From: an uncultured Pseudomonadota bacterium
GTDB taxonomy: Bacteria; Pseudomonadota; Alphaproteobacteria; Rs-D84
Assembly (NCBI GenBank): GCA_949296475.1
Contig: CASFOK010000002.1
Span: 10,660-74,659, forward strand
Length of the DNA stretch: 64,000 bases
Reading direction: 5' to 3'
Position numbers and translations under genes: made by a program
The notes under the pieces: generated by a model
What the model was told of the DNA's origin: nothing
Seen by the model: the letters and a program-made list of their open reading frames with translations, nothing else
Database searches by the model: none
Shown here: one piece after another, positions 1 to 64,000 of the stretch
How positions within the stretch are numbered: position 1 is the stretch's first letter
How the letters are laid out: every line of letters begins with the position of its first letter

Positions 1-94
1 CGTATTTAACCGGAGATGTTTTTTCTATAGCTTGACGAAGTCGCTTTGCAAGCAATTCTGGTTTTGCGACAATCTGTCTAAACTTTTCAGACAT
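1..94 (-). CDS. N-terminal fragment (31 codons) of an unidentified protein; the gene runs off the left edge
   Basis: ATG at 94-92 on the minus strand, with AAGGAA 6 nt upstream. The frame stays open to position 1 (MSEKFRQIVAKPELLAKRLRQAIEKTSPVKY...). Too short to name. Confidence 0.4.
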   Translation of the reverse strand, partial: MSEKFRQIVAKPELLAKRLRQAIEKTSPVKY

Positions 95-104
95 CTTATA
101 TTCC

Positions 105-467
105 TTATTTTTTACCTAATTTATTTTTTTTGGCTATCTTAGAACGTTTAAGAGCATAATCAGGGGCAACAAATGGATAATTATCTGGCAGCCCCCATTT
201 TTGCTTATATTCCTGTGGCGTCATATTAAACTTTCTTTTCACATATCTACGTAACATTATATGCCACGTTCCGTCTTCCAGACATTGAATTTTATCTGTT
301 CTAACCGAATCGGATATTTGTTGGGGTGTAACGGATGCACCTCGCAAAGTCTCACGCGCATTTCGCACCGCATCCTGCATAGATAGCCCAGGATTAGCAG
401 ACATTGCAGCAGCAGCCAAGTTTGCTACGGCCAATGCAAACTCTGCATTTTTATTTGTATTTACCAA
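105..467 (-). CDS. MucR/Ros-family transcriptional regulator with a divergent zinc-finger region
   Basis: The C-terminal half (IQCLEDG...MTPQEYKQKWGLPDNYPFVAPDYALKRSKIAKKNKLG) matches the Ros/MucR DNA-binding domain signature. The track start is TTG with a weak AAAGG upstream; the true start is uncertain. Confidence 0.85.
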   Translation of the reverse strand: MVNTNKNAEFALAVANLAAAAMSANPGLSMQDAVRNARETLRGASVTPQQISDSVRTDKIQCLEDGTWHIMLRRYVKRKFNMTPQEYKQKWGLPDNYPFVAPDYALKRSKIAKKNKLGKK

Positions 468-545
468 TTGATAAACCTTTTTTTATTTAATACAATTAAT
501 TATACCACAAATATTTGTTAAATAAAATCAACGTAAAACATCAAC

Positions 546-1823
546 ATGAAGACAGAAAATAGACCACTTGCCGATTTAATGCGCCCAACGACAATTGATG
601 AAATCGTTGGTCAAAACCAGTTACTTGGTGAAAACGGTCTGGTAAGAAGAATGGTAGATAACCACAAACTGTCCAATTTGATTTTATGGGGTCCCCCTGG
701 ATGCGGAAAAACAACAATTGCGCGTGCTTTGGCAAAATCTGTTGATATGGACTTTGTACCAATGTCTGCTGTTTTTTCTGGTACATCCGACATCAAGAAA
801 GCGATGGAAGCCGCCCGCATGAACCGGGAAATAGGACGCAATACATTACTTTTTATTGATGAAATCCACCGTTTTAATAAAACACAACAAGACACACTAT
901 TACCATATCTAGAAGATGGAACGGTTGTGTTTATGGGGGCAACAACCGAAAACCCCAGTTTTAATTTAAATAACGCGCTGATTTCACGTTGTCACATTGG
1001 GGTTTTGCAACCGTTATCAACGGAAGATTTGATGACTTTGATGACGCGCGCCGAACAATTTTTGAATAAATCTTTACCTTTGGACGATAATGCAAGATTT
1101 CACCTGGCGCAAATGTCCGATGGCGACGCAAGATTTTTATTAAACACTGTTGAATATTTACTTTCTGCAAATTTTAAGGAAATGCTGTCTCCGGAAGCAT
1201 TGGACGCAGCGATACAAAAGCGCGCACCGTTATCAGACAAACACGGCGACGAACACTATAATTTAATTTCCGCAGTACATAAATCTTTACGTGCAAGCGA
1301 TACAGATGCAGCCTTATATTGGACGGCCAGAATGATGATATCCGGTCAAGATCCAATGTATTTATTTCGCAGGCTCAGTCGTTTTGCCATGGAAGACATA
1401 GGTCTTGCCGACCCAAATGCAATGCAAATGGCGCTTACCGCTTGGCAACTATATGAAAGAATGGGCAGTCCCGAAGGAGACCTTGCCCTAACAGAATTGG
1501 TGATATATCTTGGCACCGCCCCAAAAAGCACAGCAAACTATCGCGCACAAATGTCTGCATACAGCTCAGCAAGGGATACAGGCAGTTTGATGCCACCTAA
1601 AAACATACTAAACGCACCAACAAAAATGATGAAAGAAATGGGTTATGGTGACGGATATGTTTACGAGCCTAATACAGAATCTGGTTTCAGCGGACAAAAC
1701 TGTTTTCCAGAAAAAATGTCCAGACAAAAATATTACCATCCCATAGAACGTGGTTTTGAACGCGAAATTAAGAAAAGATTAGACTATTGGGATAATTTAA
1801 GAAAAAAATTAACTAACAAATAA
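546..1823 (+). CDS. rarA: Replication-associated recombination protein A (AAA+ ATPase, MgsA/RarA)
   Basis: Walker A LWGPPGCGKTT, Walker B LFIDEIHRFNK, and the C-terminal MgsA motif YNLISAVHKSLRASD..ALYW. Confidence 0.95.
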   Translation: MKTENRPLADLMRPTTIDEIVGQNQLLGENGLVRRMVDNHKLSNLILWGPPGCGKTTIARALAKSVDMDFVPMSAVFSGTSDIKKAMEAARMNREIGRNTLLFIDEIHRFNKTQQDTLLPYLEDGTVVFMGATTENPSFNLNNALISRCHIGVLQPLSTEDLMTLMTRAEQFLNKSLPLDDNARFHLAQMSDGDARFLLNTVEYLLSANFKEMLSPEALDAAIQKRAPLSDKHGDEHYNLISAVHKSLRASDTDAALYWTARMMISGQDPMYLFRRLSRFAMEDIGLADPNAMQMALTAWQLYERMGSPEGDLALTELVIYLGTAPKSTANYRAQMSAYSSARDTGSLMPPKNILNAPTKMMKEMGYGDGYVYEPNTESGFSGQNCFPEKMSRQKYYHPIERGFEREIKKRLDYWDNLRKKLTNK

Positions 1824-1826
1824 AGT

Positions 1827-2792
1827 TTATCTTGTCTTAACGATTATATTTTCTAGCTCTGTCAGCATTTTCTGTACAAATTTCATATTATCTGTATGTG
1901 ATACAGTGCAACCAACATCTGCCCTTTTAATCAAACCGGTTAAACTGGTTCCCGGTCCTAACTCATAAGCATATTTTATATTATAAGCCGGAAACTTTTC
2001 CATAACATCTAACCAGCGCACCCCTTTGGTCATTTGATGCGCCAAAGTTGCCTTTACGTCATCTACACTGCCCATAACGTTACCAGTTGTACTTGAAAAC
2101 CAATTTGTCTTAGGCGGTTTAATGTTTACTTTTTTTAACTTCTCTATTAATTTATTTTCAGAATTTCTCATTAATTCACAATGTACAGGAATCGCAGCAT
2201 CAAGCATTTTCGCAATTTTTGCCCCATATTGCTTTGATATTTCAATAACTTTTAATAAAGCGTCTGTTTCACCGCTTACCACGAATTGATTTTTTAAGTT
2301 ATAATTAGACACAGCCACAAAACCAAAAGGTTTGGCTTTTTCCAATATGTCGTCTAGTTGATTTTTAAACAGCCCCATAACACACGCCATTCCCCCAGAC
2401 TTATCTGTATTGGAAACATAAAAAGCATTAGAAGCCAACCCCCTAACAGTTTCTTCCAACGGAATGCTGTCGGCAAAATACAACGCAGGATATTGCCCCA
2501 AAGAGTATCCAGATAAGGCATATGCAATCTCATATAAAGGCTTTTTAAATTCTTGTTCTATTAAATGTCCAACTGCCACGGAATGCGTAAAAATACACAA
2601 AGATGAATTTACGGGCTTTTTCAAATCATCTGTTGTTCCGTTAAAACATAAATTCGCAATATCTTTATTTGCAATATCAGAGATATTTTGAAAAGTTTCG
2701 CGCACAGGTTGAAAATTATCATAAATATCTTTGCACATACCGACATGTTGTGCACCCTGACCAGGGAAAACAAAAATCAATTTTTCTTTCAT
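1827..2792 (-). CDS. fabD: Malonyl-CoA:ACP transacylase
   Basis: FVFPGQGAQHVGM and an active-site GYSLGQY (GHSLGE-type). The ATG at 2792 is preferred over the GTG at 2798. Confidence 0.9.
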   Translation of the reverse strand: MKEKLIFVFPGQGAQHVGMCKDIYDNFQPVRETFQNISDIANKDIANLCFNGTTDDLKKPVNSSLCIFTHSVAVGHLIEQEFKKPLYEIAYALSGYSLGQYPALYFADSIPLEETVRGLASNAFYVSNTDKSGGMACVMGLFKNQLDDILEKAKPFGFVAVSNYNLKNQFVVSGETDALLKVIEISKQYGAKIAKMLDAAIPVHCELMRNSENKLIEKLKKVNIKPPKTNWFSSTTGNVMGSVDDVKATLAHQMTKGVRWLDVMEKFPAYNIKYAYELGPGTSLTGLIKRADVGCTVSHTDNMKFVQKMLTELENIIVKTR

Positions 2793-2857
2793 AACCACGA
2801 TAAATTATACAAATTTTTTTACTTTGTCAATGCAAAAAATACAAAATTTTGCCACCT

Positions 2858-3586
2858 TTAGAACAAAATGTTTACCTGGGCGCCTACTTGTAATTCATCG
2901 CTTTCAAATTCATAATCCAAGTGCCCTATGTATTGTGTTCTGCCGTATTGACGAACAACCTTTCCCCCCAACCATTCTTGGTCATAATGAGGATTCGTTG
3001 CTTTACGTAACATAAAATCTGCACCCAAACGCCAATTTTGTGTTATACGAAAATATGCTTCTGGTACAAAATCTATATAAGACATACCGCGGGCATCATC
3101 AAAAATCCAACTAGATTTAATTGTTGCCGCCAACGTAAGCCCCGTCCATTGCCGTCCAAACCTGTATCCTGCATAATAAGTAGAATCTGCGAAATATGGA
3201 GTACGTACGTGCGAACTGCCGCCGAACTTAAACCCGAACAAAATATCAGAAATCATATGAGCGCTGTTACCATCGGCCATACCAACGCGATACACACCGC
3301 CCAAATCAATACTTGAAAAGCCATCCTCTGTACCATCAAAATCTTGTTGAAAATGTACATTTGCTGAAACGCTTAAGCGACTGTTCAAACCATAAGAAAT
3401 TGTTTGTCCCAACCTTAGAACACTATCCCAATAAGTCAAAGACGTTTGAGATTCCAGTTCTTCTATTTTCAACATATACAAAGGGTCCGAAGAATCATGT
3501 TCTATAATATTTGCATTTACTGGGGCAAGACCGCCCATAATGATGCAAACGCTCGATAACAAACACATATACAATATTTTTCGCAT
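2858..3586 (-). CDS. Putative outer-membrane beta-barrel protein
   Basis: Signal peptide MRKILYMCLLSSVCIIMGGLAPVNA, alternating hydrophobic beta-strand pattern, and C-terminal ...VNILF (aromatic terminal residue typical of OMPs). The ATG at 3586 has GGGGGGAGAA upstream. Confidence 0.6.
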   Translation of the reverse strand: MRKILYMCLLSSVCIIMGGLAPVNANIIEHDSSDPLYMLKIEELESQTSLTYWDSVLRLGQTISYGLNSRLSVSANVHFQQDFDGTEDGFSSIDLGGVYRVGMADGNSAHMISDILFGFKFGGSSHVRTPYFADSTYYAGYRFGRQWTGLTLAATIKSSWIFDDARGMSYIDFVPEAYFRITQNWRLGADFMLRKATNPHYDQEWLGGKVVRQYGRTQYIGHLDYEFESDELQVGAQVNILF

Positions 3587-3636
3587 TGTTTTCTCCCCCC
3601 ACATTGTATAAAAAGATGATAGATCATCATAAAATG

Positions 3637-3666
3637 CCCCGGTTCTTTATATCATAAGAGCCGGGG
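3637..3666 (-). terminator. Candidate intrinsic terminator downstream of the 3683-4888 gene
   Basis: Imperfect GC-rich hairpin ccccggttct/agagccgggg with a 10-nt loop; weak T tract. Confidence 0.45.
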
Positions 3667-3682
3667 TAAATATATATCAATC

Positions 3683-4888
3683 CTAGAATAAAAAGATAGC
3701 CTGTAACCCAATAGTTGTTTCAGAATAATTATCAACAGCCACCGTTCCCAGTTTTGTAAAATTATTCAACCCAACGTAAGGTTCTTTCCAATAAAAATCT
3801 AAATCCTTTCCATCCATAGAATCGTATACGGCGGTCTTGGCATACAAATTCAACGCCACCCAATCATTTGGTTGCCAACCGATTGCGGCCTTTAGGCTTG
3901 CTTGATTATGCCAATCATAGTCACCAAATACAGCCTCAAAGTTCAAGGTCCAATCTTCATCCAATACGCTGAATACCCCTAAACCCCCTTCTACGTACAT
4001 CGTACTTGTTACATCTGTATCATATGCAATAAATACAGAAGATTCGTTGCCTTCAACACCATTACCATAAGAATTTCCATCTATGTCAATATACCAACCG
4101 CGCAACAAAGCATATATAGTAGAAGAACTTATTTTATATCCGCCCTTCAAGTCTAATATAAAATTATTAGAAAAATCTTTCTGATACTGATAATAACCAG
4201 ATAACGTTGCTATCCAATTTGTATTATCTACAAACCTCCACTGTGCGCCTAAACCAAACACATTCAGACCGTTATCATCCATATTATCATCTTCACCAAC
4301 AGACCAATCAAATTTATATTTTGACACGTCATATCTTAACATAGCCAATATAGCGATACGATCTGTAATACCATAACTGAAATCTTCTTTGATAGAAAAC
4401 TGTTTTGCATCCCATGTCGCATCAATACCATTTAACGCCAACACCGAAGACACAGGAACGGTTTGATTTATAGAGAAATCATAAGAATTCATCGTATAAG
4501 ATAAATCTGTCACGGAACCGAATTTGCCTTTTAACGGTTGAAAGAAAGGATGCGCCAAGTAATACTTACGTTTTAGTTCACTGCGATATGATTCTGACCG
4601 GGTCGTACGAACATTTGATGTTGTTCCATCTGCATATTGTTTATACAACTGACTGCGGTTTTCCGGCTGAGTATAATACAAATTTTTAGCGTCTTTTTCA
4701 TCATAGGTTTTTGTAGAAGTACGCGTTTCGTACTTTTGATAATTTACCTGTGTTCTTTCACGAACGGCCGGTTGTCCAGACAAGTCAACGCTGGACGCGG
4801 CGCGCGCGCCAAAATTAGTTGCACCGAAAACGGGCGACATGCCGAATAAAGTAATTGCACATACAAGTACAGATATCTGCATTTTCAT
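3683..4888 (-). CDS. Putative outer-membrane beta-barrel protein with a polar Tyr/Lys/Thr-rich N-terminal extension
   Basis: Signal peptide MKMQISVLVCAITLFGMSPVFGA, C-terminal ...GLQAIFLF. The ATG at 4888 has AAGGAG 7 nt upstream; the track start at 4909 is TTG. Confidence 0.6.
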   Translation of the reverse strand: MKMQISVLVCAITLFGMSPVFGATNFGARAASSVDLSGQPAVRERTQVNYQKYETRTSTKTYDEKDAKNLYYTQPENRSQLYKQYADGTTSNVRTTRSESYRSELKRKYYLAHPFFQPLKGKFGSVTDLSYTMNSYDFSINQTVPVSSVLALNGIDATWDAKQFSIKEDFSYGITDRIAILAMLRYDVSKYKFDWSVGEDDNMDDNGLNVFGLGAQWRFVDNTNWIATLSGYYQYQKDFSNNFILDLKGGYKISSSTIYALLRGWYIDIDGNSYGNGVEGNESSVFIAYDTDVTSTMYVEGGLGVFSVLDEDWTLNFEAVFGDYDWHNQASLKAAIGWQPNDWVALNLYAKTAVYDSMDGKDLDFYWKEPYVGLNNFTKLGTVAVDNYSETTIGLQAIFLF

Positions 4889-4955
4889 AACAAAACTCCT
4901 TTTGGTCAAATTATATCATAAAAAATCAATACAAAAAAGCATTTAATATTTGAAA

Positions 4956-4986
4956 ACACCCCTAATTATATATCGGGGTGTTTTTT
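4956..4986. terminator. Intrinsic terminator after ftsK
   Basis: Hairpin acacccc-N12-ggggtgt flanked by A and T runs. Confidence 0.6.
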
Positions 4987-4989
4987 AAT

Positions 4990-7239
4990 TTATAGTATAT
5001 GTCTTTTATTATTTGCGTCAGGTGGACTAACGATACCTTCTGCTTCCATTCTTTCCATAAAACCGGCCGCTTTATTATACCCGACACCAAGCCGACGCTG
5101 TATGTAAGAAATAGTAGGTTTTTTATCGCGCAAAACATATTCTTTTGCCTGCGTATAAAGATCAGCGTCTTTATCCGCCTTGGATGCCGGCATTCCTGGT
5201 ATAGCCCCCCCAACCGCAGAAGAACCGTCATCAGTATCAGATATACCAGCAACATATTCTGGTGCCCCCTGATTACGCAAGAAATCCGCAACCCGATTTA
5301 TTTCTGTGTTTTCTATAAACGCGCCGTGTATGCGCACAGGTACCCTGCCCGCTTCACTGAACAACATATCACCGCACGCCAACAATTGCTCTGCGCCTTT
5401 TTCACCAAGTGTTGTACCAGAATCAATCGCGCTACGCGCTTGGAAAGATATACGCGTTGGGAAGTTTGCTTTTATAACCCCAGTAATAACAGATGTGTCT
5501 GGGCGCTGTGTCGCAGCGACTAAATGTATACCAGCCGCACGCGCTTTTTGCGCCAAACGTTGAACACAAGCCTCTACATCTTTACGAGCCACAGACATAA
5601 GGTCAGCCACTTCGTCTATAATTATTACAAGATACGGCATGTCTGATAAATCTACTTCTTGCGTTTCAAATTCTAACTCGCCAGTTTCTGGGTCAGTACC
5701 AACCGCGACCTGACGTGTTAATTTTTCACCACTTGCGCGCTTTTTTGCGACCGCATCATTATAACCTTCTATATTTTGAACGCCCAACAACTGTAACTTT
5801 TTATACCTTTCTTCCATTTCACGAACGGACCATTTCAACGCGTTAACCGACGCGTTTGCGTCTGTTAATACGGGCGTTATCAAATGCGGTATATTATCCC
5901 ATAACGTAAAATCAACGCCTTTTGGGTCAATAATCATAAGTTTACATTTATCCGGCGTAAAATGATATAACATAGACATTATTATAGACTGTACAAAAAC
6001 CGATTTACCCGACCCCGTACGCCCAGCAATCAAGACGTGTGGCATTTTTGCTAGATCAAAATACATTGGATTACCGCCGATATCTACACCCAATGCCAAC
6101 GGTATTTTATACTTAGAATTAATAAATGTATCATTATCAACCAACGACTGAAACCTGACTGTTTGTCTGCTAAGATTTACCATTTCCACACCGATTAACT
6201 GTGTACTTGGTATATGAGCGATACGAATATTTTCAGTAGCCATGGCACGCGTCATATCTTTAACGGTTTTATTAATATCAACCATTCTTACGCCGCTTTC
6301 AGGCATAAATTCATACAATGTAACAATTGGACCGGGTCGGATACCAACCACGCGCCCACGAACACCATATTCTGCGAAATGTAACTCCATAGCGGCGGCG
6401 GTTTTTTTCAATTCTGGCGTCACAACATTCTTACCAAAACTAGACCTTTCTAAAAACGCGGGATCTGGCAACTCATATTCTTGATTACTAATATTTGTAG
6501 AGTTTGTAGTCCGAGTATTCCGACGTGTTTTTTTCTTTACCGGCTTAGATTTAACGACCTCAACTTCTTCTTCCTCTATTTCTTCGTTATCATCTTCAAC
6601 CTCTTCTGCCGCCACATCGTTTTCAACATCTGCAGAAACGGGTCGTACCAAATGAAAAGCGGAAAACACCCAGCGCAAAGACTTGTACATAATCGCAATC
6701 ATGCTTTTTATATGCGCCCATTTAATATGCAACAATACCGACGCCAAGGCACAAAAAGCCGATATACACAAAACGCCAACCAAAATCCCCCACAATCCTA
6801 TGACAGAACCAACGTCTGATGCGATAATATTTCCCGCCAAACCACCAAACGTAGAAGACGGTGCAACCAATCCCAAACCCGACGCCCCAAGGCAAATAGC
6901 AATAAACCCACGCAATAAGTTATATTCTGGTGCAACCTCTTCTTGCCAGTTAAGCAACCAATTTAATCCCCACCGTATGACGCATAAAAACAAAAACAAA
7001 CTTGGCAAAAACCCAATACCGAATCTAATCCAGCCAACCACCTGACCCATCAAACTTTGATTGCCGAACGTACTGGCAGTTGAAAAACCGTTTAAATAAG
7101 GGTTATAAAAAATTAACGCAAACGTCGCCCATATGCCGACACACAACAACAAACCGCCAGCGATTCGTTTAATTAACTTCTTCAACGCACCAGACATACT
7201 ATCCGGTAAAAATTTTGATTGTTTTTCCATTTCGTACAT
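4990..7239 (-). CDS. ftsK: DNA translocase FtsK
   Basis: N-terminal TM segments, acidic linker, Walker A GRTGSGKSV, Walker B VIIIDEVADLM, and a C-terminal gamma winged-helix (YIQRRLGVGYNKAAGFMERME). Confidence 0.95.
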   Translation of the reverse strand: MYEMEKQSKFLPDSMSGALKKLIKRIAGGLLLCVGIWATFALIFYNPYLNGFSTASTFGNQSLMGQVVGWIRFGIGFLPSLFLFLCVIRWGLNWLLNWQEEVAPEYNLLRGFIAICLGASGLGLVAPSSTFGGLAGNIIASDVGSVIGLWGILVGVLCISAFCALASVLLHIKWAHIKSMIAIMYKSLRWVFSAFHLVRPVSADVENDVAAEEVEDDNEEIEEEEVEVVKSKPVKKKTRRNTRTTNSTNISNQEYELPDPAFLERSSFGKNVVTPELKKTAAAMELHFAEYGVRGRVVGIRPGPIVTLYEFMPESGVRMVDINKTVKDMTRAMATENIRIAHIPSTQLIGVEMVNLSRQTVRFQSLVDNDTFINSKYKIPLALGVDIGGNPMYFDLAKMPHVLIAGRTGSGKSVFVQSIIMSMLYHFTPDKCKLMIIDPKGVDFTLWDNIPHLITPVLTDANASVNALKWSVREMEERYKKLQLLGVQNIEGYNDAVAKKRASGEKLTRQVAVGTDPETGELEFETQEVDLSDMPYLVIIIDEVADLMSVARKDVEACVQRLAQKARAAGIHLVAATQRPDTSVITGVIKANFPTRISFQARSAIDSGTTLGEKGAEQLLACGDMLFSEAGRVPVRIHGAFIENTEINRVADFLRNQGAPEYVAGISDTDDGSSAVGGAIPGMPASKADKDADLYTQAKEYVLRDKKPTISYIQRRLGVGYNKAAGFMERMEAEGIVSPPDANNKRHIL

Positions 7240-7276
7240 TGTATCACAAAAAAGGTTTAAATGTTAGGGCTTTAAC

Positions 7277-7981
7277 CTATTTAATTTTTTCTGTATCCAA
7301 GATTTTTGATTTCAACGCGGCTTTTACTAAATCTGCCATTGCCATCCCAATAAAAGCCCCCAGCACAACATCTGTTGGCCAATGCGCCCCATAAAACACA
7401 CGCGACGCACCAACCAATATCGCCAAAGACCACGTAAACCATTTTACTTTTGGCGCCAATAACCCCAACATAACAAGTCCCGCAAAAGTCGCAATCGTGT
7501 GTCCCGACGGCATTGAATTAAACGCCCATTCATTAGACAAAGGGAAAAAACCTGTCATATCCAAAGCCTCGTAAAATATTGGCCGAGCCCTGCCGATTAA
7601 TATTTTTAAAATTTTTCCAAACAGACTGGCAGCCAATACAGAACAAAAAACATAAAAAGCATAACTATTACGAACTTTCTGTAAAACATCTTTACAAAAA
7701 GTAATTATGCTATATTTATTATTTTCATTTTTAAATTTAGGTTTAACGCTTATAGATTTTTTAATATAAAAACAAAGCATTACAATTGCCGATACCACAA
7801 TCCACATCTTTGCATCAAATAAAAAATCAAATACAGTCCACAAAGGCGCATCAAAATTACGCAAAAATAAATATAATGGTTTATCAAACCAAAACACGCC
7901 TGCTAACACCACCAAGACAGTTAACACAGCGCCAACAACCAATCTTTTCCACTTTATTTTATTGTCTTTTGTTAAAAACAT
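7277..7981 (-). CDS. PAP2-family membrane phosphatase
   Basis: The three PAP2 motifs are present: KILIGRARP, PSGH and SRVFYGAHWPTDV. Multiple TM segments. Confidence 0.85.
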   Translation of the reverse strand: MFLTKDNKIKWKRLVVGAVLTVLVVLAGVFWFDKPLYLFLRNFDAPLWTVFDFLFDAKMWIVVSAIVMLCFYIKKSISVKPKFKNENNKYSIITFCKDVLQKVRNSYAFYVFCSVLAASLFGKILKILIGRARPIFYEALDMTGFFPLSNEWAFNSMPSGHTIATFAGLVMLGLLAPKVKWFTWSLAILVGASRVFYGAHWPTDVVLGAFIGMAMADLVKAALKSKILDTEKIK

Positions 7982-7995
7982 ACCGTCCCCACATT

Positions 7996-9507
7996 TTATT
8001 CTGCAACCAACCTGTTATACACTTTTTTATCTGTTAAAATCTTGGCAGATACAGCATAAGCCAATGCGTCTTCGTCTGTACCGCTTGTAATGATTGGGCA
8101 GCCCCGCTTAATATCATCTATATTAATGTCTGAGTTTTGATTAAAATCTTGGGCATTAAAATTATTATTTATTACGTTCAAGAAAAACGCATTTTGTTGC
8201 GATGCAGAACGAATATTTGACAAGCACACAATCGGGAAAACACCACGTCCGTCAAGGCTTCCGCCGTTACCTGTTTTTATTGATTTATTCATAACTTCCA
8301 GCGCACCGCCATTATTTAGTTCTATACGCGTTGCTATACGTGCATCACCAGCAGTCGGCGTGCCAACCAATACACCGCGTTCGTTTTCATAAAACGCAGC
8401 CGCGACAGCCTCGGCCGTACCACGCGTTGTATCCGACATCAAAACGACGACTGGTACATCTGTAACCGCATCGCCGCCAGGCACGACCTCTACCTCATCC
8501 TTGGCGGTTTCAACAATTCGTAAGACAGGTTTTTGACCTATAAACAAGCCCGCCAATTTAGCTGCTGCACGTTCATCGTCACCACCGGCTGCACGCAAAT
8601 CTAAAACAACCCCAGAAATGTCTGGATACTTTGCCAAAGCCTCGTTTACAATGGCGGCTGAATTATCAGAAATTTTATGAATAACAATCTCTAAAATTCC
8701 ACCGGTTTCTGGGTTACTGCGATGAACTACGTCAGCATCGGCCAAAATGATAGTTGCACGTCTTAACACAACATCTTTGTTACCAGCAGGCGTTAATAAT
8801 TTTAACTTAGACGTACCCGAATTAAAACCAGACATAACAGAGGCCAATTCCGCATCAGACATCTGTGAAACAAATTTACCGTCTATTTTTGAAATCAGAT
8901 CGCCTTCCCTGATGCCTGCATTATCCGCAGGCGAATCTTTGTAAACGCCGGTTATTCTATAATTTCCTTTTGAATCACGTGCACCTTCCAGACCGACACT
9001 TGTTAAAATGCGACCGTCTTCTTCCACCTCTGCCTTGCGCGAAAATATGTAACGACCGTTCTCATCAATACCGCGCATCAAACTATCTACAACCATTTGA
9101 TACATTTCACTTTCACTGGCATTATGTAACACACTATCATTTGCACGCAATTTCAATACCAATGCAGTTGTTATTTCACCGAAACTATTCCAATCACCCT
9201 TTGCAGGACGCGGATAATTAGCAATGATAGCATCCTTCCACACCAAGACGATACGCTCATCTGTGGCGGCAATATGGGCATTTGTATTTAATTTTTCTAA
9301 ACTTTCTATGGCTATATTTATATTTTTTCCGGCCCAATTAACGCTGTCCAGTTTTTGATATATGTCCGCAAATGTATCAGATACATCAAACACATTCAAC
9401 CCATCTTGTATTGGTTCTTCTGAAAAAAACAAACTTTCGGCAAAAGAAGGTGTTACACATAAAGACAAAGACAAAAACAAAGATAAAAACATTTTTTTTA
9501 TTTTCAT
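7996..9507 (-). CDS. S41 (C-terminal processing peptidase) family homologue with a PDZ domain; the catalytic dyad appears substituted
   Basis: Signal peptide MKIKKMFLSLFLSLSLCVTPSFA, PDZ (GIREGDLISKIDG) and S41 core (VLDLRAAGGDD...LAGLFIG). The ATG at 9507 is preceded by GGAGGGAAAAG. Confidence 0.8.
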   Translation of the reverse strand: MKIKKMFLSLFLSLSLCVTPSFAESLFFSEEPIQDGLNVFDVSDTFADIYQKLDSVNWAGKNINIAIESLEKLNTNAHIAATDERIVLVWKDAIIANYPRPAKGDWNSFGEITTALVLKLRANDSVLHNASESEMYQMVVDSLMRGIDENGRYIFSRKAEVEEDGRILTSVGLEGARDSKGNYRITGVYKDSPADNAGIREGDLISKIDGKFVSQMSDAELASVMSGFNSGTSKLKLLTPAGNKDVVLRRATIILADADVVHRSNPETGGILEIVIHKISDNSAAIVNEALAKYPDISGVVLDLRAAGGDDERAAAKLAGLFIGQKPVLRIVETAKDEVEVVPGGDAVTDVPVVVLMSDTTRGTAEAVAAAFYENERGVLVGTPTAGDARIATRIELNNGGALEVMNKSIKTGNGGSLDGRGVFPIVCLSNIRSASQQNAFFLNVINNNFNAQDFNQNSDINIDDIKRGCPIITSGTDEDALAYAVSAKILTDKKVYNRLVAE

Positions 9508-9551
9508 TTTACTTTTCCCTCCGTCTTTTGTTGTGTAACACAATTTATTTC

Positions 9552-10418
9552 TTATTTATCATCTTCACGCAAATTAAAGTGATACAGAATTACATTAGAA
9601 ATATAAACACTTGTCAATGTCCCCATCACGACCGAGAAACTCATCGCCAAAGCAAATTCCTGTAACATTGTACCACCGAATAAATACAAAGCCAACATTG
9701 CCAGCAGCGTTGACAGCCCCGTCATTATGGTTCTGCGAAGCATTTCGTTAACAGATAAATCAATCAAATCGTTCATTGGCATTTTATGATACTTTTTAAT
9801 ATTTTCCTCAATTCTATCATAGTTTACGACTTTATCGTTAATAGAATATCCGACGCCCATCAGTATAACCGCAATTGCCGTTTGATTAAATTCCAGACCT
9901 GTTACCGAAAAGAATCCGAACATTATTATAAAATCCAATACCAGCGACAAGAACGACCCGACGGCGTAACCACCGCGATAACGCACCCATACGTATACAG
10001 ACATCAGCACAAACGAAAATAACACCGCCAATATTCCGCCGCGCACTAATTCGCCGCCGATTTTTGGGCCGACGATTTGTACCTGTGAATATTGAACCCT
10101 GTCACCTAGTATATTTTTTATTTCTGTAACGCGTTGATTCTGTTGCGCATCCGTAGCCCCTTTGGGCAACCCCACGCGCACCAATATAGCCCTATTATTA
10201 TCAATAGATTGTAATTCCGGACTAAATTCTTGCAAATCATGACGCATCTTATCAATGGTATAATCTGCCGATACGGGCGTAACTTCCATAGATATACCGC
10301 CAGCAAAATCAATGCCATAATTCAATCCACGCGTTGCCAAAGACAAAATGGATAAACCAATCAGCAATCCTGAAATCCAGTATGACAGTTTGCGATATTT
10401 CATAAACCTTAGTTTCAT
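9552..10418 (-). CDS. secF: Protein translocase subunit SecF
   Basis: SecF-type TM topology and motifs (GIDFAGG, INDKVVNYDRIEEN). The ATG at 10418 has AAGGTGA 7 nt upstream. Confidence 0.93.
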   Translation of the reverse strand: MKLRFMKYRKLSYWISGLLIGLSILSLATRGLNYGIDFAGGISMEVTPVSADYTIDKMRHDLQEFSPELQSIDNNRAILVRVGLPKGATDAQQNQRVTEIKNILGDRVQYSQVQIVGPKIGGELVRGGILAVLFSFVLMSVYVWVRYRGGYAVGSFLSLVLDFIIMFGFFSVTGLEFNQTAIAVILMGVGYSINDKVVNYDRIEENIKKYHKMPMNDLIDLSVNEMLRRTIMTGLSTLLAMLALYLFGGTMLQEFALAMSFSVVMGTLTSVYISNVILYHFNLREDDK

Positions 10419-10432
10419 AACATTCACCTTAC

Positions 10433-11989
10433 TTAATTTTTAACGTACCCGATTTTTTTGTTTTTACCGTTCATATACCAATCAATGATAACTTTGGACA
10501 ACGATACGCATGTAAACAAAGTCGTCAAAACACCGATAGACAATGTTACAGCGAATCCACGAATTGGACCGGCACCGAATTGGAACAACACTAACGAACA
10601 AATTAAATTCGTTAAATTTCCGTCCAAAACCGCTTTCATAGAACGGTGGAATCCGGCATCAACCGCCCGTAATGGCGTTGACCCCGCCCTTATTTCATCG
10701 CGAATTCGCTCAAACGGTAAAATGTTCGCGTCAACCGCCATACCCAAGGTCAAGACAATTCCGGCAATTCCTGGCAACGTAAGCGTTGCCCCCAACAAAG
10801 CGGACACACCTATAATCATGGCCAAGTTTACAATCAACACGAAACTTGCAATAACACCAAAAGAGCGATAGCAAATTATCATAAATATCATGATAAATAT
10901 CATACCCGCCAAAGACGCAATTTTTCCGGCAGCAATTGTATCAGCCCCCAGTCCTGCGCCGACCGTACGTTCTTCTATTACCTGTAACGGCGCCGGCAGG
11001 GCACCACTGCGTAACAACACCGCCAAATCTTTTGCCCCCTGCAAAGTAAACCCACCTGATATTTGTCCGCGTCCGCCAGGAATCGGCTCACGAATTGTTG
11101 GGGCGGACAAGACCTTGCCGTCCAAAACAATCGCAAAACGTTCGTTTACATGATCTGTTGTAAGTTTTGCAAATTTTCTTGCACCCGTTGCATCAAAGGT
11201 CGTAGTAACGACAGGCATATTATTCTGATCAAAATCAGCCTGTGAATCTTTCAACGATTCCCCTGATACCTCTATACGCGTATACACCGGTATTGTTTGA
11301 TCTGGCGCATCCATAAACGGCAAAAATTCCGTTCCCTTGGGTGCCCGTCCAGACGCCAATTGTTCCTGAGTAACGTTTTCATTTACAAGATGGAACGTCA
11401 TCTTTGCGGTCTGCCCGATTAATTCTTTTATGCGTTCTGGGTTATCAACGCCGGGCAACTGTATAAGAATGTATTTGCCCCCCTGACTTTGAATAGAAGG
11501 CTCTTTCGTACCAAGCGCATCAATACGCCTACGAACGATTTCTATACTGCGAGATAGCGCATCTTGGACCATTTCTGCCTTTGCTTTTTCTGTATACGCA
11601 ACAGTTACCGTCTTGTTATCGGACGAGATATCAACACTGTCGCCCAGAACGCTTCTAAGGCGTCCCTTGGCATCAGATACTTCGCCGTCATCACGAACAA
11701 CCAAAGATACGACACCGTCATTATTACGTAGGTTAGAGAAACGAATTACCCCCTTATCCCTATCAATCAAAGCACTGCGCACTTCTTCATATAGTTGCAT
11801 TCCTTTTTCTTGAAACATTGTATTTGTATCAACTTCTAATAAAAGTTGCGCCCCGCCTTTTAAATCCAACCCCAACGAAATCGGCTGAATCCAAGATGGA
11901 AAATAAGGTGCCAAACTTGGTGCAATCGTCGGCACAGCCAGCAACACGCCAAATACCGCGACAAAAATTATTGCCAGTTTTTTAAACAT
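10433..11989 (-). CDS. secD: Protein translocase subunit SecD
   Basis: LGLDLKGG, a large periplasmic domain and a C-terminal 6-TM region. The ATG at 11989 (MFKKLAIIF) avoids overlap with yajC. Confidence 0.93.
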   Translation of the reverse strand: MFKKLAIIFVAVFGVLLAVPTIAPSLAPYFPSWIQPISLGLDLKGGAQLLLEVDTNTMFQEKGMQLYEEVRSALIDRDKGVIRFSNLRNNDGVVSLVVRDDGEVSDAKGRLRSVLGDSVDISSDNKTVTVAYTEKAKAEMVQDALSRSIEIVRRRIDALGTKEPSIQSQGGKYILIQLPGVDNPERIKELIGQTAKMTFHLVNENVTQEQLASGRAPKGTEFLPFMDAPDQTIPVYTRIEVSGESLKDSQADFDQNNMPVVTTTFDATGARKFAKLTTDHVNERFAIVLDGKVLSAPTIREPIPGGRGQISGGFTLQGAKDLAVLLRSGALPAPLQVIEERTVGAGLGADTIAAGKIASLAGMIFIMIFMIICYRSFGVIASFVLIVNLAMIIGVSALLGATLTLPGIAGIVLTLGMAVDANILPFERIRDEIRAGSTPLRAVDAGFHRSMKAVLDGNLTNLICSLVLFQFGAGPIRGFAVTLSIGVLTTLFTCVSLSKVIIDWYMNGKNKKIGYVKN

Positions 11990-12002
11990 ACCCCGCCCCT
12001 TT

Positions 12003-12305
12003 TTATTCAACACTTGCAACTGCGTTTTTGCTAACTTCTATGACAACGCCCTTTGCAATTTCCAAATCTATTGTCTTTTCATTTACTTTTTTAATTTTAC
12101 CGTAAATACCAGCAGCCAAAACGCGATTCCCAACCTGTAATGAGTTCAGCATTTTTTGATATTCTGCCATACGTTTCTTGTTTGGGCGAACCATAAACAA
12201 ATAAATAATTGCAAAAACAACGACACAGTATAACAACAAACCAGTCCAATCACCACCTGAGGCCACTTGATTTGCGTTATCTACAACAACTGCTGTTTCT
12301 TCCAT
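12003..12305 (-). CDS. yajC: Preprotein translocase subunit YajC
   Basis: Single TM followed by VGNRVLAAGIYGKI; sits immediately upstream of secD-secF. Confidence 0.85.
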   Translation of the reverse strand: MEETAVVVDNANQVASGGDWTGLLLYCVVVFAIIYLFMVRPNKKRMAEYQKMLNSLQVGNRVLAAGIYGKIKKVNEKTIDLEIAKGVVIEVSKNAVASVE

Positions 12306-12391
12306 TTAATTCTCCTTATATTTATCAATGTTGTCAGAATAGTAAAAAAAGCCGATTTTGTAAAGGAAATAGTTATAAAACATCATATGTA

Positions 12392-14131
12392 TTAAATACG
12401 TTCAAACCACGCATCTATATCGGTTAGCGGTATAATTTTATAAACGGGTCTGCCGTGGTTACATTCACCGCCCCGCTCTGTTTTTTCTATATCGCGCAAC
12501 AATGCGTCCATCTGGGCAAAATCTAGTTTTTGCCCCGCCCTTACACTGTGATGACAGGCATAATTTGCCACCTTCAGATGCAATCTTTCATTTAACTGAG
12601 CAGAGTGCCCATATTCCCTAACTTCATCTGCAACGCTATGAAATAAATCTGTCCAATCTAAATCCCAATCTGCCGGCTTTTCAAAAATCGCAATCGCATC
12701 ATCACCAAAAGCATCTATATGCAATCCAGCCTTGCGAATATCATCGGATATAGATAAAACAGCAACTACATCCTCGCTCTTCATATTTATCACAATCGGC
12801 GTTAACAAAGGCTGAACTTTAATTGAATGCGAACGTAGCTTTTCGTACGTTATTCTTTCATGGGCGGCATGTTGGTCAACAATCACCAAAGCATCTGGAC
12901 GTTGACTTAAAACATACTTATTTCCAACCTGACCAATTACGCGTCCCAAAGGCAAATCATATGTATCTTGTTCGTGTATTTCTGCTACAATATCTTTATT
13001 AACAGATTCTTGTTTTTCAGACACCGGAAACATAAATGCACTGTCAGGTGCAAGATGTGGCGACGCAACGTACATAGGTTTAGAAACATCAAAAGTCATT
13101 TTTCTAACCTCTGGCCATATTCGTTCCTGATTGTTTGCTTGTATATTTTGTTTTTCACCCATGGGTTTAGACAAAACATCACGCAGATTTTTAATGATAA
13201 AACCACGAATATGTGAAGGCTCTAAAAAATGCACTTCTGTTTTTGCGGGCGACACATTCACGTCAACGTTTCGCGGGTCCATATCAAGATACAAAGCACA
13301 CAGCGGAAATTCACGTGCATGCATCACATCCATATAAGCCGCCCGTAAAGCACCGACCAATACTTTATCTTTTACAGGACGTCCATTTACAAACAAATAC
13401 TGATCAACAGAAGACGCGCGTCTTAGTGTAGGTTCTGAAATAAAACCGTATAATTTTAACGATTTACTGGATGCAGAAGACGCATCTACAGACAACATAC
13501 GTCCGCGCACATCGTCCCCCATAATGCTTGCTATACGTTCTTGTATATCTTGATTTTTTGGAAATCGCCACTTGTTATTCAAAGTAAACCCGACATCCGT
13601 ACGCGCCATAGCCAATTTTTTTACAACGTCCAAGACAGAAATCATCTCTGCCCGGTCACCGCGCAAGAATTTTAATCTGGCCGGTGTTTTAGAAAATAAA
13701 TTTTTAACTCTGACCCTTGTACCAGCCTCCCAATCCGAAGGTTTTATTTCACCGGTATTGCAATTCAAAGACCAACCATTACTGTCCATTCCGTTGCAAG
13801 TATCTATCGCCATATCTGATACAGATGCAATAGACGGTAATGCTTCGCCACGAAAACCCATAAAATTGATATTTAACAAGTCATCGTCTGGTAACTTAGA
13901 CGTTGCATGCCGGGTAATACTTTTTGCTAAATCTTCGCGCGACATTCCCGAACCGTTATCTATCACGGAAATCAGCGTTCTGCCGCCGTCAATAACATCT
14001 ATCATTATCTGGTCTGCGCCCGCATCCAAGGCATTTTCAATTAATTCTTTTACCACACTGGCGGGTCTTTCTACAACCTCTCCTGCGGCAATTTGATTAA
14101 CTAAAAAATCTGGCAGAAGGCGTACAGGCAT
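12392..14131 (-). CDS. mutL: DNA mismatch repair protein MutL
   Basis: N-terminal GHKL ATPase motif QIAAGEVVERPASVVKELIENALDAGA and a C-terminal dimerisation domain. Confidence 0.95.
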   Translation of the reverse strand: MPVRLLPDFLVNQIAAGEVVERPASVVKELIENALDAGADQIMIDVIDGGRTLISVIDNGSGMSREDLAKSITRHATSKLPDDDLLNINFMGFRGEALPSIASVSDMAIDTCNGMDSNGWSLNCNTGEIKPSDWEAGTRVRVKNLFSKTPARLKFLRGDRAEMISVLDVVKKLAMARTDVGFTLNNKWRFPKNQDIQERIASIMGDDVRGRMLSVDASSASSKSLKLYGFISEPTLRRASSVDQYLFVNGRPVKDKVLVGALRAAYMDVMHAREFPLCALYLDMDPRNVDVNVSPAKTEVHFLEPSHIRGFIIKNLRDVLSKPMGEKQNIQANNQERIWPEVRKMTFDVSKPMYVASPHLAPDSAFMFPVSEKQESVNKDIVAEIHEQDTYDLPLGRVIGQVGNKYVLSQRPDALVIVDQHAAHERITYEKLRSHSIKVQPLLTPIVINMKSEDVVAVLSISDDIRKAGLHIDAFGDDAIAIFEKPADWDLDWTDLFHSVADEVREYGHSAQLNERLHLKVANYACHHSVRAGQKLDFAQMDALLRDIEKTERGGECNHGRPVYKIIPLTDIDAWFERI

Positions 14132-14136
14132 TATGA

Positions 14137-14607
14137 CTAGTCCTTAAATTTTACCTCTAAAATTTCATATTCTTTTTCACCGCTTGGTAATTTTACGATA
14201 CAAGTATCACCAACGCAACGACCGATTAAAGCGCGTCCAACCGGTGAATTACAAGAAATAACCTGCTTACCATCAGATTCTATGTCCGACAAAATGCGAC
14301 ATTGCATTCTGTTTCCATCCTCGTCTTCGGCAACAACGCGCGCCCCAAAGACAACGCGATCGCCAGACAAAGAATCAATATCTATGATTGCGGCATTATT
14401 TATAAAATCTTCTATGAACTGTATTCTTTTATCAATTTGACGCTGTTTTTCCTTGGCAGCGCTGTAATCGGCGTTTTCTGACAAATCGCCCAACGAACGC
14501 GCCCATTGCACCGTTTTTAATATCTCTGGACGTTGAACTTCTTTCAAGTCTTTCAGTTCTTTAATCAGACCGTCAAATCCAGCCCGTGAAATTGGTCTTT
14601 TTTCCAT
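14137..14607 (-). CDS. greA: Transcription elongation factor GreA
   Basis: Coiled-coil motif GDLSENADYSAAKEKQ and a C-terminal FKBP-like domain. Confidence 0.95.
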   Translation of the reverse strand: MEKRPISRAGFDGLIKELKDLKEVQRPEILKTVQWARSLGDLSENADYSAAKEKQRQIDKRIQFIEDFINNAAIIDIDSLSGDRVVFGARVVAEDEDGNRMQCRILSDIESDGKQVISCNSPVGRALIGRCVGDTCIVKLPSGEKEYEILEVKFKD

Positions 14608-14653
14608 ATTCTATTCCTTAATTTCATTAAAATTATAAGCATTCATTTTAATT

Positions 14654-14682
14654 TTGCAATTGTCAATTGAACAATGTATACT
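14654..14682 (+). promoter_or_regulatory. Candidate sigma70-type promoter for the LptF/G-family gene
   Basis: TTGCAA (14654-14659), 17-nt spacer, TATACT (14677-14682). The spacer contains two CAATTG palindromes. Confidence 0.3.
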
Positions 14683-14711
14683 TTTTAATTAGTGGTACAA
14701 ACAGGTAAATA

Positions 14712-15770
14712 ATGGCAAGACCAAAAATTTTAACCCGATTTTTACTAAGACGCTTTTTTTATGGCGTTGGGTTAGTAATGTTGGTCGTATGCGGAATAAT
14801 ATTTGCTGTGACTTTTGTTGAAAGACTGCCATCTAACCCGAACGCAATGGCCGCTTTATCAGAATCATGGATAAGATTACTTGAATATGTGCCGTTATTT
14901 CTTCCGCTTGCTGTATTTATGGGAACATTATTGGCATCATATAACCTGACCAAATCAAGCGAAAAAATAATAATCGCATCTGCCGGATTATCACCATACC
15001 AAATGGCAAAACCGTTTTTAATTGGGGCGGCCTTGATTGGCATCATTGCAACGACATTAATAAACCCCTATTCTGTAAGCCTAAGCGCAAAAAACATAAC
15101 CTCTGACCACCTAATGTTAATTGACGATGCAATCTGGTTACGGGAAGCGTCGGATAATGGTTATATAACCATGAACGCCAAAAAGATGCATAAATCAGGC
15201 GACATTTTATTATTTGAAGATGCAACTATATATCTGCAAGACCAAACCTTCAAGGTACATCAACGCGTAGAGGCAGAAACAATTACATTATCTGATGCCG
15301 GTCTTGACGCAACAAATGCAACATCATGGGACGATAACGGAATACCAACCAAGACCAGTTGGCACAAAGAAACTTTATTAACCCCGCAAACCGTATTAGA
15401 CCGTTATTTACAACCCGATCAAATTTCTTTTTGGGAATTACCAAAATTTATAAAAAAGATGCAAAGCATTGGGGTTCCCGTCCGTGGACATCTTGTTCAA
15501 CTATGGACGCTATTATTTCTTCCTTTGACTATGGTTGCCATGGCGACTTTGGGTGTTGCGTTTTCTCAAACGCACCAACGCAGAAATTATAGTTTCGGCA
15601 TAAAATTTGGCACGGGTGTGATAACGTGCTTTGCCTTATATTTTATGATAAATATGTTTAATGTTTTTGGATCTACTGGTATTTTGCCGCCATTACTAGC
15701 AATTGTGGCACCGCCACTTATCATAATTGCCGCCGCAGGCGCATTCATTGCAAGTTTTGACACAATATAA
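14712..15770 (+). CDS. LPS export ABC transporter permease, LptF/LptG family
   Basis: 352 aa with 6-TM YjgP/YjgQ-type topology and a central periplasmic beta-jellyroll region. I cannot separate LptF from LptG by eye. Confidence 0.8.
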   Translation: MARPKILTRFLLRRFFYGVGLVMLVVCGIIFAVTFVERLPSNPNAMAALSESWIRLLEYVPLFLPLAVFMGTLLASYNLTKSSEKIIIASAGLSPYQMAKPFLIGAALIGIIATTLINPYSVSLSAKNITSDHLMLIDDAIWLREASDNGYITMNAKKMHKSGDILLFEDATIYLQDQTFKVHQRVEAETITLSDAGLDATNATSWDDNGIPTKTSWHKETLLTPQTVLDRYLQPDQISFWELPKFIKKMQSIGVPVRGHLVQLWTLLFLPLTMVAMATLGVAFSQTHQRRNYSFGIKFGTGVITCFALYFMINMFNVFGSTGILPPLLAIVAPPLIIIAAAGAFIASFDTI

Positions 15771-15781
15771 AAGGGAATCAT

Positions 15782-15913
15782 ATGCCACTGCGAAAAAAGA
15801 AAAACATCAGAAATAAAATTATTATATGGTCAATCATCGTGGTACTGTTGGTATTAATGATAATATCATTTCCGGCTGCACAAAATGTTACTGAAATAGT
15901 GTTATATCCATGA
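15782..15913 (+). CDS. Small (43 aa) single-pass membrane protein; not in the ORF track
   Basis: The ATG at 15782 is preceded by AAGGGA. Sequence MPLRKKKNIRNKIIIWSIIVVLLVLMIISFPAAQNVTEIVLYP; its TGA overlaps the xerD ATG (ATGA at 15910-15913). Confidence 0.4.
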   Translation: MPLRKKKNIRNKIIIWSIIVVLLVLMIISFPAAQNVTEIVLYP

Positions 15914-16776
15914 AATATATAGACATTTTTTTAGAAGCGCTATCCGCCGAAAAAGGACGCGGGCAAAAAACCTTGGAAAGTTATGCCAGCGATTTACGTC
16001 ATGCTGACTCTCAAATTCCTGGGGGACTAATGCACGCAACGAACGAATCGGTTCAAGCATATTTATCCAATCTACCAGACAAACCGTCTTCCATTGCACG
16101 CAAGGCCAGTGCCTTGCGCGGTTTTTACAAATTTTTAATGTTAGAAAAAATAATCAGTGAAAACCCAACCGCAAATTTAGAATTACCAAAACGAAACCGT
16201 TCTTTACCAAAGTTCTTGTCTGTTGAAGAAATAGAATTGCTTATTTCGTCTGCTGGCGACATAAAAACATCTGTGCGTCTGCGCGCAATGATAGAATTAC
16301 TTTATGCATCCGGACTGCGCGTATCAGAATTATGCGAATTACCTATGACTGCGTTTCTTGGTGACAAATTGCTAATACACGGCAAAGGCGCCAAAGAACG
16401 AATCGTTCCTATGCACGAACGCGCAATAGCGGCACTGGAAAAATGGTTATCAATTCGTGACGACGAGAAATCAAAATACGTATTTCCATCAAACAGTAAA
16501 ACAGGTCATATAACGCGTGACGGTTTTTTCAAGATACTAAAAAAATGCGCTGTTCTTGCTGGCATTGACCCGCATCGTGTCAGCCCGCATGTATTACGAC
16601 ATTCTTTTGCATCACATCTGCTTGCAGGCGGGGCCAACCTACGCGCGATACAAACTATGCTTGGGCACGAAGACATTTCAACGACACAAATATACACACA
16701 CGTTTTACCGGAACAATTACGTGAAACAGTACAATCGCATCACCCGCTGGGTAAACTAAAGGATTCCAACTTATGA
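15910..16776 (+). CDS. xerD: Tyrosine recombinase XerD (XerC/XerD family)
   Basis: Catalytic signature LRHSFASHLL...GANLRAIQTMLGHEDISTTQIYTHV and ASGLRVSEL. Confidence 0.8.
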   Translation: MKYIDIFLEALSAEKGRGQKTLESYASDLRHADSQIPGGLMHATNESVQAYLSNLPDKPSSIARKASALRGFYKFLMLEKIISENPTANLELPKRNRSLPKFLSVEEIELLISSAGDIKTSVRLRAMIELLYASGLRVSELCELPMTAFLGDKLLIHGKGAKERIVPMHERAIAALEKWLSIRDDEKSKYVFPSNSKTGHITRDGFFKILKKCAVLAGIDPHRVSPHVLRHSFASHLLAGGANLRAIQTMLGHEDISTTQIYTHVLPEQLRETVQSHHPLGKLKDSNL

Positions 16777-17276
16777 TAAAAAAATGTGACCACCCAGGAT
16801 GCACCAAGGCGGGCACCTGTCGTGCGCCTAAAACGCGCGAACTAAAAGATTATTGGTTCTTTTGCCAAGAACATGCAGCCGAATATAATAAAAATTGGAA
16901 TTATTATGCCGATATGACCCCGGAAGAGATAGAAGCCGATTGGGAAACACAAGTATTTGGTTCTCCATTAAAAGATAAAAACAAAGCCAACGCGGACAAG
17001 GCAGATTATATAAATTTCCTAAACGATTTTCTGACGGGGCGTAATACATTTGATAAAACCCCACCTAAAACAAAAACGCCGACGAATGTTGTATCTGCAC
17101 TGAAAGTGTTTGATTTGCCAATAAGTGCGACTTGGCGCGAAATTTCCGCTAGATATAGAGCCCTTGCAAAAAAACACCATCCCGATACAGCAAAAGACAA
17201 AAAAAATGCAGAAAAAGAATTTACAAAAATTTCCACTGCATACGAAGTATTAAAAAAACATTTCGGGAAAAAATAA
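16773..17276 (+). CDS. J-domain protein with an N-terminal Cys-rich region
   Basis: C-terminal J domain with HPD (YRALAKKHHPDTAKD...AYEVLKK). N-terminal CDHPGC...C...C. ATGA overlap with xerD. Confidence 0.8.
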   Translation: MIKKCDHPGCTKAGTCRAPKTRELKDYWFFCQEHAAEYNKNWNYYADMTPEEIEADWETQVFGSPLKDKNKANADKADYINFLNDFLTGRNTFDKTPPKTKTPTNVVSALKVFDLPISATWREISARYRALAKKHHPDTAKDKKNAEKEFTKISTAYEVLKKHFGKK

Positions 17277-17277
17277 A

Positions 17278-17300
17278 GGCCTGTATCTAAACAGGTCTTT
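17278..17300. terminator. Weak hairpin between the convergent J-domain gene and trxB
   Basis: ggcctgt-atctaa-acaggtc followed by tttattt. Confidence 0.4.
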
Positions 17301-17302
17301 AT

Positions 17303-18214
17303 TTATCCGCGGGAATTAAGATACGCAATTGCGTCCATTCCGGCGCTGCACCCTGTTCCAACTGCTGTGGCGATTTGCATTTTAATACCAGATTGCACAT
17401 CGCCTGCGACGAACATTCCATCAGGTAACTCTGACGGGATTAATCGTCCCATGTCATCGCGCTTTATATCTTCTGACAAATAATCTGTATTTGCTTCGTG
17501 TCCAATGGCTACAAATAAACCGTCACAAACGATTTCTGTATCATCTGTTGTAGTTACGACCAATTTATCTGTGTCTTTAACTGGTGCGATTTTCTTTAAA
17601 TCGGTGTTAAATAAACACTCTATATTTTCACGTTCTGCAACGCGATTACGCAATACAGCCTCTGCCCTGGTAAAAGCGCCCTTGCGATACACAATCTTTA
17701 CGTTTTTTGCAATATCTGCCAGATAAAGCGCATCATTTAACGCCGAATTTCCGCCGCCCATAACAATGACATCTTTATACGCATAAAAGAATCCATCACA
17801 CGTTGCACAATAAGAAACGCCCTTGCCAAATAATTCGCGTGCACCTTCTATTTCTAATTTGCGCGGCGAAGCCCCTGTGGCAATTATCACGGTTTTGCCA
17901 ACGTACCTTTTACCGCTATTTGCCAAAATATTAAAAGCACTTTCTGCATCACCAGAAATATTTTTTGCAGTATCAAAAACAATTTCTGCACCGAACGTTT
18001 CGGCCTGATTTTTTATAAATTCCGCCAATTCTTGTCCGCTGCCCTTCCAGCCCGGATAATTTTCCAACACAGCAATTCCGGCAGTTTGACCGCCTAATCT
18101 ATCGCCACCCAGTACCAACGTTTTTTTCCCCGCACGCGCGCAATACAGCGCTGCTGTCAATCCAGCGGGTCCGGACCCTAAAATTATAACGTCGTGCATA
18201 ACGATGTCATTCAT
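17303..18214 (-). CDS. trxB: Thioredoxin-disulfide reductase
   Basis: FAD motif GSGPAG, redox-active CATCDG and NADPH motif GGGNSA. Confidence 0.93.
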   Translation of the reverse strand: MNDIVMHDVIILGSGPAGLTAALYCARAGKKTLVLGGDRLGGQTAGIAVLENYPGWKGSGQELAEFIKNQAETFGAEIVFDTAKNISGDAESAFNILANSGKRYVGKTVIIATGASPRKLEIEGARELFGKGVSYCATCDGFFYAYKDVIVMGGGNSALNDALYLADIAKNVKIVYRKGAFTRAEAVLRNRVAERENIECLFNTDLKKIAPVKDTDKLVVTTTDDTEIVCDGLFVAIGHEANTDYLSEDIKRDDMGRLIPSELPDGMFVAGDVQSGIKMQIATAVGTGCSAGMDAIAYLNSRG

Positions 18215-18490
18215 CTAAAAACTCCTGTTTATCTTTTCGGGCTTAGCATAACACAATCGGTATTATTTCGCAATTTTTTTATATTGTTATATATTTCAAG
18301 GCTTTTTTATTGATTTTTTTACCGTCTTGGTTTACCATTAAAATTATGAATACTATATATATCTTATTAAACAAAGAATCATCCCCATTTGGGGTGCTAC
18401 GTTAATTATTATAAAAAGTACTTAATACCGCGATTTTTTTCGCATAAAAACAAACAATCATAAATATATAAATAATTAAGGATATATAAT

Positions 18491-19771
18491 ATGTTGGATA
18501 TCAAATTCATTCGCGAAAACCCAGACGCAGTAAAAAACGCCTGTAAAGTAAAAGGCTTTCCAGACAATACTGACGAAATTTTAGCATTAGATACGCGCGT
18601 CAGGGAATTAAAGACACTTACCCAAACGAAAACCGCCGAAAAGAATAAAATAACGCGCGAAATTCCAACTGCAACAGATAAGGCGCCTTTGATTGCCGCA
18701 TCAAAAACAATCGGCGAAGAAATTGCCAATGAATTGACAGAATTATCAGAAAAAGAAGCACAACTAAACGACTTGTTACATCGCGTTCCGCAAATTCCAA
18801 GTCCCGATGCACCAATTGGTCCAGACGAAAGCGCAAACGTTGAAATTCGTCGTGTTGGTGAACCAAAAAAATTTGACTTTACCCCGCGCGCCCAATGGGA
18901 TTTATTAGATATGAACGACTGGTGGGCACCGGAAAAAATAGCACAAATATGTGGTACGCGTACATATTGCTTAAAAGGCGAAGCCGCAGAATTACAATTG
19001 GCTATTGAAACGTATGTTATCAAGAAACTGATTTCCAAGGGCTTTACATTTATTGAATGTCCTGCAATTACAAAGCCGCAAACGATATTTGACGCAGGTC
19101 ACTTTATGGGTTCCGATTTATCTGTAATGAATAATGACGTATTTATGTTAACAGATACAGATAGATGCTTGGCTGGTACAGCAGAAATCATTTTAAATTC
19201 TTTACACAGCGGCGAGATTCTTGCAGAAAACGCACTGCCTATAAAATACGCCGGATTTTCACCGTGCTTTCGCAAAGAAGCCGGTGCCGCAGGTCGCGAC
19301 ACCAGGGGCTTGGCCAGATTTCATCAGTTTAACAAGGTTGAACAATATATATACTGCAAACCAGAACAATCTGATGAAATGCACGAGCATTTATTAAATA
19401 ACTTATGCGAAATTATGGAAGATTTAGAATTACCATATCGTGTAATTGCTAACTCAACCGGTGACATGGGTTTTAATAAAGTAAAAATGAACGACGTAGA
19501 AGCGTGGGTTCCAAGTGAAAATGCATATAAAGAACTTGGCAGTTGTTCGTCAATTGGTACGTTCCAAGCACGCCGAACGAATACCAGATATCGTGAAAAC
19601 GCAACTGGTGAAGTTAAATATGTCGCAACATTAAACAACACAGGTATTGCAGTACCGCGTGCATTGGTACCTATTCTTGAAAATCACCAGAACGCAGACG
19701 GTTCTGTAAATATACCGAAAAAATTACAACCACTGATGGACGGCAGAACCAAGATTGGCGGAAAGCATTAA
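18491..19771 (+). CDS. serS: Serine--tRNA ligase
   Basis: N-terminal coiled-coil arm plus class II motifs (FRKEAGAAGRDTRGL.R.HQF.KVE; GTGIAVPR). Confidence 0.96.
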   Translation: MLDIKFIRENPDAVKNACKVKGFPDNTDEILALDTRVRELKTLTQTKTAEKNKITREIPTATDKAPLIAASKTIGEEIANELTELSEKEAQLNDLLHRVPQIPSPDAPIGPDESANVEIRRVGEPKKFDFTPRAQWDLLDMNDWWAPEKIAQICGTRTYCLKGEAAELQLAIETYVIKKLISKGFTFIECPAITKPQTIFDAGHFMGSDLSVMNNDVFMLTDTDRCLAGTAEIILNSLHSGEILAENALPIKYAGFSPCFRKEAGAAGRDTRGLARFHQFNKVEQYIYCKPEQSDEMHEHLLNNLCEIMEDLELPYRVIANSTGDMGFNKVKMNDVEAWVPSENAYKELGSCSSIGTFQARRTNTRYRENATGEVKYVATLNNTGIAVPRALVPILENHQNADGSVNIPKKLQPLMDGRTKIGGKH

Positions 19772-19797
19772 AAAACGGGGTAAACCCCGTTTTTTTA
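19772..19797. terminator. Intrinsic terminator (bidirectional form) after serS
   Basis: aaaaacgggg-taaa-ccccgttttttt. Confidence 0.8.
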
Positions 19798-19811
19798 CAG
19801 ATATTGCGAAT

Positions 19812-20333
19812 CTATCTTTGTAAAGAATAAACCAAGTGTTTTATTGGTCTGACAAAAACATTAGAGTGTTTTATATCAGATAACTTACTTAAATTATTAG
19901 AAAAAACAATCACATCTTCCGACTTTTTCTTGTTATAATCGTTTGTGGCATATTTTTCTGTTACCGACCAAGACTGCACAACATCACAAAACCCCCAAAA
20001 AATTCTTCTAAGATTTTCATTATATACAAATGCCCCCTGGGCCCCTTGAATAATATCGCGTCTGGGCTCGGGCACTATATACCACGATTTATTATTATTT
20101 TGTTTAAAATTTATGAAATCTTGTTTGTAATAATTATCAAGAACCTGCCAAGAGAAAAAATCCTGTGGTCTTTTAGCCAACGAACCTATATAAGCCAGCG
20201 CCCTGCCCGCATTATATTTATCTTTGGCAGATAATTTTTTCCAATTTTTTCGCAAATCACATTTCGCCAAATCTTGAAAACAAGAAAAAGCCGAACCAAT
20301 AGAATCATAAACTTTTTTATCTTGCATCGTCAT
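19812..20333 (-). CDS. Hypothetical protein, tandem paralogue A (173 aa)
   Basis: Long ORF with no TM segment or signal peptide. Aligns by eye with the neighbouring ORF (KVYDSIGSAF...AGRALAYIGSLAKRPQDFFS versus EVYSCIKLGF...AAEAIKYMKLVAKQPRRYFS). Confidence 0.6.
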   Translation of the reverse strand: MTMQDKKVYDSIGSAFSCFQDLAKCDLRKNWKKLSAKDKYNAGRALAYIGSLAKRPQDFFSWQVLDNYYKQDFINFKQNNNKSWYIVPEPRRDIIQGAQGAFVYNENLRRIFWGFCDVVQSWSVTEKYATNDYNKKKSEDVIVFSNNLSKLSDIKHSNVFVRPIKHLVYSLQR

Positions 20334-20340
20334 TTTTTGC

Positions 20341-20853
20341 TTATCTACTTTTATTATTTATCCGCATCTCGTTAACTTGTCGTTGAAACTTACATGCCAA
20401 GTCGGCAATTTCCTGTGCACTATGTTCCGCCTCTAACACACAAGTTCTGTTATTATTTTTGTCGGTACGACTATATTCCCATATTTGTATTGCATCGCAT
20501 AATTCTTTGTACCCAAGCGTTATATCACCAAATACAGACAAGTTAATTTTATCGTATACAATATCTTTCGGGGATTTAACGCTAGAAAAGGCAAAAAACT
20601 CATACTTTGGGTTTTCCTTTGCCCAATCCGCCGCACGTTTTTTCCAAGACTTTTGCGTACTCATTCTTGAAAAGTACCGTCTTGGTTGCTTTGCAACAAG
20701 CTTCATGTATTTAATCGCTTCCGCAGCGTTTGCTCTTTCTTGTTTTGTTATCTTGCCACGACTGCTTTGCAATTTATATGTTGCCATAATATTTAAATTT
20801 TTAAATCCTAATTTTATACAAGAATATACTTCCTTTACTGATATAACTGACAT
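20341..20853 (-). CDS. Hypothetical protein, tandem paralogue B (170 aa)
   Basis: See paralogue A. Separated from it by 7 nt on the same strand. Confidence 0.6.
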   Translation of the reverse strand: MSVISVKEVYSCIKLGFKNLNIMATYKLQSSRGKITKQERANAAEAIKYMKLVAKQPRRYFSRMSTQKSWKKRAADWAKENPKYEFFAFSSVKSPKDIVYDKINLSVFGDITLGYKELCDAIQIWEYSRTDKNNNRTCVLEAEHSAQEIADLACKFQRQVNEMRINNKSR

Positions 20854-20951
20854 AAGTACCCCCTGATTTTAAAAGTCTGCTGCACAATGTTTAACACAAA
20901 AGTATAAAAATGTCAATAATCAAGGATATATTTCTTGAAAAATGGAATTTA

Positions 20952-20960
20952 TGTTATAAT
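20952..20960 (+). promoter_or_regulatory. Candidate extended -10 promoter element upstream of typA
   Basis: TGtTATAAT (TG at 20952-20953, TATAAT at 20955-20960), 43 nt upstream of the typA ATG. Confidence 0.3.
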
Positions 20961-21003
20961 CTATTGAATACAAAAAACTGTAAGATTAATAGGACACATA
21001 AGT

Positions 21004-22836
21004 ATGAAGATTCGTAATATTGCGATTATCGCACACGTTGACCACGGCAAGACAACATTGGTTGACAACATGTTAAAACAAGCGGGTACATTCCGCGAGA
21101 ACGAAAAAGTTGCAGAACGCGTTATGGACAGCGGTGACATAGAACGTGAACGCGGTATAACAATTTCCGCAAAACCTACATCTATTTTATGGAACGGCTA
21201 TAAAATTAATATCGTAGACACACCAGGACACGCAGACTTTGGCGGCGAAGTAGAACGTATTTTATCTATGGTAGACGGCGTTGTCCTGTTGGTTGATTCT
21301 GCCGAAGGACCGCTGCCACAGACAAAGTTCGTTTTATCCAAAGCGCTTAAATTAGGTCTACGTCCAATAGTGTGCATAAATAAGGTAGACCGTGCCGATG
21401 CCCGTCCAGAAGAAGTTCTAACAGAAACATTTGATTTATTTGATAAGTTAGGTGCAACAGATTCTCAGTTAGATTTCCCATATTTATATTCCGTTGGTCG
21501 TGACGGCTGGGCGGTACGTAATTTAAATGATGAACATAAAGATTTAACGCCTTTGTTTCAATTAATCGTAGACCATGTACCTGCACCTGATTGTAACGGT
21601 ACGCGTTGTCAATTAGACGCACCATTTAAAATGTTGGCAACGACACTAGAAGCAGACCCATATGTCGGCAGGATTTTAACTGGCAAGATTGAATCAGGTA
21701 CTGTAAAAGTCGGTCAATCGGTCAAAGCAATAAATATGAAAGGCGAATTCATAGAGAACGCCAAAATTACAAAAATCATAGAACATCGTGGTATTGAAAA
21801 AGTATCTCTGGAATCAGCATCAGCTGGTGATATCGTTGTTATCGCAGGATTTTCAAAAGCAACTGTGGCAGATACGCTTTGCGCACCAGAAGTAACAGAA
21901 CCAATTCCTGCAATGCCAATTGATCCGCCTACCCTAACGATGACATTCTTTGTAAACACATCGCCACTTGCTGGTAAGTCGGGTAAAAAATTAACCTCTC
22001 GTATGATTGGTGAACGCTTATTTAAAGAGGCAGAAACAAATATCGCCCTGCGTATCACACAAAGTGAAAACAACGAAGCGTTTGAGGTATCAGGTCGCGG
22101 CGAATTGCAACTGGGCATTTTAATTGAAACGATGCGTCGTGAAGGCTTTGAACTAAGCGTAAGCCGTCCCCGCGTTGTTATGCAAGACGGACCAAACGGT
22201 GAAAAGTTAGAACCTATTGAAGAAGTTGTAATTGATGTGGACGATGAATTCAGCGGCGTTGTCATTGAAAAAATGACTAAACGCAAGGCAACGATTACAG
22301 AAATGAAGGCCTCTGGCGGCGGTAAAACGCGTATAGTATTTTCTGCACCATCACGCGGTCTGATTGGATACTTATCAGAATTTCGTACCGACACGCGTGG
22401 CACGGGCGTTATGAATCGCGTTTTTTCCGGATATGAACCTTACCGCGGTCCGATAATGCAATACAGGCCTGGCGTATTAGTATCTATGGAGAAAGGCGTC
22501 GCAGCAACATATGCATTATTTAATTTGCAACCGCGCGGGACTTTATTTATCGGCCCACAAACAGAGGTTTATTCCGGTATGATTATCGGTGAACATAGCA
22601 AAGAAAATGATTTAGAGGTAAACCCAATAAAAGGTAAAGAACTTACCAACGTTCGTTCTGTAACGGCGGATGAAAAATTATTTTTGGCGCCTCCCCGTAA
22701 AATCTCTCTGGAAGAAGCGTTATCCTATATCCAAGACGATGAATTGGTAGAAGTAACCCCTGCGACGATTCGTCTACGCAAAAAAGAATTGGACAGCAAC
22801 ATCCGCAAAAAAACCAGAAAGAATGCCGAAATATAA
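21004..22836 (+). CDS. typA: Translational GTPase TypA/BipA
   Basis: IRNIAIIAHVDHGKTTLVD, DTPGHADFGGEV, NKVD, and the BipA-specific C-terminal domain. Confidence 0.96.
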   Translation: MKIRNIAIIAHVDHGKTTLVDNMLKQAGTFRENEKVAERVMDSGDIERERGITISAKPTSILWNGYKINIVDTPGHADFGGEVERILSMVDGVVLLVDSAEGPLPQTKFVLSKALKLGLRPIVCINKVDRADARPEEVLTETFDLFDKLGATDSQLDFPYLYSVGRDGWAVRNLNDEHKDLTPLFQLIVDHVPAPDCNGTRCQLDAPFKMLATTLEADPYVGRILTGKIESGTVKVGQSVKAINMKGEFIENAKITKIIEHRGIEKVSLESASAGDIVVIAGFSKATVADTLCAPEVTEPIPAMPIDPPTLTMTFFVNTSPLAGKSGKKLTSRMIGERLFKEAETNIALRITQSENNEAFEVSGRGELQLGILIETMRREGFELSVSRPRVVMQDGPNGEKLEPIEEVVIDVDDEFSGVVIEKMTKRKATITEMKASGGGKTRIVFSAPSRGLIGYLSEFRTDTRGTGVMNRVFSGYEPYRGPIMQYRPGVLVSMEKGVAATYALFNLQPRGTLFIGPQTEVYSGMIIGEHSKENDLEVNPIKGKELTNVRSVTADEKLFLAPPRKISLEEALSYIQDDELVEVTPATIRLRKKELDSNIRKKTRKNAEI

Positions 22837-22859
22837 CATATAAAAATTGGTCAATAAAC

Positions 22860-23705
22860 ATGAAAAAAAATTCATCCGATATAAAAAAAATTGCGGCCAT
22901 AACTATGGCAAGAAACGATGATTTTTTTCTCGGCAGATGGATTAAATATTATGGCTCGCAAATTGGCGAAGAAAATTTGTATATATACCTAGATGGTCTT
23001 GACCAACAAGCACCAAAAAACGCCGGCAAATCTAATATCACCAAGATTCCGCACCAAGAACAAATTGTTCATAAAGGCGACAAAACAAGAATATTGTTAC
23101 TATCCGACCTTGCGAAAGATTTATTCGCCCAAGGCTATGATATAGTAATCGGTTGTGACTGTGACGAATTTCTTGTTGTTGACCCTGATAAAGAAATGTC
23201 TTTATCATATTACTTATCTAGTATAAAAAACAAAACTTCTGTATCTGGTCTGGGAATGGATGTAGGGCAAGATTTAAACACCGAAGAACAATTAAATATA
23301 GACCAACCTTTTTTATCACAAAGAAAATATGCTTTGCTTTCTACCAGATACACAAAACCGGTCGTATTATTTAAACCGGCAACCTGGGGCAGCGGTTTTC
23401 ACAGTGTTAAAAGACATAATTTTCATATAGATAAAAATTTATACTTATTTCATTTTGGCAGTGTTGACTTAGAAATGATAAAAAACAAAATTGGTGACCG
23501 CAACCCTTCGTGGCAAAAGCACCTAAAAAAACGCGCCAGAACAATTGATATAATAACAAAATCAACCAGAAAAAATAAGTCAACTAAACTTGCCAGAATG
23601 CTGCAAACCTTGTTGCGCCCTATATACGACATGAACAAACCTGCCATGCTGGGGTTAAAGTGGGTAACCACAATACCAGAAAAGTTCAAACAAATAAGGA
23701 TATAA
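22860..23705 (+). CDS. Putative glycosyltransferase (GT2-like, Glyco_tranf_2_4-type)
   Basis: AAITMARNDDFFLGRWIKYYG...IYLDGLDQ and the acidic motif GCDCDEF. Recognition by eye only. Confidence 0.55.
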   Translation: MKKNSSDIKKIAAITMARNDDFFLGRWIKYYGSQIGEENLYIYLDGLDQQAPKNAGKSNITKIPHQEQIVHKGDKTRILLLSDLAKDLFAQGYDIVIGCDCDEFLVVDPDKEMSLSYYLSSIKNKTSVSGLGMDVGQDLNTEEQLNIDQPFLSQRKYALLSTRYTKPVVLFKPATWGSGFHSVKRHNFHIDKNLYLFHFGSVDLEMIKNKIGDRNPSWQKHLKKRARTIDIITKSTRKNKSTKLARMLQTLLRPIYDMNKPAMLGLKWVTTIPEKFKQIRI

Positions 23706-23708
23706 AAA

Positions 23709-24797
23709 ATGACAACAATATCTATAATTGTACCAATATATAATGTAGAAAAATATATAAAACAATGTCTTGATTCATTGGTAAATCAAACATACAAAGA
23801 TCTAGAAATAATATGCATTGATGATTGTGGTACAGATAATTCTATCAAAATCGCACAAAGTTTTGCAGAAAAAGATTCACGAATAAAAATAATTAAACAT
23901 AAAAAGAATTCCGGTATTTCAACAAGTCGTAACACCGGGATAAAAAATTCGTCGGCGCCGTACTTGATGTTTTGTGATCCAGATGATTGGTATGAACCAG
24001 AAATGTGCGAAAAAATGTTACACGCCATAACAAATAACAAAGTGGACTTGGCTATGTGTGGTATTAATGTAATATATGAAACAAATAAAAACCTAAAAAA
24101 ACACGACAAAACTTTTGCAATAAAAAAAGAAGGCGTTTTCAATATAGACAACAATTTTATATTGACACACAAACCTGGGCTGCCTTTTAAAATATTTAAA
24201 AGAGAACTGATAGAATCATATAATTGTAAATTTCCTGACGGGTTGAAATATGAAGACTTATACTTCTTTAACGTTTATTGCTTATGGGCAAAAAAGATAT
24301 ATTTATTAAAGGATAAATTATATAATTATCGCAGACGCCCGAATTCTATTATGAACAAATCTTTCTCAGGCACTACGAATGCATCTTTGGATATGATAAA
24401 AATCGCCATAAAATATTTTGACTATATAAAAGCAAATAATTTATATAAAAAACAATTTGATTATTTTTGGTCGAATTTATTTATTCGCTGTGTCAGAACA
24501 TCATTGACTTTCGCCGTTAAAAACGAATTCAAAGAAGAAATATTTAATTTGTGCAAACAGTTTATTTCGGAAAACTATGACTTTAATAACAAAAACAAAG
24601 AAACCAACGCTTTAATTAACAGTATTTATCATAAACAATTTATGAAGAAACAAAAGAAACTTGGTGGTTTAATATACGAATACAACGACGGTATAAAACA
24701 CAACTATTTACTATTTAACGTGTTTTCTTTATTAAAACGAAAAATAACAGAAAAAAATCAAAAGAAATATTATATATTTAATATAAGAATATCATAA
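23709..24797 (+). CDS. Family 2 glycosyltransferase
   Basis: ISIIVPIYNVEKYIKQCLDSLVNQTYKDLEIICIDDCGTDNS and the DxD-type motif FCDPDD. Confidence 0.85.
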   Translation: MTTISIIVPIYNVEKYIKQCLDSLVNQTYKDLEIICIDDCGTDNSIKIAQSFAEKDSRIKIIKHKKNSGISTSRNTGIKNSSAPYLMFCDPDDWYEPEMCEKMLHAITNNKVDLAMCGINVIYETNKNLKKHDKTFAIKKEGVFNIDNNFILTHKPGLPFKIFKRELIESYNCKFPDGLKYEDLYFFNVYCLWAKKIYLLKDKLYNYRRRPNSIMNKSFSGTTNASLDMIKIAIKYFDYIKANNLYKKQFDYFWSNLFIRCVRTSLTFAVKNEFKEEIFNLCKQFISENYDFNNKNKETNALINSIYHKQFMKKQKKLGGLIYEYNDGIKHNYLLFNVFSLLKRKITEKNQKKYYIFNIRIS

Positions 24798-24818
24798 TCA
24801 TATAAACAGGTTCAAAAC

Positions 24819-25820
24819 ATGAAAATAGATATCGTTTATTTATGGGTAGACAGCGCTGATACAAAATGGCGTTCTTTAAAAAATAAATGGGAAACTATTG
24901 TAAAAGGCCCCAAAAATGTTTCAGAATATGCGTATAATGAATCACGCTGGCGCGATAATGGCGAGTTTAAGTATTCTTTACGTAGCGTAGCGAAACACAT
25001 ACCTTGGGTTAATCATATTTATATTATCACCGGTTTTAATCAGGTTCCAAAATGGTTAAATACAAAACACCCAAAAATAACAATTGTACCACACGAAGAT
25101 ATATTTCCGGCTAATGCATTGCCTACGTTTAATTCTAGTGCTATAGAAATGTGCATACCCAACATAAAAAACCTATCTGAACATTTCTTGCTTATGAATG
25201 ACGACTTGTTTTTTAACCGTGATTTAAAACCGACGTTTTTTTATGACCAACAAGGTCGTGCAAAAGTTTTGTACTCGTCTATGAAAATAAAAAACAAAAA
25301 TATTGGTTTATGGATGGAACAAGAAGACGCTTACACACAAACTCTTATTTTATCTGCAAAAATGATAAACGATGTATATAAAAAAAACGTATATAAATAT
25401 CGTCCATCTCATGGCATAGACCCATACATTAAATCATCCTGGATTCAATGTCGCAATCATCCATTATTCAACAAACAAATTGATTCACAAATATATAACA
25501 AATTCAGAACAAATAACGAAATCCAAAGGTGGATGTTTAATTTATATGATTTAATACATGGAAAAGCCAAATTTTATCATTCCAGGGCAACAAAACATTC
25601 CAAGGTACCTTTTATTTCTTTTTTATATAACACATTATTTTACTTTCAGACCAAACGTTCACCAGTCTATTGTACTGACGCAACCAAAGCAAAAAAGGCG
25701 TTACAACGTGCACCAATTTTTTGCATAAATGATTCTCCGTCTACTGACCAGGTCACACTAGAAAACAATTCTAAATACATGGAAGAAATGTTTCCAGAAA
25801 AATCACCATTTGAAAAATAA
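24819..25820 (+). CDS. Stealth-family protein (capsule/exopolysaccharide hexose-1-phosphotransferase type)
   Basis: CR1-like IDIVYLWVDSAD, CR2-like RWRDNGEFKYSLRSVAKHIPWVNHIYIITGFNQVPKWLN, and CR3-like MNDDLFF. Confidence 0.75.
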   Translation: MKIDIVYLWVDSADTKWRSLKNKWETIVKGPKNVSEYAYNESRWRDNGEFKYSLRSVAKHIPWVNHIYIITGFNQVPKWLNTKHPKITIVPHEDIFPANALPTFNSSAIEMCIPNIKNLSEHFLLMNDDLFFNRDLKPTFFYDQQGRAKVLYSSMKIKNKNIGLWMEQEDAYTQTLILSAKMINDVYKKNVYKYRPSHGIDPYIKSSWIQCRNHPLFNKQIDSQIYNKFRTNNEIQRWMFNLYDLIHGKAKFYHSRATKHSKVPFISFLYNTLFYFQTKRSPVYCTDATKAKKALQRAPIFCINDSPSTDQVTLENNSKYMEEMFPEKSPFEK

Positions 25821-25824
25821 CGTG

Positions 25825-26847
25825 CTATTTACAACTTTTCATAAATTTGCAAATATTACAACGCAGTTTTTTTGTCCATTTATTAGGTGGATTATCAAAA
25901 ACACCTATTTTTTCTAACTCGCAGAAACGTGTACGAGCCACTTCTAAATCTGCATTATTATCTAAATACTTTATTTTTCGGAACGCCCATTTAATAAAAT
26001 ACCATTTAAACTTTTTAGACCACTGACGCATTTGATAATCGTCTGCTTTGTCTTTATACAATAAATAAGAATATTTTATTCCATCGCATAAACTTTGCAA
26101 AATACGAAGTTGTTTTGCTGACAAAACAATGCCACCAAAATTTGGTATATAGAAGTACAAAGGCAATGCACAAATTGTCACGCGCGGATTTTTCAACATG
26201 ATTGCACTCCACCATGGGAAATCTTCAAACAAAATTCCTTTTATAAATGGGGTATCTGCAATCAAATCACGTTTATATAAATTCTTCCACACTTGGCAAT
26301 GTTTTATTAACCATTTTTTATTTGGATTAAATGCATTATGTGCCCGTTCCGTTGCATATGCAAATACATCATCTGTCACCAAAGTTTTTATCTTTGCGGG
26401 ATTATATTTTTTATGAAGTCTTGCCGGTATCACATTATCTGTATCCAGCCCTAATTTATATCGCACCATTAGTTGCGGTCTATATATTCTGTCATATGTA
26501 AAAGACACAATATCAGAATTATCGCGCGACGCCAAATAATGAGTTATTTCCAACGTCTGTGGATGAATAAAGTCATCGCTATCCAAAAACAAAATATAAT
26601 CACCGGTTGCTATTTGCATACCAGCATTTCTCGCATCTGATAAACCACCGTTTTCCTTATTGACTATTTTAAATCTTTTATCACGCGCAGCATATTCAGA
26701 TAATATAACGCTGCTGTTATCCGGACTGCCGTCATTAACACATATCGCTTCCCAATCTTTGAATGATTGATTTAATACGCTGTCCAAGCATCTACGCAAA
26801 TATTTTTCTACATTGTAAATCGGGATTATAACTGAAACAGTGGTCAT
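25825..26847 (-). CDS. Family 2 glycosyltransferase
   Basis: VSVIIPIYNVEKYLRRCLDSVLNQSFKDWEAICVNDGSPDNS and FLDSDD. Confidence 0.85.
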   Translation of the reverse strand: MTTVSVIIPIYNVEKYLRRCLDSVLNQSFKDWEAICVNDGSPDNSSVILSEYAARDKRFKIVNKENGGLSDARNAGMQIATGDYILFLDSDDFIHPQTLEITHYLASRDNSDIVSFTYDRIYRPQLMVRYKLGLDTDNVIPARLHKKYNPAKIKTLVTDDVFAYATERAHNAFNPNKKWLIKHCQVWKNLYKRDLIADTPFIKGILFEDFPWWSAIMLKNPRVTICALPLYFYIPNFGGIVLSAKQLRILQSLCDGIKYSYLLYKDKADDYQMRQWSKKFKWYFIKWAFRKIKYLDNNADLEVARTRFCELEKIGVFDNPPNKWTKKLRCNICKFMKSCK

Positions 26848-26859
26848 AAAATATCCTTT

Positions 26860-27756
26860 TTACATTTTTAACATTTTATCAGCAAAAGACCCTTTTATAG
26901 TTTTTTTCGCTTGATTGTATGTAGTTTTCTGGAAAAACGCCCCAGCAGTAACATCATCAAAAACTTTTTGGTCAAATGGTTTGTTATGATATTTCCACCA
27001 CAGCGCATGTGTTGGATCTTGGTCTACATGCGGCATTTTTGCAAAATATTTCTTTGCCCTTTCATCATTCATAACCAAAGTCTTGAACAGCAACTGATGC
27101 ATAAAATAATCAAAACTACGGTTTTCATGTATCCAATAATCTAAAATCATGGCACGCCAAGCATCTAATAAATAAGCGCCTTTTCTGGACCTAATAAAAC
27201 AATTTTGCATAAAGCTGTATGGGCTACCCACATTTTGACCAGCAAGATAAACAAAAAAATCTTCATCTATAATCCATTGTGGTATTTCTGACGTAGCAAA
27301 ACCCGTTGAATCTAACCAAAAACCACCATATTCATATAATAATTCTACCCTACAGATATCTGCAAAATGAGCATTCTTTATTTTTCCCTGTTTACGTTTT
27401 TTAAGAATTTTTTCTGGCAATGTTATATAATCTAATAACGTTTTTTCATCTAAAACAACCAGTTCTTGTTTACAATGTTTACGAATATTTCTGAAACAGG
27501 CTTTGACTAATTCGGGGGCATTTTCTTCACCCTGCAACCATATAGAAAATATTTTTTCGTTTTTATCATTTTTTTCAACTTTTCTTTCAGGAATGGCGGC
27601 GGCAGCCGGCAGATAACGTTTAAAATATTTTGGTATCGTTTCTGATATTACACCACTGCGTACCGCACGTCTAACGTCCCTGGGACGCCAAAACCAATTT
27701 AAAATATGCCCACGTATTATGATATCAGACATAGCACCTATTCTTGCAAGATTCAT
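26860..27756 (-). CDS. Capsular-polysaccharide-synthesis-type glycosyltransferase (Caps_synth / Gly_transf_sug-like)
   Basis: IWLQGEENAP..., HFADICRVELLYEYGGFWLDSTGF. Confidence 0.65.
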   Translation of the reverse strand: MNLARIGAMSDIIIRGHILNWFWRPRDVRRAVRSGVISETIPKYFKRYLPAAAAIPERKVEKNDKNEKIFSIWLQGEENAPELVKACFRNIRKHCKQELVVLDEKTLLDYITLPEKILKKRKQGKIKNAHFADICRVELLYEYGGFWLDSTGFATSEIPQWIIDEDFFVYLAGQNVGSPYSFMQNCFIRSRKGAYLLDAWRAMILDYWIHENRSFDYFMHQLLFKTLVMNDERAKKYFAKMPHVDQDPTHALWWKYHNKPFDQKVFDDVTAGAFFQKTTYNQAKKTIKGSFADKMLKM

Positions 27757-27770
27757 TTATAAACCCTTTT

Positions 27771-28847
27771 TTATTCTTCAACGTTATCAGCAGCACCATC
27801 GTCAACAGGTCCCGTTGTCATTTCTTCGGCGATTCCGCTTGCACGCGCCATTATCTTATCCAATAACTCCTTTTGAACATCTTCATGTTCTTTTAACCAT
27901 TGACGCGCATTCGCCTCGCCCTGCCCCATACGTTCATTATTGTACGAGTAAAAACTACCCGCCTTTTCAATCAAATCGTTTTTTACACCCATATCCAGTA
28001 TTTCACTTATTCTAGAAATACCTTCGCCGTACATTATCTTAAAGTCAACTGTGCGGAAAGGAGGGGCAACTTTATTTTTTACTATTTTAACACGCGTTTC
28101 GTTTCCAACGATAGTTTCTTTATCTTTAATTTGCCCTGTGCGACGAATATCAAGACGTACAGACGCATAGAACTTTAACGCATTTCCACCCGACGTAGTT
28201 TCAGGATTACCGAACATAACCCCTATTTTCATACGAATCTGATTAATAAATATCAACAAAGTATTACTGCGCGATACACTGCCCGCCAGTTTTTTCAAAG
28301 ACTGACTCATCAATCTGGCGGTTGTACCAACAAAAGAATCGCCTATGTTACCTTCTAATTCTGCCTTGGGCACCAAAGCGGCAACCGAATCGATAACGAC
28401 AACATCAACGGCACCGGACTTTATCAAAGTGTCTGCGATTTCCAAGGCTTGCTCGCCAGAATCAGGTTGTGAAATAATCAGATTTGCAACATCAACACCC
28501 AACTTTTTTGCATACGATGGGTCAAGCGCATTTTCCGCGTCTATATATGCACAAGTCCCGCCTTTCTTTTGCGCTTCGGCTACGGCATGCAATGCCAAGG
28601 TCGTCTTACCAGAACTTTCTGGTCCATAAATTTCAACGATGCGCCCGCGTGGATACCCGCCAATTCCCAATGCAATATCCAAGCCCAATGAACCAGACGA
28701 AATCGCTTCTATGTTTTGTTGGCTACCGTCCCCCATCTTCATGATGGCTTCTTTGCCAAATTGTTTTTGTATTTGTGCCAACGCCGATTCCAACGCCGGA
28801 TTTTTTACTGGTGAATTCGTTTCTTTTGCCACTTCTTTTTTTGCCAT
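27771..28847 (-). CDS. recA: Recombinase RecA
   Basis: [12 protein letters not shown] and [37 protein letters not shown]. The ATG at 28847 has AAGGGGA upstream. Confidence 0.97.
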
Positions 28848-28936
28848 AAAAATCCCCTTTTCTTTTCTTGAAATGATACAAAGAAAAAGCACTTTACGCA
28901 ACGAAAATTATACAAAAAATCCGGGCATAAAAATAT

Positions 28937-30121
28937 CTATTTTTTGCCGATTAAAACTAATGCGGAAAAGCCCCCAATTACGGCCGTAACTATCCAAACG
29001 GCAGACGTTGTGCCCGCTATTGCGATACAAGCAGCACCAAAGATTGGCGCGATAACATTTGGCAGATTTACACTTGTTCTGAAAACGCCATAAAATTTTG
29101 TTTGCTCTGATTTTTTTGCCTTGTCAAAGAATAACAAATCATGCACAGATTCCATCAAAGCCCCCGATATTTGCCACAGAACAAATATCGCCAACAGCGG
29201 GAAGCCCGTCACAAACGTTGCCAAAACTGAAAAACCGGCGAAAGACAAGAAACCAAGCATCAACCAAAGTTTTTTACCATACTTCTTGACCAATTTTGCC
29301 ATCATCTCAGACAGCACCAAATAAGGTATTATCCCCAAAGTCAAAACCCAACCTAACGCATCATTAGAAAAGCCGCTTTCTATTACGACAATCGGTACAT
29401 ACAAATAACGCATTGCGCGCAAAGAATAATACCCGAAATTAACCGCATACGCACGCGCCATACCAGGGGTTGCAAAAAACTTAACGGCATTTTTCCATAA
29501 AGCCTTAAAAGTTCTTCTGGGGTTAACAGGACTAATTTTTTTATCTTCTTGTACAATACGAAAATATTTAAAGAACACCCAACCTGCAAAATATATCAAA
29601 GCAGACGCAAAAAAAGCCGCCCTATTACCAAATTGATTGGCAATTGCCACGGCAATCATAGGTGCAAACAAAGCACCAATATTCAACCACAAATGATACC
29701 GAGAGTTTAATTTTGCCATCCCTATATTTTTAGAAAAATCGGACATAAACAAAGGAATCAATACCCCAACCAAAGTAATCGCTATCCCCGTTGTATAGTC
29801 CAAAATTATAAATGTACTGGGACGTATAGAGAAACTCATCATCGCATAGCAAACCGCCAACATCAGCATAACGAAATAAAAGACACGCACTTTTGAGAAT
29901 CGCCTAAACAATTCATTTGCGAACAATCCGACAATCATACAAAACGCTGCATATATAGCGACATAAATACCAACAACCGCAGAGTTTCTAAAAATTTCTA
30001 AAATCACCAACGAATAAACGGCGTTATAAATACCATCAGCAAACCCCGTGAACAAACCCAGGTTTGAAAAAGAAAAACCGCTAATACCGTTTTTTACAGA
30101 AATATATTTATCTTTTGCCAT
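28937..30121 (-). CDS. MFS-type transporter
   Basis: 394 aa with about 12 hydrophobic segments in 6+6 organisation. Substrate unknown. Confidence 0.75.
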   Translation of the reverse strand: MAKDKYISVKNGISGFSFSNLGLFTGFADGIYNAVYSLVILEIFRNSAVVGIYVAIYAAFCMIVGLFANELFRRFSKVRVFYFVMLMLAVCYAMMSFSIRPSTFIILDYTTGIAITLVGVLIPLFMSDFSKNIGMAKLNSRYHLWLNIGALFAPMIAVAIANQFGNRAAFFASALIYFAGWVFFKYFRIVQEDKKISPVNPRRTFKALWKNAVKFFATPGMARAYAVNFGYYSLRAMRYLYVPIVVIESGFSNDALGWVLTLGIIPYLVLSEMMAKLVKKYGKKLWLMLGFLSFAGFSVLATFVTGFPLLAIFVLWQISGALMESVHDLLFFDKAKKSEQTKFYGVFRTSVNLPNVIAPIFGAACIAIAGTTSAVWIVTAVIGGFSALVLIGKK

Positions 30122-30169
30122 AATGTGTTTATTGTATCACAAAAAATACAATATAACAAACAAGACAAA

Positions 30170-30193
30170 TAAAAAAATCCGCCCACGGCGGAT
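30170..30193 (-). terminator. Intrinsic terminator after secB
   Basis: atccgcc-cac-ggcggat, followed on the minus strand by a T7 run. Confidence 0.8.
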
Positions 30194-30219
30194 TTATGGT
30201 TAATTCACCAGATTAATGA

Positions 30220-30648
30220 TTAATTTTTCTTTTGTTTATCTTCGTACAATTTTGCAAAGTCAACTGGCTGCATTACAAAAGTTGGGAATCCAGACTCACT
30301 TGTTAATCTAGAAACCAGCGCACGAACTGCCGGGAATAATAACGTAGGTACATCTATTAATAAAGTACGTTTTTTAGCATCTTCATCTTTTTCTTCTTCC
30401 ATTTGAACCAAACCAGAATAAGTAGACTCAATCAAGAATATAGACTTTTCACCTGCTTCTAATTTAGAGTGAACTTTTGTAATCAAATCAACCATAAACA
30501 GGTTGTTTTCCGCACCCTTTATTTGAATATCTATGTTTATTTCTATTTTCGCCTGCCCGTTGTCTTGTTTAAAAAACAATTCTGGTACATTTGGACTTTC
30601 AAAAGAAATGTCTTTTAAGAACTGAGATATGATTTTAAAATTTGCCAT
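30220..30648 (-). CDS. secB: Protein-export chaperone SecB
   Basis: MANFKIISQFLKDISFESPNVPELFF and an acidic C-terminus. The ATG at 30648 has AAGGAG upstream. Confidence 0.85.
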   Translation of the reverse strand: MANFKIISQFLKDISFESPNVPELFFKQDNGQAKIEINIDIQIKGAENNLFMVDLITKVHSKLEAGEKSIFLIESTYSGLVQMEEEKDEDAKKRTLLIDVPTLLFPAVRALVSRLTSESGFPTFVMQPVDFAKLYEDKQKKN

Positions 30649-30756
30649 TATTTTTACTCCTTTTTGGCGGGATAAAAACCCATCTGGACTTAACACCCCA
30701 TTTTATGGTAATATAGCATTATAAATCTAATTTTACAAGTGGGGGGATTTAATAAA

Positions 30757-31860
30757 ATGTCTTATTCAATTACAAGGGGTATTATACGTAGTTTTATCGG
30801 TATTTTTTGCGCGTTTACTTTGGCATCTTGCGATCTTTCAACGCCAACGCACCAAGGTGACAACTCTGTAATCCCAAGTAATCTAAGAAAAGTCTCTTAC
30901 AACGACCTACCCGGTTGGGACAACGATGATGTAAGGTATGCATTGCAGGCATTCCGTAACTCCTGCAAAGCGAAAATACAATATACAGGAAAAGTAATTC
31001 CAGACAGGGCCTTATTTGAAGAAAAATGTCAAATGCTGCCCAGTGCCAGCGCAGACATAGCAACCGTTCGTGCATGGTTTGAATCTAACTTCCAGCCTTA
31101 TCAAGTATATGATGACAATGGCGGAAAACGCGGAACTTATACCGGATACTATTCCCCGATTATCCCTGCGTGCAGAACGAAAACTGCACAATGTAACGAA
31201 CCATTGATGGGCGTTCCCACAGACGGCAGGAACTACAAGGGCGTTGATAAAAAAACTATTGTTAACAACAAAATCGGACGCGTTTTATATTGGGCCAACA
31301 TAGTTGACGTTCAAAACATACAAATCCAGGGCAGCGGTATGCTACAACTAGAAGACGGTAAGATGGTAAAATTAAACTTTGCCGCCGTGAACGATATGCC
31401 TTTCAAATCTATTGGTGAACAATTGCGCAGTCGTGGCATCAGACCAGAAGGCGGATATTCAGCAGACGCCGTGTGGCAACATCTAAAAAAGAATCCATCA
31501 CTTGCCAAGGAAGTAATTTATAACAACCCAAGATATGTATATTTTTATGAATCCGTTCCACCAGATGTAATCGGAAAACTTGGCACGCCGCTTTCAAAGA
31601 TTCGTTCTATTGCGATGGACGACGACATTTACACATTGGGTATGCCTGTATACATTGACACAAACTTATCTGACGGTCGCAGATTCAGCCGCCTGATGAT
31701 AGCCCAAGACACAGGTAGTGCGATTCGTGGCTGGATACGTGCAGACATATTCTTTGGCAAGGGTGACGAAGCATATAAATTCGCCCACGGTCAACATTCC
31801 CAAGGTCAAATGTTTATTCTGATGCCAAAGGAATACACATATGTCAAACCAAGCAAATAA
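30757..31860 (+). CDS. mltA: Membrane-bound lytic murein transglycosylase A
   Basis: Lipobox LASC, MltA domain, and 3D domain (AQDTGSAIRG..RADIFFG). The ATG at 30757 is preferred over the GTG at 30739. Confidence 0.85.
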   Translation: MSYSITRGIIRSFIGIFCAFTLASCDLSTPTHQGDNSVIPSNLRKVSYNDLPGWDNDDVRYALQAFRNSCKAKIQYTGKVIPDRALFEEKCQMLPSASADIATVRAWFESNFQPYQVYDDNGGKRGTYTGYYSPIIPACRTKTAQCNEPLMGVPTDGRNYKGVDKKTIVNNKIGRVLYWANIVDVQNIQIQGSGMLQLEDGKMVKLNFAAVNDMPFKSIGEQLRSRGIRPEGGYSADAVWQHLKKNPSLAKEVIYNNPRYVYFYESVPPDVIGKLGTPLSKIRSIAMDDDIYTLGMPVYIDTNLSDGRRFSRLMIAQDTGSAIRGWIRADIFFGKGDEAYKFAHGQHSQGQMFILMPKEYTYVKPSK

Positions 31861-32170
31861 ATTTAACGAACGTCTTTCGCGCCCGCAAACAATTGCGGGT
31901 GCCATTGGCGGTCTTTTAAAAAAGTTTGGAATTCGTGCATCAGATGCCGATTTAATATCCAGATGGTCAGAAATTATGGGGCCTGAAGTATCGGGCGTTG
32001 CAAGAATTATCGCAATAAAGAAAACAAAAGATAATAAATTTAATATTATAATAAAACCGGTAAATCCTGCATATGCCCTGGAATTGTCTTATATGACGGC
32101 AGAAATACAAACAAAAATAAACAAATATTTTGGTCGTGATGCTGTACAAAAAATAACAATCAGAAAATAA
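31841..32170 (+). CDS. DUF721-like small protein
   Basis: 109 aa whose size and pattern (IAGAIGGLLKKFGI...WSEIMG) are typical of DUF721. Overlaps the mltA end by 20 nt. Confidence 0.55.
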   Translation: MSNQANKFNERLSRPQTIAGAIGGLLKKFGIRASDADLISRWSEIMGPEVSGVARIIAIKKTKDNKFNIIIKPVNPAYALELSYMTAEIQTKINKYFGRDAVQKITIRK

Positions 32171-32196
32171 AAACGGCGCTTGCCGTTTTTATTTTT
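32169..32196. terminator. Bidirectional intrinsic terminator
   Basis: aaacggc-gctt-gccgttttt between convergent genes. Confidence 0.75.
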
Positions 32197-32476
32197 ACCT
32201 TCTAAGCATTTTTCTTTCCCACCAAATTGCGATTCCAGGTATCAAGAAAAATACAATCCCAGCCAATTTCCAAATTGCCAAGAAACTTATTGCAGATATA
32301 TATAAATATTGCAAAGAAATCCCCGTTATCTTTACAGCCAAGAACATAAAATCCGGACACATTGTTAACAACCAAACTAAAAACACCAACACAAGATTGA
32401 TTACAAAAGCCCTAAAACATACGCGTTGTTTTGACAACAAATGCGCATCATATAAATCAATAGATTCTTTTTTCAT
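32195..32476 (-). CDS. Small hypothetical membrane protein
   Basis: Three hydrophobic segments. The ATG at 32476 has AAGGGAAA upstream. Confidence 0.5.
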   Translation of the reverse strand: MKKESIDLYDAHLLSKQRVCFRAFVINLVLVFLVWLLTMCPDFMFLAVKITGISLQYLYISAISFLAIWKLAGIVFFLIPGIAIWWERKMLRR

Positions 32477-32523
32477 GATTTCCCTTTTTGCTGCATATAG
32501 ATTATAGCACAACATTGCCAATA

Positions 32524-33003
32524 TTATAAATTGAATTTGCTCATATTAGAGTGCGCCAATGCAATCGCAATAGCATCACTTTCATCAGGCGTTTTTGGTT
32601 GTGCAGCCGGTAATAACATGCGCACCATTTTATATACTTGGTCTTTATCGGCGTGTCCGGCCGACGTCAACGCCTTTTTGATTTTATTAGGTTCGTATTC
32701 AAATATGGGAATATTTTTATCCGCAACGGCAACAATAGCAGCCGCCCTGGCATGTCCCAAGGTCAATGTGGTTTGCGGATTTTTGTTTACAAAGGTTATT
32801 TCTATACTGCATTCATCAGGTTGAAAATTTTCACAAATTATAGAAACCTGGCGAAAAATATACACCAGTCTATTAGACAAGGTTTCAGATTTATTTGGCA
32901 GAACAACGCCACTGGCGATATATTTACGATTTGAACCTGTGCTTTCTATTATCGCCCAACCTGTATGTAACAAACCTGGGTCAATACCAATTATACGCGT
33001 CAT
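32524..33003 (-). CDS. ruvC: Holliday junction resolvase RuvC
   Basis: MTRIIGIDPG and a C-terminal DESDAIAIAL. Confidence 0.93.
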   Translation of the reverse strand: MTRIIGIDPGLLHTGWAIIESTGSNRKYIASGVVLPNKSETLSNRLVYIFRQVSIICENFQPDECSIEITFVNKNPQTTLTLGHARAAAIVAVADKNIPIFEYEPNKIKKALTSAGHADKDQVYKMVRMLLPAAQPKTPDESDAIAIALAHSNMSKFNL

Positions 33004-33031
33004 GATTAGTCCTTTCATCAGAATTATACAA

Positions 33032-33061
33032 CAAAAAATGTCGCATTTGCGACATTTTTTA
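33032..33061. terminator. Hairpin between yebC and ruvC
   Basis: aaaaaatgtcgca-tt-tgcgacatttttt. Confidence 0.65.
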
Positions 33062-33077
33062 CATATCGTATAAAACC

Positions 33078-33794
33078 TTATGCAGCAGCGGTAAACACCT
33101 TTTGAACGTCATCATTATCATCCAAAGCGTCTACTAATTTTTCTATTTTTGCATATGTTTCATCATCCAGATCCATAGGCATATTTGGTAACCATGTTAA
33201 TTCTGCGCTTTCTGGTTCGCCCAATTTATCACTTAACGCCTTTTGCACATTCATAAAATCATCCGGTTTTGTTGTTATTATAAACCCCTCATCAGAAGTT
33301 TCTAAATTATCTGCATTTGCGTCCATTATGATTTCCATCATCTCATCTTCGGTTTTGCCGATAGATGCGGGATAGAAAATCTGCCCTGCACGAGTGAACA
33401 TAAAAACAACGCTACCCTCTTCCCCCATGTTACCGCCATTCTTAGCAAAGATATTGCGAATTTCCGGCACTGTACGACGTGGGTTATCGGTCAAGGCCTC
33501 TACAATTACGGGGACGGCGCCCGGTCCATAACCTTCATATCGCACTGCGACATAGTTTTCTGTATTAGATCCAGATGCTTTTTCTATTGCGCGCTTTATA
33601 TTATCGTTTGGCATAGAATTTTTACGTGCATTCAAAACTGCCAAACGTAACCGAGGATTATTATCAGGATTCTTATCGCCTAACTTTGCCGCCATTGTAA
33701 TTTCACGCGCCAGTTTAGTAAACAAACCGCTACGCGCCGCATCATTCGCACCCTTTTTGTGCTGAATATTATGCCATTTGCTGTGTCCACTCAT
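33078..33794 (-). CDS. yebC: YebC/PmpR-family transcriptional regulator
   Basis: MSGHSKWHNIQHKKG and the rest of the family signature. Confidence 0.93.
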   Translation of the reverse strand: MSGHSKWHNIQHKKGANDAARSGLFTKLAREITMAAKLGDKNPDNNPRLRLAVLNARKNSMPNDNIKRAIEKASGSNTENYVAVRYEGYGPGAVPVIVEALTDNPRRTVPEIRNIFAKNGGNMGEEGSVVFMFTRAGQIFYPASIGKTEDEMMEIIMDANADNLETSDEGFIITTKPDDFMNVQKALSDKLGEPESAELTWLPNMPMDLDDETYAKIEKLVDALDDNDDVQKVFTAAA

Positions 33795-33844
33795 ACTTGA
33801 CCTTTTAATTTTATTAGATTAGAATTACTACAAAAGGATAACAA

Positions 33845-34426
33845 ATGATTGGTAAATTGCAAGGGGTTGTTGATTATGCTGGTGACGGCTTTATAATCTT
33901 GATGGTTCACGACGTTGGTTATAAAGTTTTTACCCCAGAATACTTAACACCAAAGTCCACCGTATCTTTATGGATAGAAACCGTTGTCCGCGAAGATTCT
34001 ATACGTTTATTTGGCTTTTCAACGCTTGCGGGACAAAGTTTATTCAATCAATTAACAGGCGTATCTGGCGTTGGTCCAAAGGTTGCCTTGGCAATCATGG
34101 GGACTGTTAAAACAGATACATTAATGTCTGCTATTGCAACAGGCGACGCAAAAACCATAGCAACAGCACCGGGCGTCGGTAAAAAGATGGCAGAAAAAAT
34201 AATATTGGAATTAAAGAACAAAATCGGTGGTTCATCATTTGATTTTGCCCAATCAAATTCTGATACCGTTTCCGCACTGCCAGATTTGCTGTCTGCGCTT
34301 GAATCATTGGGATACAGAAGATTGGATATAATAGACATGGCACAAAAATTGGTAAAAGAAAATCCATCCGCAGACGTTTCAAAATTGGTACCGATGGCAT
34401 TAAAAGAAATAAGTGGGAATAAGTAA
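33845..34426 (+). CDS. ruvA: Holliday junction branch migration complex subunit RuvA
   Basis: MIGKLQGVV..., HhH motifs (GVSGVGPKVALAI, APGVGKKMAEKI). Confidence 0.93.
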   Translation: MIGKLQGVVDYAGDGFIILMVHDVGYKVFTPEYLTPKSTVSLWIETVVREDSIRLFGFSTLAGQSLFNQLTGVSGVGPKVALAIMGTVKTDTLMSAIATGDAKTIATAPGVGKKMAEKIILELKNKIGGSSFDFAQSNSDTVSALPDLLSALESLGYRRLDIIDMAQKLVKENPSADVSKLVPMALKEISGNK

Positions 34427-35571
34427 TGAACAAAATCAAACAATTTTTATACGCGAAAGGCATTTTAACAAACGCCCCATATAAAAAAATAAACAGCATA
34501 AACAAACTGCTGAAATTGCCTTTTGAAAACACTCCAAATTATAAACGTGTTTATCATGTTGATTTGTCTGGACTGGACCTATCAAAAGAAAAAGACATGT
34601 TCACAGGTCCCCTGCCTAAAGACTACGTTTCACCAGAAGATACAGAAAAATTAAGAATTGTAACCAACTGGACAACAGATGTAATCTGGCCTGTGGCGGA
34701 TAAATTACCACCTGACTTTAATCCGATAAAAGAACTGGAATCCGCAAAAACACCAACAGACACTATTAAATTGCATAAATCCGGCAAAACTGGTAAAGGA
34801 ATATCAATTGCGATTATTGACCAGCGTTTAAATCTAGAACATCCAGAATATGCCGATAACATAAAATATTATTCTGTTTTTGGCCCATGGGATAAAAACG
34901 GAATTGATTATCATGGCAGTTTAGTTTCTGGTTGTGCCGTTGGTCACACAACAGGCACTGCCCCGGATGCAGACTTGTATTATTTTGCGGCTCCTATACT
35001 TGTGGATGGTAAACAAGACCGAAAATATATAAATGAAGCAATCAGAAAATTATTAGAAACAAACAAAGCATTGCCTGAAAATGATAAGATAAGATTTTTA
35101 TCCTGCAGTTGGGGGGGGCCAAAAGATAAAGGCGTAGATAAAACAAAAATGCTTTTTGATGAATGTGAAAAAAATGGAATTATGGTAATCGGTGGTTCAT
35201 ACAAAGAAATGTCAACGTATGTTCCATATGACAAAAGATATAAAAATAAAACAAATCGCATTGGAATTCCAACAGACGGGAAAACAACACCATTTTGGCA
35301 AGGGGGATATTATTATACGCGTCAAGGTGGTGCATCTTCCACATTTCCATACATTGCCGGGATTCTTGCATGTGCGACACAGGGGAATGCGCTGTTTTTC
35401 ACGCGTCAAAATTGGCCAGATGAGTTAAGAGATATAATAAAGCGAACCGCAACAAATTCGCCAGAACAGGGTTTAGTAATTAACCCTGATGGAATTGCGC
35501 AGGCAGTTGCAAAAATTACGAAAGAAATGGAAAAGCAGATAATAATAAACAAAAGTAAACAAAATGAATAA
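34426..35571 (+). CDS. S8 (subtilisin)-like serine peptidase homologue with no signal peptide
   Basis: Candidate triad: D in GISIAIIDQ, H in DYHGSLVSG, S in GGASSTFPYIAG. TAATG overlap with ruvA and an 8-nt overlap with mnmE. Confidence 0.6.
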   Translation: MNKIKQFLYAKGILTNAPYKKINSINKLLKLPFENTPNYKRVYHVDLSGLDLSKEKDMFTGPLPKDYVSPEDTEKLRIVTNWTTDVIWPVADKLPPDFNPIKELESAKTPTDTIKLHKSGKTGKGISIAIIDQRLNLEHPEYADNIKYYSVFGPWDKNGIDYHGSLVSGCAVGHTTGTAPDADLYYFAAPILVDGKQDRKYINEAIRKLLETNKALPENDKIRFLSCSWGGPKDKGVDKTKMLFDECEKNGIMVIGGSYKEMSTYVPYDKRYKNKTNRIGIPTDGKTTPFWQGGYYYTRQGGASSTFPYIAGILACATQGNALFFTRQNWPDELRDIIKRTATNSPEQGLVINPDGIAQAVAKITKEMEKQIIINKSKQNE

Positions 35572-36871
35572 TAACGATACAATTTTTGCTTTGTCCAGTG
35601 GGCATGGAAAATCCGGCGTTGCCGTTATAAGAATTAGCGGAACTGAGCTTGGTAATACATTTTCAAAATTTATAAATAAAACCGACTTTATAAATCGTCA
35701 CGCATATTTTACAAACCTACATGACACAAACAAAGATTTAATAGATCAGGTTATATGTCTTTATTTTCGTGCGCCCCACTCTTTCACTGGCGAAGATATA
35801 ATAGAAATTCATAGTCATGGCGCCCCGGCTGTCATAGAAAAAATATTTTCTTATTTAAGCGCGCTGGGTTTTCGTATGGCAGCGCCCGGTGAATTTTCAC
35901 GTCGTGCGTTTTATAACAACAAAATGAATCTTGCCGACGTTGACGGTCTTGCCGCTTTATTAGACGCCCAGACTGACGTTCAACGAAAAATCGCACTAAA
36001 ATCAATGATGGGCGGTGACAGTAAAATATATGATTCATGGCGTAATCAAATGATTGAAATTTCCGCATACGCAGCAGCAACACTTGATTATTCTGATGAC
36101 GAATTACCCGCGAATATAATTAACACCATTCGTACAAAAACAAAAAAATTACACACAGAAATACAAGACTCATTATCGCGCTATGCGGCGGTACGCGCTA
36201 TCCGCAGCGGTTTTAATATTGCGTTAGTTGGCGAAACAAACGTTGGAAAATCGTCTTTGTTTAATGCAATACTTGGCGCAAACAGAGCGATTGTTTCAGA
36301 CATCCCCGGGACAACACGCGATGTGGTATCTGCCGCAATAGATATAAATGGATATTTGGTAAATCTGTCAGATACTGCCGGTTTGCGTAAAACAGCAAAC
36401 AAAATTGAAAGAATCGGAATACAGCGCACAAAAACAGAAATTGAAAACGCCGATTTAATTTTACGAGTTTTAGACGGTTCAAAAGAAACGAAAATTCCGT
36501 CACTTTTAAATAACGAACTTTTGATAATAAATAAATCCGATATAACACAAGGTAAACAAATTCCGCAGGCAATCTATGTATCTGCAAAAACGGGCAAAGG
36601 TATTAACGAATTAATCATGATCATAAAAGAAAAAATAGCGACATTGACAGCAGGCACCGAATCATCGGTTGCAATAAACGCACGCACCCGTGTTTTATTA
36701 ACCGAAGCCTTGCAAGAGTTAAAATCTGCCCTGGACACATCCGATGATAATTATGACATATTTGCAGAACACGTCCACCGCGCTGCAGATAATATAGGAA
36801 AAATACTAGGCACGATAACAGCATCCGAAGTAATGGACGCTACATTTGCACAACTATGCTTGGGGAAATAA
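35564..36871 (+). CDS. mnmE: tRNA modification GTPase MnmE
   Basis: DTIFALSSG.GKSGVAVIRISG, G domain GETNVGKSSLFNA/DTAG, and C-terminal CLGK. Confidence 0.95.
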   Translation: MNNNDTIFALSSGHGKSGVAVIRISGTELGNTFSKFINKTDFINRHAYFTNLHDTNKDLIDQVICLYFRAPHSFTGEDIIEIHSHGAPAVIEKIFSYLSALGFRMAAPGEFSRRAFYNNKMNLADVDGLAALLDAQTDVQRKIALKSMMGGDSKIYDSWRNQMIEISAYAAATLDYSDDELPANIINTIRTKTKKLHTEIQDSLSRYAAVRAIRSGFNIALVGETNVGKSSLFNAILGANRAIVSDIPGTTRDVVSAAIDINGYLVNLSDTAGLRKTANKIERIGIQRTKTEIENADLILRVLDGSKETKIPSLLNNELLIINKSDITQGKQIPQAIYVSAKTGKGINELIMIIKEKIATLTAGTESSVAINARTRVLLTEALQELKSALDTSDDNYDIFAEHVHRAADNIGKILGTITASEVMDATFAQLCLGK

Positions 36872-36894
36872 TATAAATAATATCAAGACAATTA

Positions 36895-36926
36895 AAACAC
36901 CGCCAAAATGGCGGTGTTCTTTTTTG
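36895..36926. terminator. Bidirectional intrinsic terminator
   Basis: acaccgcc-aaaat-ggcggtgt followed by T run; A run upstream. Confidence 0.85.
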
Positions 36927-36937
36927 ATTCAAGAAAA

Positions 36938-38518
36938 TTACTCTTTTCTTATAGGATATTTACCATCAATTAAGTTTTGACGAACTATATGATGTTTTAC
37001 CTTTTGAGTGCTGGTCATCGGTAAATCTTCGGTCGTCATGGCAAAGTGTGTCACCCATTTATAAGACGCGACTTTCTTGTTTGCTTGCGCGATTGCCGCA
37101 GACAATTTTTCAAGCGTCATCGTTGGTTCAACACTAAATACACCATACGTGACCGTTTTATTTTTAACCTTGTGTTCAAAAACGGCAACGTTTTTAACGC
37201 CTGGTATTGTTATGAACAAGCCTTCTAATTCATCAGGATATACATTTTTTCCAGAATCTAAAACGATAACCTGCTTTTTGCGTCCTGCGAAATGCAATTC
37301 ACCGTTTTTATCCATAGAAACCATATCGCCTGTATTAAAGAAACCGCGTTCATCAAAAACTTCTTTATTTACTTCTGGGTTATTCAGATAACCGCCGAAA
37401 ACCTGATGCCCGCGCAACCATAATACCCCGACGCCATCTTCATTTTTATCACGAATCTCACATTCGTTATTCGTCGTCGGACCACCAAAGGCAAACGGCA
37501 AACGATTCTTTGTTGGTTTTGATATACAAATAGGACCAACACATTCCGTCAAGCCATATCCTTGTATAAACGTCAAACCAAGACGTTCATAGAAAGTTTC
37601 TACTTCTGGCTTTGTGGCGGCGCCGCCAGCAATCAGCAATTTAGCCCGCCCACCAAATACGGCCAATACTGGTTGTTGTACCTTGCGTACCAGCGCACCA
37701 AGTCCTATTTTCTTTAAGAAGTTTCCATATTTTAAAACTACTGATACCAGCCACCACTTACGTTGGGCTTTTATATTATCAATAATTTTATTTCTAAATA
37801 CTTCCCACAATCTTGGCACAGCGGGTATAACATGAGGTCTGTACGTTTGAAAATCGTCTAGTATTTCTTTCGGATTAACTGTCGGTTGCAACAACACCCC
37901 CGCCCCGTAATGCAACGTAGCCAACAATTCAACAGCAAAACCGAATATGTGATACATAGGCAGAAATCCGTACATGATAAACCCAGGTTGTATCCATTCA
38001 TGCATATCTTCTAAAGAGTTTGAACACTCTATCAAATTAAAGTGTGTCAGCGGCACAACCTTTGGTGTTCCCGTAGAGCCTGATGTAAACGACATCGTGG
38101 CAACATCCAAAGATTCTGTTGGCACTGGCTTTAAATCGGGATTTATCTTGCCATCTTTCTTCTTTATATCATAAAACTTAAATTTATCTGTTTTATAAAA
38201 GAAAGATTTTTCCGCACATACAATACGACAATTTGTTATGGTTGTCATATTATCGTATTCAAACGGTGTTAAATTTGTGTCCAGCAATAAAGCAATCCCC
38301 CCAAGATACCATATTGCGAACAACGTTATCGGGAATTCTGGAATATTATGTGCCAGCACACCAACAACATCGCCTTTTTTTACCCCTGACGCATCCAAAG
38401 ACGCCGCACGCGCCTTTACTAAATCAATAAATCCAGAAAAAGTGACGTTTTCGCGAACCAAGAACAAATTATCTGGCCAGGTTGAAGCGGCTCTTTCCAG
38501 TAACTGATACATATTCAT
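36938..38518 (-). CDS. AMP-dependent acyl-CoA synthetase/ligase (long-chain fatty-acid--CoA ligase-like)
   Basis: AMP-binding motif MSFTSGSTGTPKVVPLTH, plus GYGLTE and TGD..., GRKK. Confidence 0.85.
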   Translation of the reverse strand: MNMYQLLERAASTWPDNLFLVRENVTFSGFIDLVKARAASLDASGVKKGDVVGVLAHNIPEFPITLFAIWYLGGIALLLDTNLTPFEYDNMTTITNCRIVCAEKSFFYKTDKFKFYDIKKKDGKINPDLKPVPTESLDVATMSFTSGSTGTPKVVPLTHFNLIECSNSLEDMHEWIQPGFIMYGFLPMYHIFGFAVELLATLHYGAGVLLQPTVNPKEILDDFQTYRPHVIPAVPRLWEVFRNKIIDNIKAQRKWWLVSVVLKYGNFLKKIGLGALVRKVQQPVLAVFGGRAKLLIAGGAATKPEVETFYERLGLTFIQGYGLTECVGPICISKPTKNRLPFAFGGPTTNNECEIRDKNEDGVGVLWLRGHQVFGGYLNNPEVNKEVFDERGFFNTGDMVSMDKNGELHFAGRKKQVIVLDSGKNVYPDELEGLFITIPGVKNVAVFEHKVKNKTVTYGVFSVEPTMTLEKLSAAIAQANKKVASYKWVTHFAMTTEDLPMTSTQKVKHHIVRQNLIDGKYPIRKE

Positions 38519-38587
38519 AATTAAAAATCCTTGTTGTTTTTATATTGGACAGGAATTATTATATCCACAAGGAGACAGATTGCAATC

Positions 38588-39358
38588 ATGAAAATACTGA
38601 CATTAAATATTAACTCTATTCGTGCCCACGCCGAAAGTTTTATGGAAATTCTTGGCCAAGGTAAATACGACACGGTTATGGTTCAAGAACTAAAAGTTGA
38701 AAACGCGGCATTTCCGCACAACTTATTTGATATGTACAACTATAATGTAAAAGTATTCGGTCAAAAAAGTTGGAATGGGGTTGCTACTTTTTCTAAAAAT
38801 TCTATTGAAGATACTACGATGGGCTTACCGACCTATCCCGATATAAACGCCCGATTTATAGAGTGCGTCATTGACGGCAGAATAAGACTTATAAATGTAT
38901 ACATGCCAAACGGTGACACAATAGATTCGCCAAAATTTCCTTATAAATTGGAATGGATGCGTGCTTTTACGCAATATATTAAGCAATATAAAGACTCGCC
39001 AGAGCCCGTCATAATCGGCGGTGATTTTAACGTTGCCATAGAAGATCGCGACGTCTGGAAGCCACAAAATTATATCGGCATAGCAATTGCCGCACCCCAA
39101 GCGCGCGAAATCATGAATCAATGGTTAAACGACGGTTGGACGGATGTATGGCGCACCCTGCACCCAGATACCGTTGATTTTACTTGGTACGGATATCGCG
39201 GCGGCGATACCATTGGTAAAAAACAAGGACTTCGTCTGGATTATTTCTTAGCCAACAAATCCGCTATGGCCTTGATAAAAAGTTGTGACATAGAAATGTC
39301 ACCAAGGTTGGCCACCAAACCAACCGACCATTGCGGTTTGGTCTTGGAATTAAACTAA
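38588..39358 (+). CDS. xth: Exodeoxyribonuclease III
   Basis: MKILTLNINSIRAH...VQELK...GGDFNV...DH. The ATG at 38588 gives the canonical N-terminus. Confidence 0.9.
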   Translation: MKILTLNINSIRAHAESFMEILGQGKYDTVMVQELKVENAAFPHNLFDMYNYNVKVFGQKSWNGVATFSKNSIEDTTMGLPTYPDINARFIECVIDGRIRLINVYMPNGDTIDSPKFPYKLEWMRAFTQYIKQYKDSPEPVIIGGDFNVAIEDRDVWKPQNYIGIAIAAPQAREIMNQWLNDGWTDVWRTLHPDTVDFTWYGYRGGDTIGKKQGLRLDYFLANKSAMALIKSCDIEMSPRLATKPTDHCGLVLELN

Positions 39359-41874
39359 TCGTCACATCTGGCTAAATCATCATATTCCCTATATTTTCTA
39401 TCGTTTGTTTCACGATATTCATATGGGGCATTTCCTGCTGAATACATATTTATTAATTCGGTTGTTTTTTCAACGGCTGCTTTTATCATCTGCGCTGTTG
39501 TTTCTGCATCATATTTTATAACTTTCACATCGTTATTTCTTAATTGCAAGAACATCATAACGGGCGTCAAAGAAACGCCAGACATACGAATCGGGAAGCC
39601 CCCTTGTTGCAACATAAATGCCTCTAGCGGTAGTTGCGGCATATTTCCGTCTAATAACTGCTTTTGATTTGGTGCCGCACCAGTCTTAATATCTAAGACC
39701 CCGCCATCCCAAACCCTATCTGCACGTGCACGAACGTTACGACCCGCAATTTTTACCTTGCCGGCAATTTCCGCCTGTGCGTTTGGAATATTTTTTAATT
39801 CTGCGGCAACGACCGGCGCAATTTCAAGAAACCTTTTGTGCCAAAAATAAAACATAACGCTATCCGGCCCAAGTATTTGACGTGCCAAAGAATCCATATC
39901 ATTAACCAACTTTTCGGATGAAAAATCTTTGGCGTTTTCAATTACGAAATGCACTAAATTACCAAAATGCCTTGCGTCTGGCAAAGTCCAATAATCATCC
40001 ATCGGCCGCAACCGTAAGATATGCCGCACATAGAACGCATAAGGATTATGAATTAATAGTTCTAATTCTGTCACATATACATCAGACCAATCTGCTGGCG
40101 GCGTCGGCGCAGAATAATCTAACGGACAAAGCGCAACGTCATCTTTTGCCCGAACGTCAGATAAAATTTTGTCGCCAAGCGTTAAATCAACTTTACCAAA
40201 CCTTGCCCCCACGCGAGACAAAAATCTAGACTCGGTCGTTTGAACACCGCCAGATATTTTACTGCGTAACCAATATACCTCTTTTCCACAAGACAGATTC
40301 ATGAAATCTAATGCCTGTAAAGACACTTTTCTATCTGGTGACGGCAACCCCACTTCTTGGGCAATTTTCCTTGGTAACCAAGCATTTTCGTATCCGCGCG
40401 CTGGGAACATTCCTTCATTCAACCCCGTCAAAATGACGACGTCCGCCGTTTGCATTCGCGATTCTATGTTACCCAATACCACCACCTTGGCCCTATCATT
40501 CATAGGCATACGTACCGATACACCAGATATAGCATCTGATATAAACGCGCGTGCGTCTGATAAATTAAGTCTTATGCCGATTTTTTCTATACATTCCGAC
40601 AAGTCTGTAATGGCGCGCCATATCGGCATGTTTATATCGTCTGCTGGGTTAAATGGCGGGTCAAACTCTATTCCTGACGCATCAACGATTCTTATTATCG
40701 TTTCAAGTAGATTATAATTGGATTCGCAATAAAACTTATCAAACAATAAAGTATTTTCTTGCTCTGCCCAATCGTTTAAAAGATTTAATATCGCCCTGCC
40801 GGCAGGCGTCATACTACCGGATATTCCCCCAGAAAAATCAGCCTGTATTCCATAAGCATTAAAAGCAGTCAAAATTCTTTGGTTACCGGCGGCATCGGGC
40901 GTAATTATTAAAACTGTTTTGTTTTGTGCAATTGCCCGGACAGATATTTCTGCGACTGCATTTGCTTCCTCGCTTTCATGTGCACATTCTATTAAATGAC
41001 AATGACTTACCGCATCGTTATTTTTCGGGATAGCCGGATTATTACCAAAAGCGTAATTTAAAAAATCTATTGTTTCGCTGTTACCAACATCAATTGGTGT
41101 TATATCAGAAATATTAAGCCCAGCCCTTGATAAAAACTTATACTCTGCATTATATGGATTTGTGTCCAGCGCAAAATCGGTATCAAATCCTGAAATCTTG
41201 CCGGACAAAATAATTCTGCCATGCGCCAATGTTACAACTTTCAACATTAAATCTGCGGTGGCAGGAACGCTGGCCGTAGATCCACATACCACAACCAACT
41301 TATACTCATCCAAATGGTTTGCCCAAGCGCGTATATCCCTGTTACGCACCTGCGTTTCCGTCATAGATAAAGAAGTATAGTCTTTATGCAGTTTTGATAA
41401 TATATTCAATAAATCAGCTTTACGTTGAAAATGAGTGGCATACTTTTCATCCACTAATTTTTGCCAATCAATATTTGCAACACTTACCCCTTCGTTTTCA
41501 AGATAATCTTGCATGCGCAACAAATCATGCGCCACAGGTAACGCAGTGGCTATATTTCCAATACTTGCATCTGCGGACAATAATTTTGCCAACAAAACCA
41601 AACGCTCTGTATTAGATATAACATCTGTGCTGGCGTTATTATCAGCAACTTCTTCATCTTCCGCACCTTCCCCCAACGCCACCAACCGAGGCAAAATAAT
41701 ACTATGACCAGATTTTACTACTAAAAACTTTTCTACCGACCGAACCGCGCGCCTACTGGGCAAAAAAATCAACGCGTCTTTTAAATCTACATTTGACGCA
41801 GATATTACCTGCCATAACGCTTCTAGCATATTGGCGGGGTTCGTCGCATAAAAAACGTTATTATTTGATACCAA
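39355..41874 (-). CDS. addB: Double-strand break repair protein AddB (alphaproteobacterial type)
   Basis: 839 aa with no Walker A, and a C-terminal PD-(D/E)XK-type motif ADRVWDGGVLDIKTG. Confidence 0.75.
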   Translation of the reverse strand: MVSNNNVFYATNPANMLEALWQVISASNVDLKDALIFLPSRRAVRSVEKFLVVKSGHSIILPRLVALGEGAEDEEVADNNASTDVISNTERLVLLAKLLSADASIGNIATALPVAHDLLRMQDYLENEGVSVANIDWQKLVDEKYATHFQRKADLLNILSKLHKDYTSLSMTETQVRNRDIRAWANHLDEYKLVVVCGSTASVPATADLMLKVVTLAHGRIILSGKISGFDTDFALDTNPYNAEYKFLSRAGLNISDITPIDVGNSETIDFLNYAFGNNPAIPKNNDAVSHCHLIECAHESEEANAVAEISVRAIAQNKTVLIITPDAAGNQRILTAFNAYGIQADFSGGISGSMTPAGRAILNLLNDWAEQENTLLFDKFYCESNYNLLETIIRIVDASGIEFDPPFNPADDINMPIWRAITDLSECIEKIGIRLNLSDARAFISDAISGVSVRMPMNDRAKVVVLGNIESRMQTADVVILTGLNEGMFPARGYENAWLPRKIAQEVGLPSPDRKVSLQALDFMNLSCGKEVYWLRSKISGGVQTTESRFLSRVGARFGKVDLTLGDKILSDVRAKDDVALCPLDYSAPTPPADWSDVYVTELELLIHNPYAFYVRHILRLRPMDDYWTLPDARHFGNLVHFVIENAKDFSSEKLVNDMDSLARQILGPDSVMFYFWHKRFLEIAPVVAAELKNIPNAQAEIAGKVKIAGRNVRARADRVWDGGVLDIKTGAAPNQKQLLDGNMPQLPLEAFMLQQGGFPIRMSGVSLTPVMMFLQLRNNDVKVIKYDAETTAQMIKAAVEKTTELINMYSAGNAPYEYRETNDRKYREYDDLARCDD

Positions 41875-42415
41875 GTGCCACCCTTATAGGTTCCAGACCT
41901 GTTTTTTTCTCTGCCGACGTTTCTAATATATCGGCCAACATCGCGGGATGATTATCATGCGACAACTTTATTTGGTTCGTTTCACGCATCCGCTTATCTT
42001 TCTTTGTATAAACGACTTGATATGAAATACCGTTTAAATCACAAAAATCCATTAAATCTAAATCGGAATCGCGCACACCTATCCTTGAATCAATCAATAT
42101 AAACAGTCTTGTTAATTGACGGCGATTCATCAGATAATCTTCTAATCTGTGCAACCATTGCAACGCCTGCTCTTTTGAAACCTTGGCATAACCATACCCC
42201 GGTAAATCAACAATCATTATTCTATCATCTATGTTAAATAAATTTAAAGATTGCGTACGACCCGGCGTATTAGACGTTCTGGCAATCTTGGTTCCAACAA
42301 CAGCGTTTATCAACGAAGACTTACCTACATTACTACGCCCTATGAAGGCGTATTCTGGGAATTGAGTTTTTGGTAAACTTGAAACGGTTTCAAAACTGCC
42401 GACAAATTTTATCAT
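41861..42415 (-). CDS. engB: Ribosome biogenesis GTP-binding protein YihA/EngB
   Basis: GRSNVGKSSLINA, DLPGYGYA and TKKDK. Confidence 0.9.
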   Translation of the reverse strand: MIKFVGSFETVSSLPKTQFPEYAFIGRSNVGKSSLINAVVGTKIARTSNTPGRTQSLNLFNIDDRIMIVDLPGYGYAKVSKEQALQWLHRLEDYLMNRRQLTRLFILIDSRIGVRDSDLDLMDFCDLNGISYQVVYTKKDKRMRETNQIKLSHDNHPAMLADILETSAEKKTGLEPIRVALGIK

Positions 42416-43209
42416 TATTTTTTCCCTTTTTGTAACAGCCTGTTATAAGCCTCTTTTTTAGATATACCTGCCCGCAAAGCTAAATCGTTGGCGGCAGATT
42501 TCATAGATGACGCAGAAATATCATTTATTAATTCGGTAATTTCAGAATCAGACATTTTATGTTCCGGCGCAGGTGCAACGACGATTACAATTTCACCCCT
42601 TGGTGGCGCTATGTGCATTAAATCTGCCGGATAGCCAATAATTGTCTCTTCATGAATTTTTGTAATTTCACGAACTATGGCAATCTGCCTTTCTGGCATA
42701 ACACGCGCCAAAGCAGATATAGTTTCCATAATTCTATTCGGACTTTCATAATAAATGATTGTATGCCGAATTTTATTATCTTCGCGTAACTTTTTCTCAT
42801 CAAAAAAACCGCAAAAAGTAAACCTATCTGTTGGGAAACCGGACAATACCAACGCCGATATCGCTGCGACAGGTCCAGGCACAACAAAAACAGGTAATTT
42901 TGCCTCTCTTGCGGCACGAACCAAACGAAATCCAGGGTCGCTTATACCCGGCATGCCGGCATCGGATACAGCAGCCACCGCTGCACCCAAAGCAATTTTA
43001 TTTATTATTTCAGGTACAACGTCACGTTCATTATGCTCGTGACAAGAAATACGCTTTGTTTTTATATCAAAATGACTGGCAAGTTTACCGAAAACCCTTG
43101 TATCTTCGGCAGCAATCAAATCCACATTCTGCAACACTTCTATTGCGCGCGGAGAAAAATCAGATAAATTACCTATTGGCGTACCAACGATATAAAGCCC
43201 AGATTGCAT
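42415..43209 (-). CDS. rsmI: 16S rRNA (cytidine1402-2'-O)-methyltransferase RsmI
   Basis: LYIVGTPIGNLSDFSPRAIEVL..VDLIAAEDTR. The ATG at 43209 has AAAGGA upstream. Confidence 0.9.
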   Translation of the reverse strand: MQSGLYIVGTPIGNLSDFSPRAIEVLQNVDLIAAEDTRVFGKLASHFDIKTKRISCHEHNERDVVPEIINKIALGAAVAAVSDAGMPGISDPGFRLVRAAREAKLPVFVVPGPVAAISALVLSGFPTDRFTFCGFFDEKKLREDNKIRHTIIYYESPNRIMETISALARVMPERQIAIVREITKIHEETIIGYPADLMHIAPPRGEIVIVVAPAPEHKMSDSEITELINDISASSMKSAANDLALRAGISKKEAYNRLLQKGKK

Positions 43210-43230
43210 TCGTAATCCTTTTATAGTAAA

Positions 43231-44859
43231 ATGATACAAGATAAAATGGATTTTTCAATGTATATAAAGAATTTTTTTATTTTATGCTTGATGATATTGA
43301 CCGCTGGTTGCGCCACCAAACAACAAGAATGGCACAGTGAATACGGCACAACTGGAACGCGCGCACCAACAGAAATAATGTACGGATCACCATACGTTAA
43401 AATCGGCAGTCCGGCTGACAATATGGACGGTGCCCCTGTACATAAAATTGCTGTTTTATTACCACTGTCTGGTGAAAACGAAAAAGTCGGCGACACCATC
43501 AGAACATCAATTGAAACGGCGGTATTACAAAACGCCCCACAAAATCTATCTGTATCTTTCTATGATTCTTCTGATGGGATAAATGTAAAAATGCCGGACA
43601 TTTTGGCCGAAAATCCAGAGATTGTTATTGGTCCCGTATTTTCCCAAGACGCCCGAATATTGCGTAGCATAAAGCCAGAAAACTTGCCAGTTTTATCATT
43701 TACATCCGATGCAAATTCTATTGGCAATGGCATTATGACAATGGCTTTGATGCCGACAAATAGCATAGAAGCAATAGTAAAAGAAATGATAAACGATGAA
43801 GTTAGAAATTTCGTGATTATTGCCCCCGATACAGAATCTGGCAAACTAATGGCAGGCACGGCGTTAAGTGCTTCTGAAATATATAATATACCAACTGTTG
43901 GGATATTCTTTTATAAAGAAAACGATTCGGAATCTATAAAAACTACTGCAGAAAAAGCGTCTATGAACGCGGCGCGCGTAGCCGCGAACAACCGCGCGCG
44001 CGAAATTTTATCCGACATAATAACCCAAGAAAGATTAACTGCCGTTGAAAAATCTTCTTTAAACACGCAATTAAATAGATTATCTAAATCCGACACATTA
44101 GGTAATGCACCATATGACGCAGTATTATTTTTAGGTGACGGGAATGATACAAAAACGATTGCTTCATTTCTGCGCTATTACGGCGTTGGCGCAAGGGACG
44201 CACGTTTTTATGGAACTGCTTTATGGGAAGGCTCTGATATAGCAACAGACTTTACCATGCAAGGTGCAAAGTATGCGACACTGCCGGAAATATCACCAAT
44301 GTTTTCAAATATATACGAACAAATGTCTGGTCAAGCCCCGAATCGCCTTGCAACATTTGGTTATGACGCGACGAATATGGCAATTGGTATGATTTATTCA
44401 AATAAATCTGACGCGGCATATTTATTAGACCCCAGCGGATATGTCGGTATAGACGGTTTGTTCAGACTTAAACCAACCGGTGAAAGCGAACGTGCTTTAC
44501 GTATAGTACAAATCACAAACACAGGTACAACACGGGTTGTACGAAACGCCCCCCAAAACTTTATTGCCCCGGTTTATAACATAGAACAACACAAAGTAAA
44601 ACCCGCCAGCGCAATGGATTTGGAAACAAGCGGTATAAATCCAAATGACTATATAAACATTCCAGAAAGACTGCGCAGCAAATACAAATCAAAAACATAC
44701 GGCACTCACATAACCTTGGAACAAGAACAACCCAAGCAAGAAAATATTATCATTTTACCAGAAGACGACAGTGATCCGATAATATCACCGGACTTTCAAC
44801 CTGTCTCCTTGGAATCTGTTAATAAAACTTATATAGACAGCGTGGAAATAGAAGAATAA
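43231..44859 (+). CDS. LpoA/LppC-like lipoprotein (penicillin-binding protein activator family)
   Basis: Lipobox ILTAGC and a periplasmic-binding-protein-like core (IAVLLPLSGENEKVGDTIR). Divergent from rsmI, as yraL/yraM are in E. coli. The start could be one of several Met codons in 43231-43258. Confidence 0.65.
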   Translation: MIQDKMDFSMYIKNFFILCLMILTAGCATKQQEWHSEYGTTGTRAPTEIMYGSPYVKIGSPADNMDGAPVHKIAVLLPLSGENEKVGDTIRTSIETAVLQNAPQNLSVSFYDSSDGINVKMPDILAENPEIVIGPVFSQDARILRSIKPENLPVLSFTSDANSIGNGIMTMALMPTNSIEAIVKEMINDEVRNFVIIAPDTESGKLMAGTALSASEIYNIPTVGIFFYKENDSESIKTTAEKASMNAARVAANNRAREILSDIITQERLTAVEKSSLNTQLNRLSKSDTLGNAPYDAVLFLGDGNDTKTIASFLRYYGVGARDARFYGTALWEGSDIATDFTMQGAKYATLPEISPMFSNIYEQMSGQAPNRLATFGYDATNMAIGMIYSNKSDAAYLLDPSGYVGIDGLFRLKPTGESERALRIVQITNTGTTRVVRNAPQNFIAPVYNIEQHKVKPASAMDLETSGINPNDYINIPERLRSKYKSKTYGTHITLEQEQPKQENIIILPEDDSDPIISPDFQPVSLESVNKTYIDSVEIEE

Positions 44860-44918
44860 AACCTTGAAAACACATTTTTATTCATTAATATGAAAATACA
44901 TTAATAAAGGTACCTTAT

Positions 44919-46619
44919 ATGAATATATACAAAGAAGTATCAAGTGCTGTAATATCTAAATTGCAAGAAATTCCAGAATTAAAAAACGTTCTGACGCCTG
45001 AAATATTAAAAAACGCGACCGTTGAAATTCCAAAAGTTCGCGATTTCGGTGACTTTTCAACAAATATTGCAATGTTACTGACAAAAAGCCTTGGGCAAAA
45101 ACCGCGTGACATTGCGGAGATAATGGTACCGTACTTAAAACAAATACCTAACATTGACCAAGTATCTATTGCAGGTCCCGGTTTTATAAACCTGAAATTA
45201 AAAGACGAATACATAAAAAAAATTGCATTATCTGATAAATTGACGCCGGAAACCCCAAACCCACAAAAGATAGACCTTGATTACGGCGGCTATAACGTCG
45301 GGAAAACGTTACACATTGGTCACTTGCGTACGACTGTCGTAGGCGACACATTTAACCGCATTGCACAATTTCTTGGTCACAAAACAAAATCATATAATCA
45401 TATGGGCGACTGGGGCAAACCTATGGGCTTAATAATTGCCTGGATACTTGAAAACGGCATGCCTAAAAACGTAGATGATATTAACAAGATGTACCCTGCT
45501 TCATATGCACGCGCCAAAGAAGACCCGGCATGGTTGGAACAAGCACAAAAAATAACGGTTGATCTGCAAAACGGCGATAAAGAATACAAACAAATATATG
45601 ACGCTTTTATTCCAATGTCTTTGGAACAAGTAAATAATCTATTAAAGCGTTTAAACATATTAACATTTGATGAAAATAAAGGTGAAAGATTAATAGCGGA
45701 ATACGTTCCAACCGTACAAAAAATTTTAGATGAAAAAGGTATAATTGAACACAGTGACGGCGCTGAAATCATATCCGTAAAGCAAGACACAGATACAGAA
45801 CCGATGCCGCCTGTTATGTGGCGTTCCAGCGCGGGGGCACAAACTTATGCTGCGGCAGACTTAATGGCAATTTATTATCGTGAAAAGACCGACAACCCTA
45901 ATGCCATTGTTTATTTTACCGACAACCGTCAAACCTTACATTTTAAACAAATATTCCGTGCAGCGCGTATGGTAGGTTTTGCACAAGACATAGAATTACA
46001 ACACATCGGTTTTGGAACAATAACAGGTGCAGACGGTAAACCTTTTAAAACGCGTGATGGCAATGTACCAAGTTTGGATGAAATGCTAAACATAGTTGCA
46101 GATTCTGTACGCACGCGTGTTACTGAATCCGGTAAAAAACTGTCTGATGAAACGATAGAAATGATTGCTTTGGCTTCGTTAAAATTTAATGACCTGATGC
46201 ACGATGTAAAATCAGATTACATTTTTGATGTGGAATCTGTTACTAATTTTGAAGGCAGAACCGGCCCATACATTCTGTATACGGCGGTCAGATTGAATTC
46301 CATACTAAACAAGGTTGGTGATACTTCTATGGACGCCGCTTGTCAGTTATTACCAGAAGAACGTGATTTATTAATGTTCTTGCTGGATTTCAATCGTGTA
46401 ACGGAAACCGCATTTGAAAAACGTGCCCCATATATATTGGCAAATTATACATACGACTTATGTAAATTGATAAACACATTTTATCACACCTGCCCTATTA
46501 TGCGCGATGACATAAGTCCTGAAATAAAATCACAAAGACTTGCAATAGTAAAACAATCTTTGAATGTATTATCAAAATCAATAGAACTAATGGGGCTAAA
46601 GATTCCAGAAGAAATGTAA
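44919..46619 (+). CDS. argS: Arginine--tRNA ligase
   Basis: N-terminal Arg_tRNA_synt_N domain, HIGH motif (LHIGHLR) and a DALR anticodon-binding C-terminus. Confidence 0.96.
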   Translation: MNIYKEVSSAVISKLQEIPELKNVLTPEILKNATVEIPKVRDFGDFSTNIAMLLTKSLGQKPRDIAEIMVPYLKQIPNIDQVSIAGPGFINLKLKDEYIKKIALSDKLTPETPNPQKIDLDYGGYNVGKTLHIGHLRTTVVGDTFNRIAQFLGHKTKSYNHMGDWGKPMGLIIAWILENGMPKNVDDINKMYPASYARAKEDPAWLEQAQKITVDLQNGDKEYKQIYDAFIPMSLEQVNNLLKRLNILTFDENKGERLIAEYVPTVQKILDEKGIIEHSDGAEIISVKQDTDTEPMPPVMWRSSAGAQTYAAADLMAIYYREKTDNPNAIVYFTDNRQTLHFKQIFRAARMVGFAQDIELQHIGFGTITGADGKPFKTRDGNVPSLDEMLNIVADSVRTRVTESGKKLSDETIEMIALASLKFNDLMHDVKSDYIFDVESVTNFEGRTGPYILYTAVRLNSILNKVGDTSMDAACQLLPEERDLLMFLLDFNRVTETAFEKRAPYILANYTYDLCKLINTFYHTCPIMRDDISPEIKSQRLAIVKQSLNVLSKSIELMGLKIPEEM

Positions 46620-46638
46620 AGCTCATATTTATTGGGCT

Positions 46639-47214
46639 TTACTTATCAAACTCATAAACATACGCTTTATGTGGATACTTTTTTCCGTTAAAATACGTAT
46701 ACCCATAAGCGCCACTAATTATTTTATCTGGTTGCATATTATCTATTTCAAAATCCAAAGAAATCAGAACTTTTATTTTATTTTTATATTTCAATAACCG
46801 AGTTACATCTGCAGGAGAAAGATATGCAACCGCTATATCAAACTTTTGTTTTGTATCACCAAGATATTTATACGCATCACACCAAATTGTTTTATTGTTA
46901 CAACCCGACAACCAATCTAATATTTTAGCAACGAATACGTCATACGGCATATTTTCCAGTGCAAAAACTTTTGCATTTGTATTTCTTGCGACACTTCTGG
47001 CAAATCCTCCAAAGCCAGAGCCAACTTCACATATCATTTTCGCATTTTGATAATTATTTTTTATTTCCCTGATTACAAGTTTTCTTAATTTCCTGTTACT
47101 TGGTACAAATGGTACTTGTCTGCGAAAAAATACTGTATATGCCTGTTCTATTATAAAAAGAACATAGAAGAAAAACGCTATTGCAAATATATATACTAAA
47201 ATATTTAATAACAT
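46639..47214 (-). CDS. Class I SAM-dependent methyltransferase with an N-terminal TM segment
   Basis: Motif I ICEVGSGFGGFARSVA; N-terminal LLNILVYIFAIAFFFYVLFII. Confidence 0.6.
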   Translation of the reverse strand: MLLNILVYIFAIAFFFYVLFIIEQAYTVFFRRQVPFVPSNRKLRKLVIREIKNNYQNAKMICEVGSGFGGFARSVARNTNAKVFALENMPYDVFVAKILDWLSGCNNKTIWCDAYKYLGDTKQKFDIAVAYLSPADVTRLLKYKNKIKVLISLDFEIDNMQPDKIISGAYGYTYFNGKKYPHKAYVYEFDK

Positions 47215-47267
47215 TTATGATTCCTTATAAGACATATTATATATTTTTTATAATCGGATATAAATAT

Positions 47268-47305
47268 AAAAGAACATCACTAAACCGTGATGTTCTTTAT
47301 TTTTA
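47268..47305. terminator. Strong hairpin terminator
   Basis: 10-bp stem agaacatcac/gtgatgttct with a 6-nt loop, flanked by A and T runs. Confidence 0.8.
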
Positions 47306-47355
47306 TAACTAACAAAAAACTGTTCTATATGCTGATATCCTTGACGTAGATAATT

Positions 47356-48207
47356 TTATTCACCACGAATGACAATATCTTTACCATCACAAGAAATAGT
47401 CATTGTTTCCCCCTGCGATACAGATACTATATCTTGTGGCACTGGTATATATTCCGCATCTATATGCGTTGCGATATATTCACGCAACCGATTCGCAATG
47501 TCGCACGCATGCTGTGCATCTTCTGGATAATAATTTGCATTCTCTGAAAAAAAATGCTTTGGATCCATTCCATTAAATATCGTCTTGATTGTATCAGCAT
47601 AAATATACATTTCACGACCTGTATTTTCATCAAATACAAGCATTTCCTTTTCTGTATCGCCAAACATTTGTTCAGATAAATATGCCAGACAATTTTTAAT
47701 TTCTTTACGTTGTTCATCTGGTATATTTTGTAGCGTCTCATCAACGGGATATAAAACCGGTTCACACCTAGACCCAACAATATATTGACCATCTGGAATG
47801 TTTTCACCATCATCCATTGTTAAATTATTGTCCGTTGCATGCCATATCGTAAACGTCAATCCGCCTGTCAACAGGCTGTGTCCTAAAACGAATTTCATTT
47901 TTCCTGGTGCTTCATATTCATCGGCTTCGTTTACAGGTAATGTTATTTCTATTACATCATCAATTTGTGGAATTTGGTTATATAACCATGTATGATCCGC
48001 CAACCAGACACTTTTTTGTCCCTGTGCTTTGGCGCGTAATTCTTTTGTCAGACGTTTTACAACCAAATCCGCATGCGTTTCATAAACTTTTGCATCAACC
48101 AACAAATGTCCCTTTGCACCATCTTGACAAACCATTTGCATGTCATACTGTGGTCTGTCACAGGCAGTCAATGCCAACAAACACATGAAGAAAAAAATAC
48201 GTTTCAT
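47356..48207 (-). CDS. Hypothetical lipoprotein
   Basis: MKRIFFFMCLLALTAC lipobox. The ATG at 48207 has AAAGGTGA upstream, so the track start at 48291 is probably too far upstream. Confidence 0.6.
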   Translation of the reverse strand: MKRIFFFMCLLALTACDRPQYDMQMVCQDGAKGHLLVDAKVYETHADLVVKRLTKELRAKAQGQKSVWLADHTWLYNQIPQIDDVIEITLPVNEADEYEAPGKMKFVLGHSLLTGGLTFTIWHATDNNLTMDDGENIPDGQYIVGSRCEPVLYPVDETLQNIPDEQRKEIKNCLAYLSEQMFGDTEKEMLVFDENTGREMYIYADTIKTIFNGMDPKHFFSENANYYPEDAQHACDIANRLREYIATHIDAEYIPVPQDIVSVSQGETMTISCDGKDIVIRGE

Positions 48208-48314
48208 ACCGTCACCTTTACTTATTTTGATTAAACAAAACTCATTATCATCAGATATTTTTATTATAACATTTTTCACAATATAAAACAAATTTTTGAT
48301 ATAATAATAACGTA

Positions 48315-48914
48315 ATGACAGACGAACAAATTAAAAAATCTTTGCAAAAAATTTTAGATAAACTGCACGACGAAAAGAAAGGTATTTTTCGTAATAATTC
48401 AAAATTAAAAAACGGGATAATAAAAACTCAATTAGCACTATCACGTTCAATTCCAATCAAAGATGTACCTTTCAATGTTTCCGGGAAAGAAATAATAGAA
48501 CAAAAATTGGGCGACATAATTTCTTGCACTGGTATGGCCAAAGCATTTTTAGAGGCTGGAAAAAACAGTGGTTTAGATTTAAAGGCTGTCATAACAGTAA
48601 ACAAAGAATTTTTAGATAAAGGCGAAACAAATAACGACCATACTGTCCCCGCAGTAAAAATGCAAGACGGTCAATACCATATTATTGAACCCAGATGCAA
48701 ATATATTGATGCTTCAAATTGCCGTAAATTATTATCTTTACCGGTTAAAATTGGGCAACAAGTATTTCATATACTAAATTCATTGAAAGACCAAGCATAT
48801 GAAGTTGTTGCAATAATTGATCAAGAAGAACTAGAAAAAATAAAAACACTTAAAGATGTAGAAAATAAAAACCATCGTCACAACTTTTTCATAAATATTG
48901 ATAAACAAAGGTAA
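48315..48914 (+). CDS. Hypothetical protein with a possible transglutaminase-like Cys/His core
   Basis: 199 aa. The pattern ISCTGMAKAFLEAGKNSGLDLKAV...DHTVPAVKMQDGQYHIIEP resembles the C...H...D/E core of transglutaminase-like cysteine peptidases. By eye only. Confidence 0.5.
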   Translation: MTDEQIKKSLQKILDKLHDEKKGIFRNNSKLKNGIIKTQLALSRSIPIKDVPFNVSGKEIIEQKLGDIISCTGMAKAFLEAGKNSGLDLKAVITVNKEFLDKGETNNDHTVPAVKMQDGQYHIIEPRCKYIDASNCRKLLSLPVKIGQQVFHILNSLKDQAYEVVAIIDQEELEKIKTLKDVENKNHRHNFFINIDKQR

Positions 48915-49061
48915 AACAAACTTATATAGTCAGTTTATTTTGTGGTGGGTAATTCCCAACGCAAAATTGCGTCGCCCCATTTCACTACGCACTGCGCGCT
49001 TGTCCGAACCAAACAATCTAACGATTTGTATGCCCTAATCCATAAACACATGCCATAAAAC

Positions 49062-49091
49062 AAAAACCGACCTGCTCGGTCGGTTTGTTTT
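49062..49091. terminator. Bidirectional intrinsic terminator after tRNA-Tyr
   Basis: aaaccgacc-tgctc-ggtcggttt, with tgttttt on the plus strand and T-rich sequence on the minus strand. Confidence 0.8.
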
Positions 49092-49178
49092 TGGTGGGAG
49101 TGGGTGGATTCGAACCACCTCAGGCTTAAGCCAACAGATTTACAGTCTGCCCCGGCTCTCCAACTCCGGCGCACGCCC
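49092..49178 (-). tRNA. tRNA-Tyr (GUA), type II with a long variable arm; CCA encoded
   Basis: Hand-folded as GGGCGTG-CG-CCGG-AGTTGGAGAG-CCGG-G-GCAGA-CTGTAAA-TCTGT-TGGCTTAAGCCTGA-GGTGG-TTCGAAT-CCACC-CACTCCC-A-CCA. The fold has a C4/U69 mismatch and C at position 8. Confidence 0.85.
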
Positions 49179-49293
49179 AATCTCGTTAAAAATTGTCAAA
49201 AATCGGAAGATGCGACGATTTTGATGCAGGCGAATGTACAAAGCGTACACGACCGGAATCAAAATCAAGCAGATTCCATTTTTCACAATTTTT

Positions 49294-49368
49294 TGGTGCG
49301 GGCAGCGGGAATCGAACCCGCATTTCAAGCTTGGAAGGCTTGCATACTAGCCTTTGTACTATGCCCGC
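49294..49368 (-). tRNA. tRNA-Gly (UCC); CCA encoded
   Basis: Hand-folded as GCGGGCA-TA-GTAC-AAAGGCTA-GTAT-G-CAAGC-CTTCCAA-GCTTG-AAAT-GCGGG-TTCGATT-CCCGC-TGCCCGC-A-CCA. All stems pair. Confidence 0.92.
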
Positions 49369-49451
49369 AACAAATCAAAGCCCTGTGATTATATAATAAA
49401 TTTCCCTAAACGCAAGTGTTTAATTCCAAAAAGACACATATATATATTTAT

Positions 49452-50327
49452 TTATCTGATTCCGTGAATGATGTCCTCTAATTCCATCAAAAATTCCATA
49501 TCATAACCACGAGCCTTTAATCTTTGTAACATCAAATGCGCTGCATTGGCAACCCCTAAACTTTTGCAAATTTCAACAACCGTTACAATTTCATCACGAC
49601 TCATTTTATCCGTAGGCATTAACGCAACCGCCACCCCCAGCTCACGAACAGCAGCACGCATATATGCCGTCTTGTTATCGCAACAACCATATTCATATAA
49701 TATAGCATAATTTTTAGCGTTATTTAAAAACTCATCATAACTATATGCATTTATGTCTATATTTCTCATCAATCTGTTTTCAATGGTTTGACATATTTTT
49801 TCTTCTGAATATAAATATTCACTTGGATTTTTAGTTTCGTAATCAAGTGCTAACAATGCTTCTGCTATTACTTTCTTGCGAAGTGCCATATCAGCAAAAA
49901 ATTTAGAGTTTTCCGGACAACCCTTTTCTGCTAAAACTTCATAAATATGCGCCGAATTAAGTTGTTCATAAGGCCCATCCATTTCATCATCAACAACATT
50001 TTTCAACAATATATTTTCTATGACTTTACACGCTGGGACAACAGCAATATCTTTTGACTCGTCATTGTCTTTTGGTTCTGTAATTTCTGCATCAGCATCA
50101 CTATCAACCGTTTGCACAATTTCCGAGTTAATCTGGTCTGTTACGTTTTGTGCTTCTTGTACAATTTCTTGGTTTTCAACTTTATCAGATAAACCAAACA
50201 CACCGCGTTGATACATACCAAAAACAGTCAGCCCCGCAATCAGCAAACAAAAAATAATCCAAAACCATACCCTGCCCTTACGAACAACTTTTGTCTTTGA
50301 ATCAGTAATTTTGTTTTCTTTTACCAT
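49452..50327 (-). CDS. Hypothetical membrane-anchored protein with two Cys-bracketed helical modules (P291)
   Basis: TM segment VWFWIIFCLLIAGLTVFGMY, acidic linker, and modules CKVIENILL...YEVLAEKGC and CQTIENRLM...YAILYEYGC. Confidence 0.65.
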   Translation of the reverse strand: MVKENKITDSKTKVVRKGRVWFWIIFCLLIAGLTVFGMYQRGVFGLSDKVENQEIVQEAQNVTDQINSEIVQTVDSDADAEITEPKDNDESKDIAVVPACKVIENILLKNVVDDEMDGPYEQLNSAHIYEVLAEKGCPENSKFFADMALRKKVIAEALLALDYETKNPSEYLYSEEKICQTIENRLMRNIDINAYSYDEFLNNAKNYAILYEYGCCDNKTAYMRAAVRELGVAVALMPTDKMSRDEIVTVVEICKSLGVANAAHLMLQRLKARGYDMEFLMELEDIIHGIR

Positions 50328-50341
50328 TTTATTTCCTTTAA

Positions 50342-50593
50342 TTATTTAATTGGCGGAAAGCAACTGTCACCATTTTCAGGGCAACAGTTAAAACCTAGGT
50401 CCCCCATATCTGTAAAAACCTCGCCCGCGCAACAACCATTCTTATCCGGCGCGTTTCCGTCAGGGCAAACAACATCGCTTGTGTTTGTAAGAGAATTTTC
50501 AGCAACGTTTTGCCATAACAACGTTGCCCCCCAACCTATTACTATTCCCAACAACAAAAACAGTAAATACTTTTGCGAAACTGTTATTTTCAT
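50342..50593 (-). CDS. Hypothetical small membrane-anchored protein with a C-terminal 6-Cys domain (P83)
   Basis: TM segment YLLFLLLGIVIGWGATLLW, then CPDGNAPDKNGCCAGEVFTDMGDLGFNCCPENGDSCFPPIK. Confidence 0.6.
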   Translation of the reverse strand: MKITVSQKYLLFLLLGIVIGWGATLLWQNVAENSLTNTSDVVCPDGNAPDKNGCCAGEVFTDMGDLGFNCCPENGDSCFPPIK

Positions 50594-51270
50594 AATGCAT
50601 CACCCGTAGTTATCGGCGGATAACAATCACCGCCATCATCTGGACAACAAGCAAAAATTAAGTTACCCAAATCCTTGAACGTTTCACCCTGACAGCAACC
50701 AAAGCGATTAGGTTTACTTCCATCGGCGCAGAGACCCGCTTCTATATTTGCGGCGACCTGCTCTTCATCTACCTCGTCTATATCTTCGGAAACATCGGTT
50801 TCATTAACAGCACAATCTGCGTCATATTGATCCTGCAACATTGCTTTTTCTTCTGTGCTGCCGGTGGCTACCTCCATAGATTTTTGTAAATCTTTACAAT
50901 TTTGATTTTTCTTAGATAAATATTCATTTAACACTTCTGTTGCGGTTTTAACTTCTACGGTCTGAACATCTTCTGCTGGCTGGGCAACAGGAACGGGGGT
51001 AACAGTTGCCCGACCAGATGTCGAAGTTTTACGTCCGGCAATACTTTTAGAACAATCTTTACGATATCTTTCTTGCAAAGATTTTAATTCTGCAGATACA
51101 GAATCGTCAGGATTTTCAACTGCAGACAGTTCTGATATTTTTTGCTGCATAGTCGGGCAATCCATACGTTCTGCAACATTATTTGCAGTTGCAAAAGTCA
51201 TGCTTGCGTCAAACATTTGCAGACACATTAAAATCGCACCTATAAAAAGACAAATTTTCGCTTTATTCAT
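50590..51270 (-). CDS. Hypothetical secreted protein with two Cys-bracketed modules and a C-terminal 6-Cys domain (P226)
   Basis: Signal peptide MNKAKICLFIGAILMCLQMFDASMTFA and C-terminal CADGSKPNRFGCCQGETFKDLGNLIFACCPDDGGDCYPPI. ATGA overlap with P83. Confidence 0.65.
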   Translation of the reverse strand: MNKAKICLFIGAILMCLQMFDASMTFATANNVAERMDCPTMQQKISELSAVENPDDSVSAELKSLQERYRKDCSKSIAGRKTSTSGRATVTPVPVAQPAEDVQTVEVKTATEVLNEYLSKKNQNCKDLQKSMEVATGSTEEKAMLQDQYDADCAVNETDVSEDIDEVDEEQVAANIEAGLCADGSKPNRFGCCQGETFKDLGNLIFACCPDDGGDCYPPITTGDAL

Positions 51271-51946
51271 ATTTAACTTCTATCAGTTCAGAAGTTATAT
51301 CTAAATAATAAGGGTTTTCTTTTATCTTTTTTCTAAATACCTCGGCTTCTTCCGGCATATCTATTCTGTCATACAGATTCATAAATCTATTCAAATCTAA
51401 CTGTGATCTGCCGTCACCTATTGCATCCGCAATAGACATCTCTCTCACCGTCATAGACCTATACATTTCGGCGTTTTCTGCGCATCCCTTTTCATACAAA
51501 GTGGCATACGTATCCGCATTGTTCATATGTACAAAATAATCCATAGAATCTTCTGGTCTTAATCTTGTTTTCAACAATTGTTCTATACGAACGCAAGTTG
51601 ATAATATGTCATTTTGTTCAGAATTATTTTGTGCGACAGCGTCACGTTCAAATATGACAACGCGTCCCTGACATCCTTTTTCATACGCTTTATTTAAATC
51701 GCGCAATGTATCAATATTATCATCGTTAACGCCTGCAACGGTCAGGTTAAAAATTTCTTGTGCAACAGCTTCGCATTCTTGGGCGCCCATCATCATTTTT
51801 TTATCCGAAGTCTTAAAACCAAGTCCTACGAATAAACCACAGGCAAACAATCCTGCCAAAGCAATAACAGACAATATTTTATGCCTGTTGCTGCATTTAC
51901 AAACCGTATTTTCGTTACTTACAGCGTTTTTTGATAAAGATTTCAT
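51263..51946 (-). CDS. Hypothetical membrane-anchored protein with two Cys-bracketed helical modules (P227)
   Basis: TM segment ILSVIALAGLFACGLFVGLGF. Modules CEAVAQEIFNL...AYEKGC and CVRIEQLLK...YATLYEKGC. Paralogue of P204. Confidence 0.65.
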   Translation of the reverse strand: MKSLSKNAVSNENTVCKCSNRHKILSVIALAGLFACGLFVGLGFKTSDKKMMMGAQECEAVAQEIFNLTVAGVNDDNIDTLRDLNKAYEKGCQGRVVIFERDAVAQNNSEQNDILSTCVRIEQLLKTRLRPEDSMDYFVHMNNADTYATLYEKGCAENAEMYRSMTVREMSIADAIGDGRSQLDLNRFMNLYDRIDMPEEAEVFRKKIKENPYYLDITSELIEVKYE

Positions 51947-51967
51947 TTATCCCCCCTTGTTATATTC

Positions 51968-52582
51968 TTATTTTTCCAAAATATCGGAACTTTGTAAAGT
52001 GTTTAAAAATTGTTGCGTATCTTTATGCATATCGGATTCTATAAAAACCTTTAACACATATTGCACTTTTTGTTCATCATAACCTGGTTGTAATAATTTT
52101 GCGTTCATTTGTTCTTGCTGTGCAAGACCTACATAATATTCTGATTTCTCAGGACATCCTGCATACGCCAACTTATTATAAATCATTGAATTGTATACGT
52201 GTGCTACAAAATTAGGGCTGTCTTCTGGGAACAGTTTTTGCAACAAAATATCTTCTGTAATCTCGCAAGAATTTTTTTGTTTTTTTATATCATCATTATT
52301 AATAATGATTAACCTGCCGGCACAACCGTTTGAATAAGATTCATTTAATTGACGTAATTTATCCACATTATCTTGTGTTGCACCTGCTGTGGTAATATCA
52401 ATAATTTCTTGTGCAACAGCATCACATTCTTGAGGCGTTAATTTTTTAGAATTAAAAAAATCGCTGTTGTACATCAGTCCTAAAAATCCGCCTAAGCAAA
52501 ATAATAAAATCAAGGCCACAACGCAAAAGAATTTTTTCCAAAATCCCGTTTTTTTCTGTTCTTTTACTACAATTTGTTTCAT
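51968..52582 (-). CDS. Hypothetical membrane-anchored protein with two Cys-bracketed helical modules (P204)
   Basis: TM segment FWKKFFCVVALILLFCLGGFLGL. Modules CDAVAQEIIDI...SYSNGC and CEITEDILLQ...NKLAYAGC. Confidence 0.65.
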   Translation of the reverse strand: MKQIVVKEQKKTGFWKKFFCVVALILLFCLGGFLGLMYNSDFFNSKKLTPQECDAVAQEIIDITTAGATQDNVDKLRQLNESYSNGCAGRLIIINNDDIKKQKNSCEITEDILLQKLFPEDSPNFVAHVYNSMIYNKLAYAGCPEKSEYYVGLAQQEQMNAKLLQPGYDEQKVQYVLKVFIESDMHKDTQQFLNTLQSSDILEK

Positions 52583-52610
52583 TTTATTTTCCTACATTAT
52601 TTATTAAGGT

Positions 52611-53321
52611 TTATTTTATTATACCATTTTTTATAGTGATTTGTCTATCGGCACGTGCAGCCAAATTCATATCATGCGTTACAAACAACATTGCCATTTT
52701 GTTTTTACGAACTAAATCCATTAACAAATCAAATACAGTCAAAGCGTGTGCAGGATCCAAACTGCCTGTCGGTTCATCCGCCAGCAATATTTCGGGATTA
52801 TTCGCCAAAGCGCGCGCGACAGCGGTTCTTTGTTGTTCCCCCCCAGACATCTGCCCAGGCAAATGCGACGCCCTGTGAACAACGCTGGCCGCCTGCAGTA
52901 ATTTCATTGCGCGACTGTTTGCTGTATTTTCATCAACGCCGTTTGCCAACATTGGTAAAACGACGTTTTCAAGTGCTGTAAAATCTGATAATAAATTATG
53001 CCTTTGATAAACAAATCCTATTTTTCTTCTGCGCATTAAAGTGCGCATTTCATCATCCATTTTTTGTACGGGCGTTCCATCCAGCAATATGCTTCCCGAT
53101 GTGGGTTTATCCAACAATCCGACGCATTGTAACAGCGTTGATTTTCCACTGCCCGAAGGACCGACCAACGCAATGATTTCACCACGATGTAAATCAAAAC
53201 CGCCACCACGTAAAATATGCAACGGTTGCCCGCCTTCTATGAAGGTCTTTTTAATATCCCGCACAGACAAAACAATGTCAGCCTTGGATACTTTTGATAA
53301 AGAATTTAATATATTCGCCAT
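52611..53321 (-). CDS. lolD: Lipoprotein-releasing ABC transporter ATP-binding protein LolD
   Basis: Walker A GPSGSGKST, signature LSGGEQQR and Walker B LLADEPTG. Adjacent to the LolC/E permease gene. Confidence 0.88.
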   Translation of the reverse strand: MANILNSLSKVSKADIVLSVRDIKKTFIEGGQPLHILRGGGFDLHRGEIIALVGPSGSGKSTLLQCVGLLDKPTSGSILLDGTPVQKMDDEMRTLMRRRKIGFVYQRHNLLSDFTALENVVLPMLANGVDENTANSRAMKLLQAASVVHRASHLPGQMSGGEQQRTAVARALANNPEILLADEPTGSLDPAHALTVFDLLMDLVRKNKMAMLFVTHDMNLAARADRQITIKNGIIK

Positions 53322-53333
53322 TATTTTGTCCCT

Positions 53334-54587
53334 TTACTCGTTTCTTAAAACTTCCACAGGATCTGTGCTGGCCGCTTTCCACGCCGGATAAAGAGTAGCC
53401 AAAAACGCCAACACAATAGCTATAAACGCTATGCCGATAACAGTGCTTGGTACCAGTTTAGAAGGTAATTCCGATAAATAGTATAACTCTGCCGGGAACA
53501 AATCGCGACCGGTGGCCCATTGAAAGAACTGACGAATTGGCTCTATATATATAGCAATCAAAACGCCAAACAACGTTCCAAAAAACGCGCCTATTATACC
53601 GATACTGGTACCTGATAAAATGAATATTTTCATCATAGAACGTCGTGAAACGCCAAAAGTACGTAACACTGCAATATCTTTTGATTTATCTTTAACCAAC
53701 ATAACCAGGCTTGATACGATATTAAAAGCAGCCACAATAACTATCAGCATTAAAATCAAAAACATAACATTTGATTCAACCTGCAAAGCCCCGACAAAAC
53801 CGCGATTTAAATCCCGCCAATCGCGTACGACGAAACCGTCTGGCAGTAATCTTATCAAAGCATCACGCACTTCTTCTGTTTCTTCTGGGTCTTTTAAAAA
53901 TAAATCAATATGTGTAACTGCATTATCAATATTTAAATATTTTTGGGCTGTTTCTAGGGGCATAAATATATATCCCGAATCATATTCGTACATTCCCATA
54001 AAGAACGAAGACATTACTGGATACGCCATAATTCTTGGCATAGAACCAAAAGGTGTGGGCGTTGCACCATTTGCAGATACCAAAGATATATTATCACCCA
54101 TACCAACACGCAAAGCGCGCGTTAACGAAGCACCCGCGACTAATTCACCGTCTGTTATCTTATCCAACGGTTTTCCATAGATTTTCGTACCTGTCGCGGT
54201 TTTCGCCGCCAAATCAGACATTCTTATGCCGCGTATCATCGCCCCCGTATTATTACCATTTGCGGTTGCCATGACCTGCCCTTCGGCAATCGGAACAATA
54301 GACGTTGCGCTATCGGCAACGACTTTGTTTTGTTTCATTTTCTCTATCAAGAAATCGTAATCTGTGATTGCACCGTCTTGATAATAAACAACAACATGAC
54401 CATTCATGCCGACGATACGTGACAACAAAGTATCGTGAAATCCGCCCATTACTGACATGACGACAATCAGAGTTGCCACGCCCAAAGTTATACCTATCAA
54501 AGATACCCACGAAATAACAGAACCAAACCCACGTTTTTTTGCAGATAAATATCTAAAAGCTATTTTTCTTTCTAGTTTTGAAAACAT
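53334..54587 (-). CDS. Lipoprotein-releasing system permease, LolC/LolE family
   Basis: RYLSAKKRGFGSVISWVSLIGITLGVATLIVVMSVMGGF, a MacB-like periplasmic domain and a C-terminal FtsX domain. Confidence 0.88.
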   Translation of the reverse strand: MFSKLERKIAFRYLSAKKRGFGSVISWVSLIGITLGVATLIVVMSVMGGFHDTLLSRIVGMNGHVVVYYQDGAITDYDFLIEKMKQNKVVADSATSIVPIAEGQVMATANGNNTGAMIRGIRMSDLAAKTATGTKIYGKPLDKITDGELVAGASLTRALRVGMGDNISLVSANGATPTPFGSMPRIMAYPVMSSFFMGMYEYDSGYIFMPLETAQKYLNIDNAVTHIDLFLKDPEETEEVRDALIRLLPDGFVVRDWRDLNRGFVGALQVESNVMFLILMLIVIVAAFNIVSSLVMLVKDKSKDIAVLRTFGVSRRSMMKIFILSGTSIGIIGAFFGTLFGVLIAIYIEPIRQFFQWATGRDLFPAELYYLSELPSKLVPSTVIGIAFIAIVLAFLATLYPAWKAASTDPVEVLRNE

Positions 54588-54621
54588 ATATTATTCCTAT
54601 TTATATTTTTCTTAATACATT

Positions 54622-55950
54622 TTATTCACTCAAAAAATCGCGCAACGCATCACCAGCAAGCGGCATTTGTGAATTGCCTGACTTTTCTGCATCAACTATT
54701 GATATTATTCGCGGGGACATAAACACAACTAATTCCGCGAATGGGCTTATCAAAGTTTCCGGCGTGGTTACGAACGAGTGTGTTGGAATACCTATTATTA
54801 TATAATTATCGCCGATACTTGACGGGATATTAAACGAAGACAATTCACCGTTGCTTGTACGCAGTACTATCTTGGCATCAATCTTATCACGACCACCAAA
54901 GTCACCGTATTTTGCGGTCGCGCCTATAATCAAGTCAGTTTCCAACCTATCTTCTTTGCTACATTGCCCGATATCAAAACGTGACTGCCAACCATTAGGA
55001 ATGACAAAACGTCCTTGGGATATCAACACAACGTTTGCTTGCTGCGACAAGAATTCTTGCAGGGTCTTGGTATTAATTTCAGGACTTACCACTAGTGCGC
55101 GCCCCACGATTCCAGGAATTGACATTTTTATATTATTATCACCGAACGCCGGCAACAAGTTCATCCATATAATCGGGTTGTCTGTACGGGGATATACGCG
55201 GTATACATCAATATCCCACGCTAACATATATTTCTTTGACGCTATATCGGAAATTATTTTTGCAACTTCACGTTCTGTCTGATAATTCCCCTCAAAGACA
55301 ACTGTTTTATCTTGCCAATCAACCAACAAATTGCGCATATCGGCGCCATGCATAGCATCCAATAAAGCCATAACAATGTTTTCATCTTTTGGCATTTTTA
55401 CCATCCACTTTGCGCGATGGTTTAAGTGAATTTCACCGGCAGCCGCATCATAAGAATAATAAACCCGCCCCATTTTTGCCATCAATTCAACGGCATCAGA
55501 TAAACTGCCTGACGAAATAGAACCCGAAATTTTTTCTATTACTTCCTCATCTTCAACCACAGATATATCTGTACCATCCAACAACCTATCCAAAGCCTGT
55601 TTTACGGTTAACTGTTTAAAATCGTAATCAGAAACGTTTAATTCTGGTAAATCGTCACCTACCCCTAAACGCACGATTTCTATTTTTTCTTCTGGTACGA
55701 CCGATATTACAGTTTGGTTATCCCAATTCACCTCGCACCTTTTGGGTAAATCAATAGAAAATCTTCGCGCGGTATCTGTTGTTAACGCGGCTTTCTTAGG
55801 AAAGATAGGAACAGAATTTTCATCAATGACGAAGTTTTCTACTACATTGATGGTATCATATTGTTGTTGCTGCGTTTGCGCGGTTTGATTGGCGCAACTT
55901 GTTAAAAATCCCAACGCAATCAAAGCAAATAATTTTTTTAATATCATCAT
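54622..55950 (-). CDS. Hypothetical outer-membrane lipoprotein, secretin-like at the C-terminus (tentative)
   Basis: Lipobox ALGFLTSC. Central AWDIDVYRVYP and C-terminal ...NYIIIGIPTHS...AELVVFMSPRII resemble secretin C-domain strands (viGGl ... eLlifitPriv). The usual P.LG.IP.LG.LF motif is absent. Confidence 0.35.
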   Translation of the reverse strand: MMILKKLFALIALGFLTSCANQTAQTQQQQYDTINVVENFVIDENSVPIFPKKAALTTDTARRFSIDLPKRCEVNWDNQTVISVVPEEKIEIVRLGVGDDLPELNVSDYDFKQLTVKQALDRLLDGTDISVVEDEEVIEKISGSISSGSLSDAVELMAKMGRVYYSYDAAAGEIHLNHRAKWMVKMPKDENIVMALLDAMHGADMRNLLVDWQDKTVVFEGNYQTEREVAKIISDIASKKYMLAWDIDVYRVYPRTDNPIIWMNLLPAFGDNNIKMSIPGIVGRALVVSPEINTKTLQEFLSQQANVVLISQGRFVIPNGWQSRFDIGQCSKEDRLETDLIIGATAKYGDFGGRDKIDAKIVLRTSNGELSSFNIPSSIGDNYIIIGIPTHSFVTTPETLISPFAELVVFMSPRIISIVDAEKSGNSQMPLAGDALRDFLSE

Positions 55951-55986
55951 ACTTTCCTTTCTCTTCTTTTCGTTTATATCACGATA

Positions 55987-56313
55987 TCAAATATTCATAA
56001 CCCTTTCAAATTCTTCAAGAGTCATTTCATATATTGGTTTTTGTGTTGGTGTGGTTAAATTTTGAACTTTTTTATATCTTTCTTCAAATTTCTTTATTAC
56101 AGCAACCACTTCTGCGGGCACAGTAATAGACTTATCTGCCATTAATCTTCGTCCGTATTCATAAACGAACTCTAAGGTATCGGCTGCAAAAAAACGTCCT
56201 ACATAATTTTCCATAGCGATACCGCCTTTCTCAACGCAAATAGCAGACATCATCATTGCCATTTGATTATAAAAATTTGCCAACTTAATAAAGTTTTGAA
56301 CTGTTATTGCCAT
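55987..56313 (-). CDS. Hypothetical 108-aa cytoplasmic protein; first gene of the minus-strand block
   Basis: ORF with AGGA 8 nt upstream of the ATG at 56313. No recognisable motif. Confidence 0.5.
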   Translation of the reverse strand: MAITVQNFIKLANFYNQMAMMMSAICVEKGGIAMENYVGRFFAADTLEFVYEYGRRLMADKSITVPAEVVAVIKKFEERYKKVQNLTTPTQKPIYEMTLEEFERVMNI

Positions 56314-56339
56314 ATCTCTATCCTATTGCCCTTTTCCCT

Positions 56340-56369
56340 ATTATAAAAACTATTGCCCCCCAAAGGCAA
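56340..56369 (-). promoter_or_regulatory. Candidate sigma70-type promoter for the 56313-to-49452 block
   Basis: On the minus strand: TTGCCT (56369-56364), 18-nt spacer, TATAAT (56345-56340). Confidence 0.35.
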
Positions 56370-56381
56370 TTAAATTATAAT
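56353..56381 (+). promoter_or_regulatory. Candidate sigma70-type promoter for the 56389 lipoprotein gene; would give a leaderless or near-leaderless mRNA
   Basis: TTGCCC (56353-56358), 17-nt spacer, TATAAT (56376-56381). The ATG lies 7 nt after the -10 box and has no SD. Confidence 0.4.
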
Positions 56382-56388
56382 ACAAAAC

Positions 56389-56769
56389 ATGAGAATAAAA
56401 TATCTAGCAATATTATTAATATTATCTGCATGTGCATCTGCCAACCGGGGCAGTATTGACAACGCGACAATATTAAACTGGGAAAACGAATCCGTAACGA
56501 TGGAACAGTTTGTACGCGATCACAAGGCCTGTCTTGGTATTGATAAGCCTTCGTATATGCCCAAGTCACGTATTGCGAAATTAATAGCACCAAACCAAAG
56601 CGACATAATGCCTGACTGGGATGGTTTGTGGGTAACGTTTCAATCAAATGAATATAAAGACGTAGGTCAACGTTCTTTGTTATCTGTTCCCAGAAACACC
56701 ACATCAAAATCTGTTGGTGCATACCGTAAATGTATGTTTAGACGCGGTTATTTACTGCGTGCCAGTTAA
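56389..56769 (+). CDS. Hypothetical lipoprotein
   Basis: MRIKYLAILLILSAC lipobox; 126 aa. Confidence 0.6.
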   Translation: MRIKYLAILLILSACASANRGSIDNATILNWENESVTMEQFVRDHKACLGIDKPSYMPKSRIAKLIAPNQSDIMPDWDGLWVTFQSNEYKDVGQRSLLSVPRNTTSKSVGAYRKCMFRRGYLLRAS

Positions 56770-56820
56770 TTTTTAGTGTGTCACTTTTAAACCGCAATAA
56801 ATTGTGATATAATTCAATTC

Positions 56821-57501
56821 ATGAAACGAAATTTATGGTTTTGGCTATATTTTATATTCGCGATATTATTTGCGATATACTTTGCATCGCGAATTATAAT
56901 GACATATATGGGATACGGTAAAAACGCTTATATTCGTAACATATCCATAACAACCGATACATCAGGCAAAGATTTAACGGCACTTGCAGCGGCGGCGGCG
57001 GTTGCCCCCGGGACAAAGACTTTTGATATCAATCTGTCGGAAATAAATGAAAGAATAAACGCCGTTCCAGGCGTCAAGGAATCTGCCGTACACAGACGAC
57101 CGAACGGAAGCCTATCTGTAAAAGTAGAATTATACAAGGCTGTCGCGCTGTGGACAGACGGTGAAAATTATTTTCCGCTATCTGCCGATGGAACGATTGT
57201 AAACCAACCAAAAGCAGAACGTGACGAAGGCACTGTATTATTTCGTGGTTCTGTGCCAAACGACGTGTCCGATATAACCAAGGCCGCCCATAATTTACTA
57301 GCGGACCTAGATTATATGGAATGGGTTGAAAACCGTCGCTGGAACATACATACAACTGGGGGGATAACAATATTGTTACCAGAAAAAAATCCAACCGACG
57401 CGATTGGTGCATTAATTGTATTAAACAATAATCATAAAATATTATCAAAAAAAATAGAAATTCTTGATTTGCGTGACAGTGCCAGAATTTTAGTTAAATA
57501 A
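56821..57501 (+). CDS. ftsQ: Cell division protein FtsQ
   Basis: Short cytoplasmic tail, one TM segment, POTRA-like region (INERINAVPGVKESAVHRRPNGSLSVKVELYKAVALW). Lies immediately upstream of ftsA. Confidence 0.8.
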   Translation: MKRNLWFWLYFIFAILFAIYFASRIIMTYMGYGKNAYIRNISITTDTSGKDLTALAAAAAVAPGTKTFDINLSEINERINAVPGVKESAVHRRPNGSLSVKVELYKAVALWTDGENYFPLSADGTIVNQPKAERDEGTVLFRGSVPNDVSDITKAAHNLLADLDYMEWVENRRWNIHTTGGITILLPEKNPTDAIGALIVLNNNHKILSKKIEILDLRDSARILVK

Positions 57502-57513
57502 CGATATACAAAT

Positions 57514-59289
57514 ATGAACTTATTTGATTCGTCTTTTTTATGTCTTGATATAGGTACCAGCGGTGTACGCGGGATTGCACATCGCGTTCGCTCTGGACGA
57601 ATAGACCGTTCTGCGGTATACGCCGTAGACAGTTTTGATACAACTTTTGCTCTAAAATCTACAATTGACGAACTAGAACGTCAAATAGGTTCACATTTTG
57701 ACTCTGCATATATAACTGGTAATTTCGGTCCTGCTTTGTTTGAAATGGTGGCAAAAAGCACTACATGGAACAACGAACATAAAATAAACACATCGGATAT
57801 AAAAAACCAAATTTCACAGATTACAGCGCCAGAAAACTTTTATCCTATGCATATAATACCTTTGCGATACGATACGCCCAGCGCAAGAAACATGTTTTCA
57901 CCAATTGGTCACACAGACAGACAATTAATTTCTGCGTTTGGTGCCGTTTTTTACAGCAAACCTGAATTAGATAAAATGTTTTCCACACTACGTCGGGCGC
58001 ATATTCAATCAGACGCATTATATGACCCACAATATTTACTAAATGCAAGTTTTCGTAAATTAAAACAAAACACTTTATTTATAGATTTTGGTGCACAATT
58101 CACAAGCGCATCCATTTGGACAGACCGTGGCCCTGTATGGTATGAAAAATTAGAACACGGCGGAACAAATATAAGTTTAGATATTTCAGAACAATTAAAC
58201 ATAGATTTTGACGAAGCCGAACGCATAAAACGCAATGTATCCAGTTTGATTCCCAAAGAAATGGACCGCTTTACGCCGGCAGATACAGCTTATGAGTTTT
58301 CTCGCGCAGACGTAAACGATATTGTTTTACCACATATCGTAGATATAATTGCGGAAATAAAAGAAAAATGCACAAATGCGTTTTCAAAATATCGTCCTGT
58401 GCAGATAATAATAACTGGTGGCGGTGCAAATATTGAATCTATGCCCGAATTTATAGAAAACGCGTTTAATTTACCAATAAAAAACCTGCATTCTGATGCA
58501 ACTGTTCGTGCATTATCTTCTTATATTTGGGACGGCGAATCAGAACATCGTCAATCATACATGGCCAGAAAACAAAGATGGGGCAACATAACAAAAAAAT
58601 TAAATATGTTGTTTAAAAGGCGTCACAAAAAACAACAGTTTTTTGTACCAATTTTACCAAGCACGCTTTGCTTTAATATGAAAAGCCCTGTAACATATTC
58701 CATGTTTAAATCCAGTGGCATATCAATGATTCACGTGGACATCATGGACGGTTTTTACGTTGATAGAATCGCCGGCAGTATAAACGAATTAAAATACATA
58801 CGTTCCCACACAGACGCGCATTTGCATGTACATCTTATGACAGAAAGCCCATCTGTTTGGGCCCAAGACGCAATCAGCGCAGGTGCAGACACAATAATAG
58901 TTTCAACTAACACTTCCGGTTTACGAGACGCGTTACGATTAATAAAATCTGCATCACGTCGCGCCGGTGTTGCTCTTAATCCAGATTCGTCTGTTGAAAT
59001 TTTAAAACCGATTTTGCGTGAAATTGACGAGATTATGATAATGACAGTAAAACCGGGGGCCGCCGGACAATCCTTTAACGAGTCTTGTTTAAAGAAAATT
59101 TCCGTTCTTTCGGCAACCAGAAAAAAATATGGCTTAAAATATACAATTTCGGTTGACGGCGGCATAAATCCAGAAACCGCAAAAAAGTGCTGGGATGCCG
59201 GCGCCGATTTATTGGTCTGCGGTTCATACTTAGCAAAAAGTCGCGATTTTCCCGTCGCCGTTCAAAAATTATTAAAACAACCAAGATAA
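57514..59289 (+). CDS. ftsA-rpe: FtsA-like cell division protein fused in frame to ribulose-phosphate 3-epimerase
   Basis: Residues 1 to about 365 show the actin-like FtsA motifs LCLDIGTSGVRG, FIDFGAQFTSASIW and IIITGGGANIESMPEF. Residues about 380-591 are Rpe-like: ILPSTL, HVDIMDG, HVHLM, MTVKPGAAGQ, SVDGG and CGSYL. No stop codon lies between them. Confidence 0.8.
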   Translation: MNLFDSSFLCLDIGTSGVRGIAHRVRSGRIDRSAVYAVDSFDTTFALKSTIDELERQIGSHFDSAYITGNFGPALFEMVAKSTTWNNEHKINTSDIKNQISQITAPENFYPMHIIPLRYDTPSARNMFSPIGHTDRQLISAFGAVFYSKPELDKMFSTLRRAHIQSDALYDPQYLLNASFRKLKQNTLFIDFGAQFTSASIWTDRGPVWYEKLEHGGTNISLDISEQLNIDFDEAERIKRNVSSLIPKEMDRFTPADTAYEFSRADVNDIVLPHIVDIIAEIKEKCTNAFSKYRPVQIIITGGGANIESMPEFIENAFNLPIKNLHSDATVRALSSYIWDGESEHRQSYMARKQRWGNITKKLNMLFKRRHKKQQFFVPILPSTLCFNMKSPVTYSMFKSSGISMIHVDIMDGFYVDRIAGSINELKYIRSHTDAHLHVHLMTESPSVWAQDAISAGADTIIVSTNTSGLRDALRLIKSASRRAGVALNPDSSVEILKPILREIDEIMIMTVKPGAAGQSFNESCLKKISVLSATRKKYGLKYTISVDGGINPETAKKCWDAGADLLVCGSYLAKSRDFPVAVQKLLKQPR

Positions 59290-59324
59290 AAAAAGACCCG
59301 CTATAAACGGGTCTTTTTTGTTTT
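59290..59324 (+). terminator. Intrinsic terminator after ftsA-rpe
   Basis: aaaaaagacccg-ctataaa-cgggtctttttt. Confidence 0.85.
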
Positions 59325-59473
59325 CGAATCCAATAGGGATGTTTTTTTCGAAAAACTAAGAAAGTAGACGCATCAGCATAATGTTAGTAGATTATTTTAA
59401 TACGTCCCGGGTTGTTGTAGCAACCACTTATAATATGAAGCGAATATACAATTTTTACAACAAGAATGATTTC

Positions 59474-59884
59474 TTAGCCGTTCTGTTTTAAAATAATTTT
59501 ACGCCCGTTTTCATATTCAGTTATATAAATGTGTACTGTATTTTTTGGTAAAATATCGTTTGCAATATCTGGCCACTCAATCAACGTGATGTCATTTGCG
59601 ATGGCATACGGCAAACCGATTTCTGTTAATTCGGACTTATCCTCTATCCTATATAAATCAAAATGAGATATTCCATCATAATTTTGTACAATTGTAAAAG
59701 TTGGGCTTGGCACAACTGTATCATCGCCACGCAAAGTTTGAATTATGGTACGCGCAATTTCTGATTTTCCCATTCCTAAATCGCCATGTAACGCAACAGT
59801 TACAGGCGCGCTTAACGTCATGGCAAAATCTTTTGCCCAACTACGAGTTTCTGCGACCGTTTTTGTTATAAATTCTTTATTCAT
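59474..59884 (-). CDS. tsaE: tRNA t6A37 biosynthesis ATPase TsaE
   Basis: GDLGMGKSEIAR, SPTFTIV and HFDLYR. Confidence 0.88.
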   Translation of the reverse strand: MNKEFITKTVAETRSWAKDFAMTLSAPVTVALHGDLGMGKSEIARTIIQTLRGDDTVVPSPTFTIVQNYDGISHFDLYRIEDKSELTEIGLPYAIANDITLIEWPDIANDILPKNTVHIYITEYENGRKIILKQNG

Positions 59885-59886
59885 AT

Positions 59887-61875
59887 TTACTCCAACAACA
59901 ACAAATCATCTTCTAGTTTATGTATTGCATCACGTAAATCAGCGGCTGTTTCAAATTCAAGATTTTCTGCTGCTTCGCGCATTTTCTTGGTCAATTTTTT
60001 AATTTCTTTACGCAAAGTTTCCGCATCCATTACGCCATCAGCAGTATAAACAAATCGTTTTCTTTTATCAACTTTTTCATCTTTATCTGTAACCTCTGCA
60101 AATACTGCTTTTGTAACAGTTTTTGGTGTTATATTATGTTCCTTGTTATACGCCATTTGTTTTTCACGGCGTCTGTTTGTCTCGCCCAGCGCATCACGCA
60201 TAGAATCTGTTATTTTATCAGCGTATAAAATTACCCTGCCGTTTGCATTTCTTGCGGCGCGCCCTATTGTCTGAATCAAAGAACGCGTAGAACGCAAGAA
60301 TCCCTCTTTATCGGCGTCCATAATGGCAACTAATTCACATTCTGGAACGTCTAAACCTTCGCGTAACAAGTTTATACCAACTAGCACATCAAATTTACCC
60401 AGTCGTAAGTCACGCAGCAACTCTATTCTTTCCAAAGTTTCAATATCACTGTGCAGGTATTTAGCCTTTACGCCATTTTCAACGAAATAGTCAGTTAATT
60501 GTTCCGCCATTTTTTTTGTCAGTGTTGTTACCAGTACCCTGCCCTTTATATTTTTTACTTCGCCCAATAAATCGTCTACCTGATGGGTGGTTGGTCGTAC
60601 TTGACACACTGGGTCTAATAACCCGGTTGGTCTAATTACTTGTTCTGAAACAATACCCCCAGATTGTTTTAGTTCCCATTCTGCAGGCGTTGCCGATACG
60701 AATATAGTCTGTGGACGTAAAGAATCCCACTCTTCAAAAGTAAGCGGTCTGTTATCTATGCACGCAGGCAGCCTGAAACCATATTGCGACAAGGTTTCCT
60801 TTCGCGCCCTATCCCCGCGTGACATAGCAGAAATCTGCGGCACAGTCACATGACTTTCATCAATAAACAAAACCGCATCTTTTGGTAAATATTCAAACAA
60901 AGTCGGTGGCGGCTGTCCGGGTAATCTTCCAGATAAATACCTAGAATAATTTTCAATGCCGCGACACGTACCGGTAGACTCCATCATTTCAATATCAAAA
61001 TTAACGCGTTCACGCAGACGCTGTTCTTCTATATATTTCATATTTTCATGGAAATATTCCAACCGTTCTTTTAGGTCTTTTTTTATTTGCCCTATGGCCT
61101 GCAAAATTGACGGCATCGGTGTAGCATAATGCGTATTCGGGTATATTGCAACTCTGTCCAATTTTTGTAATTTTGCACCTGTCAGTGTATCAAATTCCCA
61201 TATTTCTTCTATTTCATCACCCCAAAAAGACAGTTTCCAGGCCCTATCCTGCGAATGTGACGGGAACAAATCCAAAGTATCACCCCTGGCACGAAAGGTT
61301 CCGCGCTCAAAATTCATATCGTTACGTTTATATTGAATATCCACCAAAGAATGCATTACATCTGCCATACTAATTTTATCCCCAGCGTGCAGAACTAACT
61401 TCATGCCAGCGTATTGTTCTGGCGACCCCATGCCATAAATAGAAGACACCGAAGAAACGACAACAACATCGCGTTCTTCCAACATTGCACGCGTTGCACT
61501 GTGACGCATACGGTCAAGTTGCTCGTTAATAGACGCGTCTTTATCAATATAGGTGTCGGTTGTGGGCAGATAGGCCTCTGGCTGATAATAATCATAATAA
61601 GAGACGAAATATTCAACATGATTTCTTGGGAAAAAGCCCTTCATTTCCGTATATAACTGTGCCGCCAAAATCTTATTTGGCGCCATAATCAAGGCGGGTC
61701 TTCCTAATTCGGCGATGACGTTTGCCATCGTAAACGTTTTACCCGATCCAGTGACCCCAAGCAAAACCTGACTGCGCCTGCCCTCACGAACGCCCAAGAC
61801 AAGTTCAGAAATAGCCTGTGGTTGATCACCCATAGGTTTATAACTACTTTCAAGATCAAATATTTTTTTATTCAC
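59887..61875 (-). CDS. uvrB: Excinuclease ABC subunit B
   Basis: [12 protein letters not shown], helicase motifs and a C-terminal UVR domain ([11 protein letters not shown]). Confidence 0.97.
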
Positions 61876-61921
61876 AAATGATAATATAATTCATTATAAT
61901 CAAAATACAAGGATAGAGAGA

Positions 61922-64000
61922 ATGGCACTTAAACCCAGATATAAACGTAGAATTTTTTGGTCTGTTGCAGGATTACTAGGTCTTGCTTTGGCTGCTTTAA
62001 TTATCGTTCCACCGATGATAACTCTTAACAATCTAAAACCAAAGATAGAACAGACAATCTACGAACAAACGGGTGTACCGGCAAAAATCAACGGTAACGT
62101 AAATTTCAGTCTTCTGGGACGCGCCACAATTGTTGCACATGATGTAGATATACCGATTGGTAATATAGGGGCGCTGTTATTTACGATACCGCTAACAAGC
62201 ATATTTGATTTAAATAATGCGCCACTAACGGGTGACATTTCTGTATACAGGGCAAACGTAACCATTAATAAACTGATACCAAAAACATTCTCGCATCCTA
62301 TTGAGATATATAATTCTTATGTAAAGTATAAAACTAAATACTTTGAAATCCAAAATGCCACACTTGACAATGGAAATCTTGTTGGGATTGTTCGTACAGA
62401 AAAGCATAAATATGACATAGAATTTGATAAAGACTTATTTTTCATCAGAAATCAAAACGACAAATTAGAAATATCTGGTCAATTATACTCTGATGGTTCT
62501 GTACGCGGACAAATATCTATGGAAACCAACGACATTAATAAGTGGTTTGATTTTTCTGAACCCAAAATAGACACAACCATCAGTTTAACAACAAAATTTG
62601 AGTGGGACGGCGGCAAAGGATATTCTTTTAAAGATATTTCCGCAAATAACTTCAAAGGCAATATAGAAATTTTACCAAACGGTGAAAAAAATATTCAGTT
62701 ATCTGGACAAAACATAATTTATGATATGTCTTTTTTATTAAAACCATCGCGAATATTTTACAGAACGAATTTCAATCTTGATTTTTATGGTGATTTACAA
62801 TTCGGTAATTATACGTTCAAGCATTTAAAAATTGATGCGATTGGTACAACGAATTATCTACAAATTGCAAATATAGTAGCAGATGATATTGCGATGACCG
62901 GCGGCATAATAGACGCAAACGGCGCAAAAGATATAATGATAACCACACCATACGAAGGTCAACCAGCAATGTGCCTATTTTCAGGCACGCCAGAACGTTG
63001 GAAATGCAGCGAATATACATACGGTGATTATTGGGGCAGTTTGTCTGTAAACGATAATAATTTTGAGATATTCATTCAGTCCGACAAACCGATGCCCGAT
63101 AGAAATACTTTGATTAAATGGGCAAAAAAACTTGGTGATACCGGCCGAATAAATTTTCAGTTTTCAGATATTGGCGGCAGTTTTGATATAACCCCAGATA
63201 ATTACATGACGCCAAAATATACTTTCGCGGAAAATAAAACTTTGAATTGGCTAAACCCCAACATAAAAAACATACCAAAATTTATGCGCGATGAACCTGG
63301 TGACTTTAAATGGTCAGATAATACGATGATATTTGTTCCTAATTCAGGACAGTGGACATTGATATTATCTGAAAATTCTTTTAGCATAATGGGGAAAAGC
63401 GCAAAACAATGGTTCCCGGACCTAGACCTGCGCGCATTAAACGACCAAGAATATGTGGTATCAGGTACATACAAAGATGATATAATATCAAACCTGACAA
63501 TAGAAATTGCCGGTCAAGAATTTACAGGCAGCGTTAACGGAAACAACATAACGCTTTATACGAAGTTATTAAACATAGACTCGTTCATGAATCAAGAATT
63601 TCTTGATAATTATGAAGAAAACTCTTTTTTAACCACATCACCTATTATGTTACCATTTAACCTTCCTGTTAATATATCTTTATCTGCCGACAGTTTAATT
63701 TATAACGGGGACGAGTTTAAAAATTTTGTATATGCATTAAAATCTGGCACACAAACATTTTCTATTACAGATAATTCGCGTGGTAATTTGTTAGCGACTA
63801 TAAATAAAACAAACAATCAATATAAGATATTTGCTCAATTAAATAAATTTATAATAAATGGTTACTTGTTATCATCTGAAATGCCTCTGAATATTCGCGA
63901 CACGATGATAACCGCAGAAATAAATATGACAACATCTGGGAACATCGCGCATGATATAGCATATAACATTGCTGGCGATATGGATTTAACTTTTACCGGT
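61922..64000 (+). CDS. AsmA-family envelope protein, 3'-truncated by the window edge; not in the ORF track
   Basis: I translated this frame by hand from the ATG at 61922 (AAGGATAGAGAG upstream) and found no stop to 64000 (more than 690 codons). The N-terminus (MALKPRYKRRIFWSVAGLLGLALAALIIVPPMITLNNLKPKIEQTIYEQTGVPAKINGNVNFSLLGRATIVAHDV) is typical of AsmA-like proteins. Confidence 0.6.
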   Translation, partial: MALKPRYKRRIFWSVAGLLGLALAALIIVPPMITLNNLKPKIEQTIYEQTGVPAKINGNVNFSLLGRATIVAHDVDIPIGNIGALLFTIPLTSIFDLNNAPLTGDISVYRANVTINKLIPKTFSHPIEIYNSYVKYKTKYFEIQNATLDNGNLVGIVRTEKHKYDIEFDKDLFFIRNQNDKLEISGQLYSDGSVRGQISMETNDINKWFDFSEPKIDTTISLTTKFEWDGGKGYSFKDISANNFKGNIEILPNGEKNIQLSGQNIIYDMSFLLKPSRIFYRTNFNLDFYGDLQFGNYTFKHLKIDAIGTTNYLQIANIVADDIAMTGGIIDANGAKDIMITTPYEGQPAMCLFSGTPERWKCSEYTYGDYWGSLSVNDNNFEIFIQSDKPMPDRNTLIKWAKKLGDTGRINFQFSDIGGSFDITPDNYMTPKYTFAENKTLNWLNPNIKNIPKFMRDEPGDFKWSDNTMIFVPNSGQWTLILSENSFSIMGKSAKQWFPDLDLRALNDQEYVVSGTYKDDIISNLTIEIAGQEFTGSVNGNNITLYTKLLNIDSFMNQEFLDNYEENSFLTTSPIMLPFNLPVNISLSADSLIYNGDEFKNFVYALKSGTQTFSITDNSRGNLLATINKTNNQYKIFAQLNKFIINGYLLSSEMPLNIRDTMITAEINMTTSGNIAHDIAYNIAGDMDLTFTG

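What the first reader, a model, noticed from the sequence alone, without database searches (positions are those of the whole stretch)
49452..52582. Five-gene array of exported proteins built from a repeated Cys-bracketed helical module (no family I can name)
Five consecutive minus-strand ORFs (291, 83, 226, 227 and 204 aa) are packed with gaps of 14 and 21 nt and two overlaps (ATGA at 50590-50593; 8 nt at 51263-51270). Each begins with a single hydrophobic anchor or a signal peptide. Four of them carry two copies each of a module in which two Cys residues bracket 27-36 helix-like residues, with the second Cys sitting in Y-x2-[GD]-C. P204 has CDAVAQEIIDITTAGATQDNVDKLRQLNESYSNGC and CEITEDILLQKLFPEDSPNFVAHVYNSMIYNKLAYAGC. 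P227 has CEAVAQEIFNLTVAGVNDDNIDTLRDLNKAYEKGC and CVRIEQLLKTRLRPEDSMDYFVHMNNADTYATLYEKGC. P291 has CKVIENILLKNVVDDEMDGPYEQLNSAHIYEVLAEKGC and CQTIENRLMRNIDINAYSYDEFLNNAKNYAILYEYGC. P226 has CPTMQQKISELSAVENPDDSVSAELKSLQERYRKDC and CKDLQKSMEVATGSTEEKAMLQDQYDADC. An export signal plus paired Cys suggests periplasmic or surface disulfide-stapled helical hairpins. The local paralogue expansion, visible AT-richness and position next to two tRNA genes give the array an accessory character.
Basis: partly seen in the sequence, partly recalled or inferred. Interest (0 to 1): 0.8.

Follow-up and report, generated by a model that had tools for sequence, protein, structure and literature searches.

The report
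Cysteine-stapled envelope proteins beside lolCD
Five real genes in an uncultured gut alphaproteobacterium encode exported proteins built from three cysteine-containing modules that match no known family; they always follow the lipoprotein-sorting genes lolCD and a secretin-like outer-membrane lipoprotein, and their function is unknown.

Summary
The five minus-strand ORFs, their spacing and the quoted Cys-bracketed segments are exactly as described. The genome belongs to Candidatus Enterousia (order Rs-D84), an uncultured gut alphaproteobacterium of about 0.9 Mb.

Across about 140 related loci the Cys columns are 96-100% conserved. The genes are under purifying selection, with dN/dS of 0.06-0.24. 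AlphaFold2 predicts helical hairpins with the Cys at their open ends.

The "one module" is really three:
- hairpin type A (C-x33-35-C);
- hairpin type B (C-x36-C), not detectably related to A;
- a 6-Cys knot (C-x10-CC-x14-CC-x6-C) that links P83 to the C-terminus of P226.

None matches Pfam, NCBIfam or the PDB, by sequence or by fold. A profile search of 1.84 billion proteins found only 204 clusters.

The array is not accessory. Its GC content equals that of its surroundings. The ancestral unit is a membrane-anchored B-type protein plus a secreted A+6-Cys protein, and it follows lolC-lolD in essentially every genome. A 442-aa lipoprotein, shown here to be secretin-like, lies upstream. The five-gene state is a local tandem expansion.

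Best guess (inferred): a disulfide-stapled periplasmic anchor/ligand complex working with the secretin-like lipoprotein. Function is unproven.

The parts
51968..52582 (-). P204: N-terminal membrane anchor, then type A hairpin (Cys53-Cys87, nt 52322-52426), then type B hairpin (Cys106-Cys143, nt 52154-52267). It is a recent extra copy of the P227-type gene.
   Evidence: ORF. 32% identical to P227 over 192 aa. Module HMM hits: A E=2.7e-13, B E=8e-12. One search finds a best match to P204 in only 5 of 80 species loci, though not all carry both modules. One search counts 4 five-gene loci among about 140.
51263..51946 (-). P227: the core inner-membrane-anchored protein. It has a short cytoplasmic tail with a CxC motif and a conserved transmembrane helix (ALAGLFACGLFVG). 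These are followed by a type A hairpin (Cys58-Cys92, nt 51671-51775), a type B hairpin (Cys118-Cys155, nt 51482-51595) and a C-terminal helical domain.
   Evidence: C118/C155 100% in 68 sequences; transmembrane Cys36 96%; transmembrane conservation. AlphaFold2 model is all-helical with pLDDT above 90 for residues 113-210. No significant PDB fold match: best is 14-3-3, E 0.1, TM 0.3.
50590..51270 (-). P226: the core secreted partner. It has a cleavable-type signal peptide (the 226-aa start, not the 208-aa public gene call) and a type A hairpin (Cys38-Cys73, nt 51052-51159). A disordered Ala/Thr/Pro linker follows, then a divergent A-like hairpin (Cys125-Cys153, nt 50812-50898) and a 6-Cys knot (Cys181-Cys216, nt 50623-50730).
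   Evidence: orthologue signal peptides; Cys 99-100%. AlphaFold2 gives two hairpins with pLDDT above 90, residues 79-105 disordered, and a small beta-hairpin in the 6-Cys domain with pLDDT about 88. No PDB match.
50342..50593 (-). P83: membrane anchor plus a single 6-Cys knot (Cys43-Cys78, nt 50360-50467; pattern C-x10-CC-x14-CC-x6-C).
   Evidence: 47% identical to the P226 C-terminus; six Cys 100% in 36 sequences; HMM E=2.4e-23. Lowest dN/dS of the five, 0.064.
49452..50327 (-). P291: membrane anchor, acidic linker, then two type B hairpins (Cys100-Cys137, nt 49917-50030; Cys179-Cys215, nt 49683-49793) and a C-terminal helical domain shared with the P227 family.
   Evidence: four Cys 100% in 38 sequences; B modules mutually above 99% probability.
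52611..53321 (-). Context: LolD-like ABC ATPase, 28 nt upstream of P204.
   Evidence: Best NCBIfam hit is TIGR02211 LolD, 248 bits, below the 307.75 cut-off. Median 85% identity across species and dN/dS 0.016.
53334..54587 (-). Context: LolC/E-type lipoprotein-releasing ABC permease.
   Evidence: TIGR02212 lolCE, 416 bits, above the 362 cut-off, full length. dN/dS 0.003.
54622..55950 (-). Context: 442-aa outer-membrane lipoprotein (lipobox LTSC), here identified as a divergent secretin-family-like protein. It is always the gene before lolC.
   Evidence: Weak STN hit in 26/30 orthologues. hhalign against a Rhodoferax plasmid 471-aa protein gives probability 97%, E 9e-11 over 287 columns. That protein passes the Pfam Secretin cut-off and hits MshL/PilN models. 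C-terminal ELVVFMSPRIIS aligns with HofQ RELVVFITPRLVS. No direct Pfam Secretin hit.
55987..56313 (-). Context: conserved 108-aa cytosolic orphan protein. It is the first gene of the co-directional cluster.
   Evidence: present in all contexts; no family.
52618..52647 (-). Promoter-like site (TAGACA-18-TATAAT with an extended TG; 11 of 12 matches) inside the 3' end of lolD, just upstream of P204.
   Evidence: This is a consensus match only.
49064..49368 (-). tRNA-Gly(TCC) 49294-49368 and tRNA-Tyr(GTA) 49092-49178, then a bidirectional hairpin terminator at 49064-49086. This is the conserved downstream boundary of the array.
   Evidence: the same tRNA pair follows the array in 20 of 22 loci.

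Best explanation
Shown:
- The five genes are a tandem expansion of a vertically inherited two-gene unit specific to the Candidatus Enterousia / Rs-D84 lineage.
- Gene 1 of the unit encodes an inner-membrane-anchored, periplasm-facing all-helical protein. It has a conserved transmembrane helix, an optional type A hairpin, one or two type B hairpins, and a C-terminal helical domain.
- Gene 2 overlaps gene 1's stop codon. It encodes a Sec-exported protein with a type A hairpin, a disordered linker and one or two 6-Cys knots.
- P204 duplicates gene 1. P83 plus P291 look like a second, split and permuted anchor/knot pair.

Inferred:
- Each hairpin is closed at its open end by one disulfide, and the knot holds three.
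- The anchored helical proteins act as periplasmic scaffolds or receptors that bind the knot proteins.
- The complex works with the secretin-like lipoprotein encoded at the head of the same co-directional cluster. The anchored protein would be the inner-membrane partner of the secretin's N-terminal domain. The knot proteins would be a periplasmic ligand or an exported cargo.
- lolCD lie in the same transcription unit. They are probably the ordinary lipoprotein sorter, which the lipidated secretin needs.
For: - Paralogy and modules.
- Cys conservation and even Cys counts.
- Helical hairpins and a small beta knot predicted with high local confidence.
- Purifying selection, but roughly ten-fold faster protein evolution than the neighbours.
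- Architecture census: the anchor is B, AB, BB or ABB. The secreted partner is A6, AA6 or A66. 92 of 140 loci have just two genes.
- Start/stop overlaps within the pair.
- Invariant context Lipo442-lolC-lolD-anchor-secreted in 80 species loci seeded on the lipoprotein. The same holds in 35 of 35 long metagenome loci seeded on P226 itself.
- The transmembrane helix of gene 1 is the best-conserved segment of a fast-evolving protein. It carries small-xxx-small motifs, which suggests packing against a conserved membrane partner.
- The lipoprotein is secretin-like.
- All genes are co-directional with gaps of 34 nt or less, and the only strong terminator lies after tRNA-Tyr.
Against: - No interaction, localisation or disulfide has been observed. 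Everything functional is inferred from sequence and gene order.
- Gene order in this reduced genome is conserved for unrelated housekeeping neighbours too (uvrB, tsaE, ftsQA, argS). Synteny with lolCD and the lipoprotein is therefore weak evidence of shared function.
- A promoter-like site just upstream of P204 could make the array an independent unit.
- The lipoprotein gets no direct Pfam Secretin hit, and its C-terminal half aligns with secretin domains only weakly (probability 38%).
- The lineage is reported to lack respiratory chains (PMC12306168), so the usual quinone-dependent DsbB route to disulfides may be missing. No Dsb gene lies in the 64-kb window.
Confidence: 0.4

Rival explanations
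1. Stand-alone periplasmic proteins with no functional link to lolCD or the lipoprotein. They would be a lineage-specific envelope stabiliser or protective factor, for example a disulfide-rich inhibitor of host or competitor enzymes tethered by a helical anchor. In this reading they sit next to lolCD only through frozen gene order.
For: - Gene order is generally frozen in these genomes.
- There is a strong promoter-like site at 52647-52618.
- Sequence divergence is fast, median 38-54% identity against 81-88% for the neighbours. That is typical of proteins facing external partners.
- Small Cys-rich domains are often inhibitors. This point rests on general knowledge and was not tested.
Against: - The lolD-to-first-gene gap is tiny and conserved, about 5-50 nt in 80 loci.
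- No locus was found in which the pair occurs elsewhere.
- The conserved transmembrane helix argues for a membrane partner.
Confidence: 0.3
2. Lol-pathway accessory factors. The anchored and secreted proteins, together with the lipoprotein, would replace or assist the periplasmic carrier and outer-membrane receptor steps (LolA/LolB roles) in a lineage that may have lost them.
For: - The genes are strictly adjacent to a bona fide LolC/E (416 bits, above cut-off) and a LolD-like ATPase.
- The conserved transmembrane helix could dock on LolC.
- Alphaproteobacteria lack LolB. This rests on established knowledge and was not tested here.
Against: - The predicted folds (helical hairpins and a small knot) offer no obvious acyl-chain cavity like the LolA/LolB half-barrel.
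- The proteins evolve about ten times faster than LolC/D.
- Presence or absence of LolA in these genomes could not be checked.
Confidence: 0.1
3. Accessory or immunity-type array: a horizontally acquired, tRNA-linked cluster of paralogous exported proteins, for example immunity against periplasm-acting toxins.
For: Copy number varies from 2 to 5 genes per locus. The proteins are small, exported, fast-evolving paralogues.
Against: - The core pair is present at the same site in essentially all loci.
- GC content equals the background.
- There is no integrase or repeat boundary, and the tRNA pair is conserved whether 2 or 5 genes are present.
- Expansion is by local duplication and domain shuffling.
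- The truly variable spot lies on the far side of the tRNAs. P311 and the 199-aa ORF have homologues in only a few loci.
Confidence: 0.05
4. The conserved Cys pairs bind a metal or cofactor, or stay reduced, rather than forming disulfides. This would fit a strictly anaerobic, respiration-less organism.
For: The lineage is reported to lack respiratory chains (PMC12306168). No Dsb gene was seen in the window.
Against: - One isolated Cys pair per hairpin, with no His or extra Cys ligands conserved nearby.
- CC doublets in a 45-residue beta module are classic disulfide-knot features.
- Even Cys parity in 75 of 75 P226-family proteins.
Confidence: 0.1

Closest known systems
Disulfide-stapled helical-repeat proteins of the TPR/Sel1 kind (Helicobacter Hcp proteins; TPR secretin pilotins PilF/PilW). 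The comparison is from my own knowledge.
   Same: They are exported, built from tandem helix-turn-helix hairpins, have conserved Cys pairs that cross-link the repeat, and act as protein-binding scaffolds. Some assist secretins.
   Different: - No Pfam Sel1 or TPR hit above threshold. The only signal is a sub-threshold TPR_IFT121 match, 22.7 bits against a 27 cut-off, to a type B consensus.
- Foldseek's best PDB match is 14-3-3 at E 0.1 and TM 0.3.
- Here a single staple joins the two ends of a hairpin (C-x33-36-C).
- The proteins are inner-membrane-anchored, not lipoproteins.
Granulin-type and other small disulfide knots
   Same: About 45 residues, with CC doublets flanking a predicted beta-hairpin, a CPDG...GCC...CCP look, and an even, invariant set of Cys.
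   Different: Six Cys rather than twelve, with different spacing (C-x10-CC-x14-CC-x6-C). There is no Pfam Granulin hit or any other Pfam or PDB hit, even at E of 10 or less. The resemblance is by eye only.
Two-step export of folded, disulfide-bonded periplasmic proteins: type II secretion through a secretin, and MacAB-TolC export of enterotoxin STII. This is established knowledge.
   Same: A Sec signal peptide, predicted periplasmic disulfide folding, an outer-membrane secretin-like protein and a MacB-superfamily ABC transporter are encoded together.
   Different: - There is no GspE/F, pseudopilin or membrane-fusion protein in the cluster.
- The ABC permease scores as a true LolC/E equivalog.
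- Export of P226 or P83 is untested.
Mitochondrial CHCH and small Tim proteins
   Same: Helix-loop-helix hairpins held by disulfides in an oxidising compartment homologous to the periplasm (PMC12114033, PMC3759932).
   Different: Those use twin CX9C or CX3C motifs giving two disulfides along the hairpin. Here there is one Cys at each end of the hairpin, and there is no sequence similarity.

Membership tests
Any curated protein family (Pfam-A, NCBIfam) | Score above the curated cut-off for at least one of the five proteins | tested here: not met
   the best E-values are 0.009-0.2 and all lie far below the cut-offs. The precomputed Pfam column is empty for the hundreds of homologues listed.
Sel1-like / TPR repeat proteins | Sequence match to Sel1 or TPR models, or a significant fold match to a TPR/SLR structure | tested here: not met
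   There is no Sel1 or TPR hit for the native proteins. An artificial tandem of the type B consensus gives TPR_IFT121 at 22.7 bits, below the 27 cut-off. Foldseek against the PDB has no hit at E of 0.001 or better, and the top hits are 14-3-3 with TM 0.3.
Granulin | Match to Pfam Granulin (PF00396), or the 12-Cys pattern | tested here: not met
   The 6-Cys module and its profile hit nothing in Pfam (E up to 10) or the PDB. Only six Cys are present.
Bacterial lipoproteins (for the conserved Cys in the P227 transmembrane segment) | Lipobox with a small residue (G/A/S) at position -1 and a non-hydrophobic mature N-terminus | tested here: not met
   position -1 is A, T, S, G, V, I or L among orthologues. 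The Cys is followed by 8 or more hydrophobic residues. AlphaFold2 predicts one continuous helix over residues 20-44.
Genomic island / accessory cluster | Deviant composition, a mobility gene, and variable presence at a tRNA | tested here: not met
   GC content equals the background. There is no integrase between lolD and the tRNAs. The core pair is present in essentially all loci. The tRNA pair is conserved.
LolCDE lipoprotein-release transporter (context genes) | Permease above the TIGR02212 cut-off; ATPase above the TIGR02211 cut-off | tested here: inconclusive
   The permease is met: 416 bits against a 362 cut-off. For the ATPase the best hit is LolD, but at 248 bits against a 307.75 cut-off. 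Whether this is the only lolCD copy in the genome could not be checked.
Secretin family (context: the 442-aa lipoprotein) | Pfam Secretin domain (PF00263) in the C-terminal half; an N0/STN-type N-domain | tested here: inconclusive
   There is no direct PF00263 hit, and STN is sub-threshold in 26/30 orthologues. Homology to a protein that does pass PF00263 is strong: hhalign probability 97%, E 9e-11, reaching 30 residues into its secretin domain. Against a 4-sequence secretin-domain profile the probability is 38% at E 3e-4.
Type II secretion / type IV pilus machinery | GspE/PilB ATPase, GspF/PilC platform, and (pseudo)pilins with a prepilin leader near the secretin | tested here: not met
   None is found in the cluster or in 10-kb flanks. 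The N-termini of P83 and P226 lack a G/FxxxE prepilin motif. The rest of the genome was not searched.

The most novel reading that the evidence does not exclude
The whole co-directional cluster would be a previously unrecognised minimal trans-envelope export apparatus. It comprises the 108-aa protein, the secretin-like lipoprotein, the LolC/E-type permease, the LolD-type ATPase, the anchored helical protein and the Cys-knot protein. A MacB-superfamily (Lol-like) ABC engine would be coupled through the disulfide-stapled inner-membrane adaptor (P227 family) to a lipidated secretin. The apparatus would expel folded, disulfide-bonded knot proteins (P226 and P83 families) from the periplasm to the cell surface, where they would mediate contact with a host or partner cell in an obligately dependent gut bacterium.
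Probability: 0.12. Interest if true: 0.85.

Novelty: new variant of a known kind. Interest (0 to 1): 0.55.

Why it matters
Candidatus Enterousia / Rs-D84 bacteria are widespread in human and animal guts. They have genomes of about 0.75-1 Mb and are thought to depend on other cells (PMC12306168), yet nothing is known about their envelope or how they contact partners.

This locus is one of the few lineage-specific gene sets retained in every genome examined. It encodes three protein modules with no relatives elsewhere among 1.8 billion sequence clusters. It is also physically tied to two envelope machines: Lol and a secretin-like lipoprotein.

If the proteins prove to be an adaptor and cargo of that secretin, this would be a new way to build a secretion route. 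If they are only disulfide-stapled periplasmic scaffolds, they would still show oxidative protein folding in a respiration-less anaerobe. They would also supply new small stapled-hairpin and knot folds for structural study.

Tried and rejected
- Pfam and NCBIfam scans of the five proteins, their consensus modules and the neighbours found no family for the array.
- PDB sequence searches with single proteins and with profiles A4, A5 and A7 found nothing meaningful.
- Foldseek against the PDB with both AlphaFold2 models gave no hit at E of 0.001 or better. The 14-3-3 and Pat1 matches are generic helices.
- The single-module idea is rejected by hhalign: type A against type B has probability below 7%.
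- A lipoprotein reading of the conserved transmembrane Cys in the P227 family is rejected, because position -1 is often V, I or L.
- The island or accessory reading is rejected.
- The prepilin or pseudopilin reading of P83 and P226 is rejected, because there is no prepilin leader.
- I looked for distant family members in other genomic contexts. The weakest listed hits, P0133 and P0135, are fragments in the same context.
- I looked for paralogues elsewhere in the 64-kb window and found none.
- I looked for Dsb or LolA genes in the window and found none. The window is only about 7% of the genome.
- The mSphere paper has no held supplement to check gene content.
- A direct PDB search with the lipoprotein, as a single sequence and as a profile, found nothing.
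- hhalign of the lipoprotein against single E. coli secretins was insignificant apart from the C-terminal motif.

Full report
**Observation**

One search lists five minus-strand ORFs at exactly the reported coordinates:

| Name | Coordinates | Length |
|---|---|---|
| P291 | 49452-50327 | 291 aa |
| P83 | 50342-50593 | 83 aa |
| P226 | 50590-51270 | 226 aa |
| P227 | 51263-51946 | 227 aa |
| P204 | 51968-52582 | 204 aa |

The gaps are 14 and 21 nt and the overlaps are 4 and 8 nt. All eight quoted Cys-bracketed peptides are present. tRNA-Gly(TCC) and tRNA-Tyr(GTA) lie just downstream.

GC content of the array is 0.36-0.40 per kb. That cannot be told apart from the window as a whole, about 0.38. 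The "visible AT-richness" is therefore not real.

**The paralogy is real, but there are three modules, not one**

- BLASTP among the five proteins links P227 to P204 at 32% identity over 192 aa. It links P291 to both through two offset alignments, and P83 to the C-terminus of P226 at 47% over 51 aa.
- I built module alignments from orthologues and compared them profile against profile.
- Type A is C-x33-35-C and occurs in P204, P227 and P226. A against A gives probability 96%, E 5e-9. The short second hairpin of P226 is a divergent A (E 2e-6).
- Type B is C-x36-C with consensus C-x2-IE-x2-L...NA-x2-Y-x2-L-x3-GC-x-EN. It occurs in P204 and P227, and twice in P291. B against B gives probability above 99%.
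- A against B gives probability below 7%, so no relationship is detectable.
- The third module is C-x10-CC-x14-CC-x6-C, with consensus GLCxDGxKPNKFGCCxGExFKDMGNLxFACCPxDGGDCFPPI. It forms the C-terminus of P226 and nearly all of P83.
- HMMs of the three modules hit only these five ORFs in the 64-kb window.

The window architectures are:

| Protein | Architecture |
|---|---|
| P204 | anchor-A-B |
| P227 | anchor-A-B-helical tail |
| P226 | signal peptide-A-linker-A'-6Cys |
| P83 | anchor-6Cys |
| P291 | anchor-linker-B-B-helical tail |

**Organism and distribution**

- Exact-match look-ups place the genes on gut metagenome scaffolds.
- A scan of one genome per species, using the upstream lipoprotein as query, found 264 genomes. 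The best 80 are uncultured gut Alphaproteobacteria, many named Candidatus Enterousia.
- This lineage is order Rs-D84. Its genomes are 0.75-1 Mb, it has no respiratory chain, and it is predicted to depend on other cells (PMC12306168).
- In those 80 loci the gene after lolD is almost always a P227/P291-type anchored protein, followed by a P226-type secreted protein.
- A second scan of metagenome contigs was seeded on the P226 family itself, so it was unbiased with respect to context. All 35 loci long enough to judge showed the order lipoprotein-lolC-lolD-anchor-secreted.
- Over about 140 loci, 92 have just the two-gene unit, 24 have three genes, 20 have four and only 4 have five.
- Anchors occur as B, AB, BB or ABB. 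Secreted partners occur as A6, AA6 or A66. The small anchored 6-Cys protein is optional.
- The tRNA-Gly/tRNA-Tyr pair follows the array in 20 of 22 loci checked, whether the array has two genes or five.
- The weakest listed homologues are gene fragments in the same context.

The array is therefore a conserved, vertically inherited feature of the lineage. The window shows a local tandem expansion with domain shuffling, not an accessory island.

**Reality and constraint**

- In alignments whose mean column identity is only about 28%, the module Cys columns are essentially invariant:
  - P227 family: C118 and C155 are 100% conserved in 68 sequences. C58 and C92 are present whenever module A is present.
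  - P291 family: all four module Cys are 100% conserved in 38 sequences.
  - P226 family: C38 and C73 are 99% conserved and the six knot Cys are 100% conserved in 75 sequences.
  - P83 family: all six Cys are 100% conserved in 36 sequences.
- dN/dS against the closest relative is 0.06-0.24 for the five genes. It is 0.003-0.03 for lolC, lolD and the lipoprotein.
- Median identity to orthologues is 38-54% for the five genes, against 81-88% for the neighbours.
- Ectodomain Cys counts are even in 75/75 P226-type, 93% of P227-type, 92% of P83-type and 61% of P291-type proteins.

**No known family**

- Pfam and NCBIfam give nothing near threshold.
- The homologues listed by the three word-indexed searches carry no Pfam annotation and, at best, the name "hypothetical protein".
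- An exhaustive HMM search of 1.84 billion cluster representatives, with the anchored-family profile, found just 204 clusters. All are 75-346 aa long.
- PDB sequence searches with profiles found nothing.

**Structure**

- AlphaFold2 with family alignments gives an all-helical P227 with mean pLDDT 76, and above 90 for residues 113-210.
- Its helices are 55-71 and 78-91 (module A), 117-126 and 137-153 (module B), and then four more.
- P226 is modelled as two helical hairpins, 38-49/56-76 and 110-134/139-153, both with pLDDT above 90. The linker 79-105 is disordered. The 6-Cys domain contains a small beta-hairpin with pLDDT about 88.
- In each A or B module the first Cys sits at the start of helix 1 and the second just after helix 2. 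These are the two ends of an antiparallel hairpin.
- Foldseek against the PDB has no significant hit. For P227 the best is 14-3-3 at E 0.1 and TM 0.3. For P226 there is nothing better than E 2.5.

**Topology**

- P204, P227, P83 and P291 have a basic N-terminal tail followed by a single hydrophobic stretch of about 21 residues.
- P226 has a classical signal peptide, provided the 226-aa start is used. Some public gene calls use a 208-aa start that removes it. Orthologues have clear signal peptides.
- In the gene directly after lolD, the transmembrane helix (W-G-x-[IV]-A-L-x-G-L-F-x-C-G-x3-G) is the most conserved part of the protein.
- Its Cys is 96% conserved but is not a lipobox. Position -1 is often V, I, L or T, and hydrophobic residues continue after the Cys.
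- Such conservation in an otherwise fast-evolving protein suggests packing against a conserved membrane partner. This is an inference.

**Surroundings**

On the same strand, all gaps are 34 nt or less. The cluster runs in this order:

1. A 108-aa orphan protein (55987-56313).
2. A 442-aa lipoprotein (54622-55950).
3. A LolC/E permease (53334-54587). It scores 416 bits against TIGR02212, above the 362 cut-off.
4. A LolD-like ATPase (52611-53321). Its best hit is LolD at 248 bits, below the 307.75 cut-off.
5. The five genes of the array.
6. The two tRNAs.
7. A strong bidirectional terminator at 49064-49086.

A promoter-like 11-of-12 match lies inside the end of lolD at 52647-52618.

The lipoprotein had no family, but I could place it:

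- It has a weak STN (secretin/TonB N-terminal) match in 26 of 30 orthologues.
- tblastn against plasmids gave as best hit a Rhodoferax "PulD-like" lipoprotein.
- Profile comparison with that protein gives probability 97% and E 9e-11 over 287 columns, running into its secretin domain.
- That Rhodoferax protein passes Pfam Secretin (34.6 bits against a 27.5 cut-off). It also hits the MshL and PilN secretin models, and it sits next to another secretin and type IV pilus-type genes.
- The C-terminal ELVVFMSPRIIS aligns with the C-terminal RELVVFITPRLVS of E. coli HofQ.
- A small secretin-domain profile aligns with residues 208-333 at E 3e-4 and probability 38%.

I conclude that the lipoprotein is a divergent secretin-family-like protein. 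Its C-terminal barrel is not proven.

**How it most likely works**

- Shown: an anchored helical protein and an exported knot protein are encoded as an overlapping gene pair. The pair is conserved lineage-wide, sits next to lolCD and a secretin-like lipoprotein, and has invariant paired Cys.
- Inferred, step 1: the Cys pairs form structural disulfides, one staple per hairpin and three per knot.
- Inferred, step 2: the anchored proteins are periplasmic scaffolds that bind the knot proteins. The apparent co-duplication of a helical gene (P291) with a knot gene (P83) fits paired partners.
- Inferred, step 3: the complex works with the secretin-like lipoprotein, either as its inner-membrane partner plus ligand or as adaptor plus exported cargo. 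lolCD would be the ordinary sorter that the lipidated secretin needs.
- I give this combined reading about 0.4.

The main rival, at about 0.3, is that the proteins are stand-alone envelope factors. Gene order is frozen for unrelated neighbours too.

**Comparison with known systems**

- The hairpin proteins work like TPR/Sel1-type stapled helical repeats, but they fail every membership test run here.
- The knot looks like a granulin by eye, but it has six Cys and matches no model.
- The cluster recalls two-step export of folded, disulfide-bonded proteins (type II secretion; MacAB-TolC with enterotoxin STII). It lacks their defining parts, and its ABC permease is a LolC/E equivalog.
- I therefore rate it a new variant of a known kind (exported disulfide-stapled repeat and knot proteins). 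It is built from three orphan modules and its function is unproven.
- The most novel reading not excluded is a secretin-plus-Lol-type-ABC export apparatus. I give it about 0.12.

Noticed in passing
window 54622-55950 (-): The 442-aa lipoprotein upstream of lolC is extremely conserved, 77-97% identical across 80 species. It has no family hit above threshold, yet it is homologous to a secretin-family lipoprotein of a Rhodoferax plasmid (hhalign probability 97%). No type II secretion or type IV pilus genes lie nearby.
   Followed up: yes
window 57514-59289 (+): A 591-aa protein combines an FtsA/actin-like domain (residues 189-323) with a ribulose-phosphate 3-epimerase domain (residues 397-573; E 8e-44). 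It sits next to ftsQ. The same 589-592-aa fusion is called in relatives L001, L005 and L009.
   Followed up: partly
window 55987-56313 (-) and 56389-56769 (+): There are two conserved orphan genes at the head of the cluster. One is a 108-aa cytosolic protein directly upstream of the lipoprotein. The other is a divergently transcribed 126-aa lipoprotein (lipobox LSAC). Neither has a family.
   Followed up: partly
window 51263-51946 (-), residues 13-44 of P227, and orthologues in L011-L090: The P227 family has a conserved cytoplasmic CxC / CC-S-x2-H-K motif just before the transmembrane helix. It also has a 96%-conserved Cys inside a helix rich in small-xxx-small motifs. Its purpose is unknown; metal binding, acylation and helix packing are possibilities.
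   Followed up: partly
window 49452-55950 compared with L011: Synonymous divergence from the closest relative is uneven along the cluster. dS is 0.08-0.11 for P291, P83 and P226, but 0.25-0.51 for P227, P204, lolD, lolC and the lipoprotein. This hints at a recent recombination or gene-conversion tract covering the distal three genes.
   Followed up: no
window 47356-48914: An orphan lipoprotein (311 aa, minus strand) and a 199-aa ORF (plus strand) lie between tRNA-Tyr and a methyltransferase gene. They have homologues in only a few related loci, and L005 carries a DUF488 gene there instead. The truly variable spot is on this far side of the tRNAs, not in the array.
   Followed up: partly
window about 22860-27756: This is the stretch with the lowest GC in the window: 0.28-0.34 at 23-27 kb, against about 0.38 overall. 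It encodes glycosyltransferases, a Stealth-family protein and a capsular-polysaccharide synthesis protein. It is a likely surface-polysaccharide locus of foreign or fast-evolving origin.
   Followed up: no
window 50590-51270 (-): Public gene calls disagree on the start of P226 (208 aa against 226 aa). Only the 226-aa form has the signal peptide seen in orthologues, and it creates the 8-nt overlap with P227.
   Followed up: yes

Follow-up and report, generated by a model that had tools for sequence, protein, structure and literature searches.

A putative composite envelope gene cluster with a lipid-anchored secretin homologue, lolFD and cysteine-rich exported proteins in an Enterousia-like alphaproteobacterium

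The window analysed here, a stretch of 64,000 nucleotides (64 kb), belongs to a Candidatus Enterousia-like alphaproteobacterium of the order Rs-D84 with a genome of ~1 Mb. Enterousia and the rest of this order are widespread gut bacteria with genomes of ~0.75-1.0 Mb, which have no respiratory chain, are missing several glycolytic enzymes and are presumed to be partner-dependent (PMC12306168). Nine genes transcribed in the same direction occupy positions 49452-56313 and are followed by two tRNA genes and a terminator:

55987..56313, minus strand: P108, ORF 1 of the block
54622..55950, minus strand: LP442, ORF 2
53334..54587, minus strand: lolF, ORF 3
52611..53321, minus strand: lolD, ORF 4
51968..52582, minus strand: P204, ORF 5
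51263..51946, minus strand: P227, ORF 6
50590..51270, minus strand: P226, ORF 7
50342..50593, minus strand: P83, ORF 8
49452..50327, minus strand: P291, ORF 9 and last of the block
49294..49368, minus strand: tRNA-Gly(UCC), 3′ of the block, with its own weak promoter-like site at 49422-49393
49092..49178, minus strand: tRNA-Tyr(GUA), after tRNA-Gly on the same strand as the block
49064..49086, unstranded: intrinsic terminator acting in both directions, and the first strong terminator 3′ of the block

An earlier sequence-only reading had listed these nine minus-strand genes, and ORF calling reproduced all of them with the same gaps, which from P108 to P291 are 36, 34, 12, 28, 21, -8, -4 and 14 nt. 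The further claim that the block lacks an internal terminator was borne out by a stricter scan of the whole window, in which eight strong intergenic terminators were found in the 64 kb and none within 49452-56313; the candidates within the block are weak and lie inside coding sequence. The first downstream terminator does follow the two tRNA genes, as a strong hairpin with a T-run at 49064-49086. The block is thus on one strand with short or overlapping junctions and no internal intrinsic terminator, as expected of an operon, and is probably polycistronic; since no strong terminator intervenes and the gaps are tiny or overlapping, transcription probably continues from the upstream genes into the genus-specific genes for Cys-rich proteins. 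Coding density is ~93%, the median gap between same-strand genes is 14 nt and 70% of these gaps are at most 40 nt, and an 11-gene minus-strand run (1827-14607) that mixes FabD, FtsK, PAP2, an S41 peptidase, SecF, SecD, YajC, MutL and GreA likewise has no strong terminator. Because this genome commonly has long co-directional runs free of terminators, coupling is not proved by layout alone; in streamlined genomes an operon-like layout is by itself weak evidence for function.

The promoter-like features of the block and the gene upstream of it are as follows:

56340..56369, minus strand: sigma-70-type promoter of P108, TTGCCT-18-TATAAT, a 10/12 match with a cross-species footprint
56352..56370, unstranded: inverted repeat ATTGCC...GGCAAT made up of two facing -35 boxes, an 8-pair hairpin kept across the genus
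52618..52647, minus strand: candidate internal promoter TAGACA-18-TATAAT with TG, an 11/12 match and the best of the region
56389..56769, plus strand: P126, a predicted lipoprotein with lipobox LSAC, divergent from P108 and preceding ftsQ

The -35/-10 candidate that had been proposed at 56340-56369 was recovered and is almost invariant over 79 related species, in which the promoter-region motif ATTATAATTTAaTTGCcTTnnnGGGGCAATAGTTTTTATAAT is at least 80% conserved. P126 occupies the divergent upstream position in 79 loci and shares this invariant promoter region, its TTGCCC-17-TATAAT mirroring the promoter of P108, and the inverted repeat between the two genes is a possible operator. A sigma-70-like site matching at least 10/12 positions is located upstream of P108 in 62% of loci and before LP442 in 12%, versus 2% in coding background, and before the first Cys gene in 19% versus a background of 2%; no site of this quality was found before lolF or lolD in ~80 species. 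The conserved promoter 5′ of P108 would drive P108, LP442, lolF and lolD as one unit, while the internal candidate, which overlaps the lolD stop and lies 36 nt before P204, may add to expression of the Cys genes.

LP442 had been labelled a secretin-like lipoprotein, correctly according to remote homology and fold search. The LP442 family aligns with PF00263-positive secretins at 99.95% probability (hhalign, E 4e-38, 335 columns), and the match reaches as far as the C-terminal ELV..PR motif. Secretins alone make up the top 26 fold matches in the PDB for the AF2 model (pLDDT 79.8), with probabilities of 0.96-1.0, the best being BfpB (9u5s_A, E 3.6e-10); the TM-scores are low (0.15-0.28), as would be expected for an extended LP442 monomer set against protomers of assembled rings. 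Phage secretins are also matched. The N-terminal region gives a weak STN score (19.7 bits; cut-off 28.4) and, at the level of fold, matches N0-N1 domains of MxiD, EscC and XcpQ with probabilities as high as 1.0 and E between 3e-4 and 1e-2; weak sequence-level tail matches of the family are to secretins with STN and TcpQ domains. The curated Pfam model PF00263 gave no hit in LP442 or its close family members, and LP442 has no sequence-level match among solved secretins. The family, with 131 clusters at 50% identity, lacks a Pfam assignment and carries the name "hypothetical protein" in every source entry seen; its recognition as a secretin should improve the annotation of Rs-D84 genomes. Lipidation is predicted from the lipobox LTSC, within ALIALGFLTSC, which fits the PS51257-type pattern; Cys19 is invariant, as are Cys72 and Cys330, and the residue at +2 is Ala. 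LP442 was also considered as a LolB-like receptor with the LolA/LolB fold and rejected, as neither LolA nor LolB is among the 50 fold matches listed, which include all those with E of 0.001 or less. LP442 is a chromosomal core gene with 75-97% identity across the genus; from its median identity of 80%, beside 88% for LolF and 85% for LolD (FtsQ has 59%), it is conserved at the level of core genes. LP442 is therefore annotated here as a predicted compact lipoprotein of the secretin superfamily (a "liposecretin") that is closest to BfpB and would be expected to form an oligomeric outer-membrane pore. Among the scanned genes of the 64-kb window, none encodes a T2SS, T3SS, T4P, T4SS or filamentous-phage assembly ATPase or platform.

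The gene in front of LP442 encodes a small protein with neither an export signal nor a hydrophobic segment, and with no match in Pfam, NCBIfam, PHROG or PDB. P108 is homologous to the C-terminal domain of a protein, here called B, which in other lineages is always encoded ahead of the secretin-like gene; the similarity is weak but positionally consistent (E 1e-5 to 1e-7). In related lineages, a conserved HTH–A–B–secretin module consists of a 2xHTH_3 regulator, A and B/P108 proteins without Pfam matches, and the secretin homologue, often followed by a small membrane protein (MEN). In two intermediate lineages and every distant one, this module lies apart from lolFD. P108 and LP442 are predicted, from homology and position, to be the two genes that end a lineage-specific HTH–A–B–secretin module. 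In one distant relative (L097) the module adjoins virB10–virB11. As tblastn queries, the VirB10 and VirB11 of L097, the only two proteins used to screen ±10 kb around the loci of the genus, matched L097 alone and nothing in 80 genus flanks. Another relative has a weak VirB6/TrbL-like neighbour beside the module.

The next two genes are those of the lipoprotein-sorting ABC transporter. The label lolE-family was right as to the Lol permease family, but the gene rather encodes a single LolF-type permease (a LolC/E homologue), which contains MacB_PCD and FtsX domains, scores 416.2 bits against the TIGR02212 equivalog (cut-off 362.45) and has as its best PDB match LolF itself (9w37, E 2e-66, residues 1-417, full length), followed by LolC and LolE. 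The label lolD probably holds: the top eight PDB matches are all E. coli LolD (E ~1e-61), and the best family is TIGR02211 with 248 bits, below its cut-off of 307.75. No LolA was found among the scanned genes of the window. Alphaproteobacteria use LolF with LolD and lack a recognisable LolB (PMC9963962). By homology, lolF–lolD is predicted to be the housekeeping lipoprotein extractor. Because LP442 is a predicted lipoprotein without Asp at +2, LolFD would have to extract it from the inner membrane for it to reach the outer membrane. All outer-membrane lipoproteins rely on Lol, so the dependence of LP442 is not specific. Other lipidated secretins, HxcQ among them, reportedly act as their own pilots and use Lol directly (PMC3230066). 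The best-supported link in the block, and the single mechanistic one that known biology implies, would be that LP442 is a Lol substrate co-expressed with Lol.

The last five genes had been described as encoding exported disulfide proteins, and their sequences fit this description: a single N-terminal hydrophobic segment (an export or anchor signal) is present in all five, and the C...GC pairs and a six-Cys motif are at least 85% conserved. P204, P227 and P291 belong to a helical Cys-pair family. P227, with C-x~36-GC modules, is of a type encoded after lolD in nearly every species of the genus; P291 has two modules and is present in a subset of the genus; P204 is an N-terminally anchored, exported extra paralogue with full-length counterparts only in the closest relatives (L001 and L002) and similar ORFs of 144-159 aa in three others. 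P226 has a signal peptide and 12 Cys, including the C-terminal six-Cys motif C-x10-CC-x14-CC-x6-C-x-PP, and P83 is a membrane-anchored mini-paralogue with that motif alone. The -8 overlap of P227 and P226 recurs in many species. Since a permissible lipobox is present in only 35 of 66 P227-type proteins, these are probably not lipoproteins. The number of Cys-rich proteins varies from two to five per locus, and their median identity is 34–52% versus 80–88% for LP442 and Lol. No homologue of the Cys families was found beside secretin or lol genes in any other lineage examined, which makes them genus-specific, and no DsbA/DsbB or VKOR was found among the scanned genes of the window.

The sequence-only reading had proposed to look for conservation of this neighbourhood in relatives, and here the outcome differs along the block. 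The order P108–LP442–lolF–lolD is kept in 78 of 78 complete genus loci and in four of six intermediate lineages (L082, L083, L084 and L103), in which the secretin homologue is 36-41% identical to LP442, LolF is 41-47% identical and both flanks are reshuffled. The stop of the LP442 homologue overlaps the start of lolF in many species and in L082 and L084; L083 and L103 have junctions of +8 and +4 nt, respectively. The same order is not found in the most distant lineages: secretin–lolFD adjacency is absent in L102, L104 and some ten loci further out. Secretin homologues adjacent to Lol form one clade in a neighbour-joining tree, with L102 and L104 nested inside. In 16 of the 78 species, lolF and lolD are separated by an unrelated gene, and all nine genes occur in order in the closest relatives only.

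The arrangement is thus real and conserved, and the earlier claim that it represents a functionally coupled envelope module is partly supported: the operon-like block, its promoter and the neighbourhood conserved across the genus stand, whereas an integrated secretion or surface-display module is speculative, because the Cys genes are genus-specific, the secretin gene belongs primarily to another module, lolF and lolD are separated by an insertion in some species, and an unrelated run has the same operon-like layout. The best full explanation, on which our confidence is about evenly divided, is a composite, probably polycistronic cluster of envelope genes, of which only part looks functionally linked, in an Enterousia-like gut alphaproteobacterium with a reduced genome. 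It would have three layers: P108–LP442, the tail of the HTH–A–B–secretin module; lolF–lolD, pulling lipoproteins out of the inner membrane; and P204, P227, P226, P83 and P291, which may be membrane-anchored or secreted proteins facing the periplasm or the surface.

A somewhat less probable account is that the adjacency is neutral, genome compaction having removed promoters and terminators so that neighbours are co-transcribed without any functional relation. The dense coding, the short same-strand gaps and the run of 11 unrelated housekeeping genes with the same features are all compatible with it, as are the unrelated gene that splits lolF from lolD, the loss of the secretin–lolFD link in L102 and L104 with its absence from distant clades, and the confinement of the Cys genes to one genus. 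Neutrality does not readily explain why the order P108-like–secretin–lolF–lolD has survived such divergence of the secretin and LolF despite reshuffled flanks, with junctions that overlap or nearly do so in several lineages. A third view, an integrated export or surface-display machine in which LolFD, or Sec and Lol together, hands lipoproteins or Cys-rich proteins to an LP442 pore, is unlikely. In its favour, LP442 is constrained at housekeeping level, no T2SS, T4P or T4SS partner was found in the window (nor did the VirB10/VirB11 screen of the genus flanks reveal one), T4P genes have been reported for another lineage only (PMC12306168), the five Cys proteins have export or anchor signals and are always encoded 3′ of lolD in the genus, and secretin-dependent surface lipoproteins have a known precedent (PMC12802150). 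Against it, no other lineage has a Cys-family homologue near the secretin gene, the secretin module occurs without lol in many lineages, and the P227-type proteins are probably not lipoproteins. Moreover, no inner-membrane platform or adaptor joining an ABC transporter to a secretin was seen here, and to our knowledge none has been described.

It is highly improbable that the ABC transporter is not Lol at all but a dedicated MacB-like exporter powering secretion through LP442. The MacB_PCD and FtsX architecture and the score of LolD under the TIGR02211 cut-off would permit this, but the permease is above the TIGR02212 equivalog cut-off, among solved structures LolF, LolC, LolE and LolD match best and over the full length, with MacB far weaker, a membrane-fusion adaptor gene is absent, and an identity of 81-100% within the genus is what essential genes typically show.

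Returning to the composite cluster, LP442 is a concrete candidate for cell-surface or contact machinery of Rs-D84, being as tightly conserved as the two Lol proteins, probably co-transcribed with them, and near no evident pilus or secretion partner, and the adjacent fast-evolving Cys-rich proteins are candidate surface or interaction factors. A bolder proposal, to which we assign a small probability, is that LP442 is an orphan liposecretin of housekeeping grade, functioning with no T2SS, T4P or T3SS partner of the classical kind, and that in Enterousia it constitutes, with LolFD, a minimal route for placing lipoproteins or the neighbouring hypervariable Cys-rich proteins on the surface. If so, a partner-dependent, metabolically crippled bacterium could use the LP442–LolFD route to contact other cells.

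Several known systems resemble parts of the block. The outer-membrane core of T4SS (VirB7/VirB9/VirB10) and DotD-type N0 lipoproteins come into view through the module beside virB10–virB11 in one distant relative and the weak VirB6/TrbL-like neighbour in another; the homology of LP442 is not confined to N0 but spans the secretin barrel, and there are no vir genes in the window. LolDF and LolCDE are alike in that a single LolF-type permease and LolD are encoded adjacently in the usual order with full-length homology, but here the pair is part of a larger unit, downstream of a secretin gene and upstream of those for Cys-rich exported proteins, and is split in some species; no report of lolFD between a secretin gene and Cys-rich exported proteins was found in the literature. 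Compact viral secretins such as pIV of filamentous phage f1 are similar to LP442 in size (~410-430 aa) and fold, whereas LP442 is predicted to be lipidated and is a chromosomal core gene surrounded by neither phage genes nor PHROG hits. Lipidated secretins that serve type IVb pili or related systems (BfpB, TcpC, R64 PilN, and HxcQ of P. aeruginosa) share with LP442 the lipobox at the N-terminus and the secretin barrel at the C-terminus, and may share an N-domain of the STN/N0 type; delivery by Lol via its own lipid anchor is expected for LP442 too (PMC3230066). LP442 differs from them in being shorter (442 aa), in giving no hit to PF00263, in the absence of nearby genes for a pilus or type II secretion, and in its conserved neighbours, which are a 2xHTH_3 regulator, A, B/P108 and, in some lineages, lolFD.

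The nine minus-strand genes at 49452-56313, which the sequence-only reading had taken for one putative envelope operon encoding a functionally coupled secretion or surface-display module, form a composite block. The observations behind that proposal were reproduced: ORF listing recovered all nine genes (P108, LP442, lolF, lolD, P204, P227, P226, P83 and P291, in order of transcription) with gaps of 36, 34, 12, 28, 21, -8, -4 and 14 nt; scanned with stricter settings, the whole window gave eight strong intergenic terminators, each of them separating transcription units, while 49452-56313 contained none; the first strong hairpin and T-run downstream of the block (49064-49086) follows two tRNA genes (Gly-UCC and Tyr-GUA) on the same strand; and the promoter candidate upstream of the block was found again at 56369-56340. 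The interpretation as a coupled module is only partly supported. The co-directional layout is by itself not exceptional for the window, which has a coding density of about 93% and a median gap between same-strand genes of 14 nt, 70% of these gaps being 40 nt or less. A second minus-strand run of 11 genes (1827-14607) likewise lacks a strong terminator, and its identified genes are of unrelated functions (FabD-like acyltransferase, FtsK, PAP2 phosphatase, S41 peptidase, SecF, SecD, YajC, MutL and GreA). At the end of the window, about 2 kb (61876-64000; GC 0.34) contain no listed ORF longer than 90 aa and no Rfam match, and may represent either a degraded gene or one that continues beyond the window end.

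The third and fourth genes are assigned by similarity to a LolF-LolD system. The product of the third is a LolC/E-family permease that scores 416 against the TIGR02212 equivalog cut-off of 362 bits, and among solved structures it is closest to LolF (full length, E 2e-66), followed by LolC and LolE, with MacB far weaker. For the fourth, LolD is the best family, yet the score falls under the TIGR02211 cut-off; the top matches among solved structures are E. coli LolD (E 1e-61). Alphaproteobacteria are known to have the LolF-LolD form and to be without a recognisable LolB (PMC9963962). The first gene product, P108, has no export signal and no match in Pfam, NCBIfam or PHROGs, and a PDB sequence search with it returned nothing meaningful.

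The second gene (54622-55950, minus strand) encodes LP442, a 442-aa protein with a canonical lipobox (LTSC) in which Cys19 is invariant. Its Pfam match to STN is below threshold, and searches of the PDB by sequence with profiles A1 and A2 detected no solved secretin. The family is small (131 clusters at 50% identity in an exhaustive HMMER search), and the weak tail matches of that search are genuine secretins with PF00263, STN and sometimes TcpQ domains. Profile-profile comparison of the LP442 family with those secretins gave 99.95% probability (E 4e-38) over 335 columns, spanning the barrel up to a C-terminal ELV..PR motif. Structure prediction with AF2 was unusable from a shallow alignment of sequences 80-98% identical (pLDDT 36) and reached pLDDT 79.8 with a deeper one; the top 26 PDB fold matches of the latter model are all secretins, the best being BfpB, a type IVb pilus secretin that is itself a lipoprotein. 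The fold also resembles compact phage secretins, including pIV. Because of the lipobox, the secretin profile match and the fold matches, LP442 is a divergent, compact liposecretin, and its earlier label of secretin-like lipoprotein was correct. A role as LolB analogue was rejected on the basis of the fold, and a prophage or inovirus origin was rejected despite the pIV-like fold, there being no PHROG matches and no phage genes. Besides Cys19, the lipid anchor, two further cysteines do not vary within the family, Cys72 and Cys330, between which a disulfide may connect the N-terminal region with the barrel. The 64-kb window contains no genes for pili or for type II or type IV secretion, and tblastn with VirB10 and VirB11 found no match within 10 kb on either side in 80 related genomes. 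LP442 is a candidate orphan secretin, one that would have no such system as its partner.

In metagenomes, close homologues of LP442 number more than 1,000. Species-representative genomes, when scanned, yielded 80 loci with 75-97% identity, from Candidatus Enterousia or uncultured Alphaproteobacteria/Rickettsiales of animal and human guts; one lies on a 958-kb chromosome of a MAG labelled circular. Enterousia belongs to the order Rs-D84 and has genomes of 0.75-1.0 Mb with about 90% coding density, without respiratory chains and several glycolytic enzymes, for which a partner-dependent lifestyle has been suggested; type IV pilus genes were reported in that study for one other lineage only (PMC12306168). 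When all block genes were compared by tblastn with the 80 loci and ORFs were chained, the order P108–LP442–lolF–lolD, with the divergent gene P126 upstream, was found in 78 of the 78 loci complete for these genes, with tight or overlapping junctions. Compared with the window, LolF has a median identity of 88%, LolD of 85%, LP442 of 80% and P108 of 74%, and the conservation of LP442 is of housekeeping level. In 16 of 78 species an extra gene of about 245 aa without a Pfam match (for example L021 11526-12275) lies between lolF and lolD, its start and stop codons overlapping or abutting theirs. In the genus loci, conservation does not extend to the genes downstream of the block. About 6 kb downstream of the block in one Enterousia-like relative (L100 12948-14279) is a Slam-like protein with TPR_Slam and SlipAM domains, which may export surface lipoproteins.

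The divergent region that separates P126 from P108 (56314-56388; 75 nt) is almost invariant across about 79 species, with the consensus ATTATAATTTAaTTGCcTTnnnGGGGCAATAGTTTTTATAAT, and contains two facing promoter candidates:

56369-56340, minus strand, P108 promoter candidate, TTGCCT-18-TATAAT
within 56314-56388, plus strand, P126 promoter candidate, mirrored TTGCCC-17-TATAAT

Their facing -35 boxes make up an inverted repeat (ATTGCC...GGCAAT), a possible operator. When the 100 nt upstream of each gene were scanned in the genus species for sigma-70 matches of at least 10/12, such matches preceded P108 in 62% of species, LP442 in 12%, lolF and lolD in 0% and the first Cys gene in 19%, against 2% of the coding background. 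Since promoter matches are concentrated before P108 and absent before lolF and lolD, genes 1-4 look like a single transcription unit. In the window P204 is immediately preceded by an 11/12 match that includes an extended -10 element (52647-52618), a possible source of additional expression for the Cys cassette. P126 itself (56389-56769, plus strand), whose gene directly precedes ftsQ in the same orientation, is predicted to be a lipoprotein (lipobox LSAC). Beyond it, a 591-aa ORF (57514-59289, plus strand) combines an FtsA-like N-terminal part (PF14450) with a complete ribulose-phosphate 3-epimerase (PF00834), a fusion called also in two relatives (L100 and L101).

The five Cys proteins downstream of lolD differ in their conservation. 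In nearly all species lolD is followed by a P227-type gene, with a P226-type gene next; P83 and P291 are limited to a subclade, and full-length P204 to the closest relatives. Median identities to the window are 34-52% and copy number is variable. Each protein has a single N-terminal hydrophobic segment, and none matches Pfam, NCBIfam or PHROGs. They form two families, P204, P227 and P291 with helical C-x~36-GC modules, and P226 and P83 with a six-Cys C-terminal motif in common; PDB sequence searches with P226 and with the P227 family found nothing meaningful. The helical Cys-pair proteins (49452-52582, minus strand) keep a C-terminal motif, D..F[LI]...E.II, despite fast divergence elsewhere (DPAIDFILxxEKIINE in most P227-type orthologues), which could be a sorting or interaction signal. 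The P227-type proteins were considered as lipoproteins, and hence as Lol cargo. Their LFxCG motif is conserved, the Cys being missing in one of 66 orthologues; because the -1 residue is permitted in just 35 of 66 and the hydrophobic stretch continues past the Cys, they are more likely membrane-anchored than lipidated. A profile search with the P227 family found 285 clusters; the few for which the source gives a name are called 'hypothetical protein' and come mainly from MAGs labelled Alphaproteobacteria, and both genomic contexts examined are at the position after lolD. HMMs of four Cys families found no paralogues in the rest of the window and no match in the non-genus loci L082–L099. The functional coupling to Lol or the secretin that had been proposed was not borne out, there being no mechanistic tie and the families being absent beside the secretin in those non-genus loci. 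The Cys genes are best described as a genus-specific, rapidly evolving cassette, whose rate of evolution and export signals are in keeping with interaction proteins of the surface or the periplasm. Downstream of the block, P311 (47356-48291, minus strand) has 8 Cys and is predicted from its lipobox (LTAC) to be a lipoprotein, and similar sequence occurs in only 2 of 80 related loci.

Secretin homologues 36-41% identical to LP442 were found in six lineages.

Genes downstream of the secretin gene in six lineages beyond the genus
L082, lolF–lolD, lolF junction -8 nt
L083, lolF–lolD, lolF junction +8 nt
L084, lolF–lolD, lolF junction -4 nt
L103, lolF–lolD, lolF junction +4 nt
L102, two small unknown ORFs, no lol genes
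L104, one unknown 475-aa ORF, no lol genes

In the four lineages with lolF–lolD, the genes beyond lolD are wholly different (DUF488, glycosyltransferase, EF-P, IF2). The L083 glycosyltransferase gene resembles two window genes (23709-24797, plus strand; 25825-26847, minus strand) with paralogous N-termini (41% identity over 124 aa). In a rough neighbour-joining tree the Lol-adjacent secretin homologues are one clade with L102 and L104 nested inside, which suggests one fusion event and then two losses. In about ten more distant loci (23-32% identity), the gene after the secretin gene encodes a small bitopic protein, 'MEN', and lol genes are missing from the nearest 6 kb or so. 'MEN' (L085-L097, for example L097 7277-7939), which is absent from the window, is conserved, with about 170-220 aa, a MEN start, one transmembrane segment and a C-terminal domain with an RCG...QGC motif and no Pfam match. 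Upstream of the secretin gene, wherever that flank is present, is a conserved set of genes for a double-HTH_3 regulator of about 330 aa, for protein A and for protein B, the last of which shares homology with P108 in its C-terminal domain. This HTH–A–B–secretin module directly follows virB10 (TrbI)–virB11 in L097 (227-3222) and adjoins a large membrane protein with a weak TrbL/VirB6 match in L091 (3-1814), which hints at a link to type IV secretion.

Conservation of the neighbourhood holds for P108–LP442–lolF–lolD, in all complete loci of the genus and in four of six further lineages, and fails in the distant loci and, outside the genus, for the Cys genes. We infer that LP442 represents a divergent liposecretin module transcriptionally fused to lolFD, a combination for which no published report of a secretin–lol operon was found. 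The link between the secretin pair and lolFD is old and mostly retained while its surroundings were reshuffled, which favours some selective benefit; it is also dispensable in some lineages and tolerant of an unrelated gene inside. The simplest benefit would be co-expression of a lipidated secretin with the Lol machine that it needs to reach the outer membrane, as HxcQ, a lipidated secretin, probably uses Lol for its outer-membrane delivery (PMC3230066).

Follow-up and report, generated by a model that had tools for sequence, protein, structure and literature searches.

The 64-kb stretch of DNA analysed here (the window) carries a reading frame of 591 codons plus a stop, beginning at an ATG and located at 57514..59289 (+), in which a cell-division protein of the FtsA type runs on into ribulose-phosphate 3-epimerase (Rpe). 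This arrangement raises the question of whether the two parts truly form one gene, whether they are made as one protein and what a pentose-phosphate enzyme would do behind a divisome protein. Both domains and all of the motifs quoted for this frame in a preliminary description were found at the places given there: LCLDIGTSGVRG at residues 9-20, FIDFGAQFTSASIW at residues 189-202, IIITGGGANIESMPEF at residues 298-313, the basic amphipathic stretch WGNITKKLNMLFKRRHKK at residues 356-373 (nt 58579-58632) and then the Rpe motifs ILPSTL (residues 380-385, nt 58651-58668), HVDIMDG (407-413), HVHLM (438-442), MTVKPGAAGQ (510-519) and SVDGG (546-550). The run of residues at the junction of both parts includes QQFFVPILPSTLCFNMK.

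The encoded protein has four segments, all on the forward strand. The FtsA core, an actin-like fold with a 1C/SHS2 subdomain, spans residues 1-341 (57514..58536), with support from TIGR01174, the PDB profile search, Foldseek and the model; it is followed by a long linker helix seen in the AF2 model (residues 343-367, 58540..58614) and by a short, basic, disordered tether, KRRHKKQQFFV (residues 368-378, 58615..58647), that links the helix to strand β1 of Rpe. The complete Rpe (β/α)8 barrel then occupies residues 379-591 (58648..59286), as defined by PF00834, NF004076, the alignment with 2fli and Foldseek. The full-length AF2 model reached a pLDDT of 91.8 with a pTM of 0.61, a combination which implies that the predicted FtsA and Rpe domains have no fixed interface.

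Regarding the locus, the gene lies in a cell-division context. Directly upstream, with a gap of 12 nt and in the same orientation, ftsQ (56821..57501, +) encodes a protein of 226 aa with a POTRA domain (weak POTRA_1 match) and an FtsQ/DivIB C-terminal domain (PF03799, E 1.1e-09), and a homologue of ftsQ precedes the fusion gene in 83 of 83 related loci, mostly at a distance of ~1-15 nt; in one distant lineage the order is ftsI-ftsQ-fusion. Upstream of ftsQ, a TTTAAA-16-TATAAT site with a TG element (56786..56813, +) is a candidate promoter of a ftsQ-ftsA::rpe operon by its match to the consensus, and promoter-like sites around the locus were not enriched over shuffled sequence. At the other end, the fusion gene and the convergent tsaE are separated by a GC-rich hairpin (59289..59319, GACCCG-loop-CGGGTC) with an A-run on one side and a T-run on the other; it resembles a terminator that would act in both directions. 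The preliminary description was correct that ftsZ does not follow. The neighbours of the fusion gene in the window are ftsQ, tsaE, uvrB and lolCDE, and no match to ftsZ was obtained anywhere in the 64 kb; likewise, neither ftsZ nor a second ftsA or rpe turned up in the window or in the 10 kb around the gene at 96 loci. The classical ftsQAZ order, with ftsZ immediately 3' of ftsA, is common and does not define the family. Rfam and tRNA scans of the locus gave no matches.

The N-terminal ~340 residues are assigned to FtsA by profile, predicted fold and position right after ftsQ taken together. The fusion protein scores 46.1 bits against Pfam FtsA (PF14450, cutoff 31.8), while the NCBIfam equivalog TIGR01174 covers residues 27-323 with 71.5 bits, below its cutoff of 175.85. 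When the family profile was compared to the PDB, FtsA 7q6f was matched over residues 9-324 (E 2.1e-25), with weaker matches to PilM (1.5e-12) and MreB (1e-10). The model, with a pLDDT of 90-97 in the FtsA core and a strand-rich insert at residues 74-148, has FtsA crystal structures as its best Foldseek matches (TM 0.63-0.77 over ~350-385 columns), followed by PilM at TM 0.56. Subdomain 1C (SHS2) was found in place of 1B, which is the mark of the FtsA-type fold, and Pfam SHS2_FTSA was detected in the distant orthologues P0136, P0140 and P0143. In addition, the nucleotide motifs can be recognized in the window protein as DIGTSG (phosphate-1), DFGAQFT (phosphate-2) and TGGGA (adenosine). The residues D12/G14, D191/G193/T197 and G302-G304 are present there and in most representatives; P0135/P0271 have lost the motif residues, and Tyr takes the place of Asp12 in P0140, P0146 and P0148.

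The possibility that this half is instead a PilM-like or other actin-fold ATPase outside the divisome is highly improbable. NCBI names one relative, MBQ1928122.1, "pilus assembly protein PilM", Pfam PilM_2 is reached marginally (28.1, cutoff 27), and the TIGR01174 shortfall and missing adjacent ftsZ would also fit that reading; however, the PilM family threshold is not reached (TIGR01175, 26.4 bits for a cutoff of 133) and lies far below the 71.5 bits of TIGR01174, and both the PDB profile and the structural matches rank FtsA over PilM. Moreover, ftsQ invariably stands before the gene, with ftsI ahead of it in one lineage, no pilNOPQ genes occur in the window or in the loci, type IV pili are reported only for UBA9783 and not for Rs-D84 (PMC12306168), and a helix resembling the FtsA membrane-targeting sequence stands at its usual place.

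As predicted from sequence and model, the last ~210 residues form a complete Rpe barrel, in which the four metal and catalytic residues are present. This region matches Pfam Ribul_P_3_epim (PF00834) with 149.8 bits (cutoff 21.1) and the NCBIfam rpe subfamily NF004076 with 183.1 bits (cutoff 165), and scores 155.1 bits for the stricter Rpe equivalog TIGR01163, under the cutoff of 212.6. Streptococcus pyogenes Rpe (2fli) was matched with E 1.1e-38 and 34% identity, and the barrel, modelled with a pLDDT of ~90-95, superimposes on it with a TM of 0.92 and an rmsd of 1.3 Å over 209 columns. The preliminary description had stated that the metal and catalytic motifs are retained, which is borne out by the residue-for-residue alignment of His407, Asp409, His440 and Asp548 with His34, Asp36, His67 and Asp176 of the S. 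pyogenes enzyme, which we take to be its metal ligands, including the catalytic Asp pair. This His/Asp/His/Asp set is conserved in 21 of 23 representatives, and the phosphate loops PGAAGQ, DGG and GS are kept, together with the substrate-binding Ser383 of β1. The nearest free Rpe sequences (~41% identity) are taxonomically mixed, including Trichococcus and Rickettsiaceae, and no clear donor of the domain was found among them; the GC3 of the two halves differs modestly (0.27 vs 0.37).

The in-frame fusion had been noticed in a single sequence, and the comparison across genomes now indicates that it is real and evolutionarily fixed. The frame is continuous from one part into the other, with zero in-frame stops in the translated ORF, as had been noted; likewise, the frame runs unbroken over 581-604 aa in every one of the 82 species-level genomes (Candidatus Enterousia, order Rs-D84) where the gene is complete. 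Candidatus Enterousia and Rs-D84 are gut Alphaproteobacteria with genomes below 1 Mb. More widely, the proteins of over 120 clusters at 90% identity are all 588-596 aa long and match both Pfam domains. Clustering at 50% identity adds at least 17 groups, spanning 21-55% GC, whose full-length, single-stretch fusion matches reach down to 30% identity, and a relative is encoded at ~204 loci of GTDB species genomes. The ftsQ-fusion order is kept in the six distant lineages inspected, where the ORF upstream at the P0145 locus has 207 aa and no Pfam match, and four of these lineages also retain the block lolD-lolCE-435aa-106aa. No fission of the fusion was found in ~200 species, nor in lineages down to 30% identity.

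Two records looked at first sight like unfused relatives and were rejected: a 430-aa form (P0133) is cut by the end of its contig, and a 209-aa "free Rpe" (P0137) is produced by a scaffold gap with a misjoin. The only apparent split in gene calls (L092) would be the one argument for a sequencing or assembly artefact, in which a missed stop or frameshift had joined two genes; this split is itself artefactual, as the locus holds a scaffold gap of 10 N and a duplicated misjoin, and a tblastn match runs through residues 1-589 in a single frame. Hundreds of independent assemblies (ENA, NCBI, JGI and Logan) contain one continuous frame, so that the probability of an artefact is practically nil. The orthologue comparison, which had been proposed as a check, therefore rules out an assembly or sequencing error, and it establishes that the gene fusion is genuine and inherited through the whole Rs-D84/Enterousia clade.

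From the sequence, we infer that the fusion is translated as one 66-kDa polypeptide; the predicted mass of 66.4 kDa agrees with the ~67-kDa product that had been expected. It had also been argued that no separate Rpe could be made, as no suitable ATG is preceded by a Shine-Dalgarno (SD) sequence. The ATGs in question do lie at 58606 (Met365) and 58678 (Met389), but their missing SD is uninformative, because an SD-like motif precedes only 16 of 54 ORFs in the window and none of the fusion genes at their own start (0/83 species). An internal start near the linker, or a cleavage at the tether (residues 368-378), would free FtsA and Rpe as two proteins from one gene. Lys and Arg abound in the disordered tether, initiation without an SD is conceivable where most genes lack one, and the ATG at Met365 would give a complete Rpe in the window. 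However, only one of the 83 species has a start-type codon at this position, the stretch from residue 345 to 379 holds no start-type codon whose position is conserved, and such codons occur there at 0.67 per species, which is rarer than a rough random-codon estimate. The only universal Met is Met389, which falls inside the barrel, after β1 and Ser383. In addition, the conserved frame and linker length would be needless for independent cistrons, and we consider the two-protein alternative improbable.

The linker itself is 40 aa long in 69 of 83 species. Its helix has conserved Trp, Ile and Phe positions, almost no acidic residues and a periodicity peak at 105-110 degrees. The C-terminal part of this helix (W356-F367), together with the basic residues that follow as far as K373 (nt 58579-58632), is both basic and amphipathic. 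The hydrophobic moment is 0.67, compared to 0.47 ± 0.14 for controls, thus only ~1-1.5 SD over random windows, and the net charge is +4.6. At the tether, the pLDDT drops below 50 (residues 368-375), and K, R and P are abundant in the alignment columns. FtsA binds the membrane via a C-terminal amphipathic helix (PMC7613929), and the basic amphipathic segment of the fusion resembles this membrane-targeting sequence, standing at an equivalent distance from the core. The earlier placement of this stretch at the position of the FtsA targeting helix thus agrees with its conserved length, helical periodicity, Trp/Ile/Phe positions and scarcity of acidic residues. The heptad-like spacing of the helix could equally be that of a coiled coil or a packing helix, and the amphipathic helix is absent in the short-linker lineages P0143-P0145.

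Both halves are under strong purifying selection, with ω of about 0.05: in lineages with a live site, 0.045 was obtained for the FtsA half and 0.065 for the Rpe half. Meanwhile, in P0135/P0271, a very AT-rich sub-lineage of ~25% GC, the Rpe catalytic residues are lost and the barrel is still full-length. Its Rpe-like half has an ω of 0.20 (80% amino acid identity) and its FtsA half an ω of 0.37 (73%), values that come from two sequences only and from a base composition that biases dS; selection is relaxed on both halves relative to live-site lineages. The conserved fold of these dead-site barrels hints at a non-catalytic role. A second catalytically dead form, P0139, is without a close relative for dN/dS; a neighbour-joining tree groups it with P0135/P0271 at only ~31% identity, which fits one or two losses.

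What the fusion may do can be considered in light of the metabolism of these bacteria. The Rs-D84 genomes encode a non-oxidative pentose-phosphate pathway that lacks transaldolase, and also MreB, RodA and MrdA (PMC12306168). The explanation that we favour as a whole, with confidence somewhat above an even chance, is a clade-wide FtsA-Rpe fusion that combines the divisome job of FtsA with a tethered epimerase and an oligomerising barrel. In such a scheme, ftsQ and ftsA::rpe would be co-transcribed and one 66-kDa product would be made, whose FtsA part would play its normal role: it would assemble on the inner membrane and organise the divisome. The Rpe part would be the predicted ribulose-5-P/xylulose-5-P epimerase of the cell, within the truncated pathway, working while tethered to the membrane in FtsA assemblies. 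More speculatively, the barrel is probably also an oligomerising or anchoring module, because Rpe enzymes are obligate dimers or hexamers; it would then multimerise the internal amphipathic helix and cross-link FtsA protomers. A structural role of this kind would explain the absence of splitting in ~200 species as well as the selection on catalytically dead barrels.

Against this stands a real fusion with no functional coupling, where streamlining removed the ftsA stop codon before rpe and the domains work independently as beads on a string; its persistence would be due only to the fact that splitting needs a new start signal. We regard this as possible, with a probability well short of even. 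The genomes are compact, below 1 Mb (PMC12306168), the low pTM beside a high pLDDT suggests no fixed interface between the domains, each half is separately under the strong purifying selection expected of two independent essential functions, and 21 of 23 representatives retain an intact set of catalytic residues. On the other hand, independent domains would account poorly for zero fissions over such divergence or for a linker of nearly invariant length, and a dead Rpe-like half would hardly remain full-length with an ω of 0.20 at 25% GC, where unconstrained sequence quickly gains stops. A further reading, which we hold tentatively and consider unlikely, makes the Rpe barrel an integral, non-catalytic part of the divisome: oligomerising and possibly sensing pentose phosphates, it would lie immediately after the membrane helix of FtsA and control the clustering or membrane avidity of FtsA, acting as an epimerase too in most lineages and, in the most reduced ones, persisting as a pseudoenzyme for the sake of its divisome role alone. 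If true, it would be the first example in nature of an enzyme of central metabolism built into FtsA.

The preliminary description had called the architecture unfamiliar, which holds for the literature searched, where no FtsA-epimerase fusion is described, and does not hold for public databases, where these proteins are already deposited under the labels Rpe, PilM or hypothetical, and never FtsA. With hundreds of entries labelled in this way, automated genome reconstructions could miss FtsA. FtsA tolerates added C-terminal domains poorly; an enzyme of 210 residues from an oligomeric family, placed right behind the putative membrane helix of FtsA in a whole order, is thus unexpected for cell-division specialists. 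The fusion can be seen as a natural experiment on altering the oligomeric state and membrane avidity of FtsA, and as a Rosetta-stone-type hint that the pentose-phosphate pathway and the divisome are physically linked in organisms with little other metabolism, and the dead-site sub-lineage offers a ready test of a non-catalytic role.

Compared to canonical FtsA, as known from Escherichia coli, Thermotoga maritima (1E4F/4A2A), Vibrio maritimus (7Q6F/7Q6I) and Staphylococcus aureus (3WQT), the fusion shares the actin-like fold with 1C/SHS2, the phosphate-1, phosphate-2 and adenosine motifs, the gene position right after ftsQ and a stretch of ~30 residues past the core in which a basic amphipathic helix with many Trp, Ile and Phe residues stands at the place of the membrane-targeting sequence. 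Canonical FtsA also binds the C-terminal peptide of FtsZ through subdomain 2B and recruits late divisome proteins. However, the FtsA half of the fusion shares only ~15-17% identity with FtsAs of solved structure and does not reach the TIGR01174 cutoff, its core is shorter (~341 vs ~385 residues), ftsZ is not adjacent, and the helix, which is C-terminal in canonical FtsA, is internal and followed by a TIM barrel of 210 residues. PilM, the actin-like ATPase of type IV pili (2YCH/5EOX), is built from domains arranged as in FtsA, a 1C-like subdomain among them, and the fusion gives a weak PilM_2 match, but PilM scores under FtsA in every comparison, and its pilN/O/P/Q neighbours are missing from the ftsQ division context of the fusion gene.

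Stand-alone Rpe enzymes from S. pyogenes (2FLI), potato chloroplast (1RPX) and Synechocystis (1TQJ) resemble the fused domain in the (β/α)8 barrel, the His/Asp/His/Asp set, the β1 Ser and the phosphate loops. Unlike them, the fused Rpe has no start of its own, as the N-terminus of β1 is bonded to the FtsA tail, it scores under the TIGR01163 cutoff, and two of its lineages are catalytically dead. Some enzymes of central metabolism are also known to influence division or the cell cycle, such as UgtP in Bacillus subtilis, OpgH in E. coli and GdhZ and KidO in Caulobacter (PMC7794046), and the Caulobacter citrate synthase CitA is reported to control the cell cycle independently of catalysis (PMC7083601). 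CitA would thus have a role without enzymatic activity, which by analogy parallels the retained dead-site barrels. Nevertheless, UgtP, OpgH, GdhZ, KidO and CitA are separate proteins acting on FtsZ or cell-cycle regulators, whereas the enzyme of the fusion is covalently part of FtsA, and the likeness is by analogy only.

The ftsA::rpe gene is an uninterrupted plus-strand ORF at 57514..59289 that runs from an ATG through 591 codons, free of internal stops, and its predicted product has a mass of 66.4 kDa. Both this open frame and every motif quoted in the preliminary description were found again, at the positions given there, in the window, whose GC content is 38%. Upstream lies ftsQ (56821..57501, plus strand), with its stop 12 nt before the fusion start, and a hairpin (59289-59319), bordered by an A-run and, at its opposite side, by a T-run, is located between the fusion and the convergent tsaE and uvrB. 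Within the 64-kb window, no ftsZ, second ftsA or second rpe was found, in agreement with the earlier remark that ftsZ does not follow.

The other genes of the window are housekeeping ones: ftsK, xerC/D, secDF, recA, ruvABC, lolCDE, tRNA synthetases and a glycosyltransferase cluster. The block adjoining ftsQ (52611-56769) carries on the minus strand lolD (52611-53321), lolCE (53334-54587; TIGR02212, 416 bits), a 442-aa lipoprotein without family assignment, having only a weak STN match (54622-55950), and a 108-aa ORF without family match (55987-56313), followed on the plus strand, directly before ftsQ, by a 126-aa lipoprotein-like ORF that also lacks a family match (56389-56769). Six consecutive ORFs of 199-311 aa between 47356 and 52582 have no Pfam match (47356-48291, 48315-48914, 49452-50327, 50590-51270, 51263-51946 and 51968-52582), their run being interrupted by tRNA-Tyr (49092-49178) and tRNA-Gly (49294-49368). 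Beside recA, at 22860-27756, there are five sugar-transferase or capsule-type genes (GT2 family, a Stealth CR1/CR2 protein and Caps_synth), notable given a genome of ~1 Mb with scant metabolism.

Regarding a possible missed stop or frameshift, the comparison of orthologues proposed in the preliminary description was carried out. Among 5.8 billion proteins searched, more than 120 clusters (90% identity) were retrieved from NCBI, ENA, JGI and Logan assemblies, all of 588-596 aa, with 66-92% identity to the query and with both the FtsA and Ribul_P_3_epim domains. An exhaustive HMMER scan of 50%-identity representatives added at least 17 full-length fusion clusters (564-623 aa), each giving one continuous match over residues 1-588 at identities as low as 30%. 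Moreover, with each GTDB species represented by one genome, 204 loci were found to encode a relative; among the 83 examined, the gene is complete in 82 and is a single unbroken frame of 581-604 aa in all 82, the remaining one being truncated by the contig end. In the examined loci ftsQ lies directly upstream, in most cases separated by about 1-15 nt. As judged from these sequences, the fusion is not an artefact.

The only apparent split, the 209-aa 'free Rpe' P0137, was rejected, as a 10-N scaffold gap lies beside duplicated sequence and tblastn on its locus (L092) reads residues 1-589 in one frame. At 2590-2990 of this locus, the 10 Ns and a duplicated 28-nt stretch lead gene callers to break the fusion into an 'FtsA' of 306 aa and an 'Rpe' of 209 aa, and gaps of this type could yield false unfused entries in protein databases.

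The N-terminal half matches Pfam FtsA (PF14450, residues 189-323, 46.1 bits vs a cutoff of 31.8), and NCBIfam ftsA TIGR01174 (residues 27-323) at 71.5 bits, below its cutoff of 175.85. A profile built on 33 family members matches solved FtsA structures over residues 9-324 (E 2.1e-25), with weaker matches to PilM (E 1.5e-12) and MreB (~1e-10). In the AlphaFold2 model (mean pLDDT 91.8, pTM 0.61), the N-terminal half gives Foldseek TM scores of 0.63-0.77 with FtsA crystal structures (about 350-385 columns) vs 0.56 with PilM, and this half carries the FtsA motifs for phosphate-1, phosphate-2 and adenosine. The C-terminal half matches Ribul_P_3_epim (PF00834, residues 397-573, 149.8 bits vs 21.1) and the rpe subfamily NF004076 (residues 382-586, 183.1 bits vs 165); the family profile reaches E 3.8e-59 with Rpe 2fli and the model a TM of 0.92 with Rpe (rmsd 1.3 A). 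His407, Asp409, His440 and Asp548 align with His34, Asp36, His67 and Asp176 of S. pyogenes Rpe, which in that enzyme bind the metal and include the two catalytic Asp residues, and these residues are kept in 21 of 23 diverse representatives. The claim of a complete barrel with its metal and catalytic motifs holds. In three relatives from higher-GC lineages (P0140, P0146 and P0148; L085, L086) a Tyr stands at the position of the phosphate-1 Asp; judging by such motifs, ATP use is not uniform across the fusion clade.

Between the halves, the FtsA core ends at about residue 341 and is directly followed in the model by a long helix (343-367), a basic tether with pLDDT below 50 at 368-375 and the Rpe strand β1 (380-383). 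Across 83 species the linker is 38% identical, compared to 63% for FtsA and 76.5% for Rpe, and it measures 40 residues in 69 of them. Its hydrophobic positions Tyr349, Ile350, Trp356, Trp362/Ile363, Ile366 and Phe367 are conserved, basic residues are dense and acidic ones nearly missing at 355-378, and hydrophobicity peaks at 105-110 degrees with ~4x the mean power. The mean hydrophobic moment of 0.67 is close to that of E. coli (0.62) but only ~1-1.5 SD over random windows, and the consensus RWxRRTNWIxKIFKRK resembles the membrane-targeting sequence (MTS) of E. coli FtsA, SWIKRLNSWLRKEF. FtsA binds the membrane through a C-terminal amphipathic helix (PMC7613929). The same helical pattern could instead reflect a coiled coil. 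The placing of a basic stretch at the MTS position is supported by length, periodicity and charge, but it does not extend to P0143, P0144 and P0145 (L084, L094), where the helix is missing and the linker is short and Pro/Arg-rich; the predicted membrane anchoring is not uniform across the clade. Among the higher-GC lineages of both exceptions, those retrieved have 48-55% GC.

It was also considered whether two products are made. Among 83 species, no start-type codon occupies a conserved position at residues 345-379; Met365 (ATG 58606) is one in the window only. The sole universal Met, Met389 (ATG 58678), lies downstream of β1 and Ser383 and would delete the first strand, as had been noted. The lack of internal Shine-Dalgarno (SD) motifs, also put forward, is uninformative, as the fusion's own start has one in 0/83 species, and an SD-like motif at -18..-5 precedes only 16/54 window ORFs of at least 136 aa (background 1.5%). 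With no conserved internal start and the only universal Met inside the barrel, a single polypeptide is favoured, which may still be cleaved post-translationally. In most species the fusion starts 1-15 nt past the ftsQ stop without SD, suggesting translational coupling or SD-independent initiation.

Going by their record titles, the carriers are MAGs from the gut of humans, yaks, deer, goats, sheep, rabbits and horses, in many cases Candidatus Enterousia; among them is one circular chromosome, closed at 958,618 bp (OZ007020.1). Enterousia belongs to the alphaproteobacterial order Rs-D84, whose genomes are below about 1 Mb, lack most biosynthesis and respiration, have RodA, MreB, MrdA and the non-oxidative pentose-phosphate pathway except transaldolase, and for which a partner-dependent lifestyle was inferred (PMC12306168); neither the fusion nor FtsZ is mentioned there. 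Distant lineages (~30% identity, 21-55% GC) all carry the fusion directly 3' of an upstream gene, which is ftsQ in all but the locus of P0145 (a 207-aa ORF, no Pfam match). The minus-strand lolD-lolCE-435aa-106aa block is kept in 4 of 6 inspected, tsaE-uvrB downstream in some, and one has the order ftsI-ftsQ-fusion. From this shared arrangement, the fusion goes back to the ancestor of a deep clade. Type IV secretion genes (VirB4/TrbE, VirD4/TraG-like, VirB11-like T2SSE) lie close to the fusion in distant lineages (L085 19486-21716; L094 1786-4212; L095 1-309 and 4848-6998), which fits a lifestyle of host- or partner-cell contact. Two fusion contigs labelled 'Bacteroides fragilis' (CAVGNU010000015.1) and 'uncultured Muribaculaceae' (CAZJGX010000074.1) are probably mis-binned, and two differing copies on two contigs of the Enterousia MAG JAZOUE01 suggest a mixed bin (mislabelled or duplicated-copy contigs: L041, L077, L044, L046).

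In lineages with catalytic residues, the FtsA half has a median Nei-Gojobori omega of 0.045 and the Rpe half one of 0.065 (34 pairs). Fusions without them occur in genomes of 21-26% GC (L088/L089 10001-11770; L090 5001-6773; L091 116-1888; L087 4568-6295). The syntenic orthologues P0135 and P0271 (~25% GC, 75% mutual identity, each on at least two contigs) carry His407Tyr, Asp409Thr and Asp548Cys, have degenerate phosphate loops and have also lost the FtsA nucleotide motifs. Their omega is 0.20 in the Rpe-like half (80% amino-acid identity) and 0.37 in the FtsA half (73%), values that are if anything too high because AT bias deflates dS. An intact frame of 210 codons in AT-rich DNA argues for constraint on the Rpe-like half. 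In P0139 (23.6% GC) the active site is degraded in another way, and no close relative was found for comparison. The chief evidence for a possible role of the barrel beyond catalysis comes from P0135 and P0271, one sequence pair from a compositionally extreme lineage.

The sequences display a fixed order of FtsA, MTS-like helix, short tether and intact Rpe, operon-like with ftsQ. The product would be a single 66-kDa membrane-associated protein, acting at once as FtsA of the divisome and as the Ru5P/Xu5P epimerase of the cell. More speculatively, since Rpe enzymes of known structure are dimeric or hexameric, and multi-chain entries are among the structure matches of the profile, the barrel may hold several copies of the amphipathic helix together and tie FtsA protomers to each other. 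The oligomeric state of FtsA governs divisome activation (PMC7613929). A purely beads-on-a-string bifunctional protein stays a strong rival, because the low pTM of the model speaks against a fixed intramolecular interface.

Members are already deposited as 'ribulose-phosphate 3-epimerase' (MBR2412707.1), 'pilus assembly protein PilM' (MBQ1928122.1) and 'hypothetical protein' (MDR1027273.1), and full-text literature searches returned nothing on FtsA with an epimerase or with a fusion. The architecture called unfamiliar in the preliminary description is present in databases under other labels but described in no searched paper, and it joins two known domains. Among known proteins, canonical FtsA and stand-alone Rpe come closest. 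In function, the best parallels are UgtP, OpgH, GdhZ and KidO, metabolic enzymes that influence division (PMC7794046), and Caulobacter CitA, which acts without need of catalysis (PMC7083601); unlike the fused Rpe, all of these are separate proteins.
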